Below are positions 1 to 52,972 of a stretch of DNA of 52,972 nucleotides, piece after piece. Each line of letters begins with the position of its first letter. Positions within the stretch are counted from its first letter, which is position 1. This DNA is from a virus (lineage: Duplodnaviria; Caudoviricetes), in IMG/VR virus record IMGVR_UViG_3300013014_000039, positions 1-52,972 of that record, one strand, 5' to 3'. Under the pieces are notes generated by a model. The model searched no databases. It saw only the letters and a program-made list of their open reading frames with translations, and was not told where the DNA came from. The position numbers and the translations under genes are program-made.

Positions 1-2
1 AT

Positions 3-2336
3 ATGCCATTACAAAAACTACTGTTCAGACCGGGCGTTAACCGCGAAGGTACTACTCTCTCCAACGAGGGTGGCTATTTTGACGGCGACAAGATTCGTTT
101 CCGTTCTGGCTACCCTGAGAAGATTGGTGGCTGGCAGGTCGATAGCGGTGCTTACTTCACTACGGTTCCTACAGCTACGTTTTCATCAGGCGGTACATCG
201 ACAGCCGCTACACCTACTAGCGCATCGTTTTGGGGTATTGCTAAGGGGCTGTGGAACTGGATTAACTTAACAGGCTACAACTTACTTGGAGTTGGTACTG
301 ACTTAAAGTACTACATACAAAACTCTTCTGGCGGTGCGTATAACGACGTTACCCCTATGCGTGTTACCACTTCTGCTGGCGCAGTCACTTTTGCCGCAAC
401 ATCTGGCTCTACCACTCTCATAGTTACTAACGCCTCACACGGAGCGCAGGTGTCGGACTTTGTTTGTTTTACTGGCGCTGTAACTCTTGGCGGTGTGATT
501 ACTGCAACCGTACTAAATAGAGAGTATCAGGTTAAAACCGTTACAAGTAACAACACATACACAATTACATCTTCTGTTGCTGCCAATGGTAGTGATGTAG
601 GTAATGGTGGCGGTTCTGTTATAGGTAACTATCAACTAACAACGGGCTACACCACATTTACGCTTGGTACAGGTTGGGGCGCTGGTGGCTGGGGCGGCTC
701 GGTTGGGCCTAGTGCTACGACTGCGTTGACTGCAAGTATTAATAGTAGTTCTACTGCGGCTATTGCTGTAACTTCTACGTCAGGGTTTATTGCCAGTGGA
801 TTAATCTACATTGGCTCTGAGGGTATCTCTTACCCATCAACAACGGGAACTACGTTTGCCTCGCCTGTAATCCGTGGATTTAACACTACAGCGGCAGCAC
901 ACACTAACGGCGATGCTGTCTATCAATACCCATCAACTGCAACGGGCTGGGGTTCTCCTGCTACAACTGGTATCGGCATTCAACTGCGTTTGTGGAGTCA
1001 GTCTAACTACGGAGAAGATTTAGTACTTAACCCACGCGGTGCGGCTATGTATTACTGGGCTAATAACGCAAGCCCTAATGTTTATGACAGAGCGCAGATT
1101 ATTAAAGCATCGACTAACGTAGTTACTAAGGCGGGCACGTTTACACCTGACACAACTTGCCCATCCGTTGCTAACTTTGTGTTGGTGTCTGATGCTTCAC
1201 GGTTTACTTTTGCTTTTGGTACAAACGACCCGACAGGGGTGTACGCCACGGTAGCCCAAGACCCGATGCAGATTCGCTGGTCAGACCAAAACACTGCGGC
1301 TACATGGACACCTGCTATTACTAACCAAGCGGGCGGTATCCGTCTAAGCCACGGTTCTCAAATTATTACAGCCATTCAGACTAGGCAAGAGGTTTTGGTG
1401 CTTACCGACTCAGCCATCTATTCGTTTCAGTACCTTGGTGCGCCGTATGTGTGGGGTAGCCAACTCTTAGCTGACAACATCTCTATTATCAGCCCCAACG
1501 CAATGGTGGTTGTAAATAACGTCACCTATTGGATGGGCACAGATAAGTTCTATATGTACTCTGGTCGGGTAGAAACCCTCCCCTGTGCTTTGCGTCAGTA
1601 CATCTATAACAACATTAACCTGACAGAAGCGTTTCAGTTTTTTGCTGGCACAAACGAGGGCTACAACGAGATATGGTGGTTCTACTGCTCTATTACTGGA
1701 ACTACATCTGCGGGTGAAAACGGCACGGGCACACCGGGTTCGCCTAATCGTTTAGTTGACCGCTACGTCATATACAACCACCTTGAGCGTACTTGGTACT
1801 ACGGTACTTGGAACGGCACAACTGTTCGCCCGCGCACGGCTTGGTTGGATAGCCCATTAAGAGCAGAACCTATAGCAGGTATTGGGTATAACTCTGGCGG
1901 GGTGTACACCAACGGTGCAGTTGTATACCATGAGACTACCGTAGATAACAACGAGACTAGCACGCCTACTGCTATTGACGCTTATGTTCAATCGTCGGAT
2001 TTTGATATTGGTGATGGTCATAATTTTGGTTTTGTTTGGAGACTTATTCCCGACATCACTTTTGATGGCTCCAGCGCAGCAGCGCCTTCCGTTAACTTTA
2101 CGGTAAGACCACGCAATTTTCCCGGTTCAAACTACGGGTCATCAGACAACCCAGACGTAAATAGTGCTCAGTCATATGTCAGCACAACCACGTACAACGT
2201 ACAGCAGTTTACCGAGCAGGTCTATGTACGGATTCGGGGTAGACAGATGGCATTCAAGATTTCTTCATCAGACCTTGGTACGCAGTGGCAGTTAGGTGTC
2301 CCACGTATTGATGTCAGACCTGACGGTAGGAGATAA
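3..2336 (+). CDS. Tail nozzle / DNA stabilisation protein (P22 gp10-like)
   Basis: 777 aa beta-rich protein (N-terminal RFRSGYPEKIGGW, IRWSDQ, C-terminal RIRGRQ...RIDVRPDGRR) directly upstream of the ejection-protein genes. Confidence 0.65.
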   Translation: MPLQKLLFRPGVNREGTTLSNEGGYFDGDKIRFRSGYPEKIGGWQVDSGAYFTTVPTATFSSGGTSTAATPTSASFWGIAKGLWNWINLTGYNLLGVGTDLKYYIQNSSGGAYNDVTPMRVTTSAGAVTFAATSGSTTLIVTNASHGAQVSDFVCFTGAVTLGGVITATVLNREYQVKTVTSNNTYTITSSVAANGSDVGNGGGSVIGNYQLTTGYTTFTLGTGWGAGGWGGSVGPSATTALTASINSSSTAAIAVTSTSGFIASGLIYIGSEGISYPSTTGTTFASPVIRGFNTTAAAHTNGDAVYQYPSTATGWGSPATTGIGIQLRLWSQSNYGEDLVLNPRGAAMYYWANNASPNVYDRAQIIKASTNVVTKAGTFTPDTTCPSVANFVLVSDASRFTFAFGTNDPTGVYATVAQDPMQIRWSDQNTAATWTPAITNQAGGIRLSHGSQIITAIQTRQEVLVLTDSAIYSFQYLGAPYVWGSQLLADNISIISPNAMVVVNNVTYWMGTDKFYMYSGRVETLPCALRQYIYNNINLTEAFQFFAGTNEGYNEIWWFYCSITGTTSAGENGTGTPGSPNRLVDRYVIYNHLERTWYYGTWNGTTVRPRTAWLDSPLRAEPIAGIGYNSGGVYTNGAVVYHETTVDNNETSTPTAIDAYVQSSDFDIGDGHNFGFVWRLIPDITFDGSSAAAPSVNFTVRPRNFPGSNYGSSDNPDVNSAQSYVSTTTYNVQQFTEQVYVRIRGRQMAFKISSSDLGTQWQLGVPRIDVRPDGRR

Positions 2337-2338
2337 GT

Positions 2339-2680
2339 ATGTCAGCAAAAGGTGTAATAGCCCCAAGATTACCAGCCGCGCCAGTTGAGTATGACCGCCT
2401 CTATATAGATACGATGCTAGGTATCTTGCGTCAGTACTTTGACCAACTAGACAACGCAGGCCCTGTATTGGTATCAACGCAGAGAAAGCCAGCGCAGGGT
2501 TCTGTTCCAGCAGAGGTAATCTCAGCTTTAAGTTGTGCTCAACCAAACCCAACTTCGCCAGCCGTATACGTTATTAGTCTTCCAACACAGGCTGATTTTG
2601 CTCTTCTGCGCTCTGGCGATATTTACTACGATACGTCTGGTGGGGCCGCATCTAGTTACCCATTAAGGATTAAGGCGTGA
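2339..2680 (+). CDS. Small virion/tail-associated protein
   Basis: 113 aa, SD AGGAG upstream, lies between nozzle and ejection genes. Confidence 0.5.
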   Translation: MSAKGVIAPRLPAAPVEYDRLYIDTMLGILRQYFDQLDNAGPVLVSTQRKPAQGSVPAEVISALSCAQPNPTSPAVYVISLPTQADFALLRSGDIYYDTSGGAASSYPLRIKA

Positions 2681-2714
2681 TAAACTCAATTAACCCCCTA
2701 TCTACGAGGCAAAA

Positions 2715-4550
2715 ATGAGCCTACAACTTGCCGCCCAACATTTATCTACTAAAGGTCGTGGACCTGACGACACGCTCGTTCACATGTCCCGTGGTGAGGT
2801 TAAAAGTCTTAACGACTTGGCTATGGCGCATGGGGGTCAACTAACTATTAACCCACAGACTGGCTTACCCGAAGCGGGTTTTCTTTCTATGCTTTTACCA
2901 ATAGTTGCTGGCGCGGCTCTCGGTCCAGCAGGTTTTGGCGTTGCTTCATCTGCTATGGGCGCTGGTTTGATGGTAGGCGCTGGTAGCTATTTACTTAACC
3001 CCAAAGCTGGTTTAATGGGAGCGTTATCCGCTGGAATGGGCGCATATGGTGGCGCGGGGTTAGGTGAGGCTTTAGCTGCTCAAGGTATGGAGCAAGCCAC
3101 TGCCGCAAGCCTAGCAAATAAACCAGAATATTTGGCGCAACAAGAAGCAATTAAGAACGCAACTACCAATCAACTTGCTGGCGGGGCAAATGCCCTTTCT
3201 CCAGAAGCATACGCTGACCAAATGCGTGGGTTAGGTACATCCGCTACAGATACTTATAACACCGCTTTGGCTAACGCAAAACCCACAGATTTTATGGGTA
3301 AAGTAGACATGATGGGGCAGGGTGTTAAATCTGCATTTACAGACCCTAATGGGTTTAGCAGTGTATACAACAAATTAGGCGACACTACTATGAGTCGCGT
3401 AGGCACTTTAACTTCTTTAGCGGCTCCAGCAATAGCCCAACAACCAAAAGACGAGTCCGTTGCACCCGTAGTTGACAAAGATATGGGACAGCGTTATTCG
3501 TATAGTGCTGGCGCGGCACAACCGCTTCCAACGCCTGATGTGCCATCGTATGATGCAATGTTGACTCAACAGGATAACTTTGGTAAAGAACAAAATTACT
3601 ACCCAACAAGGGGATATACAAAAGTTTCTAAGGATGAAGCCAAAAATATCTATGGTTTTGCAGATGGTGGGCCAGTAGAACAGATGTCTAATAACGCGGC
3701 TGTGGGCGCAAACACCATGTATCCAATGGCTAATATGGCAACGTCATCTTTTGCTACGCCTTATCAGACCCCTCAGTCTACTAATATGTTGGCTAACATG
3801 GTGGCTCCCTCCGGTGGTGGCGCAGTGAATGCTATGTCTGGCGAACCCAGTATGCAAGGCACTCGCATGGCTGACGGCGGTATTTCCGGTAGCGGTCATC
3901 TTGATTTAAATATTCCACTTGACTTTGGTAACGGAAGCAGTGGTGGCTTTGGCGGTGGTGGCGCTAATGGTTACAGTGCCGCAGGCTCTGGTGGCGGAAG
4001 TCAGACTGGGTTCACTGGGCAGAACAATACAGGCGCTAACGGACTTGGTGCCAATGGTATGGCGCATCCCGCTTACCAAGACCTTCCACAAGGAAACACA
4101 TTCGAAGGCGATACGTTCCAACCTCAAGGTACACGCGCTTTTGGTGGTAACCCACAGCAAATGATAGGGTTGCTATCTTCTTTGATGCAACGCCAGCAGT
4201 CGGGTAACGCATCTGCTCCACAACCTATGCAGATGGCTTCGGGAGGTATCTCAGATGCGGGATATAACTTGGGTGGCTATTCTGATGGTGGGCGCTTACT
4301 TCGCGGGCCGGGAGATGGCGTATCTGATTCGATCCCTGCCATGATTGGTAAGAAACAACCCGCTCGTCTAGCTGATGGTGAGTTTGTAGTTCCCGCTCGT
4401 ATTGTTTCTGAGATTGGCAACGGCTCAACTGAGGCTGGCGCACGTAAACTCTATGCCATGATGGACAGAGTTCAGTCGGCTCGTAGGCAAACTGTTGGTA
4501 AAGGAAAAGTGGCAAAAAATAGTCGGGCAGATAAGTATTTGCCCGCATGA
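2715..4550 (+). CDS. Internal virion (ejection) protein
   Basis: 611 aa, Gly/Ala-rich with hydrophobic segments, INPQTGLPEA and GDGVSDSIPA...RLADGEFVV motifs, four xxxGG tags. Confidence 0.6.
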   Translation: MSLQLAAQHLSTKGRGPDDTLVHMSRGEVKSLNDLAMAHGGQLTINPQTGLPEAGFLSMLLPIVAGAALGPAGFGVASSAMGAGLMVGAGSYLLNPKAGLMGALSAGMGAYGGAGLGEALAAQGMEQATAASLANKPEYLAQQEAIKNATTNQLAGGANALSPEAYADQMRGLGTSATDTYNTALANAKPTDFMGKVDMMGQGVKSAFTDPNGFSSVYNKLGDTTMSRVGTLTSLAAPAIAQQPKDESVAPVVDKDMGQRYSYSAGAAQPLPTPDVPSYDAMLTQQDNFGKEQNYYPTRGYTKVSKDEAKNIYGFADGGPVEQMSNNAAVGANTMYPMANMATSSFATPYQTPQSTNMLANMVAPSGGGAVNAMSGEPSMQGTRMADGGISGSGHLDLNIPLDFGNGSSGGFGGGGANGYSAAGSGGGSQTGFTGQNNTGANGLGANGMAHPAYQDLPQGNTFEGDTFQPQGTRAFGGNPQQMIGLLSSLMQRQQSGNASAPQPMQMASGGISDAGYNLGGYSDGGRLLRGPGDGVSDSIPAMIGKKQPARLADGEFVVPARIVSEIGNGSTEAGARKLYAMMDRVQSARRQTVGKGKVAKNSRADKYLPA

Positions 4551-4972
4551 AAATAAGTTTTGTGCCTGTAGGACAAGTGGCTGGGGTTATACCTAGCCTT
4601 TTTCCATTTCTGAAGGAGTCTTCAGATTGGTCACGAGGTAGGGTAACAGTTGACGATATTGTTAGATTTGTTTTAAATGGGCAAATGCATTTGTGGGCTG
4701 TGCATGATGGGGATACAGCCTACGGACATTTAATAACAGAAATAAAACAATATCCGCAATGCAAAATGTTAACTATTCAGTATTGCGCTATGACGGCGTG
4801 GACAATGGATCAAATTGAAGATGAAATGCAAACCATAGCTGAACAAGTTGCCAAAGATGCAGGTTGTGCTGGTATTGAGTTTGTAGGTCGTCCGGGTTGG
4901 AAAAGAACCAGCAACAAGTATGGCTATGCCGTGCAAAGTGTAATGTATCAAAAGTTTTTTAAAGAGGTCTGA
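4547..4972 (+). CDS. GNAT-fold protein in the ejection module
   Basis: 141 aa ending AKDAGCAGIEFVGRPGWKR; position matches GNAT-like genes found among podophage internal-protein genes. Confidence 0.55.
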   Translation: MKISFVPVGQVAGVIPSLFPFLKESSDWSRGRVTVDDIVRFVLNGQMHLWAVHDGDTAYGHLITEIKQYPQCKMLTIQYCAMTAWTMDQIEDEMQTIAEQVAKDAGCAGIEFVGRPGWKRTSNKYGYAVQSVMYQKFFKEV

Positions 4973-4973
4973 G

Positions 4974-7328
4974 ATGGACTTATTAGCATTAAAAAGAAGC
5001 CTTATGCCATTGAGTGGCCCACAAGACCCTGGTGGTGGCGGTGGTGGTTCTGCTCCTGCAAATACTACGGCTACAAACACCCAAACTACTGAGTTACCAG
5101 AGTGGGCAAGAGGTTACGCCAAGGACACACTGGCTAAAGGTCAGGCATTAACCGATACTAACCAAAACCCATACCAAACGTATTCAGGTGATCGGATTGC
5201 AGGGTTTTCCCCAATGCAGCAACAGGCTATGCAGAGTGCTCAAAACATGACTGCGGCACCGCAAATAGGTCAGGGTACGGCAGCCGCTACTGGCGCAGCA
5301 CTTGGCGGGTTAGATGTTGCTGGGCAAGCTAACCCCTACGGATTCCAAAATCAAGTTGGCGGGTACATGAACCCGTACATGAATCAGATTTTGGCTCCTC
5401 AACTAGCGGAGGCTAATCGTCAATATGATATTGGTGCGACTAGACAACAGAGCGCGGCAACACAAGCGGGCGCGTTTGGCGGTTCCCGTGAAGCGATCAT
5501 GGCTGCGGAGAATGAACGTAATCGTAATACGGGTCTAAATCAAATCTACGGTCAGGGCTTGAACACTGCGTATACCAACGCACAAAATCAGTACAACCAG
5601 AATATGCAGAACCAACTTGCAGGTTATGGCATGGCTAATCAAGCCGCTGGTCAGTTGGGTCAGTTAGGTCAAAATCAATATCAACAGAACATGGGTATTA
5701 ACCAACTGCAAGCGCAGTATGGTGGGCAACAGCAGGCGTTGCAACAGCAGGGGCTTACACAAGCATACGGAGATTTCCAGAACCAACAGAACTACCCATA
5801 CAAGCAGTTGGGTTTTATGTCTGACATGATCCGTGGTTTGCCACTGGGTCAACAATCTACCGCACAGATGTATCAACCACCCGGCAGTGCTATAGGACAG
5901 ATTGCTGGTCTAGGCGTTGGCGCTCTTGGTTTGGCTGGATTAGGTAAACAGGCTGGTGTATTTGCTGAAGGTGGCGAAGTCCAAAGTTATGAGGACGGTG
6001 GCATAACAGGCGCAATGAATGACCCATACCAAATGGCGGATTCTGTTGATAAATTATCTGACGAACAACTACAAGCAATCTTACAACGCCCATCTTCTCC
6101 AGCAGAGTTCCGTGCCGCTCAAGATGAGATGGCTATGCGTGCGTCTGAAAAACAAGGTGTAGCAAGCATGGTTCCGCCTTACATGTCTGATGACATTGTG
6201 AGTGCTGCGGGCGGTGGCATCTTGGCGTTTGATGAGGGCGGTACAACAAGTCGCTTTAGAGAAATGCTTCCTGAGAATTTAAAGTCTGGAAATGAATATC
6301 AAAAACAATATGCTGAAAGAAATCAAGCATATAAAGATTTATTGGAAGCAAATAGACGCGGGCCTGGTTTCTTTGGTCAAGCAACTAAAGAAGCGATTGC
6401 AGCAAATGACGCGGAAGTAAAAGCTGCTAGTGATAGGCTTAGAGGTATAAAACCAAAAATGGAAATGGGTGAAAACTTAGGCGCAACCGATGCAAGTCTA
6501 GGCGCAGCAGGTGTAGCTGCAATGATGGGTAAAGAAAAAGCTAAACCATCACAAAACGCTGGTGGTGCTGGTGGACCAAGAATAGGTGGTGCTGGTGGCG
6601 CTGGCGGTGCTGGTGGTAAGGACGACTTTGAAACTGAAATGGCTAGAGTCAAAGAGTTTTTTAAAGACCCAGAAGCCGAAGCTGCTAATAAACGTATGGA
6701 AGATTTGCTTGGCAAACGTGAAGGAAAAGTAGATGAGGCCAAGCAAAGAGCGTTCTACGGATTCTTGGCTAACTCTGGCGCTCAGATAGCCCAAGCTGCT
6801 AGTAAATCTGGAAAGTCTAAAGGTATACGTGGTCTTCTTGAAAGTACTGCGGAAGCCGCTCCAGCATCTATGCAGTTTGCTAATGAGGCACAAAGAGGTA
6901 TTGATGCATTGGAAGATACCAACCTCAAACTTAACCTTGAGTATCAAAAACTAAAAATTGCTGAACGCAAGAACGACAAGACAGCAATGCTATCTGCGTA
7001 CCAGAACATACGTATGCTTAAACAGCATGAGGCTACATTGGGTGAAACCATACGTAGCAACAAAGCACGCGAAGGAATCTTGGCGCAACGCGCTTCGTCT
7101 GCTTCCAACCCTGGAATCAAAGCCTACTATTCTGGACAAGCACAGGCTAGAAACCTTGCATCTAGAGAAGCTACTAAGCAGTGGGAAAACATAGCGGATC
7201 GTAAAGCTCTTGAAAAACAAGGCATTACTAGTTACGACCAACTGTTCAATCAACGTTTGAGACAACACATGAAGAGCGCCATGCCTATCTATGGCGTAAG
7301 ACCTGACACCGAAGACGACGAAGGATAA
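4974..7328 (+). CDS. Internal virion (ejection) protein
   Basis: 784 aa, Gln/Gly/Ala-rich N-half with AGAFGGSR motif, charged helical C-half. Confidence 0.55.
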   Translation: MDLLALKRSLMPLSGPQDPGGGGGGSAPANTTATNTQTTELPEWARGYAKDTLAKGQALTDTNQNPYQTYSGDRIAGFSPMQQQAMQSAQNMTAAPQIGQGTAAATGAALGGLDVAGQANPYGFQNQVGGYMNPYMNQILAPQLAEANRQYDIGATRQQSAATQAGAFGGSREAIMAAENERNRNTGLNQIYGQGLNTAYTNAQNQYNQNMQNQLAGYGMANQAAGQLGQLGQNQYQQNMGINQLQAQYGGQQQALQQQGLTQAYGDFQNQQNYPYKQLGFMSDMIRGLPLGQQSTAQMYQPPGSAIGQIAGLGVGALGLAGLGKQAGVFAEGGEVQSYEDGGITGAMNDPYQMADSVDKLSDEQLQAILQRPSSPAEFRAAQDEMAMRASEKQGVASMVPPYMSDDIVSAAGGGILAFDEGGTTSRFREMLPENLKSGNEYQKQYAERNQAYKDLLEANRRGPGFFGQATKEAIAANDAEVKAASDRLRGIKPKMEMGENLGATDASLGAAGVAAMMGKEKAKPSQNAGGAGGPRIGGAGGAGGAGGKDDFETEMARVKEFFKDPEAEAANKRMEDLLGKREGKVDEAKQRAFYGFLANSGAQIAQAASKSGKSKGIRGLLESTAEAAPASMQFANEAQRGIDALEDTNLKLNLEYQKLKIAERKNDKTAMLSAYQNIRMLKQHEATLGETIRSNKAREGILAQRASSASNPGIKAYYSGQAQARNLASREATKQWENIADRKALEKQGITSYDQLFNQRLRQHMKSAMPIYGVRPDTEDDEG

Positions 7329-7330
7329 TC

Positions 7331-10300
7331 ATGGCGACATACCGCGCAAAGGGTGCTGACGGTAAGGCATATCGCTTTGATGGCCCGCCCGGATTAAGTA
7401 CGAAAGAAGCATCGTTCTTTTTAGATCAGTATCTAAACATGGGCGGTATGGAGCCAGAACCTGCTCCTCTTGCTCCCGTAGAACAAAAGGGAGAAACTGG
7501 CTTCATTCCATCCGTCATACGCGGTGGTCGCGGCATCACATCTCTATTAGGTGACGTTGCTCCAGCCATGCTTGGTAAGGCAGTTGGTGCTAATGACTAT
7601 GCAAGACGGCAAATGGAAGAGGCTGCTGCATACCAGAAAGAAACTGAAAGACTTTATCCCGCAGAAGTTGCGTCATACAAAGATATCGATAGCGTTGGCA
7701 AAGCGCTAACCTATGTAAAAGAGTCGATTGGTGAAGCACTACCGTCCATATTGCCAAGCGTTCTTACTGGTGGACTAGCTGGCGTAGCAGGTCGTGGCGC
7801 ACAGGCTGCTGCTATGCAGGCCGCAGAACAAGTGGCAAGTCGTGGCGTTGTAAAAGCTATGGAAGCAGGGCCAATCCAAGCCGCTACTCTCGAAGCCATT
7901 AAAAAACAAGCATTAGATGCTGGTATAAAAGAAGCGCAAAAGATCGGGTTGAAGTACCAAACCGCTGGCGCGTTGGCTGGCTCTGCGGCACAGAACGTCC
8001 CTGACGTTTACCAAAACATTTATGAGGCGACAGGTAAGCAAGACCTTGGCGCGGCTCTAGCATTCGGTGCGTTTAACTCTGCGCTAGATGCAATTACTCC
8101 TATTGCTTTGTTACGCAAGATGTCTAAGGCTGGAGTCAGCCCAGAAGAAGTTGCAGCCGCGTGGTACAAGCGTGCGGGCAAAGGCGCAGTCCAAGGCTTT
8201 ATCTCTGAGGGTGGCACTGAGGCGCTACAGGAAGTATCGTCTGCTGCGGCTGAAAAGTTTGTTGACAAGAACCAGCAGTTTTTCTCCGAGAAGAACTTTG
8301 AGCGATTCATCAATGCAGGTCTAAAAGGTGGCTTTGGTGGCGCAGGTATAACTGCGGCTACTGATGTAGCGTTTGGCAAGGGCCCAACAGCACCACCTTC
8401 TACAGAGACACAAACACAACAAACTCAACAGGAAGTCCCACCCGGCGGAGAGATAACAGATGAAACTACGCCCGAGACGCCGCTACCACCCGGTGGCAAG
8501 GGCATGGCCTTTACTGGCAATGAAACACTAGAAGCCCTTCCAGAAGGGTTTGTTATGCCTGCGGCTCCTGCTGCGGCAACTACTCCTAATATCGATGCAA
8601 AGCAAGCAGACTACGATAATCGCGTAAAAGAAATTGCAATCCTACAAAGCAAACCTTCTTTAACTGAACAAGAAGCTGGGCTTTTAAAAGGGCGTATAGC
8701 AAAAAACGAAAGAATAAAGGCAGAAATAGACGCTGAACGCGCCGCGCTTGCAACAAAAGCGGAATCTTTTGGGCGTTATGGCGAAGAGTCTACAACAGGA
8801 GGACAAGATGCTGGACAACCTATCGCTCAAACAGGTGGAGAAGGCGCTAGCGTACCTGGCGCAACCGATACAAACGCACCCGCCGGAGGGACTGGAGGAG
8901 CTGAATCCACAGGAATGGTTCGTCCTGGAGAGAATGCTACAGGCGCTGATCTCGGAGAAGCTACACAGTCCGCTCCAGTAAATTACACAGTAGCTGATTT
9001 ACTTGCGTCTGGGGAAGCGGATCAAGATGTACCTGACTTCACTGCACCACCTGCGGCAACGGCTGAAGCACCTAAACAAGAAGCGCCAGTTAAAAAGTTT
9101 GACTTACGTAACAGACTAGAAGAATTCAAGAAAAAGAAACAAGACAAACTTCCGTCTAAAGGCGAAGGGTTTGATCCTGAACTGCTTGAATTAGCAGCCG
9201 ATGCAGAAGTAGATGCATCTAAGTATGATGACGAAGAATCTTTAATAGCAGCGATTGAAAGTTCGCTTGCTGAGTTAGATTCTTTGAAGAATCGTATATC
9301 TCCCGCAGTTGTTAATGCTTATGAAGCGGCGGCTGCTGAACACAACGCAAAATTTAAAGCCAAAGCTGCTGGCACAGTAACGCCTAAATTTAGTGACCTT
9401 TTAAGAGAAAACCCAGATGCTGTAAGAATCTTTCTTAGCAACATAACTGGGCCTGATATAACTCCATCTGCCTTATCTACAAAAACACCAGAGCAAAGAC
9501 AGGCAGCCATAGATAGCGCGGTTCAAAAAGTAGGTGAGCATCTAGATAAAAAGCGTTCGCAGTCGGAAGCAGTTGGCAGGCAAGCTACGCAACTTGGACA
9601 AGACAAAGAAGCCACGCAAACATTGGCTAAAGCCGACGCTGCTATGGGTATACGCTATGAAGACCAGCGCAAACTGTTCCCATCTATTGGCACGTTACCC
9701 CCTTGGGAAAGTTTATCTAGAGCCAGTAAAAATCTATTTGGTTCAGCAAACGTAAACGATACTGTTTTAGAGCAGGCTTTGGCGTTGAACCTTGTCAAAG
9801 AACAAGTAGAACTAGAAGCCAAAGGCGAGAAAGCTAAAGATGCCGCTACTGACGCGGAAGCAATAGCCATAGGACAGATGTATCGTCAAGCGCAACAAGA
9901 GCGCAAGAATCAGCCAGCAGGTAAAGGCAGTTTGTTGCCGTTAGGTATTCTTGTTAAGTTGCGCCGTGGTGATGTCAAGGCTGCTTTAGAGTATCTTAGA
10001 CAAGACGCCAAGGGTATAAAGATTGGCAAGTCTAAATTTGGGCGTGTGCGCTATGGCTACACAGTCACTGAAATCAATGACGATATAAAAGACGAAGTGC
10101 CATTCAAGATTGGCAACGTATTGAGTCTGGGCGACTTTGAAGCCTACGCTGATAGATATGGCGACTCATTCACAGTTGAAAAAAGACAGATCAGTAATAA
10201 CACGCCACAGCAGCAAGCATTGATGGCTAACAAAGTATTTTCTTCGTTGGTTTTCAAGAACCTTGCTGAAAAACTGTTAGACATAAAAGACTTCAAAGTC

Positions 10301-13300
10301 AACGTTGCGTTTGATCCAAAACTTGTATTTAACACAATAGGTGAGTACAACTACAGAACAAACACTGTAATCCTTGGGCCATTCGGACTCGATGAGGCGA
10401 CGCTACTGCACGAGCTTACGCACGCTGCAACTGTCAAACTCATCAATAAATACTATTCTGATCCAGACTCGCTGACCAAGAACCAGCGCGAAGCTATTAA
10501 GCATCTGGAAGATATTGCCTCTGTTGCTAAGTCAGTTATCACTGCTGACAAGTACAAGAATGCATTTGACAACTTGTATGAGTTCGTGGCTTACGCCATG
10601 ACTGACCTAGAGTTCCAAAACGAACTGCATAAGATACAAAAGCCTAGCCTTACTAAATACACAAACAAAACTGCGGAGCAAGACCCTGAGTTGGTTGAGC
10701 GCCGTGAACGTGCTTTGCGCGGGTACGAAAACTTGTTTGACACCTTATGGGGTCAGTTTGTTGGCGCTATTGCGCATCTATATCAGTTGTTCCGGCCTAA
10801 CGCAAAAGTTACCAAATACTTAGTTGGTTCAGAGAACTCTAAAGATGACGCAGCTGCTATACAAGACATGAGAGAGCGAGAAGCGTGGGAGACTCAAGTA
10901 CGCGACGGCGCTAACAAAAAACTTCTTGCGGATGCGATTGAAAGAATTAAAGCTGAAGTAATTAACCCAGCGGCAATGTCTTTTGTCGGTAGAAATTCTG
11001 CAAGCACTAATACTGCATTAACAGAAGACTCTGGTGCTGTAAGACAAGCTAAACAACTTATAGACAAGTACAACAAAAAATTAGTTGTTGTATCTGAAGC
11101 AACGCGCAATCCAACAGGCGTCGAGAAAAGAAGAGGCATTAAGAGGGTTGTTGGCGTCTATCAACTGTTTGATGAAATCAACAAGATTGCTGCTGGGATT
11201 GGCATAACAAAACTTGGGCTAACTCCAGCGCGTTTAGGTTCAATGGCGCAGAAAACGCCAACTGAGTTTTCAGAGGCTAAAGGTTACGAAGCGCCGCGCA
11301 AAACTAAAAAACAAAAAGACGAAGAACTTTCTGAACAAGAAAGAATTGACGCCGCTATGGAGTTGGTGGAAAAAGAATCACGCGGCGAATTAACACCTGC
11401 TGAAAAAGCGGCGTTTGATCAAGAAGCGTTATACGATAACCCTGAAGAACTAGCTAAAGAAGCCGCTATAACAAAAGGCGGTGAGGGTAAACCTAAAGAT
11501 ATAACAAGCCAATTATTCCGCAAGGCTGGAGTAACTAATCTAGATCGCATCCGTAACACTGAGCCAGGATATCGGGGCAACGCTTTGATGGAATTGTTCA
11601 TGGCTACGGAAGATATTCTTGCCGCGCCTGAAGGTGGTATAACTAAACTTGCTGGCAAAGAAGGCTTTGGAGACACACTGCCATCTAAGGGTTCTGCTAA
11701 AACAGTTCAGGCCACCACACCAGGTCAGCAGTCTGCTGAACAAATGACAGCAGAAGCTGAGAAAAACGTAGAGCTTAAAGACCGCACACCTAAAGTATTC
11801 TTTAAGAACTTGTTTACCAAGAAGGGCTTCCAGTCCGCAGTTGAGTTCTTCCAGAATGACCGCTACCTATTAAAGGTATTGTTTGACCGTGCCCGCATGT
11901 TTGGTCTTGTGACTGCTGTAGGTGAAAACGCTAATGATGTCTACAACGCTTTCAGCCGTTCTATTGGTATAGCCGTACATAAGTACAACACTGAAGTGCG
12001 TTCAGAAAGTATTGCTGTAGACAAAGCGGTAGAAGCCTATGCAGCAAAACTTGGCATTCCTGTGAAGGAAGCACTATCTAAACTGCATCTAATAATGCAG
12101 GCTCGCCATGAGCCAGAGCGTCGCCACGTCAAGTACCTGTTGAATGTGCCGTTGGATGACAACCCAACTTACAAGATAGGTAACGAGTACTACGCTGCGG
12201 CTACTATCCGTCAGAACATTATCGATACACTCACAGAGCCAACACCCGGTTTGACTGACGAGCAACGCACTGCTCGCGCACAGAAACTGCGTCAGATGCT
12301 TGAGACCATAGTAGCTGATCCTAAGTCCCGTCTAAAGATTAAAAAAGATAAGAATGGTAAGACTGTACCTGTAGAAGCAGCATATTTTGATGAGTCTAAC
12401 GAAAGATACAACGTGATTGCTGGTCGCTCACCACAAGAGATACAAGCATTCAGAGATACATTAGACCGCCCAGAATACAAGGCAGAGATCGATGCTGTGT
12501 CACAAGCACTGCGTGATCTGAATAAGAAAACAATCAAGCTCAACAAAGAAGCCAACTATTGGTCTGAGCCTGTTGCAAACTTTGTAGACTTCTACGGGTT
12601 CAAAGACTATGTGCCGTTCAAGGGTAGACCAGAAAACCGTACGATTGACGAAGAGTTTAACTTTGACGGTAGGCGTCTAGGCGGTGAGTTCACAAAACTG
12701 CAAGACCCGTTCAAGGGTCGTATGTCTGAATCTGAAAACCCAATCCTTCAGTCACTTGCTGACGGAGCATCTGCCGCACTAAATGCGGGGCGCAAGATAT
12801 TGCCTGAGACTATCGTCAACGCAATCAAGTCTGGGATCATCAAGGGCGAGTTTAAAGATACTATTAAGTTCTCTGATCGCTATGCTGGTCGTACAACTAG
12901 AACAGACATTACAGGTCCAAACAAAATCTTCTTGTACAAACCTGATGGCACTATTGATGTATGGCAAATTAACGGCAAGGATATGGCTGAAGCCATCAAG
13001 CGTAGTACAAAGACAACCAACCCACTGATTAACATGGTCGATCAGATCACTAGCGGTATTGGTCAGACACACACTCGCTACAACCCTGCTTTCGCGCCGA
13101 TGAACTTTGTGCGAGATTCATTCACTAACGCTGGAATCATTGGCGCTGAGTTTGACCCTGTAACAGGCGGTAAGTTACTTAGCGGTATGGCATCTGATGT
13201 TGCCAACAACGGCCTTGCTAGAGCGCTGAACTATTCAAGACTCTACGCTGACGGTAAGTTTGATGAGATAAAACGTCTTGCAGGTGGCAGTAAACCTTAC

Positions 13301-14872
13301 GAAAGCCTAGACGAACAAGAGCGTTACTACCGTGATCTGGCTGATTATGTCGAGATGGGTGGTCGCGTTTCTTATCTGCAAGGCGTTGCCGCTAGAGGTG
13401 CGCTAGATGAACTTATTAAAGAAGTCGGTCGTTCTGGCATTCTCAAGAAGAAAGACCAAGTAGATAAATTCATCGACATCTATAACGACATGTTTGAATT
13501 GTCCAGCCGTGTAGCGGCCTATAGATTGATCAAGGATGAGTACTACAACCAGAACTTGAAGAACAAGATGAATCCCTCAGAGGCAAAAGAAGACGCAAGG
13601 ATTCGTGCCGTTGAGTATGCTAAGAACCTTGCCAACTTCGAGCAGATCGGTCGTTGGGGTAAACAGGCTGGTGCGCTATTCATGTTCTTCCGTCCTGCCG
13701 CTACTGGTGCTGTCCGTGCTATCGAGGCGCTGGCTCCTGCATTTAGTTTTAATGAAGAGCAGTTCCGCAAGGAAGCTGAAGCTGAAGGTCGCACTAAAGC
13801 GCAGATTGACCAAGCTGTCGAGATTATGAATGAGCGTCAGTACGCTGCACGTCGCATGATGGCTACTATGGCTGGCATCGGTGTGGCGTTCTACATGATG
13901 GCTCTGATGATGGCTGGTGACGATGACCAAGGTCGCAACCGTATCGCTACAGATGATATGGCGCGTTGGACTCGCTACGCTAGATTCTTCATCCCAGGAA
14001 TTGAGAACCCAATCCAGTTGCCTTGGGGCTTCGGGCCTGGTGCTTTTGCATCTGCTGGCTCTCAGATTGCGGCTCTATCCACTGGGCGTGTGTCTATTGC
14101 TGAAGCATTCTCTAACATCATGACTGTCGGTATGGACTCGTTCTTGCCGCTGCCAATCTCGCGCATCAGTCCAATAGAAAACTTCCCTGCATGGGCTATG
14201 GACTCAGTAACTCCATCTGCATTCCGTCCGTTCTTTGAGTACGTGATGAACATGGATGGTTTGGGTCGTGAGATTTACAACAATCGTCAGACACGCTTTG
14301 GTGATGCATACACAGGTGGTGACAACATCCCTGAAGCCTATAAGATGGCGGCTCGTATGCTGTTTAAAGCAACTGATGGTGCAGTTGACTGGAGTCCAAA
14401 CACCATGTACTTCTTCGCTAATAACTATGCTGATGGTGCGGCAAAGATGGCTACGGCAGTTACTAACCTTGGACTAACAGTAGCAGGTCAAAAAGGGTTT
14501 GACCCAAAGAACGATATACCGTTTATTGGTAGTTTTATCGGCACTAAGTCAAACATAGATGCCCGCGAGTTCAGCAAAGTTGAAGAGCAAATCAAAGGGT
14601 TTGATAAACGCATCAACGCGCTAAAGGACAAACCAGAGTTGTTAAGTAGTTACTTAGACTCACACCAAGACGAGTATGCTGCGGTTCAGTTTTACAATCA
14701 TCAAGTCAACGGTCAACTAAGACAGTTACGTGCGGCTGCTAATCAGATCAGAGCTAGCGATGAGTTGACTCCACGTGAACGCAAACTCCAGTTAGAAGAA
14801 ATAAATGGCATGTCAAACATTGTCAAACGTCAACTACTGGATATGTTTGCGGAGATGGGTATCAAGCCTTAA
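7331..14872 (+). CDS. Large polyvalent internal virion protein (zincin HExxH domain, LPD38-like C-terminus)
   Basis: 2513 aa, LLHELTHAAT motif near nt 10400, C-terminal region resembling LPD38 (NFVRD, FELSSRVAAY, QLPWGFG, GREIY), last gene of the virion module. Confidence 0.7.
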   Translation: MATYRAKGADGKAYRFDGPPGLSTKEASFFLDQYLNMGGMEPEPAPLAPVEQKGETGFIPSVIRGGRGITSLLGDVAPAMLGKAVGANDYARRQMEEAAAYQKETERLYPAEVASYKDIDSVGKALTYVKESIGEALPSILPSVLTGGLAGVAGRGAQAAAMQAAEQVASRGVVKAMEAGPIQAATLEAIKKQALDAGIKEAQKIGLKYQTAGALAGSAAQNVPDVYQNIYEATGKQDLGAALAFGAFNSALDAITPIALLRKMSKAGVSPEEVAAAWYKRAGKGAVQGFISEGGTEALQEVSSAAAEKFVDKNQQFFSEKNFERFINAGLKGGFGGAGITAATDVAFGKGPTAPPSTETQTQQTQQEVPPGGEITDETTPETPLPPGGKGMAFTGNETLEALPEGFVMPAAPAAATTPNIDAKQADYDNRVKEIAILQSKPSLTEQEAGLLKGRIAKNERIKAEIDAERAALATKAESFGRYGEESTTGGQDAGQPIAQTGGEGASVPGATDTNAPAGGTGGAESTGMVRPGENATGADLGEATQSAPVNYTVADLLASGEADQDVPDFTAPPAATAEAPKQEAPVKKFDLRNRLEEFKKKKQDKLPSKGEGFDPELLELAADAEVDASKYDDEESLIAAIESSLAELDSLKNRISPAVVNAYEAAAAEHNAKFKAKAAGTVTPKFSDLLRENPDAVRIFLSNITGPDITPSALSTKTPEQRQAAIDSAVQKVGEHLDKKRSQSEAVGRQATQLGQDKEATQTLAKADAAMGIRYEDQRKLFPSIGTLPPWESLSRASKNLFGSANVNDTVLEQALALNLVKEQVELEAKGEKAKDAATDAEAIAIGQMYRQAQQERKNQPAGKGSLLPLGILVKLRRGDVKAALEYLRQDAKGIKIGKSKFGRVRYGYTVTEINDDIKDEVPFKIGNVLSLGDFEAYADRYGDSFTVEKRQISNNTPQQQALMANKVFSSLVFKNLAEKLLDIKDFKVNVAFDPKLVFNTIGEYNYRTNTVILGPFGLDEATLLHELTHAATVKLINKYYSDPDSLTKNQREAIKHLEDIASVAKSVITADKYKNAFDNLYEFVAYAMTDLEFQNELHKIQKPSLTKYTNKTAEQDPELVERRERALRGYENLFDTLWGQFVGAIAHLYQLFRPNAKVTKYLVGSENSKDDAAAIQDMREREAWETQVRDGANKKLLADAIERIKAEVINPAAMSFVGRNSASTNTALTEDSGAVRQAKQLIDKYNKKLVVVSEATRNPTGVEKRRGIKRVVGVYQLFDEINKIAAGIGITKLGLTPARLGSMAQKTPTEFSEAKGYEAPRKTKKQKDEELSEQERIDAAMELVEKESRGELTPAEKAAFDQEALYDNPEELAKEAAITKGGEGKPKDITSQLFRKAGVTNLDRIRNTEPGYRGNALMELFMATEDILAAPEGGITKLAGKEGFGDTLPSKGSAKTVQATTPGQQSAEQMTAEAEKNVELKDRTPKVFFKNLFTKKGFQSAVEFFQNDRYLLKVLFDRARMFGLVTAVGENANDVYNAFSRSIGIAVHKYNTEVRSESIAVDKAVEAYAAKLGIPVKEALSKLHLIMQARHEPERRHVKYLLNVPLDDNPTYKIGNEYYAAATIRQNIIDTLTEPTPGLTDEQRTARAQKLRQMLETIVADPKSRLKIKKDKNGKTVPVEAAYFDESNERYNVIAGRSPQEIQAFRDTLDRPEYKAEIDAVSQALRDLNKKTIKLNKEANYWSEPVANFVDFYGFKDYVPFKGRPENRTIDEEFNFDGRRLGGEFTKLQDPFKGRMSESENPILQSLADGASAALNAGRKILPETIVNAIKSGIIKGEFKDTIKFSDRYAGRTTRTDITGPNKIFLYKPDGTIDVWQINGKDMAEAIKRSTKTTNPLINMVDQITSGIGQTHTRYNPAFAPMNFVRDSFTNAGIIGAEFDPVTGGKLLSGMASDVANNGLARALNYSRLYADGKFDEIKRLAGGSKPYESLDEQERYYRDLADYVEMGGRVSYLQGVAARGALDELIKEVGRSGILKKKDQVDKFIDIYNDMFELSSRVAAYRLIKDEYYNQNLKNKMNPSEAKEDARIRAVEYAKNLANFEQIGRWGKQAGALFMFFRPAATGAVRAIEALAPAFSFNEEQFRKEAEAEGRTKAQIDQAVEIMNERQYAARRMMATMAGIGVAFYMMALMMAGDDDQGRNRIATDDMARWTRYARFFIPGIENPIQLPWGFGPGAFASAGSQIAALSTGRVSIAEAFSNIMTVGMDSFLPLPISRISPIENFPAWAMDSVTPSAFRPFFEYVMNMDGLGREIYNNRQTRFGDAYTGGDNIPEAYKMAARMLFKATDGAVDWSPNTMYFFANNYADGAAKMATAVTNLGLTVAGQKGFDPKNDIPFIGSFIGTKSNIDAREFSKVEEQIKGFDKRINALKDKPELLSSYLDSHQDEYAAVQFYNHQVNGQLRQLRAAANQIRASDELTPRERKLQLEEINGMSNIVKRQLLDMFAEMGIKP
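8808..8981 (+). CDS. Overprinted 57-aa protein nested in another frame of the giant gene
   Basis: AGGAGG at 8797-8802 then ATG 8808; product MLDNLSLKQVEKALAYLAQPIQTHPPEGLEELNPQEWFVLERMLQALISEKLHSPLQ looks amphipathic-helical while the host frame is a low-complexity linker. Confidence 0.55.
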   Translation: MLDNLSLKQVEKALAYLAQPIQTHPPEGLEELNPQEWFVLERMLQALISEKLHSPLQ

Positions 14873-15093
14873 CTCATACGCCATGCACGGACACCGAGGA
14901 AACCCTCCTCGGTTGTCGTAAACACTTTCATAACCACACCAGACTTCTTAGCTGTCGTATCGATGATGTACGCCATGTATGCTGGCTTCATCGTAGGCAA
15001 GAAGAAGCTATCCCCCACACTCATTCCAGCGTAGGGGAAGACCCATGTCGGTTCATCGAACGGAGTGTCATTCGGAGACGGCTTCTTGCTCAT
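14869..15093 (-). CDS. Small putative DNA-binding phage protein
   Basis: 74 aa from ATG 15093; FPYAGMSVGDSFF...GVRAWR pattern typical of a widespread small phage family. Confidence 0.6.
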   Translation of the reverse strand: MSKKPSPNDTPFDEPTWVFPYAGMSVGDSFFLPTMKPAYMAYIIDTTAKKSGVVMKVFTTTEEGFLGVRAWRMS

Positions 15094-17953
15094 CTTGGAA
15101 TAAGTGACTGATGTCCATGACGATGCGGTATGCCTGAATGTTTGTTGAACCAAACGCAGACTTCCAGCCACTAGCCATCTGCTTACGGTCTTTGTGCTTC
15201 AAGATGCCCTTGCGAGTTAACTCAGATTCAAACCAAGTCGTGCCTAACTTTACAGTCTTGAGGTACTCTTTCATGGCGGCAGATGAAACCCATATAGTGT
15301 TTTCGTCTACCTCGGCACGGATGTAGAGCGCCTGTTTAGGATCAGCAACTACACGTCCGTCACGGATAACCAAAGTGTTCTGAATGTTCTTGTTGATGAA
15401 GTCACCAAGTACGCTCTCTGCTTTGCTATCGTCTTCTTCCTGCTTGCCGTCAATAATCTTCTCGAAGTCAACTCCAACCACAGCAAAGATACGGTCTAAG
15501 TCAAAATCAGTCAGACCCATGTTGTTGGTGATGTTGCCTGCAACTCTAGTGATAGCAACTAGGTTAGACAGGAAGCGGTACTCTGCGTTCTTGGTGTACT
15601 TCTCACCGACGTTAAGATACTCTTTGGTAGCGCGGCGCTTAACTTCTTCTGTTGTTATTCTAAATAACTCTTGTATGTACAGTGGGCCCGCGTGACCGAA
15701 GTGGGACTTCAACGTCTCAAACATTAACATGCCACGCTCATCTGTCAACTCGTACCCCTCTACGTTAGGGCGTTGGATGATTGGCTCAAGAATACGCATC
15801 TCTTCTGGGTTCGTATCACCTTTGTACTGAGACATTGCATCGCGCAGTCTGGTGTTGGTTGTGATGACCGAGATAAGTTTGGTAATGAACGATGCTTCGC
15901 GCTCTTGGTTAGTAGACGCTTGCATACGTAACTTAGGCTGACCAGATGAGACGTTGTAGGCTACGTGAGACAGAATCTTTCCATCTGTGTTTGACTGTTC
16001 ATCCAGACCAAAAGGCAGGTTCTTACAGGCAATCATGCGAGTAATCAGTGCGTTCTGTGTCGCATCGAACACTGCTAGGTTCTCAGGGTGACCCCAAATA
16101 CTTAGCGCACCATACAGCGCACCAGTCTTACCGAAGCCCGACTTGCCATAGAGAGAAAGTATCACTCCGTTGACATTGGTAAATTCCATCAATGGGCTTG
16201 CAAATCCGCACAGCACAGAAAAGGCGTGCCATTCGTACCCTGGGTCCCCGAACATAGAGATTGACTTCTTCCAATCTTCTAACGTGCCATTCGGCCTGAT
16301 GTTACGAACAATGTTCTTCACTAATGGTGAAGGAGGGCATTGTCTTGTTGTGCCGTCTGCCATGTACTCCGTAGTACCGATAACAAACGAATCGCATTTC
16401 TCTGAAGTCCAACCTTGTTGCATTCTCATAACCTCTGCTTTCTTGATAGTTGTTAAGTATGTTGACCATTTCATGATGTAACTCGCCATCTTGGGTGCGT
16501 TAGACGGTTCAAACTTCAGACCATTACTTAGAAGAATAATCTTGAGTTTGTCGTACAGACCAACGTCTTTTAGTGGAAGAATAAATTCACGCGATTCGTC
16601 TTTTGGAAAGTCGATGCGCATGACCAAGCATTCGCCGTCGTGCGTACTGTAAATACGCTGGATTGGATAAACGTCGAAGGGTGATAGTAGTTCGGGATCG
16701 TCTTGAACTAGTTTGCCTTTTTTGTCTCTTCTTGGGGGAGGGCTGTAGTAGATGCCGCCATTGACTCCTCTGAAGTAGGGCTGGAGGTAGTCGGGGAAGA
16801 AAACTTCTTTGGTATTCGGCTCTTCCCGAACTGATTCCTCTTGATCTTCTGTTTGTCCGCTTGTGCTTCCATTAGGTTCTCCGTCAAGTTGTTCATAAGA
16901 TGTGTGTTGGGCAATCTTGATGACTTTTCCAAGTCCGATAGGCCCAACTTTTCCAAGCCTAGAGCGATGGGGACACCCAACGCATCCGCTTGGGTTTTCT
17001 TTAGCAAAGGCGTCGCAACTGTGAGACCAAGCGGCTTCTCGTTTTGATTGTTCTGCTTTTCGTTCTGTTTCACCCCATGTGTAGTTAGGATGTTCATCTG
17101 ACATTCCATGTATGGCAGTAGCGCCATCACGACACCGAGCGGCGACAGATAGTCCAGCGTACCAGAGTGGCTCTGGGCAATCAGCTTGCTCTTCGAGTAT
17201 GTATTTAATTTGTGCACAACCATTTCCTTCTAGGCTGTCAACTGCAATCTTTTGAAAGTCATATTCAAAGTTGCCATTGAGTTTGTCGTAGATTGCTTGT
17301 GTGTCTTCGTCGAGTCCTTTCTCAACATTACGCAAGTCGAACTTCTCTTCGATCTCGCCCAATGCTGGCGCGAGGCGATCAAAGCTGTAGGTATAAACAT
17401 CCGTCAACATCACAGACGGTGTTGGAGGATCATATCTATAGTTGCTTGTCCCAGGCACGCGCATCAAGCGAGCTGAGTCTGCTGCTACTGCTTGGTCGAT
17501 AAGCAATTCGCGGTCTGTGCAGAGTTGCTTGAACTTCTTAGCGTAGGGCACCCACTTTTCAGCGGGCATCTCCTCATCAAATATCCAGTAAGCATGTATG
17601 CCACCACCCGAATCTATTAAGACAGGTTGGGGCCAGTTGATTTCTTCACAGAAACGTTCTAAGTCTTTTAGTGCCGCTTCCTTTGAAGGGTAGGTGTCTT
17701 TCCCATGCTCAACATCGATGTCAAGGAAAAATGCTTTTACGTATATGCAGTTCTCTTGCTTGCGGCGCAAGCCTTCGTAAGTACCAGGTGTGAAATAAAC
17801 ATTGTGTTGAATATCAATAAATCTTTGTGCAAGTGCAATAGCGTCTCCAACACTAGTTGCAAATTTTGGTTTAATGATTCCTTCTTTGTCTATTCCAGCT
17901 ATACATACGTTACCCTGCGCAGGGAAGATTTTCTCAAAAAATTGTTGGTTCAT
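15068..17953 (-). CDS. Primase-helicase (AEP/RepB-type primase fused to DUF927-like P-loop helicase)
   Basis: FFLDIDV, SGGGIHAYW and RLMRVPGTSN primase motifs, Cys cluster, Walker A GKSGFGKT, Walker B FGLDE. Confidence 0.85.
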   Translation of the reverse strand: MNQQFFEKIFPAQGNVCIAGIDKEGIIKPKFATSVGDAIALAQRFIDIQHNVYFTPGTYEGLRRKQENCIYVKAFFLDIDVEHGKDTYPSKEAALKDLERFCEEINWPQPVLIDSGGGIHAYWIFDEEMPAEKWVPYAKKFKQLCTDRELLIDQAVAADSARLMRVPGTSNYRYDPPTPSVMLTDVYTYSFDRLAPALGEIEEKFDLRNVEKGLDEDTQAIYDKLNGNFEYDFQKIAVDSLEGNGCAQIKYILEEQADCPEPLWYAGLSVAARCRDGATAIHGMSDEHPNYTWGETERKAEQSKREAAWSHSCDAFAKENPSGCVGCPHRSRLGKVGPIGLGKVIKIAQHTSYEQLDGEPNGSTSGQTEDQEESVREEPNTKEVFFPDYLQPYFRGVNGGIYYSPPPRRDKKGKLVQDDPELLSPFDVYPIQRIYSTHDGECLVMRIDFPKDESREFILPLKDVGLYDKLKIILLSNGLKFEPSNAPKMASYIMKWSTYLTTIKKAEVMRMQQGWTSEKCDSFVIGTTEYMADGTTRQCPPSPLVKNIVRNIRPNGTLEDWKKSISMFGDPGYEWHAFSVLCGFASPLMEFTNVNGVILSLYGKSGFGKTGALYGALSIWGHPENLAVFDATQNALITRMIACKNLPFGLDEQSNTDGKILSHVAYNVSSGQPKLRMQASTNQEREASFITKLISVITTNTRLRDAMSQYKGDTNPEEMRILEPIIQRPNVEGYELTDERGMLMFETLKSHFGHAGPLYIQELFRITTEEVKRRATKEYLNVGEKYTKNAEYRFLSNLVAITRVAGNITNNMGLTDFDLDRIFAVVGVDFEKIIDGKQEEDDSKAESVLGDFINKNIQNTLVIRDGRVVADPKQALYIRAEVDENTIWVSSAAMKEYLKTVKLGTTWFESELTRKGILKHKDRKQMASGWKSAFGSTNIQAYRIVMDISHLFQDEQEAVSE

Positions 17954-17966
17954 ATTCGCAGAGACG

Positions 17967-17988
17967 AAAAAGCGGAAGTTACTCCGCT
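17967..17988 (-). terminator. Intrinsic terminator/attenuator upstream of primase-helicase
   Basis: Minus strand AGCGGAG-TAAC-TTCCGCT followed by a T run; second hairpin at 17998-18017. Confidence 0.6.
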
Positions 17989-18019
17989 GTGAAAGATGAA
18001 CTGACCTAAGTCAGTTCGG

Positions 18020-18349
18020 CTATTTGTGATTCGCGGAAGTTATCGGTTTGCCGACCATATCTTTCAAATACGCACGCGCATCACGTAGGTTCTTGCAAGG
18101 CAAGATACCTTTGGCTAAGTCCTCCTCAACTAGTTTGATAAACACTTCTATCTTGGCTCGTTTGGCGTAGCGGATGACCCCGCCCCTGAACCACGAATGG
18201 ATAGTCATCCGTGTGGTGTCGAACACTTGCGCAACGTATGTAGCAGGCAAGCCTGCTTTGATACATGTACTGGCTAAGTCAATGCCTAGCCTGTATGTTT
18301 TAGTGTTCTCTACCGTGTCCAGTAGGTCAGAGCCATATCCTCTAGCCAT
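18020..18349 (-). CDS. HTH DNA-binding protein (XRE/Cro-like)
   Basis: ATYVAQVFDTTRMTIHSWFRGG helix-turn-helix pattern. Confidence 0.65.
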   Translation of the reverse strand: MARGYGSDLLDTVENTKTYRLGIDLASTCIKAGLPATYVAQVFDTTRMTIHSWFRGGVIRYAKRAKIEVFIKLVEEDLAKGILPCKNLRDARAYLKDMVGKPITSANHK

Positions 18350-19197
18350 TACTTCTTAGACCACTTCTTAACAATGTCTGTCACGTCTTCGCTTTTAGCT
18401 GACGCTTTAGCGGTCTTGTTAACAGTTGGTTCAGGCATGGCTTCTTGTGTAGAAGGTTGTGCTTCTTCCTCGTCACCGCCGTCTGTCTTATAGACAGTCA
18501 ACTTGACTGCACTCTCCGCCGCAGTGGACTTGCTTTGGTTAAGAATAGTCTCACGCATCTCAGGAGGGACAGCGCTGCTTGGAGAGAACAACAGACGAGG
18601 CACTGGCGAGTTGATATCAAATTGCATCTTTGTAATGATCTTGCCTGCACTCACGTTGTTGTTAGCAAGCATTTGGATATATGGTCTGAAAGGCCATTTA
18701 CCGCTATCTTCCTTGCCAAACGCGCTAGTTGCTGGAAGCACTAACTGATACACATCTCCTGCGGGATCGTTCGGAAGAACGACAGCAGTGCGCCATGACA
18801 GACGGCACGCAGTGCCTTGACCGCCTTGACCTGAACCCTTTACAGAGTTAGGGCAGTCAGCGCAAGTAAGCGCGGCTGGCGATTTAACCTCTGGGTCAGG
18901 AACCTTAGAGTCGTTAGACCAGCAAGCAGGGGACAACTTAACGCCCTTCTTGTAAGACTGGTTGTAGTAAGTGCGCGATGCTTCGTGAGCCATCTTGACG
19001 ATGATCACGTTCATTGAGTTGTCAGTGTTGACACTCTGCTCTTTACCGCCAACAATCTTGCGGAACACACGCCCCTCAATAGAGATGCGCTTATTGCCTT
19101 TGGTTGCACCGCCTGCTACTGCAAGGGTGTCTGCATCAAGACCCAGTTCAACAAGGCTGTTATCTGAACTGATGATGTTTGCGAGTTCGTTACTCAT
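18349..19197 (-). CDS. Single-stranded DNA-binding/annealing protein
   Basis: 282 aa, CWSND..CADCPNS..CRLS Cys motif, acidic C-terminal region, in replication cluster. Confidence 0.6.
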   Translation of the reverse strand: MSNELANIISSDNSLVELGLDADTLAVAGGATKGNKRISIEGRVFRKIVGGKEQSVNTDNSMNVIIVKMAHEASRTYYNQSYKKGVKLSPACWSNDSKVPDPEVKSPAALTCADCPNSVKGSGQGGQGTACRLSWRTAVVLPNDPAGDVYQLVLPATSAFGKEDSGKWPFRPYIQMLANNNVSAGKIITKMQFDINSPVPRLLFSPSSAVPPEMRETILNQSKSTAAESAVKLTVYKTDGGDEEEAQPSTQEAMPEPTVNKTAKASAKSEDVTDIVKKWSKK

Positions 19198-19210
19198 AAT
19201 ACTGTTTTCC

Positions 19211-19624
19211 TTAAACTGTTAATTCACTAGTTGCTGAAGCCTTACGCACGACAATATCGTACTCACGCAAGGCATTCACGCCTGGGGGCAAGCCATCGCC
19301 TGCTCTTTCGGACATGAATTCTTTGAAGTTCTTTTGATGGATACGACGCTCCAACAAATCAATCGAGCCTTCTTGCTCGACGAACTCTTTAAAATGATCC
19401 CAATCAGTACAAAAGAACCGCTCTTTCACTGTGCGTGTAACAGTGCCGTGTGATGTGCGGAAACCATTCATGTTGGTCTCGTTGCATACAGCGAGCATTG
19501 CGGCTTGTATCTCTTCCATTGCTTCTTTGAGGTCTGAATCTTGGGAGTCGTATTTTGCCTTCAATTCTTCGCGCATTTTACGAATCTCAAGATAATCTTT
19601 TACTAACGCTTCTCCGTCATTCAT
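19211..19624 (-). CDS. Conserved phage replication-module protein
   Basis: 137 aa coiled coil plus DWDHF..LLERRIHQ..LPPGVN motif, next to SSB. Confidence 0.6.
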   Translation of the reverse strand: MNDGEALVKDYLEIRKMREELKAKYDSQDSDLKEAMEEIQAAMLAVCNETNMNGFRTSHGTVTRTVKERFFCTDWDHFKEFVEQEGSIDLLERRIHQKNFKEFMSERAGDGLPPGVNALREYDIVVRKASATSELTV

Positions 19625-21195
19625 AGTTTCTCTCCTTCGAGTTCATCTTTATACAGGTCTACCAATTTTTCGTGTAGGGACACTTTGTTTTGCAACATCG
19701 TGTACATACGCCGCTCCACCTCAGACCCTTGGAGGTGTATTACTGTCATGCTGTTATTCTGTCCGACGCGATCGATACGCGCTATACACTGTAAGTATGT
19801 TTCTACGGACATAACAGGAGACCAAAATATTACTGTGTCAGCCGCAGTTAGGGTTACCCCGTGGGATGCGGCTTGTGGTTGTATCAACAGAACTCTTGGG
19901 TCTGTGTTCTGCTGAAAGTTTTTAAATACATCTGCTCGCTGAAGAGCTGTCACATCACCAGAGATAATCTCATTAGATACACCAGCGGACTCCAAATGCT
20001 TCTGCACTAAAGACAGAGTATGTTTGTAGGGTATAAAGATAAGCACCTTGTGCAGTGCTTCATCCAGCACCTCTTGCAAGACAGACAAGCGCGGTGTTAT
20101 ATCGAACTCAACGACGTTGCCATCATCTGTGTAAACAGCCCCGCCTGACAATTGAAGCAAGCGGGTAAGTGAGGCTGCGGCATTAACTGTGCTGATAGTT
20201 TCGCCTGCGGTTTTAATCTGCATCTCTTTGACGAGATCACGATAGTACTTTGATGCTTGTGGTGACAACGGCACTAAGCGTGTTTGATAGACCACATCAG
20301 GTAGGTCAAGACATTGCGCCTTCTCATAGCGTATAGCGGGTTGCAACGCATCAAACACAGTGACACGCGACTCAGGTTTAGGCGACCACTTGAAGCGCGT
20401 AACTTGACTCATGACCTTATCGCGCCATGCAGTCTTGTAGCGTGGTACACCATCAGGGTTAACTAGTCTTGCAAGACCAAACGCATCTTCAGGTGATTGC
20501 GCGGCAGGTGTGCCAGTCATCATCCACAAGTATGTATCAGGCTTGACTAAGCGTGCTAATGTTTTCCAACGCCTAGTAGCAGTGTTCTTGTATGCGTTGG
20601 CTTCATCAACAATTATCAAATCAAACTTACCTTCAGCAATAGCCTTCTCAACTACACCTACACCGTCATAGTTGATGATGACAAACTGATAGTCACTGCG
20701 AATAATCTTTTCACGTTTAGGTGTAGCACCATGTGCTACGGCACAAGTGCGATGCATTGCAGTCTTGAACAAGTCTGCTTGCCATGCGCTGTGCATGATT
20801 GATAGAGGACAAATCACAAGCGCACGACGTACTTTGCCTTGATTCATCAGGTAATCAGCCGCCCATATAGCCGCAGATGTTTTGCCTGTGCCTGCTTCGT
20901 TGAAACAGAACGCACGACGGTGAACGGATAGAAACCGTGAAGTATCTCTTTGATGATCGAAAGGTTGAAACATCCCAGGCCACTCGTAGTCACGCTCGAT
21001 TGGCGACGGAACCTTGATGCTATTTGGGAATATGCGTGCAAGACGTTGCATCTCGTCAATACCCCAATAAACGATTACGTCTGATACACCATCTGTTGTA
21101 TCAAGCACTTCGCTTTTTTCGATGTAGCACTCAATCATCTTTGCTACTTGTGTAGAGCATTGAATCCTGACTGCACTATTGTTAACTATTTCCAT
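19621..21195 (-). CDS. SNF2-family helicase
   Basis: EAGTGKT, IVDEA, MTGTP, HGVTLTAAD and ARIDRVGQ motifs; ATG 21195 preferred (AAGG upstream). Confidence 0.9.
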   Translation of the reverse strand: MEIVNNSAVRIQCSTQVAKMIECYIEKSEVLDTTDGVSDVIVYWGIDEMQRLARIFPNSIKVPSPIERDYEWPGMFQPFDHQRDTSRFLSVHRRAFCFNEAGTGKTSAAIWAADYLMNQGKVRRALVICPLSIMHSAWQADLFKTAMHRTCAVAHGATPKREKIIRSDYQFVIINYDGVGVVEKAIAEGKFDLIIVDEANAYKNTATRRWKTLARLVKPDTYLWMMTGTPAAQSPEDAFGLARLVNPDGVPRYKTAWRDKVMSQVTRFKWSPKPESRVTVFDALQPAIRYEKAQCLDLPDVVYQTRLVPLSPQASKYYRDLVKEMQIKTAGETISTVNAAASLTRLLQLSGGAVYTDDGNVVEFDITPRLSVLQEVLDEALHKVLIFIPYKHTLSLVQKHLESAGVSNEIISGDVTALQRADVFKNFQQNTDPRVLLIQPQAASHGVTLTAADTVIFWSPVMSVETYLQCIARIDRVGQNNSMTVIHLQGSEVERRMYTMLQNKVSLHEKLVDLYKDELEGEKL

Positions 21196-21207
21196 ACTAC
21201 CTTTCAA

Positions 21208-21338
21208 AACTGTGTCCTCGTCTTTCCGAGGTGTCCGTTAGTCCTGTCGCACTGGAGTACCCATCCGAAGATGTGTCAGAAAGCGTCGTGCCGACTAACT
21301 GATGCGGTTTCTGATTTGCCCACTCACACCTGACAGCG
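21208..21338 (-). ncRNA. Putative structured leader RNA upstream of SNF2 helicase
   Basis: Several complementary helices, C-UUCG-G tetraloop, GAAA-loop hairpin and a crossing helix, right after a promoter. Confidence 0.6.
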
Positions 21339-21346
21339 TATTTAAT

Positions 21347-21374
21347 ATTATGGGGTCTGTTTTTTATTTGTCAA
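21347..21374 (-). promoter_or_regulatory. Sigma70-type promoter
   Basis: TTGACA-16-CATAAT on minus strand. Confidence 0.6.
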
Positions 21375-21682
21375 GTTCTTTTACGTTCTTTTTTGCTAGT
21401 TTCTGATACGAGGTTTCCCTTAGAGTCGCGTTTGAATGAACGATTCTTTGCCGCACTTTCTATGCGTAGTCCATTTTTGTTTGAACCACCCTTATCAAGC
21501 GCGACAACGTGTGCAACATCCTTGCCCTTGCGTTTAGGTGAAGTTTCCATCACCGTACCAGTATCACGCTTGTCGATAGAGCGACGCCCACGCTGACGTT
21601 CCATACGTCGTTCGTGTTCACCACGCTCCTTCTCTTGGTCGTATTCTTTTTTGTATGGTCTAGGTTTGTTTACGTAGGGCAT
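21371..21682 (-). CDS. HNH endonuclease-like protein
   Basis: GKDVAHVVALDKGGSN..LRIESAAKNRS motif. Confidence 0.7.
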   Translation of the reverse strand: MPYVNKPRPYKKEYDQEKERGEHERRMERQRGRRSIDKRDTGTVMETSPKRKGKDVAHVVALDKGGSNKNGLRIESAAKNRSFKRDSKGNLVSETSKKERKRT

Positions 21683-21691
21683 TACCGTTCC

Positions 21692-22345
21692 TTATTTATG
21701 AAATTGGCAAATCTTTACTGGACACCAACCACAAAGAGGAGTCGGGTTTTCTTGCCATGCGCCATTTTCGTACGATAGTCGCAATCGTTCAAGTGTTGGA
21801 TAGAAATCTGTCCACAATGTATCCAAATCTTTTCTATGGTATTCAGTGGGAATGAAGTGTTCATGCACAACAAAGAGCAAGCCTGCCTTCACATGTTGGA
21901 CTTCAGGGTAGTGTGCAAACACCATTAACGCCATGAGTTGTAACTGTTTTAAATCAGGGTACTTATTACTACCCGTCTTATAGTCAACCACAAACGCTGT
22001 GTCACCATTTATTACTACTAAGTCGGCTATGCCACGCACCCAGTATTCACCCCACTTGCATGGCTCTCGGTCAAAGTTGATTGCCATACGCAACTCAGGA
22101 TACTTAGTACCCTCCATCGCTATGAGTGGGTCAAGTTGACGTTGAAATTTCTGATAGTTTGGCAATAGGGGTTTTCCCTCGCCTACATAGTCCTCTACTG
22201 CTTTGTGAACTTCTGTTCCGTAGCGCATCTGTTCAGTAGGGAATTTGGTGTACCTTTTTAGTACCTTTACTTCGTGGTACTGGCGAGGGCAGTTGTCGTA
22301 GTCTTTAAGACCAGAGTAAGACCATTTCACTTCGTGTGTTTGCAT
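21692..22345 (-). CDS. PD-(D/E)XK Cas4-like exonuclease
   Basis: WSYS..CPRQY, GTEVH, RGIADL, VDYKTG, QLQLMA, C-terminal CGWCPVKIC. Confidence 0.85.
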   Translation of the reverse strand: MQTHEVKWSYSGLKDYDNCPRQYHEVKVLKRYTKFPTEQMRYGTEVHKAVEDYVGEGKPLLPNYQKFQRQLDPLIAMEGTKYPELRMAINFDREPCKWGEYWVRGIADLVVINGDTAFVVDYKTGSNKYPDLKQLQLMALMVFAHYPEVQHVKAGLLFVVHEHFIPTEYHRKDLDTLWTDFYPTLERLRLSYENGAWQENPTPLCGWCPVKICQFHK

Positions 22346-22353
22346 GACTGTTT

Positions 22354-23406
22354 TTAAACTGAGAGTTTCGAGGAATGTATATTAGCATCTTCAGGGTAAT
22401 TGCCAATAGCGTAGTCCTTGACTACTTTGCCATTCTCTTCATCCCCAACAAGCATTGGTGCAACCCAACTGCGCTTGCCTGAACGATAGCTCCTCCAGTG
22501 TCCTCTCCTCCAATGTTGTTTTGGAGATGCGTGTGAGCCGTGAGGTACGCTTGGCAATTCTCGCTTCTTGCCTGTTACGGTTATTAGTTTGAATTCAATC
22601 AAAGGGGTCTTACCCTTGCGAATCTTCTTTTGATTGACTTGTATCTCTCTTGGTGTTGGCGCAGACATATATACCTCACCATCATGGAATGTCATCATGT
22701 AGATAGTTTCCATAGCCCTACTTATTACCATTTGCATCTCATTCACATCTAACCAACCAATTTGTGATTGCGGTATTAGTGGTCTTATTTCCAGTACGTG
22801 CGATTCAGGGTTTTCTGATACACAAACGCATATTGTCGCTATGCCTATCTTTCCGTTAGTAGGGTTTTGCACAACTAAATGTACAAGTATGCCCTTTAAG
22901 TCGTCTGCATCTTGTTCTATTACACAAAATACAAATTCATTAATATGACCAGGGGGTACAACTTTTTCATCGCCTGCGCGTACGCCACCTGTAATCATCA
23001 CTATCTTGGGAAAAGGTAAAAGTATTTTTCCTTCTTCTATAAACAAGTCTTCATAGTTGTCGGGCGGGTAAAATGAAGGTTCAAAAATAATCTTAGGGAA
23101 GTTAGTCATCCCATCTATCCAAGCCTCCACTCCACCATCAACACTTTCAATTTTAGATTTGGTTTTATTAATTTTTACAGTGTTTATTTGGTCTCCAATT
23201 ACTCTAAAAGCCTTATCTCTAAACTGCTTATCCATGAATGCATCTCTAACGGTTGGCGCGTGGTATCCAGCCGCAAACCTTCCAAAACTTACAATATGGT
23301 AGTTAATATTTAATTTTTCTCTCTGTATATCAATCGCCTTTTGCCAAGTCTCTTCTGAAACACCGCGAGTTGGAATGATATTGATTTTGTCTTTATGCGT
23401 CGCCAT
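22354..23406 (-). CDS. Hypothetical protein with C-terminal HWRRGHWR motif
   Basis: 350 aa ORF, visibly AT-richer than neighbours, basic motif HASPKQHWRRGHWR. Confidence 0.6.
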   Translation of the reverse strand: MATHKDKINIIPTRGVSEETWQKAIDIQREKLNINYHIVSFGRFAAGYHAPTVRDAFMDKQFRDKAFRVIGDQINTVKINKTKSKIESVDGGVEAWIDGMTNFPKIIFEPSFYPPDNYEDLFIEEGKILLPFPKIVMITGGVRAGDEKVVPPGHINEFVFCVIEQDADDLKGILVHLVVQNPTNGKIGIATICVCVSENPESHVLEIRPLIPQSQIGWLDVNEMQMVISRAMETIYMMTFHDGEVYMSAPTPREIQVNQKKIRKGKTPLIEFKLITVTGKKRELPSVPHGSHASPKQHWRRGHWRSYRSGKRSWVAPMLVGDEENGKVVKDYAIGNYPEDANIHSSKLSV

Positions 23407-25264
23407 AAGTTACTCCTACTTTTGCCTCACACGCGACTGGCAAACCTTGCGCCCAGTCAGGTGCTTTGGACATCACACTTGTTACAAACTCTATTGCATC
23501 ATCAACGTCATCCTCGTCTGCCACAACTACTGCGGCATCGTGAACCGTTAAAGCAACTCTGTACCTATCGTTTATCTCGCACATCTGCGTACCTACGACG
23601 ATACGCGCCAACGCTTGAACTACGTTCTCAACTACTGCGCCACCCCAAATTGAGACTTCACCCTTGCGTGAATCGTAAACAATCTGTGTCTTGTCATCCT
23701 TGGTGACGCGACGCAAGTTAGCGTATCGGATGCGAAAGCCATTGGGTAAGATGATTCCATCTTTGTCGTAGTGAACGCACTCATACTCACCGAACGCGAT
23801 AGGCTTTTTAATCTTGCCATCTATCATGTTCTCCAACATGCGGTCGGCTTCTCTCCAAAGCGCGATGATGCTACTGTTGTTGTCCCGATAGACACCCACG
23901 ATACGCTTGCACTCTTCTTCATCAAGTTTGACGCTTACTGGCTGCGAGGTGGCAAGTGTGTGCTGTAACTTCATAGCCCCAGTGCCGTAGCCAAGACCCA
24001 GAATGCATGTCTTACCCACGAACCGTTCGGTCGGGTCTGCTTTAGTGATTGTTTTCCCATACACATTAGATGCAAATATGGAGTACACATCTTCGCCCTT
24101 GGCAAACTGTTTAACAACATCCTCTTGACCCGCAAGCCAAGCAAGTACCCTCGCTTCAATCTGCGATGAGTCTGAGTTAATCACCATGTAGCCGTCAGGT
24201 GGCACGATGGCTTTCTTCAATGCCTTCTTCTTGGGGTCACGGCTCGGCAGGTTTTGGAAGTTCACCTTGTCAGTACCCGACCAACGCCCTGTGTGTGCGC
24301 CATAGTATTTCAAGGGAATGGGTAACGCGCCTCGATTACGTTTTCCGATATCCATGAAACGCTCTATACGTTTCTCTTCTAAAGTAGACTTCGTACCAAG
24401 ACGAACCGCGCACAGTTGTTGAATAAAGGGGTCATCATTCTCAGTTAGTGCGATGAAGCCTTCATCCTTTTTTGCTAGTGCGGGTATTTGTTTGCCAGTC
24501 GTAACACTTGTTTTGTACGGCACACTTATCCCGAAACCAGTTATTACCTCTGCAAACTTCTTATTGCTAGAGAGTTTCTCCCGCACCTCTTCTTCGTTCG
24601 CGCACTTGAGTTGCTCCATCAAGCCTTGAAGCAGACGGCTCTTCTCTTCTTGTAACTCTGTTAGACGTTCTTGTAACGTTGACTGCTCGAGATACAGAAC
24701 AGGTTCTGTAAACATCTTTATCGTCATGTCAATCAGTTTGAGTTCCTCCTGGGGAAATGAAGGAATCATTAACAGAAATAACTTGTACGTAAGGTCAACG
24801 TCGTTAACGCAGTACTCACCATACAAAGCCAACTCCTCTGGTGTGAAGTCGACTCGTCTTTTGTTGATTGCTTTAACTACCTCGTCGCCTTTGACTCCGA
24901 CGTTGTAGCGCGTAGCGAGTTTAGCGAGTGAACCGCCAACCTCTACGCCATGAAGTGCGCGCGCCATGCAGAGAGTATCTGCAAGTGCCATAGGTTTAAT
25001 TCCGAAATGCCATGCCAGTATTGCACCGTCAAACAGTGTGTTGTGTGCTAGTACGAGACTTTCTTTCCAGTTGAACTGGGCAAGCCACTTACGTGTCGTT
25101 TCACGGTCTCCTGAAAACCAAACTGGAGAACCGTCGTTTACCTGTACAGATACACCGATGACTTCAAACCTAGGGTCACGGATATATTCTTCCGTTGTTT
25201 GTGTTCTGAACCCTAGGTCTTTGTCGGTATAGTACGTTTCGAAATCAAGTGTTATTAGAGACAC
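23393..25264 (-). CDS. polA: DNA polymerase family A with 3'-5' exonuclease
   Basis: ExoI LDFET, HTGRWS, motif A DSSQIEAR, motif B RFVGKTCILGLGYG, motif C TVHDA; GTG 25264 start preferred. Confidence 0.92.
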   Translation of the reverse strand: MSLITLDFETYYTDKDLGFRTQTTEEYIRDPRFEVIGVSVQVNDGSPVWFSGDRETTRKWLAQFNWKESLVLAHNTLFDGAILAWHFGIKPMALADTLCMARALHGVEVGGSLAKLATRYNVGVKGDEVVKAINKRRVDFTPEELALYGEYCVNDVDLTYKLFLLMIPSFPQEELKLIDMTIKMFTEPVLYLEQSTLQERLTELQEEKSRLLQGLMEQLKCANEEEVREKLSSNKKFAEVITGFGISVPYKTSVTTGKQIPALAKKDEGFIALTENDDPFIQQLCAVRLGTKSTLEEKRIERFMDIGKRNRGALPIPLKYYGAHTGRWSGTDKVNFQNLPSRDPKKKALKKAIVPPDGYMVINSDSSQIEARVLAWLAGQEDVVKQFAKGEDVYSIFASNVYGKTITKADPTERFVGKTCILGLGYGTGAMKLQHTLATSQPVSVKLDEEECKRIVGVYRDNNSSIIALWREADRMLENMIDGKIKKPIAFGEYECVHYDKDGIILPNGFRIRYANLRRVTKDDKTQIVYDSRKGEVSIWGGAVVENVVQALARIVVGTQMCEINDRYRVALTVHDAAVVVADEDDVDDAIEFVTSVMSKAPDWAQGLPVACEAKVGVTYGDA

Positions 25265-25757
25265 TAGCAATGGCTCGGTTTATATACCAACGCGCCTTGC
25301 ACAAGTCTTCATGCTTATCGCCCTTGTGGTCTGCGCGTGTGATGTACTTCACCGCATTGCCTAAGTTGTAATCTAACTTCTTCGCTTCAATGAAGTCAAT
25401 AGTTTCGATACCGCCAGTCTTGTAGTGTGGAGGTTCATTGACCATATCAGTGTGATGTTTAGTCACAATGTCCGCACCGCCTTGCATAAGCAGTTTGCCT
25501 GTGACTGGGTGAGTTCGTACCATAGGTAACGTGGCTAGTCTGTCTCTTATCTCAGCGTTAGACCTTACTTTACCCTTGCTGACCTCGAACGCTAGAGTTG
25601 TTAGTGGCACTGAGGATGCTGACTTCCTTGCCGTGTACGTGATGTTGTACACAGTATGTAGTTTCACATCACACGCTTCTGCTACCTCTTTGGGTTTGGC
25701 TCTAGGGTTCTTAGCAATGTAAGCAAGTACTTGTTTTGATTTATTCATTTTTGACAT
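25245..25757 (-). CDS. DUF3310 (T7 gp1.7-like) protein with N-terminal HTH
   Basis: DMVNEPPHY..IETIDFI..GNAVKYITRA..EDLCKARWY; N-terminal AKPKEVAEACDVKLHTVY. Confidence 0.8.
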   Translation of the reverse strand: MSKMNKSKQVLAYIAKNPRAKPKEVAEACDVKLHTVYNITYTARKSASSVPLTTLAFEVSKGKVRSNAEIRDRLATLPMVRTHPVTGKLLMQGGADIVTKHHTDMVNEPPHYKTGGIETIDFIEAKKLDYNLGNAVKYITRADHKGDKHEDLCKARWYINRAIASVSNNT

Positions 25758-25769
25758 TTTGTTTCTCCG

Positions 25770-25988
25770 TTAAAAGGGGGCTTCTTCAATTGGGGTTGAT
25801 GTTTGTGATTTCAAGTTCTTTCTATGTATCCTTTCTAATAGTTTTCCGTCTACGCGCTCGAATGGATTCCAATCGTTCGCGCATACTTTCAAGATGACTC
25901 CTTCGTTCTTCGTCAATTTCCTCTTGCGGGATAAAGACTTCTTTGGTTGTGAATCTATGTTCATTAGCACACTCTCTCCTTCTAACAT
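25770..25988 (-). CDS. Hypothetical protein overlapping the Zn-finger gene (start uncertain)
   Basis: WNPFERVDGKLLERIH...EEAPF; fills the gap 25770-25821 up to the next gene's RBS. Confidence 0.4.
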   Translation of the reverse strand: MLEGESVLMNIDSQPKKSLSRKRKLTKNEGVILKVCANDWNPFERVDGKLLERIHRKNLKSQTSTPIEEAPF

Positions 25989-26055
25989 GCCCGAATGTGG
26001 GCGAGTCTCTTGTTTGTTTTACTGATGACCATGCACTACATACTGGGCATTTCAT
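25822..26055 (-). CDS. Zinc-ribbon protein (NrdR N-terminus / Ogr-like)
   Basis: MKCPVC..VKQTR..RRRECANEHRFTTKE. Confidence 0.7.
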   Translation of the reverse strand: MKCPVCSAWSSVKQTRDSPTFGHVRRRECANEHRFTTKEVFIPQEEIDEERRSHLESMRERLESIRARRRKTIRKDT

Positions 26056-26153
26056 TTATCTTTGCTCAACATGAAAATTGATACGGCAACAATCACTACG
26101 ACTGCGCCCCCGATGACCATTAACATAACTGCCCATGCGATTGTTTCAAGCAT
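26052..26153 (-). CDS. 33-aa single-TM membrane peptide (not in ORF track)
   Basis: SD AGGAG, MLETIAWAVMLMVIGGAVVVIVAVSIFMLSKDK, stop overlaps next ATG. Confidence 0.6.
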   Translation of the reverse strand: MLETIAWAVMLMVIGGAVVVIVAVSIFMLSKDK

Positions 26154-26361
26154 CTTGTTCTCCTATTTCTAAAAGTTTCTCTTCCAGCCTACGAATGCGT
26201 TGGCGGTTGTATTCAACAACGCTCATTGCATACTCAAGCGATTTCTCTGCTTGCATCTTGCATATAGTTGCATCACGCATCTCTATGTCAATGATTTCTT
26301 TTAGCGTTCTTGGTCGCAACATATCTTTAATGAATGCCACTATGGTTTCTCGTTTAGTCAT
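26146..26361 (-). CDS. Hypothetical protein
   Basis: 71 aa, coupled to neighbours, SD AGGAG. Confidence 0.6.
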   Translation of the reverse strand: MTKRETIVAFIKDMLRPRTLKEIIDIEMRDATICKMQAEKSLEYAMSVVEYNRQRIRRLEEKLLEIGEQDA

Positions 26362-26645
26362 GTGTTCAACTCCTTTAATCTTTTCTCCGTTGCTCTGACT
26401 ACGTCAACCCAGTAGTAGAGGTCGGGTAGGTTGAATTTAAGTTCGTTGATGTCTTGTTCAGACAAACCAACCCAAGGTCGCTTGTAGTCTTGTATGTCAT
26501 CGTCTTCTTCAGTCATGGTTTCCTTTGATTTATTAACCCAACACACCCAGTGATAAACAGTTCCAGAGTCATTCCAAAACCTGTCACCCACTTTGAATAG
26601 ACCAAAGCATCGTGGGCATTGATGTGGCTTCAATAAGTCAGTCAT
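26358..26645 (-). CDS. Hypothetical protein (Zn-finger plus WVGL module)
   Basis: CPRC..HWVC, KRPWVGLSEQD, EKRLKELNT; ATGA coupling. Confidence 0.6.
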   Translation of the reverse strand: MTDLLKPHQCPRCFGLFKVGDRFWNDSGTVYHWVCWVNKSKETMTEEDDDIQDYKRPWVGLSEQDINELKFNLPDLYYWVDVVRATEKRLKELNT

Positions 26646-26923
26646 GTGTTCTTATCCATGAGTTTTTCTTGTACTGCGACCAGCAAACTAAATGAATTGT
26701 CTTTATGTTTTACACAAAATTCAAAGCATTCTTCCTTTGTCAAATCAACCCACGGCTTCTCCAACTGAGCAACCCTATCAGACAAGACGCGCACCAACTC
26801 AGTTAGCACAGCAACCTCTGCCATTAGTTGTTCTCTTGATGGTTGCTTCATGTCGCGTATGTACTCTTGCTTGATGCGAGACTCCATCTCTACACGGTTG
26901 AACTCTTCGTCTTCGGGTGTCAT
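26642..26923 (-). CDS. Hypothetical protein (WVxL module)
   Basis: KPWVDLTKEE...QEKLMDKNT; ATGA coupling. Confidence 0.6.
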   Translation of the reverse strand: MTPEDEEFNRVEMESRIKQEYIRDMKQPSREQLMAEVAVLTELVRVLSDRVAQLEKPWVDLTKEECFEFCVKHKDNSFSLLVAVQEKLMDKNT

Positions 26924-27123
26924 GCTTCCCTCGCTTTCATCATTGCGTCTGCCATTTGGTATGCGTTAGTAGCAACATCACTCCAACCTAAGTCCATGCC
27001 GTCGGCAAGTAAGCCAGACAGCAACCCTTGCATAGCCTTAGACGCAAAGTAATCACGCAAGGTCATGCCGTATTGCCCGCTATTCGATACGCTTCGTGGG
27101 AATGCTTTCTCGTTCTCAGTCAT
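26920..27123 (-). CDS. Conserved small phage protein
   Basis: AFP..GMTLRDYFASKAMQG..AYQMADAMMKAR motif. Confidence 0.75.
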   Translation of the reverse strand: MTENEKAFPRSVSNSGQYGMTLRDYFASKAMQGLLSGLLADGMDLGWSDVATNAYQMADAMMKAREA

Positions 27124-27410
27124 AGTTCTGTCTCCTCAATGATTTGTTTAAGATTAAAAACGCTCGTCTCGTCGACCACGATAGCGATACCACCGTTGTT
27201 GACAATCTCTTCTAGATTGGATTGTTGTAGTGCAGTGGGCTTGTTGCCATGCGCCTTGCACTCAATGCCAATGAACTTTCCCTTGTAACAACATACGATG
27301 TCAGGGATACCTGAACGACCAAATCCCCCTGTTGCGGGGAAGAAGACGTACATACCAAGTTTTTGTAGTTCCGCAATAGCCTTGCGTTTAACTCTGCCTT
27401 CGGGTGTCAT
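27120..27410 (-). CDS. VRR-NUC nuclease (Holliday junction resolvase-like)
   Basis: MTPEGRVK..GIPDI..FIGIECKA..PTALQ. Confidence 0.85.
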   Translation of the reverse strand: MTPEGRVKRKAIAELQKLGMYVFFPATGGFGRSGIPDIVCCYKGKFIGIECKAHGNKPTALQQSNLEEIVNNGGIAIVVDETSVFNLKQIIEETEL

Positions 27411-27744
27411 GCTCACCTCCCTTCATCTCTTGTAGAGTTGAGTTGTCTAGTACTAGTATGTATACAGAATCAGATACGCGCCAGCCAGTCTCGTTGAGAC
27501 GCGCATCTTGATTGTTGATATAAACATCTATGGGTGTTACCTCCCAAGGTTGTCTATCGTTGAACGGTATTGTGTGAATCATTGAGAACAATGCTTTTAC
27601 CCTGTCAGGCAATGTGTCCTTGGTGTAGTAGCGATACTCACCCTTGCCTACACAAATGCAATACTCGTCACCTTCTATGAACATAGGAACGCGCAGACTA
27701 TCAAACAGATAACTGTGCATCATGGGTACATAGTTTTCATTCAT
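27388..27744 (-). CDS. Hypothetical protein
   Basis: 118 aa ORF in tightly packed operon. Confidence 0.6.
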   Translation of the reverse strand: MNENYVPMMHSYLFDSLRVPMFIEGDEYCICVGKGEYRYYTKDTLPDRVKALFSMIHTIPFNDRQPWEVTPIDVYINNQDARLNETGWRVSDSVYILVLDNSTLQEMKGGEHDTRRQS

Positions 27745-28675
27745 GGTGCTTGGGGATTAGTGCAAACAATTCTCTGTAATTGTTGTAGCCTTGAGCCACA
27801 TCAATCTCATGATGGAAGTGGTCATTGCGTTGCATACTCAGTTCGTTGTCTTTATCAGGTCTACCTTTACCATCAAGGTATGTTCTGATAATCATTGCAT
27901 CAGCCGCGACTGAAGTATCAGCAAGAGTTGAATAGCGTTTCACACCACCATGAATCGTTACTTCATCTTTGTCTAAATCGAATGAAGCCTCACCAATTAG
28001 ATAATAAGTCTTGGTGTACTTTAGATTGTGGTTGTCACTCATAACACCTATGAAGGTTGCGCCCTTGGCGAACCTTTCTTTATGAGACTCTAATTGTTTT
28101 ACAGCGTTTAACTTATTCACGTACTTGTTGTAACAGGCTTTGAGGGATTCGATATTACTATCAATTATGTCCTTGTCAATACCCAAAACTACCTTAGTTG
28201 CTATCAAAGCCAATGAATCATCTATCTCGAAATGGTCATGTCCATAGCGTTCTCCTATCGACCTGAAAGCGGAACGAATACCCGCCTTGTATGTATTAGA
28301 CAATCCTTCCTCAGTTGGTATCTCACCATGCTTACGAATGTTCGCAATCAGGGTAGCAATCTTCTTAGAGTCCCTCGTATCTGCGGAACTATTCGCGCTA
28401 CCTTTTTGTTTGGACACTAATGGATTAGAGTAGAAGTAAATCGTATCTCCATTGCCTGTGCGTGAAGACCATATGTAACCCGCATTGAGATGGTTCTCCG
28501 CAGTCACTAGATGAACTTCTAGTTTATTGTTTGCTATGTCCATCACCTTCAGATTAAAAGACGAACACACCTCTACTAGAAGTTTGTTTCTCTCTCTCAT
28601 ATCATTAGAGGATTCATCAGCAAGAATATTATGCACATCAGGATTGATGCAGATAGGTGATATAAAGTTTTGCAT
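27737..28675 (-). CDS. Hypothetical protein
   Basis: 312 aa ORF with SD GGAG. Confidence 0.7.
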   Translation of the reverse strand: MQNFISPICINPDVHNILADESSNDMRERNKLLVEVCSSFNLKVMDIANNKLEVHLVTAENHLNAGYIWSSRTGNGDTIYFYSNPLVSKQKGSANSSADTRDSKKIATLIANIRKHGEIPTEEGLSNTYKAGIRSAFRSIGERYGHDHFEIDDSLALIATKVVLGIDKDIIDSNIESLKACYNKYVNKLNAVKQLESHKERFAKGATFIGVMSDNHNLKYTKTYYLIGEASFDLDKDEVTIHGGVKRYSTLADTSVAADAMIIRTYLDGKGRPDKDNELSMQRNDHFHHEIDVAQGYNNYRELFALIPKHHE

Positions 28676-28698
28676 TTCGCTTTCTCCAGTTGGTTAAT

Positions 28699-29730
28699 TT
28701 ACAGACGAACTACAGGCACGCCATCGGACTTGATGATGTACCCCCACTTGCTCTTAGGAAGGACTGTTCCTGCCTTGAGTTCTTTCAGATTAAAAGCATT
28801 GAATGCTTTGATTATTGATGGTTTAAACACATCGCTCAACGCTTGTTTTAGATGAATATTGAATAACTCTACCTCTCGTTCAGGAGAATGGCTACTACCC
28901 CAATACCCACCGAGATGAGGTCGCGTTTCATGGAATGCTGAATAGATAACATGATGCACATTGTTAGCAAGCATGAAGAGAACTGCGGCATCTACCAGTC
29001 GGTGAGACTGAACTAGTCTTTCAAAGTTAGCCATTGCTGTTTCAGGATTCTTTCTATCAAAGGTTTTATCATTAACTAGGTCTTTGATTGTCTCCATGAT
29101 GCCTTCCTTGCTCATTGCACCAGTCATCACAGGGGCAACTTTCAAGAACTCATCATACTTACCAAGTGCTTCTTGCGCTAGTTTGCGATTCACCCTCCGC
29201 TGAAACGTTGTGTAAGGAGTTACTGTCTCTCCCATTACTTTCTTAGCGCGGTCAAGATGAAGTCTCATGCCTTTGAAGATTGGGTGCATATGCCCCGCGT
29301 TGTTCCATGCAATCGTGCCACCTCTTGCACCGCACGACTGAAACCAGTAACCGAACGCTTCACTCATATAGGTCGAGTCACCTTGCCCAAGATGCTGACG
29401 AATCTCAAATGTATTGTCAGGATACACAGTAGCAAGATGTGCGTGGTCAACCCATTTAATCATTGACTCTTTGTCCCACCCCTCCTTGAAGTTGCCACTC
29501 TCTACAACATCTACTGTCTCACGGTTCTTGTAGTAGATAGAGAACGAACCATCCTTGTTAGCGCGGAAGTGTCTGCGTGAATACTCACGCCACCCCATCG
29601 GGTAAGCATTACTTAGCCCACCGCGATAAGGCTTGATGGTCTTGGTGCGCTCAACCATCTTGTCATAGGTGAGTCCACCCGCCCACACTTGACGTACATC
29701 ATTGAAGATGTTGCCGAATCCGTAAGTCAT
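28699..29730 (-). CDS. Hypothetical protein
   Basis: 343 aa ORF downstream of VWA gene. Confidence 0.7.
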   Translation of the reverse strand: MTYGFGNIFNDVRQVWAGGLTYDKMVERTKTIKPYRGGLSNAYPMGWREYSRRHFRANKDGSFSIYYKNRETVDVVESGNFKEGWDKESMIKWVDHAHLATVYPDNTFEIRQHLGQGDSTYMSEAFGYWFQSCGARGGTIAWNNAGHMHPIFKGMRLHLDRAKKVMGETVTPYTTFQRRVNRKLAQEALGKYDEFLKVAPVMTGAMSKEGIMETIKDLVNDKTFDRKNPETAMANFERLVQSHRLVDAAVLFMLANNVHHVIYSAFHETRPHLGGYWGSSHSPEREVELFNIHLKQALSDVFKPSIIKAFNAFNLKELKAGTVLPKSKWGYIIKSDGVPVVRL

Positions 29731-29927
29731 ATGATGCCTTCCCTTCTTGCTTGGTCTAATGCTGTGTCTGCTGTTTCAAATACTTTCTCGCGCATCTCTT
29801 TGTCATTCAACAACACAGAGATAAACTTGTGATGAGAGCGTGATTCCTCACGGTACTTCAATGAGAACGCAAGTCCTATAACAGATGTACAGAACAAGAA
29901 CAATTCGAGATATGTATATTCAACCAT
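29727..29927 (-). CDS. Small membrane protein
   Basis: 66 aa with N-terminal hydrophobic helix. Confidence 0.55.
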   Translation of the reverse strand: MVEYTYLELFLFCTSVIGLAFSLKYREESRSHHKFISVLLNDKEMREKVFETADTALDQARREGII

Positions 29928-31160
29928 TTAGTTCACCATTACTTTCTTCCCTGTTGGGGGAGTCCAATCTTTGTTACAAGTTACCAACCATAGAGTTGGC
30001 ATCGATATGTCCCACTTGACATCGTGTTCCAAGTAGCCGTCTGTGAAGATGACCACACACTCTGCCTTGAGATTCTTTTTATTTATATGTTCACTAACAC
30101 ATGAAACCCTAGTTCCGCCACCACCCATCGGTTTCAATAGAGAACCTATCTCCTGATACTGTGCGGGTTCAAACACTTGCTCACCATGTACCTTGGTGTC
30201 CCACCACAGAACTCGAATCTTCTCAGGGCATACTGCTTCCGCACCCTTGACAATCTCTGCCGCGAATTCGTTTATCTGTTGCTGTGAGATAGAGCCTGAT
30301 GTGTCGATGCCGTAGATGACCTCGCCGATAGTCTCTGTCTCCGCAGATGGGATGTACAAATCACTGGGCAGTAATCTTCTGTTGAACTTACGCCATGTGT
30401 ATTCATCCTTACCGCGAGCGAACGATGAGACATACTCTGCGAACTCTTTCTTCCAATCAACATCACCTTCGAGCATCTCTGTGATGGCTCTTGGCAAGTC
30501 AATGCCTAAGCGACCAGCGAGGATTGCGCCTTCTCGTATTGCTCTATCTATACGCTCGTTGATATCCTTGGCTTGCTCTGCATCCATCTTGCCAAAGTCA
30601 TGCTCATCGAATGAGTACTCATCACCCTCACCGTCGTTATCTTGCTGTTCACCACCCCCTGAACCTTTAGATGGTTCACCTTTCTTCTTAGGTTTGTATC
30701 CGCTACCACCACCCTTACACTCTTCCTTGAGTAAGCGATACACCTCACGCATATTCATGTTGTGAAAGCGTTCCTCGTAACACCCACCCGCAGGTAGTTT
30801 TACAAGGTTGGGGTCTTCCTTACTTATCTCCATGATGATGTCATTGACCACCATGTCAGCCGCGACATTGGCTAGTTTTGCATTCTCTACCCATAGGTCA
30901 CGGTTAAGTATCCCCTGACGCAGACCGATGTGTAAGTTCTCATGCAAGACAAGACCCGCCACCTCTGCATCTTCCTTGCAGACACCTGTGAGGAATGCTC
31001 TGCCATAGACTTTGTTCACACCATCTGTGTATGCGGTAAGTCCTTCCTTATCGCTCACTTCAGATGTACCCATCATCATCACCCCGCCCCACCATACGGT
31101 GTGCTTAGACTTCATTAGCGCAATGTGCGCCTTCTTAACACGCTGTTCTTGAGTCAACAT
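29928..31160 (-). CDS. Metallopeptidase-like plus VWA domain protein (DUF2201-like)
   Basis: TAYTDG, LHENLH (HExxH), NVAADMVVN, MIDAS DTSGS, GGGGT, FTDG. Confidence 0.85.
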   Translation of the reverse strand: MLTQEQRVKKAHIALMKSKHTVWWGGVMMMGTSEVSDKEGLTAYTDGVNKVYGRAFLTGVCKEDAEVAGLVLHENLHIGLRQGILNRDLWVENAKLANVAADMVVNDIIMEISKEDPNLVKLPAGGCYEERFHNMNMREVYRLLKEECKGGGSGYKPKKKGEPSKGSGGGEQQDNDGEGDEYSFDEHDFGKMDAEQAKDINERIDRAIREGAILAGRLGIDLPRAITEMLEGDVDWKKEFAEYVSSFARGKDEYTWRKFNRRLLPSDLYIPSAETETIGEVIYGIDTSGSISQQQINEFAAEIVKGAEAVCPEKIRVLWWDTKVHGEQVFEPAQYQEIGSLLKPMGGGGTRVSCVSEHINKKNLKAECVVIFTDGYLEHDVKWDISMPTLWLVTCNKDWTPPTGKKVMVN

Positions 31161-31410
31161 TTTGTTGTTCCTTTCTGTTTAAGATTTCCGCTTCCACTTC
31201 CTTACTTACATTTCCATACAAGTGATACTCATATGTAACCGAACTACTGTCACCTTTCTCAACGATTGGCAGTAAGTTACCTCCTGACAAAGTTGGATTT
31301 ATATCTGCCACATTGAATGACAAATCCATAATCGCTCCCGCGAGGTTTTCTTTCCAATCAACATCGTCACCCGCCACGGTGACGGTGATATTTATAGTTA
31401 CTGTGTGCAT
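31135..31410 (-). CDS. Hypothetical protein
   Basis: 91 aa between AAA and VWA genes, SD AAGGA. Confidence 0.55.
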   Translation of the reverse strand: MHTVTINITVTVAGDDVDWKENLAGAIMDLSFNVADINPTLSGGNLLPIVEKGDSSSVTYEYHLYGNVSKEVEAEILNRKEQQNVDSRTAC

Positions 31411-31419
31411 ATTGTTTCC

Positions 31420-32523
31420 TTACATAATCATGTGGTTGTCGGTTGCCCACTTGCTAATCTCTGTGTTGTATCGGGCAATCTTTGGCTTGTTGCGGAATAT
31501 CATGGTGAAGAAGATTGATTGAATCTCGCTCGACTTCATACGATTCACGAACTGCATATACTTGTTCAGGTCATCGTGAGATGCTAATGTGTCGACCGCC
31601 TCAAGAATCATCATGACTTGGGTTGCCACATCTTCAGGAACTTTTACAGTTGTTGGATTAGCAAGTACGTCGTTGAACTTAATCATGCTCTTCTCAACAG
31701 ATATAAATGTCGCTATGGATTTCGCGGCACTCTCACCAACCGTACCCGCCAGAGCCACAGTCAATGCGTTCTCTGTGTACTTGTCTCGCTTATCCACGAT
31801 GGGAGATGCTTTCGCCAATGAGCGAGGAGACACAAAGGACTTGGCAGTTGACGATGGTTTGAAGATGTATGGGTTATCGTTTTGGTCAGCATCTAAGTAA
31901 GACTTGAATGCCTTCGGTGTCATCGCAGCCCATGCTCTCAGTGGTCTAGAGATGTTGTTCTTGGTAGCCCACTGCAACCACTCGTCATGCGTAGGTTTCT
32001 GCATATTCACAATGGTGATGCGGTTTGCCACATGACCCGCGAACGAGTCACCCACACCATCAGTTGCGTTGTTACTTGTAATGAAGATGTGTGAGCCTTC
32101 GGGTAGCGGTTCATCGCCCACCGTCTTCTCAAGCATCAATCGGGTATAGATAATCTGCATGAGTTTGGGAGACTTGAACGCTTCGTCAAGCATGATGTAC
32201 TTAGGCTTGCCACTTCCCATCTTGAAGAGAGATGCGACATAGTATTCAAGTGTCTTCGTTGCATGGTTGGGGATAGATGCCGCGACATCCATCATGTCTT
32301 TCACGGGGCAATCGACATAGATGTAGTCATACTTGTCAGTAGGGAAGTCATCGCCCACCTTACGCCATTGGTCACCGTTGTCTTCAGCAAGCATCGCTAG
32401 AAGTGATGACTTGCCGACCCCAGGTTCAGAGATGACTGCAATAGTATTTGTATCGCCAATCTCTCGGATGAGGTCTTTGACCTCGTTGATAGATGCTGTC
32501 AAGGAAAAGTTGATTTTGCTCAT
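31420..32523 (-). CDS. MoxR-like AAA+ ATPase
   Basis: Walker A SEPGVGKS, Walker B IMLDEA, TSN, ANR, SPRS motifs. Confidence 0.85.
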   Translation of the reverse strand: MSKINFSLTASINEVKDLIREIGDTNTIAVISEPGVGKSSLLAMLAEDNGDQWRKVGDDFPTDKYDYIYVDCPVKDMMDVAASIPNHATKTLEYYVASLFKMGSGKPKYIMLDEAFKSPKLMQIIYTRLMLEKTVGDEPLPEGSHIFITSNNATDGVGDSFAGHVANRITIVNMQKPTHDEWLQWATKNNISRPLRAWAAMTPKAFKSYLDADQNDNPYIFKPSSTAKSFVSPRSLAKASPIVDKRDKYTENALTVALAGTVGESAAKSIATFISVEKSMIKFNDVLANPTTVKVPEDVATQVMMILEAVDTLASHDDLNKYMQFVNRMKSSEIQSIFFTMIFRNKPKIARYNTEISKWATDNHMIM

Positions 32524-32549
32524 ATACGCTTTCAGGGGTTAGTGAATGA

Positions 32550-33458
32550 TTAGTTAAGGGTTAGGGGTTTGAACTTGTTCAGCATATCGTCTACACCGTG
32601 TTTAACAGTTGAACGAACATACGAACTCTCGCGTAAGTCTTCGAGTGTGACACCCGACAGCGCTTCCTCCAGTTGCGCTCTAGCAGACTCAAGATGTTGA
32701 TTATTTGTCAAGTTAAAGTGTTTCAATGTCTCGCAAATGTCCCGCGCTTGGCTGATGGTTGTCTCGTATACCTTCTTGCGCTTGACCTTGCCGTCTTCGT
32801 CAGCAGTGACCTCTGTACAAGCATTGCTGATGCGGGAAGCGATTTCCACCAGTCGCTCAGATGCATCTTCCATCGAACGATTCACAATCTCTTCAATTTG
32901 GTTGTTGTAATGTTGTTCCAAGTCATCTGCGATAGCCGTAGCAATGCCACCCGAACGGAAGTCGTTCTCAGGTACTTTGGTTACGAATAGTTTCAAGCGA
33001 AAGCGACGACGGATATCTTCGACTTCAGGGTACTCTGAACGATTAAACATATCGCCTTGCTTGAACGCGGAGTCACTCACGATGGTAGGGTACTTGTCTA
33101 TGAAGTTGTCCAATAACTTGTTGAACTCAACCTCATGCGCTGACCACTCCTTCATGAATTTCTCGATGCTGAATGTTGGTAGCAATCTAACCGAACCCGC
33201 CCAGTCGTAGGTGCAACGCTGAAGCCAGTTATAGACGGTCTGCCGATAGTTGAGCAATGCTTTGTGGTCAGGCGAGTTAGACAATAAGTTCTTGGTGAAC
33301 TTGCCTGCCTCAGTAGATGCGTTCTTAGAAGAAGTCACCTCGTTGCTGATTTGTTTGTCTTGCTTGGTCGCAGTCCACACATTGACCTCCACTGTTACAA
33401 GTTGCGCAGAACTTGCGAGTGATATGAGGTGATTAGGTTTTTGGATTTCAAAGTTCAT
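32550..33458 (-). CDS. Helical protein associated with AAA/VWA module (DUF3150-like)
   Basis: 302 aa, VNVWTATKQD, KNLL, LLP, FNRSEYP, FNLTNN motifs. Confidence 0.6.
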   Translation of the reverse strand: MNFEIQKPNHLISLASSAQLVTVEVNVWTATKQDKQISNEVTSSKNASTEAGKFTKNLLSNSPDHKALLNYRQTVYNWLQRCTYDWAGSVRLLPTFSIEKFMKEWSAHEVEFNKLLDNFIDKYPTIVSDSAFKQGDMFNRSEYPEVEDIRRRFRLKLFVTKVPENDFRSGGIATAIADDLEQHYNNQIEEIVNRSMEDASERLVEIASRISNACTEVTADEDGKVKRKKVYETTISQARDICETLKHFNLTNNQHLESARAQLEEALSGVTLEDLRESSYVRSTVKHGVDDMLNKFKPLTLN

Positions 33459-33481
33459 TTCAGTATCCTGTGAATGGTTGA

Positions 33482-33694
33482 TTAGCGGAAGAGTCCGCCC
33501 TTGTTGTTAATTCCCTTGAGGTCATCAAGGTTCGTAATGAGCATATAGTTGCTCTTGTGCATGGGCGCAATGGTGCGCACACGCGACCGCGCATCTTCCT
33601 CACCGCATAGCAGACAGATGGGGTAACCCGCCTTGGCACGCTTTGCTGAGAAGATGTCACCACACCGTGAACAGATAGGTCTGAGTTTAGACAT
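33482..33694 (-). CDS. C4 zinc-finger protein (TraR/DksA-like)
   Basis: CSRCGDIFSAKRAKAGYPICLLC. Confidence 0.6.
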   Translation of the reverse strand: MSKLRPICSRCGDIFSAKRAKAGYPICLLCGEEDARSRVRTIAPMHKSNYMLITNLDDLKGINNKGGLFR

Positions 33695-33699
33695 AACTA

Positions 33700-33924
33700 T
33701 TACAGAGTATGGAAGTTGATATCCATCTCACGAATGCGATAGACATGATGCTCGTCGAGTTCATCATCTGCCTGTTGACAGAGACGCATCTCATACTCGG
33801 CTGTGTCCTTGCTTGCGTAGGCTTCGATAGACTTGCCATCGACTACGAGCAGATACACCTTGGGAGTGATGTTTATTACAGACAGCCCCTCAATGGCGGA
33901 CTGATACGCTGACTTCATTTTCAT
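33700..33924 (-). CDS. Hypothetical protein
   Basis: 74 aa from ATG 33924 with AAGGA upstream. Confidence 0.6.
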   Translation of the reverse strand: MKMKSAYQSAIEGLSVINITPKVYLLVVDGKSIEAYASKDTAEYEMRLCQQADDELDEHHVYRIREMDINFHTL

Positions 33925-33942
33925 ACGCTTTCCTTTGGTTGA

Positions 33943-33965
33943 TTTCATTACCCTGTGAAACGCTA
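33943..33965. repeat. Dyad motif B copy
   Basis: TTTCA-ttaccctg-TGAAACGCTA. Confidence 0.8.
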
Positions 33966-34022
33966 GATAGCATCTCACCCCACTAGAGTCTGTTGAACAG
34001 TTCCAATCCCGACTCAGAATAC

Positions 34023-34051
34023 ATTGTATCATAACTTTACATTTAAGTCAA
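34023..34051 (-). promoter_or_regulatory. Strong sigma70-type promoter
   Basis: TTGACT-17-TACAAT with extended TG. Confidence 0.8.
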
Positions 34052-34086
34052 CTACATATGTAACTTTTTTACATGAGGGGTTACCC

Positions 34087-34281
34087 CTAGTCCCCATGCT
34101 TTGAGATTGGCTCGAACTTCTCGGCAGTCCATGCATGGTCTACGCTCTCAGTCACGATGTAGCCTTGGCTCTTGGCTAACTCCTCAAGTGCGGGCAGACA
34201 CACCATGTATGTTGCTTCTTCGTCAAACTGTGCCACCGCGTGCGCACCCGCCTTCGCTTCGAAATAGACTGTAACTTTCAT
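34087..34281 (-). CDS. Hypothetical protein
   Basis: 64 aa MKVTVYFEAKAG..., SD GAGG, coupled to upstream ORF. Confidence 0.6.
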   Translation of the reverse strand: MKVTVYFEAKAGAHAVAQFDEEATYMVCLPALEELAKSQGYIVTESVDHAWTAEKFEPISKHGD

Positions 34282-34400
34282 TTCATACCTCTCTGAAGTT
34301 TTAATATCCGCACCCAGTCGATGCGGGACAAGAACCACCTGAACAATGGGACAGAACAGTCTTGGCATAAGACGTTCGGGTTGTCTCCCTTAGATTGCAT
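34278..34400 (-). CDS. 40-aa hypothetical protein (not in ORF track)
   Basis: MQSKGDNPNVLCQDCSVPLFRWFLSRIDWVRILKLQRGMK; fills the gap exactly, ATGA coupling downstream. Confidence 0.6.
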   Translation of the reverse strand: MQSKGDNPNVLCQDCSVPLFRWFLSRIDWVRILKLQRGMK

Positions 34401-34401
34401 T

Positions 34402-34695
34402 TCACAGCCCCCTGACATCATTGTTAATGCAGTACTCCATGAACTCAGAGAAGTCTGAGAACTTGTTCTTGCGTGTCTCGTCGTGGAAGTCGGACTCTTG
34501 CAAGACTGGCAGTTTCAATGCCTTGCCCATCATGTCCAAGACATTCTGCACATCTTCTAATGATTCGCTACCCACAGACACATCGCTATGCCCTTCGGGT
34601 TTCCTGTTCTCGTCGTAGTACACCTCGCGTACACAGTACCAATCCTCACCGCCATTCTCAGACCTGAGATTCACAATTCGATAGTTCCAAAACAT
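34402..34695 (-). CDS. Hypothetical phage protein
   Basis: MFWNYRIV..REVYYD motif, SD AAGGA. Confidence 0.7.
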   Translation of the reverse strand: MFWNYRIVNLRSENGGEDWYCVREVYYDENRKPEGHSDVSVGSESLEDVQNVLDMMGKALKLPVLQESDFHDETRKNKFSDFSEFMEYCINNDVRGL

Positions 34696-34716
34696 ATTGA
34701 TTCCTTTGAAGTTGAA

Positions 34717-34744
34717 TAGCGTTTCACGGTGTCATGAAACGCTA
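34717..34744. repeat. Dyad motif B, perfect copy
   Basis: TAGCGTTTCA-cggtgtca-TGAAACGCTA, perfect 10-8-10 inverted repeat. Confidence 0.9.
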
Positions 34745-34766
34745 CTTGCTGTATTGATTGTTTAGA

Positions 34767-35108
34767 TTAAAGTGTGTTGTAGCCAGTGCAGAACTCGAAC
34801 AGTTCCACCTCGCTAGTTGGCTCGACGATAGTCAGTCCCTCGAACTCGTCGTCAATGTCGTTGAACTCGTCATAGCCGTAATCTCTTGCTAAGAACTCCA
34901 AGTTCTGATTGTGATAGTCATCTGTGCGAAAGTCTGTGCGCAGATAATGGTCGACACCCTGATGCGTATTGCATACTGCCTTCGGGGTTGTAACGCGCAA
35001 TGCTTTGCGCATTGGGCGGGGCAGATATTGATATGGTCGGTCAAGTACTTTTGGTTGTCGTACTATGACCCGTGTTGTGTTGATGTTATAGACGAAAGAT
35101 GTTTTCAT
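34767..35108 (-). CDS. Hypothetical protein with acidic C-terminus
   Basis: 113 aa from ATG 35108 with GGAG upstream. Confidence 0.55.
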   Translation of the reverse strand: MKTSFVYNINTTRVIVRQPKVLDRPYQYLPRPMRKALRVTTPKAVCNTHQGVDHYLRTDFRTDDYHNQNLEFLARDYGYDEFNDIDDEFEGLTIVEPTSEVELFEFCTGYNTL

Positions 35109-35129
35109 TACGCTCTCCATTGATTGAAA

Positions 35130-35147
35130 TTTCATGACCCCGTGAAA
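35130..35147. repeat. Dyad motif B copy
   Basis: TTTCA-tgaccccg-TGAAA; 35127-35147 is identical to 35742-35762. Confidence 0.85.
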
Positions 35148-35191
35148 TGTTATTTAGCGGGTGAGTCAGGCTACCTCCCGACTCAATTCAG

Positions 35192-35220
35192 ATTTTACCA
35201 CAGTTACTTGTTTAATACAA
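35192..35220 (-). promoter_or_regulatory. Sigma70-type promoter
   Basis: TTGTAT-17-TAAAAT with extended TG. Confidence 0.75.
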
Positions 35221-35282
35221 GTCTTTATACAACTTTTTTATATCGCTCTGGCGGGTGTGATTTGGTTATTTGTAAAGTGGTG

Positions 35283-35740
35283 TTGGAACTTTGGAACTGG
35301 GTTGGAATCACAAAAAACTAGGTTAGTTATAGTAATAGTACTAGTAGTAGTAGTAGTAGTTATAGATATAGATATATAAAGTATTATATATATTTGTTGT
35401 AGTACTACATGATTCCAAAGTTCCAAAATTCCAGCAGTTTTGCGTTATGGCTGGCAGTTACCTATCTGCTTAATTTGTGGGCAATGTATGGTTTGTTTAG
35501 CACAATGCTTACACTCGCAGGCGATGATGAACGAACGAGATGATGCTCCAAAGTCCGTTGTCCTCAAAAAAAACTGGAATTTTGGAATAAATCGCGTAAG
35601 TCCTTGATTCATAAGGCTTTTTCCGATTCCAGCGTTGGAATTTCGTTGGAACAAAGTTGGAATCTTGTTCCAATAAACTGCTCGGTTCCAAAATTCCAGT
35701 ACGATTCCAAGCGGGTTGGAACTGGGTTGGAACTTTGGAA
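35283..35740. repeat. YTGGAA/TTCCAR repeat field with AT-rich tract; candidate replication origin
   Basis: 19 hexamer copies in both orientations; (TAG)6 at 35342-35359 inside AT-rich 35316-35410; no convincing gene. Confidence 0.7.
35597..35609 (-). promoter_or_regulatory. IHF consensus site
   Basis: Minus strand AATCAA-GGAC-TTA matches WATCAANNNNTTR. Confidence 0.55.
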
Positions 35741-35744
35741 CAAA

Positions 35745-35767
35745 TTTCATGACCCCGTGAAACGCTA
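35745..35767. repeat. Dyad motif B copy
   Basis: TTTCA-tgaccccg-TGAAACGCTA. Confidence 0.85.
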
Positions 35768-35782
35768 TTTAAGACGCTTGCC

Positions 35783-35815
35783 CACGCACGCGCAGGGACA
35801 TATAACTGGCTTCAG
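35783..35815. repeat. Inter-cassette motif A, diverged copy
   Basis: CACGCACGCGCAGGGACATATAACTGGCTTCAG. Confidence 0.75.
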
Positions 35816-35822
35816 CCCAAAC

Positions 35823-35858
35823 AAAAAAAACCCGACTAACCTTTCGGCTAGTCGGGTT
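35823..35858 (-). terminator. Intrinsic terminator
   Basis: CCCGACTAGCC-GAAA-GGTTAGTCGGG plus T8. Confidence 0.9.
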
Positions 35859-35872
35859 GGGCTAATCAAGTA

Positions 35873-36487
35873 TTACTTGATTGCTTTCAGGAAGGCATCA
35901 ATTGCCACCCTTGTCTTAACTTCGTCGGCTGTTGCGTCACCCCTAGCCTTCGCGTTCTTACATCTAGTTTTAATTGTATCCATAACTTTCCCAACATAAG
36001 TTGCGAAGTCATCAGTAGTTCCTCTCTCCCTTGTCTCAGGGTTAAGGTCGCGTATAGCCTTGAGCAAAGCCTTCATTTTATTGAATGCATACTTGTTGAA
36101 TGGTGTTCTTACACCACCAATCACACCATGCTTAACAGGCTCGGCTTGGCGTAGTTGCCCAAATTGTTGTTGCGAGAACGACAAGGCATAGGCAAGGGTT
36201 ACTTCATTGCCACCCTTGGCATCAGGAATCCATTCGCTGTTATAGCGTTTGGCTGGGTTTAGTTCTTGCCAACGGAGAGCCCAACCCTCGGTTAACTGAG
36301 CCTTAACCTCGGCTGGAACATCTTCCAAGATGTTGGGGCATTGGTCGAAAACATATTTAGCAACAAGGCTAAGATGTTCAACGGCTAATGCCGACTGGTA
36401 ACCCGCATTCTTGAGGTTATCGATAGAGAGAAATGTAACTTGCGTTACGCTAGGTGTGGCTAATGCCACAGGTGATTTTGCTTTCAT
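35873..36487 (-). CDS. Early protein, paralog 1
   Basis: 204 aa from ATG 36487 (GGAG upstream); homologous to 36697-37353. Confidence 0.8.
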   Translation of the reverse strand: MKAKSPVALATPSVTQVTFLSIDNLKNAGYQSALAVEHLSLVAKYVFDQCPNILEDVPAEVKAQLTEGWALRWQELNPAKRYNSEWIPDAKGGNEVTLAYALSFSQQQFGQLRQAEPVKHGVIGGVRTPFNKYAFNKMKALLKAIRDLNPETRERGTTDDFATYVGKVMDTIKTRCKNAKARGDATADEVKTRVAIDAFLKAIK

Positions 36488-36545
36488 TGTGTTCTCCATT
36501 AAAAGCAGGTTTGTGCAGGTGACAACCTCGCCACCTGCTAAACAT

Positions 36546-36574
36546 TTATTAGCACAGGCAAGGCGCTTATACAA
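36546..36574 (-). promoter_or_regulatory. Cassette promoter
   Basis: TTGTAT-17-TAATAA, followed by hairpin 36515-36538. Confidence 0.6.
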
Positions 36575-36576
36575 GT

Positions 36577-36599
36577 TTTCAGCCACCCGTGAAACGCTA
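36577..36599. repeat. Dyad motif B copy abutting the -35 box
   Basis: TTTCA-gccacccg-TGAAACGCTA. Confidence 0.8.
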
Positions 36600-36604
36600 A
36601 ATAG

Positions 36605-36644
36605 GCGCACGCATACACGCGCGACGACATATAACTGGTCTCAG
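36605..36644. repeat. Inter-cassette motif A
   Basis: GCGCACGCATACACGCGCGACGACATATAACTGGTCTCAG. Confidence 0.85.
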
Positions 36645-36651
36645 CGGGCAC

Positions 36652-36686
36652 AAAAAAACCCCGCAGACCTTGTGAGTCTGCGGGGT
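36652..36686 (-). terminator. Intrinsic terminator
   Basis: CCCCGCAGAC/GTCTGCGGGG stem plus T7. Confidence 0.9.
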
Positions 36687-36696
36687 GAGTAGCTAA

Positions 36697-37353
36697 TTAC
36701 TTAGCGTTGTAGACTTTCCAGAACGCGTCTCTTGCAGTTCTGAACTTAGCGGGGTTCGCGGTATCGTCACCGCGACTTTCAGCGTTCTTTACGCGCTTGT
36801 CATAGTCAGCGAACAAGTCAGTCAAAGACTGAATGAAAGCTTTTGTAGCACCGCGTTCGCGGGTCTTACCCTCATTCAGAATGTTATAAGCTGACCGCTT
36901 TAACGCTGTCAAATTATTTGACGCGTATTTGCTGAACTTATCGCGCATAAGCTTGACTAGTCCATGTAGTTGTGGGTCTTTGTTTTTCAGTTGACCGAAC
37001 TCTTGCTGACTGAATGAGTAGCAGTAATGCAAACTCAATGTAGTAGACCCTTTAGGGTATTCAGCTTGTCCATCAAGCGAGTTACCCGCTTTAATGAGTA
37101 CACCGCTTTCACCGCGTGTGAAATAGTCCTGACCCCACAATTCATGAGCGCGTGTCATGAAACCCGCATACAAGTCAGCTTTGAGTTCAGCGCTTGTCTC
37201 AGCGGGAAACGATGGGTCTTGACCCATCACATAGGTTGCAAGGTGTGTTGCAGTTTCACCAGCACGAGCGAAGCGGTAAGCCGCATCTTTAATACTGGTG
37301 GGTTCGGTTGCCGTCAAAGCGATATCGGCAGAAGCTTTAGCTGTAGCTTTCAT
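36697..37353 (-). CDS. Early protein, paralog 2
   Basis: 218 aa, SD AGGAG; shares SFSQQxFGQL, TRERG and KNAxxRGDxTA with 35873-36487. Confidence 0.8.
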   Translation of the reverse strand: MKATAKASADIALTATEPTSIKDAAYRFARAGETATHLATYVMGQDPSFPAETSAELKADLYAGFMTRAHELWGQDYFTRGESGVLIKAGNSLDGQAEYPKGSTTLSLHYCYSFSQQEFGQLKNKDPQLHGLVKLMRDKFSKYASNNLTALKRSAYNILNEGKTRERGATKAFIQSLTDLFADYDKRVKNAESRGDDTANPAKFRTARDAFWKVYNAK

Positions 37354-37421
37354 GCTAACTCCTAAAAACGCGGTGTGAGCGACACCGCAAACGCTGACCA
37401 GACTGAACTGTCTGATAATTA

Positions 37422-37450
37422 TTTATAGCTGACCCTGAAACAATATGCAA
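37422..37450 (-). promoter_or_regulatory. Cassette promoter
   Basis: TTGCAT-17-TATAAA, followed by hairpin 37397-37416. Confidence 0.65.
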
Positions 37451-37452
37451 GG

Positions 37453-37475
37453 TTTCAGCCATCCCTGACACGCTA
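37453..37475. repeat. Dyad motif B copy abutting the -35 box
   Basis: TTTCA-gccatccc-TGACACGCTA. Confidence 0.75.
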
Positions 37476-37495
37476 ATTAAGCACACGCACAGACG

Positions 37496-37522
37496 CACGC
37501 GACGACAAATAACTGGTATCAA
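37496..37522. repeat. Inter-cassette motif A
   Basis: CACGCGACGACAAATAACTGGTATCAA, identical to 38167-38193. Confidence 0.9.
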
Positions 37523-37533
37523 AAACTTCAGGC

Positions 37534-37569
37534 AAAAAAAAACAGACATGGCGCAAAGCCATGTCTGTT
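37534..37569 (-). terminator. Intrinsic terminator
   Basis: CAGACATGGC/GCCATGTCTG stem plus T9. Confidence 0.9.
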
Positions 37570-37577
37570 AGCGTACG

Positions 37578-38045
37578 TTACTCTTCGCAAACGTATTTTG
37601 TAGTTAACACTTCTTTCATCTCGCGTTTAACAACCACCTTCTTACAAGTGGGACTATCTTCTTTCACGTATGCAATGATCTCGAATTGAATCTTGTCTGA
37701 CTCTATGGTGTAACGCTTGTAACCCCAATCCGCTACATCGCGCTCTTCTACATCATTGCCAATCACATCCATACACTTGGATATCAACGAAGTTAGACGC
37801 TCGTCTTTAAGACTATCTAACTTGTACAAGTACGCAGAGATGTAAGGCTTCTTACCAATCCATGACATGCTGAGAGAGTCGTTATCCCCATCAAATCCAT
37901 CAACAAGTGAACCGTACAAGGCACGTAATAGCATACGATTTTTTTGCAAATCCTGCGCTTTGTGTAAGTACATTTGTGATTCACTTCTATAAGAGTTGAT
38001 TTGAGAGTTGATCAATTTAATGATCGGGTTTGATTTACGTTTCAT
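37578..38045 (-). CDS. Hypothetical early protein
   Basis: 155 aa, SD GGAG, own promoter and terminator. Confidence 0.75.
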   Translation of the reverse strand: MKRKSNPIIKLINSQINSYRSESQMYLHKAQDLQKNRMLLRALYGSLVDGFDGDNDSLSMSWIGKKPYISAYLYKLDSLKDERLTSLISKCMDVIGNDVEERDVADWGYKRYTIESDKIQFEIIAYVKEDSPTCKKVVVKREMKEVLTTKYVCEE

Positions 38046-38104
38046 TTAATACTCCAAAAAGTTAAAAGATAATTACCTACTGATTTGTCTGAATCAGTAT
38101 TATT

Positions 38105-38133
38105 TATATAGCGGTTAAATAGATATTTTGCAA
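38105..38133 (-). promoter_or_regulatory. Cassette promoter
   Basis: TTGCAA-17-TATATA, followed by hairpin 38078-38099. Confidence 0.65.
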
Positions 38134-38166
38134 ACATCTAGCCATTGGATCGCACACGCCCATACT

Positions 38167-38193
38167 CACGCGACGACAAATAACTGGTATCAA
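38167..38193. repeat. Inter-cassette motif A
   Basis: CACGCGACGACAAATAACTGGTATCAA. Confidence 0.9.
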
Positions 38194-38204
38194 CTGGGCG
38201 AAAT

Positions 38205-38228
38205 AAAAAGGGAGCCGAAGCTCCCTTT
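38205..38228 (-). terminator. Intrinsic terminator
   Basis: GGGAGC-TTCG-GCTCCC plus T5. Confidence 0.9.
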
Positions 38229-38230
38229 CC

Positions 38231-38482
38231 TTACCAGCCTGGGAATCTATCTAGTTGATAGTGTTCCTTACCGCGACCATGCTTCGCTCTGTATATCCTC
38301 TCTTCATATACTAGTTTGAGATGGTTAACTTTGGCTTGATACTCCTTAACAGCATCACGTATTTGTTTTATCCAATGATGCGCTTCAGGGTTACTCTTTC
38401 TTAAATCATAGAGTTGAGTGTTAGTCAAACTCAATGCAAACTTCTCTTCATCTATCTCGTCAAACAGTTCTAGTTGTGTCAT
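38231..38482 (-). CDS. Hypothetical early protein
   Basis: 83 aa, last gene of first cassette. Confidence 0.65.
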   Translation of the reverse strand: MTQLELFDEIDEEKFALSLTNTQLYDLRKSNPEAHHWIKQIRDAVKEYQAKVNHLKLVYEERIYRAKHGRGKEHYQLDRFPGW

Positions 38483-38485
38483 GTC

Positions 38486-38776
38486 TTACCCCTTTGGTGG
38501 TGTGTTAAAACTATTCTTGGTGTTGACACCATATGCGTCATAGTGATCTTCAGCGTGCTCTTGATCCCATGTAGGTTCTTTGAATGACGGGTCAATTCTG
38601 ATTAGCAGTTGGAAGAAAGCCAACGCACCACAAGTAATTGCTATCGTGTCCCAACCTATATGTAGGTTGCCTGATGTAATGTCGAGTGCATTACAGTAGA
38701 ACCGAGCCATCACCATCATGCCGAGTAGAAACCCGCTCATTACATTTATAAAAGCCTTAACAAATCTTACTTCCAT
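38486..38776 (-). CDS. Two-TM early membrane protein
   Basis: 96 aa with two hydrophobic helices, SD AGGAG. Confidence 0.65.
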   Translation of the reverse strand: MEVRFVKAFINVMSGFLLGMMVMARFYCNALDITSGNLHIGWDTIAITCGALAFFQLLIRIDPSFKEPTWDQEHAEDHYDAYGVNTKNSFNTPPKG

Positions 38777-38780
38777 TTGA

Positions 38781-38960
38781 TTACTCCTGAGTTAATTGTT
38801 CGACTAGCATTGCAAACTTCGCTTCGAGCACATCATCAGACCATTGTGCTATCTCAGCATAGTGTTCAGGTGATGGGCGCATACCATACGCATCTTTATG
38901 TAGGTCGCTGTATTCGCAACGCATCTGTTCATGCTTAGTCATATCAGTCCATGCTTTCAT
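38781..38960 (-). CDS. 59-aa conserved phage protein (not in ORF track)
   Basis: SD GGAG; MKAWTDMTKHEQMRCEYSDLHKDAYGMRP...; SDLHKDAYGxRP motif familiar from other phages. Confidence 0.7.
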   Translation of the reverse strand: MKAWTDMTKHEQMRCEYSDLHKDAYGMRPSPEHYAEIAQWSDDVLEAKFAMLVEQLTQE

Positions 38961-39007
38961 ATCAATCTCCAGTTAGTTAATGAATACCGAATCGCTTCGG
39001 TAATATC

Positions 39008-39036
39008 TATATACATGATGGGTATGGCATTTGCAA
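39008..39036 (-). promoter_or_regulatory. First cassette promoter
   Basis: TTGCAA-17-TATATA, followed by hairpin 38985-39002. Confidence 0.65.
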
Positions 39037-39047
39037 TTCTCCAGAGA

Positions 39048-39075
39048 CCCCTACCCCCATTCCCCCCACCCCCCC
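39048..39075 (-). other. G-quadruplex-forming tract
   Basis: Minus strand G7-T-G6-AAT-G5-TA-G4 in the divergent intergenic region. Confidence 0.65.
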
Positions 39076-39334
39076 TTTCCGCATTTGGGACCCCCGCCTC
39101 CCTCTACTCTAAGACTTACACAAACAACACAACAAAATCCCAAACTTCGGTATACTGACCCCGCAACGCAGTTGCATTTTGTCTCTCCTTCTTTAGACCC
39201 CCCCAGTGGGGGTCTTTTTTCTGCCCCGCTACTGTATATAGGTGTTTTCCCTAGTACCCCCCGGGTAGGAGTCCCAACCTCCCCTTATATATGTGGTATA
39301 TTTCGCAAACCATAACTGGAGTGCCACTTCCTCC

Positions 39335-39904
39335 ATGCAAGAACTCGTCCCTGACATTGAAAGCAATGTCCCATTACCAGCCTCCGCGACAGAGGCTATG
39401 CCCGACCTGTCTCCAAAAGAAGAGTTGGAGATGCGAGCTAGGACGGTAAAGTTGATTTCTGACCTATCGGGTAAACCCGTAGAACCGGGTCAAGAACACA
39501 AAGATCAGGCTAAAGATATAGTACAAACCCTAATGTCTCAGCCTCAAAATGCGGTTAATTTAGCCCAATATCCCAACGAAACTGTTGCTTATTTGGCTGG
39601 AATGGTTGCCCAACACGACGTTATGGTCGTAAAAGAGCTGGCTGACCTCAAGAAATACGTAGTAAATAAGCTGGTTGCTGAGACCGAACACCCAGATGCC
39701 AAGATTCGACTAACAGCACTACGTGCTTTAGGTGAAGTTGATGGCGTGGATGCATTCAAGAAGCGCTCCGAGGTCACCCATAAGCAACAATCTATGGAAG
39801 AAGTCGAGAAAGAGCTGCTCGAGACCCTCGCTAAGTTGGAAAAACGCACGATTGACGTGGAAGTTATAGAAATAAAGTATGAAAATAACGCCACAGCAAA
39901 TTGA
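39335..39904 (+). CDS. terS: Terminase small subunit (putative)
   Basis: Directly upstream of and overlapping terL; helical, IRLTALRALG motif; ATG 39335 preferred. Confidence 0.6.
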   Translation: MQELVPDIESNVPLPASATEAMPDLSPKEELEMRARTVKLISDLSGKPVEPGQEHKDQAKDIVQTLMSQPQNAVNLAQYPNETVAYLAGMVAQHDVMVVKELADLKKYVVNKLVAETEHPDAKIRLTALRALGEVDGVDAFKKRSEVTHKQQSMEEVEKELLETLAKLEKRTIDVEVIEIKYENNATAN

Positions 39905-41396
39905 AAAGCTTAAAAGTCTGCTGCCAACGGCATCATCAGACGAAAAACGCAAGATTCTTGAGCTAATTAAGGTCTGGGACAGCGAATCGGTGCAGGTTGT
40001 AGGTAAAGATTCAATATTGGAGTTCGCAGAACATGTATATCCGGGTTATAAAGTTGGTCCACATCATCGAAGATTGGCAAAAATTTTTGAGGACATTGCC
40101 GCTGGCAAGAAGAAGCGAGTAATTGTCAACATAGCCCCCCGTCACGGTAAGTCTGAACTCATTTCTTACCTTGCACCCGCATGGTTTTTGGGTAAATTCC
40201 CCCATAAGAAGGTGATTATGGCCTCCCACACCGCAGATTTAGCGGTGAATTTTGGTAGAAGAGTGCGTAATCTGGTCGGTTCAGACAACTATAAAGACAT
40301 TTTTCCGCAGGTAGAACTGCAATCTGACTCTAAGTCAGCATCACGATGGGGTACTAACTTTAATGGTGAATACTTTGCTATTGGTGTCGGAGGTGCTCTT
40401 GCAGGCCGGGGTGCTGATCTATTTATTATTGATGATCCTCATTCAGAGCAAGATGCTAAAACAGGGAGGGCCGACGTATTTCTTCCTGCTTGGGAGTGGT
40501 TCCAGTCTGGTCCTATTCAGCGCCTTATGCCAGGTGGTGCCATTATTATAGTAATGACAAGGTGGTCTAAACTTGACCTAACTGGACAAATACTGAGCCA
40601 AATGGAGCGTGAAGAGGACGTAGACCCGTGGGAAGTGGTTGAGTTTCCCGCTATTTTGAACGACAAGCCACTATGGGGCGATTTCTGGACAATCGAGGAA
40701 TTGCTGTCCAAAAAAGCTGGTATGGACGTACGGTATTGGGAAGCCCAGTACATGCAGAACCCTGTATCAGAAGAAGGCGCACTAATAAAGAAGGAGTGGT
40801 GGCGCATTTGGGACAAAGAAGACACCCCTAACTGCGAGTTCATCATCATGAGTCTGGATGCGGCGCAAGAAGCCAACAATCGTGCTGACTACAACGCTTT
40901 AACTACATGGGGGGTCTTTTTTAACGAGGAGACCAACAATCACAGCATCATCTTGCTCAATGCTATTAAGAAACGTATGGAGTACCCCGACCTCAAAGCT
41001 ATGGTGCTAGAGGAATACAAGGAGTGGGAGCCAGACGCATTTATGGTTGAGAAGAAGTCGAATGGTTCTGTACTTTATCAAGAGTTCAGACGCATGGGCA
41101 TACCTGTTGGAGAGTTCACTCCGGGTAAAGGACAAGACAAGATAGCGCGTGTGAATGCGGTGTCGTCACTGTTTCAAGGTGGGATCGTGTATGCACCAGA
41201 TCGCAGATGGGCTAAAGAAGTTATTGAGGAATGCAACGACTTCCCGTCCGGGGCTAACGATGACTTAGTGGACTCCACTACCCTTGCGCTGTTAAGATTC
41301 AGGAATGGCGGATTCATTAGGCTTGAGAGTGATGAGCCTGAAGATACTGTTTGGTTTAAAGGTCGCCGCGCCAAAGAGCGGTTCTACACTGTCTAA
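39879..41396 (+). CDS. terL: Terminase large subunit
   Basis: APRHGKS Walker A, FIIDDPH Walker B, MTRW, nuclease SLDAA and DDLVDS. Confidence 0.95.
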   Translation: MKITPQQIEKLKSLLPTASSDEKRKILELIKVWDSESVQVVGKDSILEFAEHVYPGYKVGPHHRRLAKIFEDIAAGKKKRVIVNIAPRHGKSELISYLAPAWFLGKFPHKKVIMASHTADLAVNFGRRVRNLVGSDNYKDIFPQVELQSDSKSASRWGTNFNGEYFAIGVGGALAGRGADLFIIDDPHSEQDAKTGRADVFLPAWEWFQSGPIQRLMPGGAIIIVMTRWSKLDLTGQILSQMEREEDVDPWEVVEFPAILNDKPLWGDFWTIEELLSKKAGMDVRYWEAQYMQNPVSEEGALIKKEWWRIWDKEDTPNCEFIIMSLDAAQEANNRADYNALTTWGVFFNEETNNHSIILLNAIKKRMEYPDLKAMVLEEYKEWEPDAFMVEKKSNGSVLYQEFRRMGIPVGEFTPGKGQDKIARVNAVSSLFQGGIVYAPDRRWAKEVIEECNDFPSGANDDLVDSTTLALLRFRNGGFIRLESDEPEDTVWFKGRRAKERFYTV

Positions 41397-41404
41397 GGAT
41401 TTAT

Positions 41405-43894
41405 ATGGCAACAGGCATGATGGACAAAGGTTTGTATCAAGCACCTATGGGTATTGATATGATGGAAGAAAATCCTATTGAGATTGAGATCGAAGACCCT
41501 GAGTCCGTAAGTATTGGACTGGGTGATATTGAGATTGATCTAAAGCCTAAGAAAGAAACAGCAGACACTTTCGATGCCAACCTCGCCGAGTACATGGACG
41601 AGGGTGACTTGTCTGGACTAGCAAATGATTTAATTGCAGACTTTGATAAAGACATCATGGATCGTAGAGATTGGATCAAGACGTATGTCGACGGTCTGAA
41701 GCTCTTAGGTTTGAACTACGAAGACAGAACTGAACCTTGGCAGGGCGCTTGTGGCGTATTCCACCCAATGCTCACAGAGTCAGTTGTACGTTTCCAATCA
41801 GAAGCCATGATGGAGACATTTCCAGCACAAGGTCCTGTTAAGACCCAGATTGTTGGTGCTATAAATAAGTTACGTGAAGAAGCCGCCGAGCGCGTGCGTG
41901 ACGATATGAACTATCAGTTAACAGATGTGATGACTGAGTACAGACCTGAACACGAGAAGATGCTGTGGTCATTACCACTAGCAGGTTCAGCGTTTAAAAA
42001 GATTTACTTTGACCCCAACAAGGGGCGTCAAGTTGCTGTGTTTATTCCAGCAGAAGACATTGTTGTGCCATACGGCTCGTCCAACATTGAGGACTCTGAG
42101 CGTGTTACTCACGTCATGCGTAAGACTGAACAAGAAGTTATACGTTTACAAGAAGCTGGGTTCTATGCAGATGTAGATTTAGGTGAGCCAGGCTATGAGC
42201 TAGATGACATCGAGAAGCAGAAAGCTGAAGAAACAGGGATGAACGCGACTCAAGATGATCGCTTCCGTATCCTTGAGATGCATGTAAATTTAGACCTCAA
42301 AGGGTTTGAGCATACTGATAAAAAGAAACGTGAGACTGGGATTGCGTTGCCATATGTTGTTACTATAGAGAAGGGTACAAGCACCGTTCTTGCTATTAGG
42401 AGAAATTGGTATGAAGATGATGAACTCCACACGAAGCGCCAGCATTTTGTGCACTATCAGTACATCCCCGGTTTTGGATTCTACGGATACGGACTTATAC
42501 ATCTCATTGGAGGTTACGCCAAATCAGCAACCATGCTCATCCGTCAATTGGTTGATGCTGGCACTCTCTCAAACCTGCCCGGAGGACTTAAATCACGGGG
42601 CCTTCGCATTAAAGGTGATGACACGCCGATTCAGCCCGGAGAATTCAGGGACGTAGATGTCCCTTCTGGAAGTATCCGTGACAACATATTACCACTGCCA
42701 TACAAGGAGCCGTCACAAGTATTGATGGCACTGTTCCAGCAGATAGTGCAAGAAGGCCGGGCATTCGCTTCATCTGGAGATATGAATGTCTCAGACATGA
42801 GCAACGAGGCTCCTGTAGGTACAACACTAGCAATATTAGAACGCACTCTTAAAGTAATTACTGCGGTGCAAGCTCGTCTGCACTACACAATGAAACAAGA
42901 GTTCAAGCTACTCAAGATCATCATTGCGGATTACACGCCAGAAGAGTATGACTACGAGCCTGAAGATGCTAATCGCAAGGCTAAGAAGTCGGACTATGAC
43001 TCAACAGACGTCATTCCAGTCAGTGATCCAAACGCTGCGACTATGGCGCAGAAGATTGTTACGTATCAGGCCGTTCTACAGCTAGCACAACAAGCACCAC
43101 AGTTGTATAACCTGTCTGTATTGCATCGCCAAATGATTGAAGTATTAGGCGTGAAGAACGCTGATAAATTAGTCAAGACCGAAGAAGATGCTGAACCTAC
43201 AGACCCCATACAAGAGAACCAAGACATTCTTATTCACAAGCCTGTCAAGGCGTTCATGGAACAAAACCATGAGGCACACATTAGAGTGCATATGGCTGCA
43301 ATCCAAGACCCCAAGATTCAGCAGTTGATGCAGATGAACCCACAAGCTCAAGTAATTATGTCGGCGGCTATGGCTCACATCAACGAGCACATTGGCTTTG
43401 AGTATCGTCGTCAGATGGAAGAGGCTATGGGTATGGTGTTGCCAGGTAAAGACAAAGAGACAGATAAGCCTCAACGTGTGCCACAAGAGATGGCAGACGA
43501 GATTGCTATCAAGGCAGCGCAAGCATCGCAGATGTTGCTACAACAAAACCAGCAACAAGCTGCTCAACAAGCTGCGCAGCAGAAAATGCAAGACCCGATT
43601 GTTCAGATGCAAATGCAAGAGTTGCAGATTAAGCAAGGTGAGTTGCAACTTAAACAGCAGAAACAACAGATCGACGCAGCCGCTAAAGCTGACCAGATTC
43701 GTGTTGAAGAGTCCCGTATTGAGGCTCAGAAAGAAATTGCAGCTATGCAAGTTGGTGCTCAAGCTGCTGCGGCAAGAGATAAGGCTGATAAACAACAGCA
43801 AGCCGACGGCCTACGCATGGGTATTGACGCCGCTAAACACAAAGCACAGATGGCTGTACAGATGGCGCAGAGGGCAAAAAAGGAGAATAGATGA
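41405..43894 (+). CDS. Portal protein (P22-like, with Gln-rich C-terminal helix)
   Basis: 829 aa after terL; GSAFKKIYFD, GFYGYGL, long Q-rich coiled coil. Confidence 0.9.
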   Translation: MATGMMDKGLYQAPMGIDMMEENPIEIEIEDPESVSIGLGDIEIDLKPKKETADTFDANLAEYMDEGDLSGLANDLIADFDKDIMDRRDWIKTYVDGLKLLGLNYEDRTEPWQGACGVFHPMLTESVVRFQSEAMMETFPAQGPVKTQIVGAINKLREEAAERVRDDMNYQLTDVMTEYRPEHEKMLWSLPLAGSAFKKIYFDPNKGRQVAVFIPAEDIVVPYGSSNIEDSERVTHVMRKTEQEVIRLQEAGFYADVDLGEPGYELDDIEKQKAEETGMNATQDDRFRILEMHVNLDLKGFEHTDKKKRETGIALPYVVTIEKGTSTVLAIRRNWYEDDELHTKRQHFVHYQYIPGFGFYGYGLIHLIGGYAKSATMLIRQLVDAGTLSNLPGGLKSRGLRIKGDDTPIQPGEFRDVDVPSGSIRDNILPLPYKEPSQVLMALFQQIVQEGRAFASSGDMNVSDMSNEAPVGTTLAILERTLKVITAVQARLHYTMKQEFKLLKIIIADYTPEEYDYEPEDANRKAKKSDYDSTDVIPVSDPNAATMAQKIVTYQAVLQLAQQAPQLYNLSVLHRQMIEVLGVKNADKLVKTEEDAEPTDPIQENQDILIHKPVKAFMEQNHEAHIRVHMAAIQDPKIQQLMQMNPQAQVIMSAAMAHINEHIGFEYRRQMEEAMGMVLPGKDKETDKPQRVPQEMADEIAIKAAQASQMLLQQNQQQAAQQAAQQKMQDPIVQMQMQELQIKQGELQLKQQKQQIDAAAKADQIRVEESRIEAQKEIAAMQVGAQAAAARDKADKQQQADGLRMGIDAAKHKAQMAVQMAQRAKKENR

Positions 43895-44085
43895 GTAACC
43901 AAGCGTTTCAATATCTAGCCAAAGAAGTTGACAAGCTTCGCGGTGATCAAATTTCCTTCCTCGCAGGAGGGGGCGCAAAAGACTTCGCCGAGTATCGGCA
44001 TGTCTGCGGTGTTATCCGGGGTCTAACACACGCAGAACAACTTGTCAGAGACCTTGTGCAGAAAATGGAGTATGCCGATGAGTGA
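43891..44085 (+). CDS. Small conserved protein between portal and GroES
   Basis: 64 aa, DFAEYRHVCGVIRGL, SD AGGAG. Confidence 0.7.
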   Translation: MSNQAFQYLAKEVDKLRGDQISFLAGGGAKDFAEYRHVCGVIRGLTHAEQLVRDLVQKMEYADE

Positions 44086-44488
44086 GTTTGATGTTTCCGC
44101 TGTAGACCTTTCCAAGGTGCTCAATGCAACCGACGAAGAGAAAGCAAAGCAGTTGCCCGACCCATCTACCTATTACATATTGACTGTTGTTCCAGAAGCG
44201 ATAGAAGAATATGCTGATAGTGAGATTGGTATCGTAAAGTCCAGCCAATCTATGTACTACGAAGAAGTGCTGACCCCAGTATTGTTTGTAGTGAAGATGG
44301 GACCTGATTGCTATAAAGACGCTACCCGCTTTCCAAGTGGTTCTAGCTGCCAAGTCGGTGACTTTGTCATCGTCCGCCCCAATTCAGGCACCCGCCTGAA
44401 GATTCACGGTCGTGAGTTCCGCTTGATTGCGGATACCTCAGTAGAGGCCGTTGTTGAAGACCCGCGTGGAATTACCCGCGCTGCATAA
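44078..44488 (+). CDS. groES: GroES-like co-chaperonin
   Basis: VVKMGPDCY..VGDFV..GTRLKIHGREFRLIAD..VEAVV; ATG 44078 with GGAG upstream. Confidence 0.75.
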   Translation: MSEFDVSAVDLSKVLNATDEEKAKQLPDPSTYYILTVVPEAIEEYADSEIGIVKSSQSMYYEEVLTPVLFVVKMGPDCYKDATRFPSGSSCQVGDFVIVRPNSGTRLKIHGREFRLIADTSVEAVVEDPRGITRAA

Positions 44489-44501
44489 AAAAGGATAAAT
44501 C

Positions 44502-45479
44502 ATGGCATTACCTGAATTTGAACTACCCGATCCTGATAAAGAGGATGCTGCTAAAGACGACAAGTTTGAAGTAGAAATTGAAGACGATACCCCCCTAGAG
44601 GACAGGGGCCGTAAACCCGCTAAGGAACCTGTAGATGAAGTAACAGACGAAGAATTGTCAAGTTACGACGAAAAGGTTCAAAAACGAATAAAAAAGTTTA
44701 CACGCGGATACCATGACGAACGTCGTGCTAAAGAAGAAGCCTTTCGTGAACGCGAAGCGGCAGAATCGTTTGCTAAACAAGTGTTTGAAGAGAACAAACG
44801 TCTTCAACAGCAACTTTCTACAGGAAGCCAAGCCTATATTGAGACATCTAAAGGTGCCGCTGAAGCTGAGTTAGTAGCAGCTAAACAGCGTTATAGGAAG
44901 GCTTACGAAGAGGCAAACGTAGATGATCTAACTGAAGCCCAAGCAGATATTGCTAAAGCTACATTGAAATTGGACAAGGCTCAAGGTCTCAAACCTATTG
45001 AGATTGAAGAGCGTGAAATGCCCACTCCTCAACGTGCAGAGCCTGAAAAGAAACAGACTCCACGTACCCAAAAGTGGTTGGATAACAACAATGATTGGTT
45101 CGGAGTGGATGATGAGATGACTATGACTGCGGTGGGGCTTGACAGAAAGCTTCAACGCGAGTATGGTGCGGACTATATAGGTACTGAAGAGTACTTTAAA
45201 ACCATCGATAAAACGATGCGCAAGAGATTTCCTGAACATTTCGATGATCAGAGCCAAGAGGATGACGAGCCGCCTCCAAGAAAAAGAGCTGAACCGGTCT
45301 ATGAGGATGATGAACCCCCACGCCGTGCACAAAGAATCACTAGTGTTGTGGCTCCGGCCTCACGTAGTACTCCGCCTAACCGTATTCGTTTAAAGGCATC
45401 CGAAGCCGAGGTAGCTCGTAGACTTGGGGTCCCGATAGAAGAATATGCGAAGCAGGTTGCAAAACTTAAAAGAGGTTAA
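44502..45479 (+). CDS. Capsid scaffolding protein
   Basis: Acidic N-terminus, coiled coil, C-terminal ARRLGVPIEEYAKQ helix, position before capsid genes. Confidence 0.7.
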   Translation: MALPEFELPDPDKEDAAKDDKFEVEIEDDTPLEDRGRKPAKEPVDEVTDEELSSYDEKVQKRIKKFTRGYHDERRAKEEAFREREAAESFAKQVFEENKRLQQQLSTGSQAYIETSKGAAEAELVAAKQRYRKAYEEANVDDLTEAQADIAKATLKLDKAQGLKPIEIEEREMPTPQRAEPEKKQTPRTQKWLDNNNDWFGVDDEMTMTAVGLDRKLQREYGADYIGTEEYFKTIDKTMRKRFPEHFDDQSQEDDEPPPRKRAEPVYEDDEPPRRAQRITSVVAPASRSTPPNRIRLKASEAEVARRLGVPIEEYAKQVAKLKRG

Positions 45480-45481
45480 AT

Positions 45482-45952
45482 ATGGAACAGGTAAAAGCTG
45501 AAAAGGCACAAAATCGTTTGGATCGTGAACTTGATACGCGTGCAGCAATGCAACGTCCCACTTCGTGGCAGGCTCCCGAAACCCTACCGTCACCTAATCC
45601 GCGTCCGGGTATTTCTCACCGCTGGGTAAGAATCAGTATGGGAGGACAATCTGACGTACAAAACATCTCTAGTAAGTTAAGAGAAGGATATGAACCCTGC
45701 AAAGCAGAAGATTATCCTGAAATGATGATGCACGCTACTACCGAGGGTCGCTTTAAAGGCAACATTGAGGTGGGTGGTTTGGTTCTCTGTAGTATTCCGT
45801 CAGAGTTTTTGAAGCAACGAGATGCACACTTCTCAAAGATCAATAAAGATACGATGGAATCTGTAGATAACAATTTTATGAAAGACAACGATCCACGGAT
45901 GTCGAAGTTCTCTGAAAAATCGACAAAAGTGACGTTTGGTTCTGGTTCTTAA
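45482..45952 (+). CDS. Conserved head-module protein
   Basis: 156 aa, HRWVR..KLREGYEP..VGGLVLCSIP. Confidence 0.6.
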   Translation: MEQVKAEKAQNRLDRELDTRAAMQRPTSWQAPETLPSPNPRPGISHRWVRISMGGQSDVQNISSKLREGYEPCKAEDYPEMMMHATTEGRFKGNIEVGGLVLCSIPSEFLKQRDAHFSKINKDTMESVDNNFMKDNDPRMSKFSEKSTKVTFGSGS

Positions 45953-45971
45953 CTTTTTAAAGGAGTCTTAA

Positions 45972-46814
45972 ATGGCTTATCCTGCTGTCAACGCGCCTTA
46001 CGGGCTGTTGCCGCAGAACCTAATTGGTGGTCAAGTATTTGCGGGTTCTACTCGTATGTACCCCATCCAGTACGGTTATGCGACCGACATCTTTTACGGT
46101 GATTTCGTCGTACTATCGCGTGGTAATGTAACTCGTGCCTCAGTTTCTACTGGCACTGGTTTAAACCAAACGGTTGGTATTTTCTTGGGATGTACTTATA
46201 CAAACCCGCTAAACAAACAAAAGCAGTTTTCTCAATACTGGCCCGCAAGCACCCTCGCTGGTGACTGTGAAGCCTATGTATTGGACGACCCTGATGCTGT
46301 GTTTAAGGCTGTTGTATGTTCCGCCACCACTGCTGTTGCTTCCGCTGCTATAGCGATGATTGGCACTAACCTGTCAGCCATTAACAATACGGGTAGCACC
46401 ACCACTGGTAACTCTGCTAACGCAGTTTTAGCTCCTTCAGCAACTCCTGTAACAACAACCTTACCTTTGCGTTTGATTGATGTTGTTACTGATAGTGCTA
46501 TTACTACATCTGCTACTGGCTCTTCATCTTCTACAACTATTACCTTAACTGGTTCTGGCTTGCCTATCGCAATCCCTGTTGGAACAGATGTAGCCTATAT
46601 TGCAGCAAATGGGCAAACAATTCAAACAGGTTCTTTTGTAACCACCGCTGCGGCAGCCGCTGCAACGTCAGTTACAATTAACGCTGCGATTGCAGTCCCC
46701 GGCAGTGTTACAGCTATTCCTAGCTCATCCACTATTGTGTTCACCCAGGTTCCTGAAGTATTGGTTAAATTTAACCAAGCACTGCACGGTTACTACTCTG
46801 CCACTGGTGCATAA
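45972..46814 (+). CDS. Putative capsid decoration/minor capsid protein
   Basis: 280 aa beta-rich, Thr/Ala/Ser-rich protein immediately before the major capsid gene. Confidence 0.55.
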   Translation: MAYPAVNAPYGLLPQNLIGGQVFAGSTRMYPIQYGYATDIFYGDFVVLSRGNVTRASVSTGTGLNQTVGIFLGCTYTNPLNKQKQFSQYWPASTLAGDCEAYVLDDPDAVFKAVVCSATTAVASAAIAMIGTNLSAINNTGSTTTGNSANAVLAPSATPVTTTLPLRLIDVVTDSAITTSATGSSSSTTITLTGSGLPIAIPVGTDVAYIAANGQTIQTGSFVTTAAAAAATSVTINAAIAVPGSVTAIPSSSTIVFTQVPEVLVKFNQALHGYYSATGA

Positions 46815-46825
46815 GGAGCTAAATC

Positions 46826-47737
46826 ATGGCTATTTCACGCGCACAACTACTGAAGGAACTCCTTCCGGGTCTTAATGCTTTGTTCGGTCTTGAGTATGCA
46901 CGCTACGGCGAACAGCATAAAGAGATTTACGAAACAGAAACTTCTGAGCGTTCGTTCGAAGAAGAGACCAAACTGTCTGGCTTCTCTGCTGCACCAGTCA
47001 AAAACGAGGGTTCTGCCATCGCTTATGACAATGCACAAGAGGCATTTACAACTCGCTACAACCACGAAACCATCGCCTTGGGCTTTGCGATTACTGAAGA
47101 AGCTATCGAAGATAACCTCTACGATTCTTTGTCAGCTCGCTATACCAAAGGTTTGGCTCGTGCTATGGCTTACACCAAGCAAATCAAAGCGGCTTCTGTT
47201 TTGAACAACGGCTTCAGCGCTGCTTATGTTGGCGGTGATGGCGTTGCTCTGTTCAGCACTGCTCATCCTTTGACTGGTGGTGGCACCAATAGTAATCGCC
47301 CAGCTACAGCGGCTGATTTGAACGAGACTTCCCTTGAAGCCGCCGTTATTCAAATCGCAGCTTGGACTGATGAGCGTGGTCTATTGATCGCTGCAAAGCC
47401 TAAGAAGTTGATTATTCCACCAGCACTCCAGTTCGTTGCTACTCGTTTGTTAGAAACCAGCCTCCGTGTTGGCACTACTGACAACGACGTCAACGCGTTG
47501 AAGAACAATGGTTCAATCCCAGAAGGCTACACAGTTAACAACTATTTGACCGATACAAGCGGTTGGTATTTGACTACTGATGTGCCTAATGGCTTGAAGC
47601 ACTTTATCCGTACTCCGCTGCAAAACAGCATGGACGGTGACTTCGATACTGGCAACGTGCGCTACAAGGCACGCGAGCGTTATTCGTTCGGCTGGTCTGA
47701 CCCATTAGGAATGTTCGGTTCGCCCGGTTCGTCCTAA
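46826..47737 (+). CDS. Major capsid protein
   Basis: MAISRAQLLKELLPGLNALFG...GDFDTGNVRYKARERYSFG; strong SD AAGGAG; followed by terminator. Confidence 0.92.
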   Translation: MAISRAQLLKELLPGLNALFGLEYARYGEQHKEIYETETSERSFEEETKLSGFSAAPVKNEGSAIAYDNAQEAFTTRYNHETIALGFAITEEAIEDNLYDSLSARYTKGLARAMAYTKQIKAASVLNNGFSAAYVGGDGVALFSTAHPLTGGGTNSNRPATAADLNETSLEAAVIQIAAWTDERGLLIAAKPKKLIIPPALQFVATRLLETSLRVGTTDNDVNALKNNGSIPEGYTVNNYLTDTSGWYLTTDVPNGLKHFIRTPLQNSMDGDFDTGNVRYKARERYSFGWSDPLGMFGSPGSS

Positions 47738-47748
47738 GAAAGACTGAG

Positions 47749-47776
47749 AAGGGAGCCTTGTGCTCCCTTTTCTTTT
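47749..47776 (+). terminator. Intrinsic terminator after capsid gene
   Basis: AAGGGAGC-CTTGT-GCTCCCTT plus TTCTTTT; overlaps a possible promoter TTGTGC-17-TATATT (47758-47786). Confidence 0.8.
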
Positions 47777-47793
47777 GGTGTATATTTAACTAA

Positions 47794-47863
47794 CCGGAAT
47801 TTTTCGGCGTATCAAACAGGTCCGGCTGACCTCATGCAGATTGATACGCCATAACGCATGGAG
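47794..47863 (+). ncRNA. Putative double-pseudoknot leader RNA
   Basis: CCGGA/TCCGG, GGCGTATCAA/TTGATACGCC and CATGC/GCATG interleaved; last strand abuts SD GGAG. Confidence 0.6.
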
Positions 47864-47871
47864 ATATTCTT

Positions 47872-48363
47872 ATGGGATTCGCAACTCACCTTGGCCCTTG
47901 GTTGTTGGGCACTGTTAAAAACACAACTGGCTCTACCGCTGGCACCATTCGTAATCTTGGCGCAACTGTCGTATCGCAGTCCAAAGCCATTTTGTACACA
48001 GACATTACGGCAGCTACGGTTGCCTTTACGATCCCCGCAGGCTCACAGATTCTGACCGCTCAGTTCAACACCACTGTTGCTTATGCAACCACCACTCCTA
48101 CATATGCTTTGTTTGTAAATGGTACAGCCATTAACACAGCCGCAAACGGAAGCGTATTCACAAATACAGGTATTGTTAACTTGCTGCTTGGCAATAACAA
48201 CGCTGCTGGCGCTGTGCTGTGTAACAACGTAGGTACAGGCGATGCAATCATTACATTTACACAGGCTAACGTCACCGCCACCTCTGGTGCTGGTGTCTTG
48301 ACTCTTACGTATGTTGTGAAAGACAGCGACGGCTCTGCTAACCCAACCTACATCCAACAGTAA
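47872..48363 (+). CDS. Putative virion structural protein
   Basis: 163 aa beta-rich, FTIPAGSQI motif, after capsid gene. Confidence 0.6.
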   Translation: MGFATHLGPWLLGTVKNTTGSTAGTIRNLGATVVSQSKAILYTDITAATVAFTIPAGSQILTAQFNTTVAYATTTPTYALFVNGTAINTAANGSVFTNTGIVNLLLGNNNAAGAVLCNNVGTGDAIITFTQANVTATSGAGVLTLTYVVKDSDGSANPTYIQQ

Positions 48364-48371
48364 TTAATCAT

Positions 48372-48387
48372 GGGGGCTTCGGCCCCC
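48372..48387 (+). other. UUCG hairpin without U-tail
   Basis: GGGGGC-TTCG-GCCCCC in intergenic gap. Confidence 0.6.
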
Positions 48388-48406
48388 TCATAACAGGAGA
48401 TTAATT

Positions 48407-48700
48407 ATGCAACAAACTGATGTACAAGCGGCGCATTTAAGCGCGGCGGGTTCTTACTATGTAGGACGCGCAAGGTTGAAAGGTATTGTTGTTAGCCCAA
48501 AAGCCAGCACTGCCGCAACATTTGAGATTAGAAACGGAAGCGCTACAGCCGCCGTTCTCTACACGATGGATATTGCAAGTCTTGCAACGCCAAACACGTT
48601 CTATGTCTTGATTCCCGGCGAGGGCATATTGGCCTCTACGGGGCTACATTTAACAACAAGTGTTGGTACCGTAACAGGTATCACAATATTCTATGGCTAG
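48407..48700 (+). CDS. Small beta-rich virion protein
   Basis: 97 aa, ARLKGI..IPGEGIL..TIFYG; SD AGGAG. Confidence 0.65.
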   Translation: MQQTDVQAAHLSAAGSYYVGRARLKGIVVSPKASTAATFEIRNGSATAAVLYTMDIASLATPNTFYVLIPGEGILASTGLHLTTSVGTVTGITIFYG

Positions 48701-49004
48701 TCCCGCATGGACTCGCAAGGAAGGCAAGAATCCAAATGGCGGTTTAAACGCCAAGGGCCGAGCCTCTGCGAAACGCGAAGGGCACAACTTGAAACCGCCG
48801 CAACCCGAGGGCGGCTCAAGGCGCGACTCTTTCTGCGCCCGCATGAGTGGGATGAAAAAGAAACTGACATCCGCAAAAACAGCGAACGACCCGAACTCTA
48901 GGATTAACAAGAGTCTTAGAGCGTGGAACTGCGCTGAAGGTGGGTATGTGAACTCAGCAGACGGTATAGCCCAAAAGGGCAAGACCAAAGGAAGGATGTG
49001 CTGA
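48693..49004 (+). CDS. Small basic protein (DUF6321-like)
   Basis: GGLNAKGRAS..SFCARM..DPNSRINKSLRAWNC; C-terminal ADGIAQKGKTKGRMC. Confidence 0.7.
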   Translation: MASPAWTRKEGKNPNGGLNAKGRASAKREGHNLKPPQPEGGSRRDSFCARMSGMKKKLTSAKTANDPNSRINKSLRAWNCAEGGYVNSADGIAQKGKTKGRMC

Positions 49005-49005
49005 T

Positions 49006-49197
49006 ATGGAAGGCAATGAAATTAAAGCAATTGCTGACGGGGCTGCTCTAACAGTTACGTTCTCTGGCGTAATGGGTTGGATGACTCCAGTAGCCACGCT
49101 AGTTGGTAGCCTTTTGGGTATTGTGTGGATGTGTATCCGCATATATGAGACTGCAACAATTCAAAAGCTGGTAAAGAAATATGCCAGCAGTAAGTGA
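49006..49197 (+). CDS. Small membrane protein, possible holin
   Basis: 63 aa, hydrophobic core, WMCIRIYE, basic C-terminus. Confidence 0.5.
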   Translation: MEGNEIKAIADGAALTVTFSGVMGWMTPVATLVGSLLGIVWMCIRIYETATIQKLVKKYASSK

Positions 49198-49699
49198 GAA
49201 ACAGAAGAAATTCATGGACGCGGTAGCCCACAACAAAGGGTTTGCCAAGAAAGTGGGTGTACCCCAATCTGTTGGCGCTGAGTTCAGTGACAAGAGTAAG
49301 GGAATAAAATTTGGCTCTGGTGATGGTACTAGAGCTGATCGTCAGGTAGTAAACCAGCCAAAGACCGATCACGGTTCAGCGGCACTTTTTAAAAAAGGTG
49401 GAAGTATGGCAAGCAAAATGAACCCAGGATTTATGGCAATGATGGCCAAGAAGAAGGACACCAAGTCTTCTGCTATGGGCAAACCAACAATGAAGGCTGG
49501 CATGAGCACTGCTAAGGACGGCATGAAAAAAGCTACTCCTATGGCTGACATGGCAGGTATGAAAAAAGGCGGTATGCCCATGAAAATGAAAGATGGCAAA
49601 AAGGTGCCTATTTTCGCGGCTAAAGGTGGTGGTATTGAGTCCAAGGGTAAAACCAAAGGCGCAATGGTCAAAATGAGAATGGGCGGCAAAGCCTGCTAA
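49181..49699 (+). CDS. Lys/Met-rich small basic protein
   Basis: MPAVSEKQKKFMDAVAHN..; repeated KKGG. Confidence 0.7.
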   Translation: MPAVSEKQKKFMDAVAHNKGFAKKVGVPQSVGAEFSDKSKGIKFGSGDGTRADRQVVNQPKTDHGSAALFKKGGSMASKMNPGFMAMMAKKKDTKSSAMGKPTMKAGMSTAKDGMKKATPMADMAGMKKGGMPMKMKDGKKVPIFAAKGGGIESKGKTKGAMVKMRMGGKAC

Positions 49700-49709
49700 G
49701 GAGCACATC

Positions 49710-50228
49710 ATGGCACGTAAAGATTTAGCGGGATTAGCTGCTCTTGGAGCCTTGGGCATGATGCTGTCCAAAGGCAAAAAAACCGAAGTGGAAGAGCCCT
49801 ACCAAATTAGGGAACGGATGGCACGCGATAAAGCTAAAGAAGCGCCAAAAGAGGCGCTAAAAGAAGTGCCGTTTAGGGGTATGCCAGTAAAGGACAGCGA
49901 TGCGTTGCCCGCATACCTTTCTAAACAAGTTAGTAGAGTTGATGGTGGGAAGTCAGAAATTACGGACGTTTACCCCGAAGATAGCTCCCCCGCCTATAAG
50001 AAAAACGAACTTGGTGAAGTTTATATGGCTACCCCAGAGAAGCGTCTAAAGGAATATCAAGATAGACGGGACTTAATTAACAAAAACGTTAACAACCCCG
50101 GATATTCTGCTGGTATGAAAAAAGGCGGCGTAGTCAAGAAGATGGCTTCTGGAGGCATGGCTTCCTCTGCTTCTAAACGCGCTGATGGTATTGCTACCAA
50201 AGGCAAAACCCGTGGAAGGATGTGCTAA
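49710..50228 (+). CDS. Basic protein with C-terminal tag
   Basis: SD AAGGAG; ends ADGIATKGKTRGRMC. Confidence 0.7.
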   Translation: MARKDLAGLAALGALGMMLSKGKKTEVEEPYQIRERMARDKAKEAPKEALKEVPFRGMPVKDSDALPAYLSKQVSRVDGGKSEITDVYPEDSSPAYKKNELGEVYMATPEKRLKEYQDRRDLINKNVNNPGYSAGMKKGGVVKKMASGGMASSASKRADGIATKGKTRGRMC

Positions 50229-50516
50229 ATGATGTCAAGTCGTGGTATGGGTGCTATCAACCGCTCTAAGATGCCCAAGGGTAAAAGAGAAGCCCGAAGG
50301 GATGACACCGATTTCACACAGTACGCTGAAGGTGGCAAGACCAAGTCCAAGGTAAACGAGGCTGGTAACTACACCAAGCCAGAACTGCGTAAACGTATCT
50401 TTAACAGCGTCAAAGCTGCGGCAATCGTAGGTACTGGTGCAGGACAGTGGTCAGCACGTAAGGCTCAAGTTATGGCTAAACGCTATAAAGCCGCAGGTGG
50501 TGGGTATCGTGACTAA
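50229..50516 (+). CDS. Small basic protein (DUF5872-like N-half)
   Basis: YTKPELRKRI..GQWSARKAQ..YKAAGGGY. Confidence 0.7.
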   Translation: MMSSRGMGAINRSKMPKGKREARRDDTDFTQYAEGGKTKSKVNEAGNYTKPELRKRIFNSVKAAAIVGTGAGQWSARKAQVMAKRYKAAGGGYRD

Positions 50517-50847
50517 GTGGTCTGACAAGCGCAAGAAGTCTATCGACTGTAACAACCCAAAAGGTTTTTCAGAGAAGGCACATTGCGCAAGTGTGAAGAA
50601 AGCTGGTGGTGGTTTAGCTAAATCGCAACAGTCCCTAAAGGACTGGGGCAAACAAGATTGGACAACTAAAAGTGGTAAAAAATCTTCTGACACAGGTGAG
50701 CGATACCTTCCAAAAGCTGCGATCAAAAGTCTCAGCCCTGCTGAGTACGCTGCAACAACGCGTGCGAAACGCGCTGGCAAAAAAGCCGGAAAACAATTCG
50801 TAGCGCAACCCAAAACGATTGCAAAGAAAACAGCAGGATTTAGATAA
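50509..50847 (+). CDS. Small basic protein (DUF5872-like C-half)
   Basis: GTG 50509 start; QQSLKDWGKQDW..ERYLPKAA..GKQFVAQP. Confidence 0.65.
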   Translation: MTKWSDKRKKSIDCNNPKGFSEKAHCASVKKAGGGLAKSQQSLKDWGKQDWTTKSGKKSSDTGERYLPKAAIKSLSPAEYAATTRAKRAGKKAGKQFVAQPKTIAKKTAGFR

Positions 50848-51791
50848 TGGCAAACACTTCCGGAGCGTCCGCATTTAACCTTGACCTATCCGAGTTGGTC
50901 GAGGAGGCGTTTGAACGCGCTGGTAGTGAACTACGCACTGGGTATGACCTACGCACTGCACGTCGTAGCCTCAACATCATGTTTGCTGACTGGGCAAACC
51001 GTGGCATCAATCTGTGGACTATTGAAACAGGGTCTATTACCCTAGTTCAGGGGCAGAACACGTATCCACTACCAAACGATACGATTGACCTTCTTGAGCA
51101 TTTGATTCGTACTGATGCAAACAGCACGTCTAATCAAGCCGACCTAACAATCACACGGATTAGCGTTAGCACCTACGCTACGATTCCTAACAAGTTAACT
51201 CAAGCCAGACCTATTCAGGTTTGGATTCAGCGCTACAACGGGCAGGCTAGTCCCATCTCTGCTACGCTGACTACAACCATTACAAGTACATCAGACACAA
51301 TCGTGTTGAGTGATGTTACGGGTTTACCCGCAGCAGGGTTTATAAAGATTGATAACGAGATTATCAATTACGGGTATATCACTCAGAACACAAACGCTAT
51401 TAGTGGCACTCTATCTAGTTGTTTCCGTGGCCAGCAAAACACGATTGCTGTAGCGCACACGGCTGCGGCTACTGTGTACTGGCAACAAGTGCCAGCGATA
51501 ACCGTTTGGCCTACTCCTGATAACGTACAGCCATACACATTTGTTTACTGGCGTCTACGCCGCACTCAGGATGCTGGTGGTGGTGTGAACATCATGGACG
51601 TACCGTTTAGGTTTATCCCTTGTATGGCGGCTGGTCTGTCGTACTACATCGCTGGCAAAGTACCACAAGGTATGGAGCGTATTGGCATGTTGAAAGCTCA
51701 GTATGACGAGGCATGGGAACTGGCAGCATATGAGGATCACGAGAAAGCAGCATTACGTTTAGTTCCTAGACAGACCTACATCGGGAGGTAG
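50847..51791 (+). CDS. Head-tail adaptor-like protein
   Basis: EEAFERAG..ARRSLNIMFADWANRG, YPLP, VWPTPD, VPFRFIPC; contains an inserted beta domain. Confidence 0.7.
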   Translation: MANTSGASAFNLDLSELVEEAFERAGSELRTGYDLRTARRSLNIMFADWANRGINLWTIETGSITLVQGQNTYPLPNDTIDLLEHLIRTDANSTSNQADLTITRISVSTYATIPNKLTQARPIQVWIQRYNGQASPISATLTTTITSTSDTIVLSDVTGLPAAGFIKIDNEIINYGYITQNTNAISGTLSSCFRGQQNTIAVAHTAAATVYWQQVPAITVWPTPDNVQPYTFVYWRLRRTQDAGGGVNIMDVPFRFIPCMAAGLSYYIAGKVPQGMERIGMLKAQYDEAWELAAYEDHEKAALRLVPRQTYIGR

Positions 51792-51793
51792 TC

Positions 51794-52183
51794 ATGGGTA
51801 ATCGTTTTGCTTCTGGCAAGAATGCAATTTCGGAGTGTGACCGCTGTGGTCAGCGGTTCAAGTTAAAGGTTCTGAAGACTGAGATTATCAAGTTAAAGAA
51901 CTACAACTTGTTGGTGTGTCCAGAGTGTTGGGACCCAGACCATCCGCAGTTGCAGTTGGGTATGTTTCCTGTAGACGACCCGCAAGCGTTGAGGAATCCA
52001 CGCCCAGATAGAAGTTATAAAGTTTCTGGTCTGTTAGCAGATGGGTATAGCGGCGGTGGTAGCCGAATCTTTCAATGGGGCTGGAATCCTGTTGGTGGGG
52101 CAAGCAGTTTTGATGCGGCGTTGACACCAAATAATTTGAATTTGGTTGTACAACTTGGTACAGTAACGGTTAGCGTAACTTAG
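51794..52183 (+). CDS. Zn-binding conserved phage protein
   Basis: CDRCG..LVCPECWDPDHPQL..DPQALRNPRPD. Confidence 0.75.
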   Translation: MGNRFASGKNAISECDRCGQRFKLKVLKTEIIKLKNYNLLVCPECWDPDHPQLQLGMFPVDDPQALRNPRPDRSYKVSGLLADGYSGGGSRIFQWGWNPVGGASSFDAALTPNNLNLVVQLGTVTVSVT

Positions 52184-52192
52184 GAGCTAAAA

Positions 52193-52372
52193 ATGGACAA
52201 GAAAGACTTAAAGCAGGACAAGAAAATGATTGCTGGTGCGGTGCATAAGCATGAGAAAAAGTTGCATCCCGGCAAGCCAATGACTAAATTGGCTAAAGGT
52301 GGTGTAACAACCGACATGATGAAGTCTATGGGTCGTAACTTGGCTCGTGTTGCAAACCAAGGGAGCAAGTAA
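52193..52372 (+). CDS. 59-aa basic protein (not in ORF track)
   Basis: SD AGGAG; MDKKDLKQDKKMIAGAVHKHEKKLHPGKPMTKLAKGGV... Confidence 0.7.
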   Translation: MDKKDLKQDKKMIAGAVHKHEKKLHPGKPMTKLAKGGVTTDMMKSMGRNLARVANQGSK

Positions 52373-52638
52373 TGGCTACCTTTAGCAAAAAAATGATGGG
52401 TAAAGAAGTTGGCGATGCCAGCGTCTACGCCGAGCCACACCACATGACTGGTAAGAAGTTTACTATTTCTGATAATCCCGGAAAAGAAGCTAACTCTAGC
52501 AAGTTAGACACGATGGATGTCAGCATTGGTGCTATTAGCAAATCCGCTGGTGATGAGAAGGTTAAAACCGACGGCATCAGAATGCGTGGTACTGGCTGTG
52601 CTACTAAAGGCGTTATGTCAAGAGGACCGATGGGATGA
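52372..52638 (+). CDS. Small basic protein
   Basis: 88 aa ending MRGTGCATKGVMSRGPMG. Confidence 0.7.
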   Translation: MATFSKKMMGKEVGDASVYAEPHHMTGKKFTISDNPGKEANSSKLDTMDVSIGAISKSAGDEKVKTDGIRMRGTGCATKGVMSRGPMG

Positions 52639-52972
52639 ACTATTCCGAGTTAGTAACGGCAATTCAGACCTATACGGAGAACAACTTTCCGTCTACCACT
52701 TTGGCGGACAGTACGGTTGTGTCTTCAACGACTCAGATTAACCGTCTGATTACGCAGGCTGAACAACGCATTTACAACACGGTACAGTTTCCATCTATTC
52801 GCAAGAACCAATATTCAGCCATCACAGCCAACAACAAATACGTTTCTCTTCCTGATGATTTCTTATCTGTGTATTCTCTAGCGTTGGTGACGGGGGCTAC
52901 TGGTAGCCCTATCAATTTAGATACAGGTACGTTTGAATACTTATTGAACAAAGACGTTAACTTTATACGTCA
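52635..52972 (+). CDS. Second adaptor/neck protein, 5' partial
   Basis: ATG 52635 (ATGA coupling); MNYSELVTAIQTYTEN..ITQAEQRIY..SLPDDFL; open to window end. Confidence 0.7.
   Translation, partial: MNYSELVTAIQTYTENNFPSTTLADSTVVSSTTQINRLITQAEQRIYNTVQFPSIRKNQYSAITANNKYVSLPDDFLSVYSLALVTGATGSPINLDTGTFEYLLNKDVNFIR

Follow-up and report, generated by a model that had tools for sequence, protein, structure and literature searches.

A covarying pseudoknotted RNA at the head of a phage helicase-primase operon, a distant relative of Proteo-phage-1

Introduction

Proteo-phage-1, catalogued as RF03044 and typed by Rfam as 'Gene; sRNA', is reportedly one of the RNAs described in a survey of 224 motifs. 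Its model consists of a 5' hairpin with a GNRA-type loop (model positions 7-36), a second hairpin with a stem of about 5 bp and a loop of about 15 nt (AUaAG...AGUG), and a tail (AAaAAC...CAG) that forms a pseudoknot of 4-5 bp with this loop. Other structured RNAs are known from phage transcripts. The put RNAs of phage HK022 act in cis and on RNA polymerase itself, causing factor-independent antitermination; they form two stem-loops and contain no pseudoknot. The leader of T4 gene 32 contains a pseudoknot that serves as an autoregulatory operator.

The T4 gene 32 pseudoknot has no Rfam model according to the main text of PMC10690425, a catalogue of 8,495 candidate RNAs from IMG/VR in whose main text neither 'helicase' nor 'SNF2' occurs. 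The main text of PMC5737381, the survey of 224 motifs, contains no mention of Proteo-phage-1. Our literature search returned no paper on the RNA described below and none naming Proteo-phage-1, and the supplements of PMC5737381 and PMC10690425 may list either. Here we describe a structured RNA encoded upstream of a helicase gene in an IMG/VR virus record, its relation to Proteo-phage-1 and its possible functions.

Results

The window analyzed is the whole stretch of DNA of this record (52,972 bp), in which the genes between about 38.8 kb and 15 kb lie on the minus strand. Read along the minus strand, a gene for DNA polymerase A (23393-25270) is followed by a 350-aa ORF, a PD-(D/E)XK nuclease (21692-22345), a basic 103-aa ORF assigned to phrog_4590 (21371-21682) and, after a gap of 163 nt, an SNF2-family helicase (19621-21207). 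Behind the helicase lie a 137-aa ORF, two further ORFs and a DUF927 primase-helicase (15068-17953), all on the same strand, so that a long operon from helicase to primase (21207 to 15068) stands downstream of the RNA. An earlier note on this DNA had described a helicase-SSB-primase operon. A helicase and a primase-helicase are present, but an SSB could not be demonstrated; the 137-aa ORF matches DUF7307 weakly, at 25.3 bits where the curated cut-off is 27. The most likely start of the helicase is the ATG at 21195-21193, behind the Shine-Dalgarno (SD) sequence GAAAGG at 21205-21200, rather than at the TTG at 21207 of the mechanical ORF call, and the sequence ...GGxAGUAUG at the helicase start is common to relatives. 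Cultured phages held no close relative: a blastn search with 1.2 kb gave no match, and the best helicase matches listed by tblastn were 36-38.5% identical. A scan of the window for tRNA and tmRNA genes found none.

The 103-aa protein is mini-HNH-like, and its family occurs near the RNA in three gene orders of related replication modules. Examination of 42 loci of other contexts, several of them too short to tell, failed to reveal it in 35, and for this reason we do not claim it as a partner of the RNA.

The gap encodes a structured RNA of about 125 nt on the minus strand (21340-21216), composed of a P1 hairpin, an H-type pseudoknot, a long irregular P3 domain and a stable P4 hairpin. The covariance model R1 had its sole match in the window at 21235-21340 on the minus strand (59.2 bits, E 2.8e-15), and P4, down to 21216, was appended to this range from the sequence and from relatives. 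Upstream lies a sigma-70-type promoter (21347-21374, minus strand) with the -35 box TTGACA at 21374-21369, which overlaps the stop codon of the 103-aa ORF, a 16-nt spacer and the -10 box CATAAT at 21352-21347. The TTGACA had already been proposed as a promoter element; together with the -10 box it scores 11/12 and constitutes the best sigma-70-like match within positions 14800-34000 (19 kb). The RNA begins about 10 nt past the -10 box. The promoter block is kept in relatives, a strong promoter (at least 10/12, at most 70 nt upstream) preceding 29 of the 88 distinct members; in the others the RNA begins where the 103-aa ORF ends, at its stop codon.

The P1 hairpin (21318-21337) is closed by GCU (21337-35) and GGC (21320-18), a stem of 3 bp compared with about 5 bp in relatives. 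Its 14-nt loop (21334-21321) reads GUCAGGUGUGAGUG, and the A, GG and GAGUG positions of this loop are invariant or nearly so, with column conservation of 100% for G11, G20 and U21 and of 98% for A10 and A19. Within the loop, GGUGUG (21330-21325) provides the 5' strand of the pseudoknot; the 3' strand CGCAUC (21306-21301) follows an AAAC tail (the two together at 21301-21310) and is joined straight to P3 by A21300. Most relatives carry a variable P2 hairpin with a G-run/C-run stem between P1 and AACC. At this site the window RNA has a short linker (21311-21317), and together with its closest kin, which likewise lack P2, it represents a minimal variant, in which GAGUG and AACC are 11 nt apart compared with 27-58 nt in most relatives.

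The P3 domain (21237-21299) consists of an outer helix, GUUAGUC (21299-93) with GACUAAC (21243-37), an asymmetric internal loop in which G21292 faces GACAG (21248-44), and an inner helix (P3b), GCAC (21291-88) with GUGC (21252-49). Two segments rich in pyrimidines are unpaired, CUUUC (21283-79) and ACUCC (21258-54), and the domain also contains a UUCG hairpin specific to the lineage (21273-62). P4, CCUCG-GAAAGA-CGAGG (21216-21231), begins 5 nt past P3; with no U-tract behind it, this hairpin lacks the appearance of a terminator in the window. The P4 sequence has no further copy in the window.

To assess these structures, relatives of the RNA were aligned. The fold of the single window sequence has a minimum free energy of -40.3 kcal/mol and is not significant (z = -0.70; 43 of 200 shuffles were equal or better). 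In a MAFFT alignment of 46 sequences (A1), by comparison, 89.9% of the cells were paired versus 69.8% in shuffles, with slid controls at 30-45%, and in 89 distinct sequences (A4) 89.7% of the pair cells were paired versus 65.3% in shuffles. In neither alignment did any of 500 shuffles reach the observed value. P1 was paired in 80.4% of cells in the 89 sequences, with both-side changes in all five pairs. The outer P3 helix, which the earlier note had listed, was paired in 97.4% with compensatory both-side changes in 7/7 pairs, and P3b, also listed there, in about 77% with compensatory changes and a variable tip beyond. The pseudoknot was paired in 96.4% of cells in the same set, four of its six pairs showing both-side changes. 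Its consensus is a loop GGYRUG with CRYRUC after an invariant AAC(C), and its pair types include GC/AU and CG/UA swaps as well as G-U pairs. As R1 was built on P1 and P3 only and the pseudoknot lies outside this search model, the count for the pseudoknot is unbiased. G-U pairs are frequent (GU at one pair in 71/89 sequences, UG at another in 37/89), which fixes the RNA strand as the minus, that is, the gene strand.

Conservation extends to the unpaired parts. In the interior of P3, CUCC is found in 63% of members compared with 19% in shuffles and CUUUC in 45% compared with 8%, and the core of the RNA comprises about 20 invariant or nearly invariant nucleotides, while peripheral stems are dispensable. 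The leaders of relatives share conserved blocks, unlike what is expected for coding-free spacer DNA. The CCUCG..CGAGG hairpin of the earlier note, our P4, recurs in 83 of the 88 distinct members (5/88 are without it). Four types of it occur, in which the loops are conserved and the stems covary. It lies 0-5 nt from P3 in almost all members, joined by a C-G linker conserved at 81% and 94% (columns 263-264). At least four U within 8 nt follow P4 in 24/88 distinct members, the window not being among them; in L213 and L214 the P4 loop type of the window is combined with different stems and a U-run after it.

Taken together, the sequence, coordinates and minus-strand helices listed in the earlier note were present as given. 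Its proposal of a functional structured RNA is supported by the strong covariation among homologues and by the presence of one copy per locus at a fixed place in 63 of 80 related loci in addition to the window. The CAUC-UUCG-GAUG hairpin exists, its occurrence being limited to the closest kin of the window and to a variable region. The RNA is indeed pseudoknotted, at 21330-25 and 21306-01, whereas the three crossing helices that had been put forward found no support. UCAGAAA/UUUCUGA is reduced to five to six pairs, with no compensation, in L232, L248 and L259, whose helicases are 88-98% identical to that of the window, and is rearranged in L002. AGGUGU/ACACCU shows uncompensated changes, for example in L020, and competes with both the proven pseudoknot and P4. 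For GAGU/ACUC covariation is uninformative because GAGU is invariant, and ACUC is not enriched (18% of members compared with 12% in shuffles).

The distribution of the RNA was determined by searching viral contigs with the helicase protein, which yielded 598 related stretches, the best 80 of which were kept. R1 found one strong match each in 63 of these 80 loci, all just upstream of the helicase, and the RNA was absent from the remaining 17. Gene order was unchanged in the four RNA-less loci inspected (L032, L035, L037 and L038), and on the strength of the 17 RNA-less loci we count the RNA as dispensable for helicase expression. A pattern scan blind to the helicase gave 28 model-confirmed hits among the 80 loci, in 26 of which the helicase lies downstream. 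The RNA lies 20-40 nt from the SD sequence in most members of the lineage; in L079, L087, L090 and L091, RNA and helicase are separated by other ORFs or about 400 nt. In a promoter-less sublineage (L040, L074, L076 and L079) a hairpin with a U-run, which looks like an attenuator, is located between the RNA and the helicase. Within the lineage, the RNA is tied to the helicase by position and not by mechanism. Metatranscriptome data from four runs gave one contig each, at a depth of 2-3. Contigs X19 (20979-21268) and X22 (21108-21306) join the leader to the helicase ORF, so that at least part of the RNA, or DNA contamination, extends uninterrupted over the leader/helicase boundary; such contigs carry no information on ends, strand or level, and the parts they leave uncovered mean nothing.

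We compared the RNA with the families in Rfam. The window gave nothing at the gathering score and positions 20900-21700 nothing even at E<=10; at the same threshold, ten diverse lineage members had no hit on the motif. No riboswitch aptamer class in Rfam matched the window or these ten members, and no family model of a small self-cleaving ribozyme (hammerhead, twister, twister-sister, pistol, hatchet, HDV-like) did so either. The earlier note had been unable to assign a family. A direct hit is indeed lacking, the gathering cut-off of RF03044 (42 bits) not being reached by the window RNA; however, RF03044 emerged as a distant relative through intermediates. L226, from a high-GC metagenome subgroup, is recognized by RF03044 (54 bits) as well as by R1 (24 bits), and the corresponding scores of L253 are 39.3 and 30.8 bits. 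Members of RF03044 in bacterial genomes (L285, 61.8 bits; L286, 55.9 bits) reach just 12 and 6.2 bits with R1. These cross-scores show that each model hardly detects the sequences of the other and that intermediates provide the link. In a core alignment of 33 sequences including these four RF03044-type RNAs, 96.1% of the cells were paired (P1 stem 92.6%, pseudoknot 99.0%), and the invariant nucleotides were shared.

The second hairpin of RF03044 corresponds to P1, and the window shares its invariant U, A, G and GAGUG. Both types have a hairpin whose 14-15-nt loop reads R-U-W-A-G, pseudoknot strand, (U)GAGUG, and in both an A-rich AAC(C) tail leads into the strand that completes the pseudoknot, with CAG behind it; the loop-to-tail pseudoknot of RF03044 is present in the window RNA. 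Past the part covered by the model, RF03044 members have a further helix that resembles P3 and includes a CUCC-type segment, and RNAs of both types occur in phages, prophages and Proteobacteria. In contrast, the 5' hairpin of RF03044 is missing from the window RNA, as the 30 nt upstream of P1 are taken up by the promoter and the last part of the 103-aa ORF. In many relatives a hairpin with the C-GUAA-G loop type of this 5' hairpin sits 3' of P3 instead. The window RNA differs further by its 6-bp pseudoknot, by the large P3 and P4, and by the fixed place that RNAs of its type occupy before the SNF2 helicase in their lineage. Judged by these sequence comparisons, the window RNA is a divergent, previously unrecognized branch of a superfamily whose only catalogued member is RF03044. 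This relationship reduces its novelty, part of which remains because RF03044 is itself uncharacterized.

The RNA is also found in other gene contexts. A metagenome scan for P2-less forms returned 67 stretches. An R1 score of 39 bits or more was reached by 32 of them, 19 in the helicase lineage and 13 elsewhere. In L109 a small ORF, the RNA, and tRNA and Sf6-type terminase genes follow each other; in L208 a SIMPL-domain gene comes after the RNA; and in L285 the RNA lies between a 486-aa ORF, by eye a putative large terminase, and the next gene. The L229 group shows a 562-aa replication-type protein, then the RNA, then a terminator, and in the high-GC group the RNA stands at the end of a gene string, ahead of a terminator. 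Promoter, RNA and terminator can form units of 84-86 nt (L229, L242 and L218); units of this kind, placed behind the 562-aa protein, are among the 13. Outside the helicase lineage, the neighbors of the RNA in phages and prophages are terminase, connector or recombination genes. In many cases the RNA directly adjoins the stop codon of the ORF before it (L040, L109, L229, L222, L227 and L285).

Bacterial copies are sporadic, occurring in 3/121 and 2/151 genomes around one metagenome-assembled genome (MAG) and in 2/121, one of them weak, around another. Four copies (L213, L214, L215 and L217) are stand-alone, that is, an RNA with an intrinsic terminator and no same-strand ORF downstream. They face convergent genes and lie near integrase fragments or a WYL regulator. 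The stand-alone bacterial copies could be remnants, given their low R1 scores (27.8-39.7 bits) and their variable regions beside integrase fragments and similar genes. Weak genome hits in L204, L205 and L207 (19.6-26.4 bits after pattern pre-selection) resemble coding sequence; further weak hits are G219 (24.4 bits) and L287/L288. The conserved unit is the RNA and not the helicase start site, and we regard it as a portable module, not as a helicase-specific operator.

Discussion

Our results place a conserved, folded RNA at the start of a phage replication operon. The promoter at 21374-21347 would start a transcript whose first 125 nt or so are this RNA, and, since P4 is without a U-tract, polymerase would be expected to read past it into the genes from helicase to primase. 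The RNA would work as an autonomous small RNA or as the scaffold of a ribonucleoprotein (RNP), with the invariant loop and junction nucleotides forming the surface to which a conserved factor, of host or phage origin, binds. Its action would take place either as the 5' end of the mRNA of the replication operon or once it has been freed from there. We tentatively favor such an autonomous, factor-binding RNA derived from the 5' end of the operon transcript, without claiming better than about even chances for it, because the RNA is portable, several terminated copies have no gene downstream, and many unpaired nucleotides are invariant. This reading is more likely than a metabolite switch or a translational operator specific to the helicase. 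Several observations count against it. The missing U-tract leaves the window RNA with no 3' end defined by termination, the contigs X19 and X22 bridge leader and helicase (though they are too thin to decide), and most instances lie directly upstream of a same-strand gene, a position that would fit a cis-regulator equally well. The attenuator-like hairpin of the promoter-less sublineage and the possible remnant status of the bacterial copies point the same way.

The strongest competitor, which we consider rather doubtful, is a cis-acting transcription element, in which the nascent RNA would alter the polymerase at P4 and beyond and thereby gate the helicase-primase operon, either by direct action on RNA polymerase or as an attenuator controlled by a ligand or a protein. 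The layout of the locus speaks for it: the RNA starts just after a strong promoter, P4 follows P3 almost immediately in nearly all members, U-runs of at least four follow P4 in 24/88, including the promoter-less sublineage with the RNA between the 103-aa ORF and the helicase, and a long same-strand operon comes after. Invariant unpaired nucleotides combined with optional stems are, moreover, typical of RNAs that bind ligands or machines. The put RNA of HK022 offers a parallel in position, as a structured RNA after an early phage promoter and before terminator-like hairpins and a long operon, but it forms two stem-loops and no pseudoknot. However, a purely cis role, like that of put, does not suit the stand-alone copies, at least four of which, with strong terminators and convergent genes, have nothing to regulate, nor does it suit the L229 and high-GC groups, in which the RNA closes a gene string. 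By eye, no antiterminator pairing is seen between the 3' strand of P3 and P4, the genes downstream (helicase, terminase, connector, SIMPL) share no metabolite theme, and five of the 88 members manage without P4. A riboswitch is not favored either, as the RNA occurs in unrelated gene contexts, several copies are followed by no gene and no alternative pairing of P4 was visible by eye.

It is conceivable, although we think it unlikely, that the RNA represents a new class of catalytic or polymerase-directed RNA at phage operon boundaries, either a ribozyme that sets mRNA ends or a factor-independent, put-like element. Taken by itself, a self-cleaving ribozyme or RNA-processing module that would cut polycistronic transcripts at gene boundaries, with P4 as a protective end, seems improbable. 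In its favor, the RNA is small and pseudoknotted, with about 20 invariant or near-invariant core nucleotides and dispensable stems, and often abuts an upstream stop codon. It is scattered over unrelated contexts in phages, prophages and variable bacterial regions, and small self-cleaving ribozymes show a similar scatter among unrelated gene contexts. In the RNA-less loci L032 and L035 a promoter, a small hairpin and an SD sequence succeed each other, and cleavage between P3 and P4 would yield the same 5' architecture. On the other hand, neither the window nor ten diverse members matched a ribozyme in Rfam at E<=10, and the contigs from RNA libraries cross the P3/P4 boundary, which is weak evidence. 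The promoter-RNA-terminator units of 84-86 nt would leave nothing obvious to process. HDV-like and pistol layouts were rejected because their order of helices does not fit the window RNA. Pistol resembles it in that a 5' hairpin loop makes a pseudoknot of about 6 bp with a strand ahead of a further hairpin; however, pistol also has an enclosing helix, formed between the strand behind P1 and the 3' end, that the window RNA lacks; the conserved nucleotides differ and there is no Rfam hit.

We consider it very unlikely that the RNA is a translational operator of the helicase, sequestering the ribosome-binding site or binding a replication protein. Its place in the 5' leader, 20-40 nt from the SD sequence in most lineage members, and the complementarity of CUUUC and CUCC to purine-rich SD sequences suggested this possibility. 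As in phage T4 with its gene 32, the 5' leader of a replication gene contains an H-type pseudoknot, but RNAs of the window type are not bound to one gene or its ribosome-binding site, and no SSB could be demonstrated in the operon. Sequestration by the C/U-rich segments was rejected, as the duplex between distal P3 and SD had a median energy of -7.4 kcal/mol for a locus's own SD sequence, -7.2 for those of other loci and -6.7 when the P3 segments were shuffled (79 loci). In addition, four loci have ORFs between RNA and helicase, and many members lack a helicase or any downstream gene. Finally, chance helices in a functionless spacer, for which the unremarkable single-sequence fold could be cited, are practically dismissed by covariation and conservation over more than 100 diverged sequences that none of 500 shuffles match.

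Demanding tasks are usual for RNAs that contain a pseudoknot as well as many invariant unpaired nucleotides and are spread over distant hosts, as argued in the main text of PMC5737381. The family of RF03044-type RNAs is much larger and more varied than the Rfam model detects, extending to a helicase lineage, a high-GC metagenome group and sporadic bacterial copies. Its architecture is also bigger than modelled, with a pseudoknot proven by covariation, a large P3, a conserved asymmetric loop, C/U-rich segments and an adjoining hairpin. In one phage lineage, this orphan family now gains a fixed genetic setting at the start of a helicase-primase operon behind a sigma-70 promoter. The window RNA, a compact, P2-less natural minimal form of 125 nt, is a convenient construct for assays. 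If true, the ribozyme or the put-like reading would provide the first function for the orphan Proteo-phage-1 superfamily.

Proteo-phage-1 and P4-Like Hairpins

Proteo-phage-1 (Rfam RF03044) is an uncharacterised sRNA family distantly related to the pseudoknotted minus-strand RNA upstream of the SNF2 helicase gene. In bona fide members of this family, a helix resembling P3, the long irregular helix of the RNA, with a CCUC/CUCC segment, was found beyond the end of the Rfam model, as at the related loci L285 and L286 (both 1380-1500, minus strand) and L226 (700-820, minus strand; all coordinates of related loci are their own). The model as catalogued in Rfam appears truncated.

P4, the 3' hairpin of the RNA, has counterparts elsewhere. 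Two relatives lacking the RNA, L035 and L032, retain a promoter of the TTGAC type; after it come a small hairpin, which is GNRA-capped in L035, and then a Shine-Dalgarno (SD) sequence (locus positions ~2430-2500, ~70 nt ahead of the start of the helicase). Since this arrangement is kept in the absence of the RNA, a P4-like hairpin exists independently of it. A C-GUAA-G loop is common to the 5' hairpin of RF03044 (model positions 7-36) and the commonest P4 type (e.g., L034, L039, and L051). One and the same hairpin may lie 5' of P1, the 5' hairpin of the RNA, in one branch of the family, whereas another branch has it 3' of P3; if true, this would constitute a natural permutation.

Genes and Intervals Flanking the RNA

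In L090 (5222-5650, plus strand), ~400 nt separate the RNA from the helicase gene. Within this interval, a long inverted-repeat hairpin occurs twice in nearly identical form and may represent a small mobile insert or a further structured RNA. In L109 (3132-3680, minus strand), the RNA is followed by ~300 nt in which no ORF is clear and by a second P4-type hairpin, likewise GUAA-capped, after which a tRNA gene (57.4 bits) and the small and large terminase genes are found.

In the window, the helicase (start region 21193-21207, minus strand) probably begins at ATG 21195 after the SD sequence GAAAGG (21205-21200), matching its relatives, while the mechanical ORF list gives TTG 21207. The ORF at 19211-19624 (minus strand) had been taken for an SSB gene in the earlier note; this label is not borne out. 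The match of the ORF to DUF7307 is no better than sub-threshold (25.3 bits vs. a cut-off of 27), and the label of its PHROG family is "minor head protein". In the genome's structural half, a 2,513-aa ORF (7331-14872, plus strand) converges on the primase gene.

Upstream of the RNA, a basic 103-aa ORF (21371-21682, minus strand) encodes a product whose HNH-like motif (GKDV-x-H...GG...N...N) is degenerate and for which Pfam gives no match. Members of its family occur near the RNA in three distinct gene orders, all in related replication modules (besides the window, L229 436-693, L239 7442-7687, and L218 2203-2457); at 35 of the 42 loci examined that carry the RNA in other contexts, no member was detected, several of these loci being too short to judge.

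Finally, a Proteo-phage-1-type core was detected at a sub-threshold score of 29.7 bits in GenBank record OQ658367.1 (L289 1897-1974, plus strand), in an unannotated stretch near attR. This record is of a cultured temperate Pseudomonas aeruginosa phage that could serve as a laboratory model.
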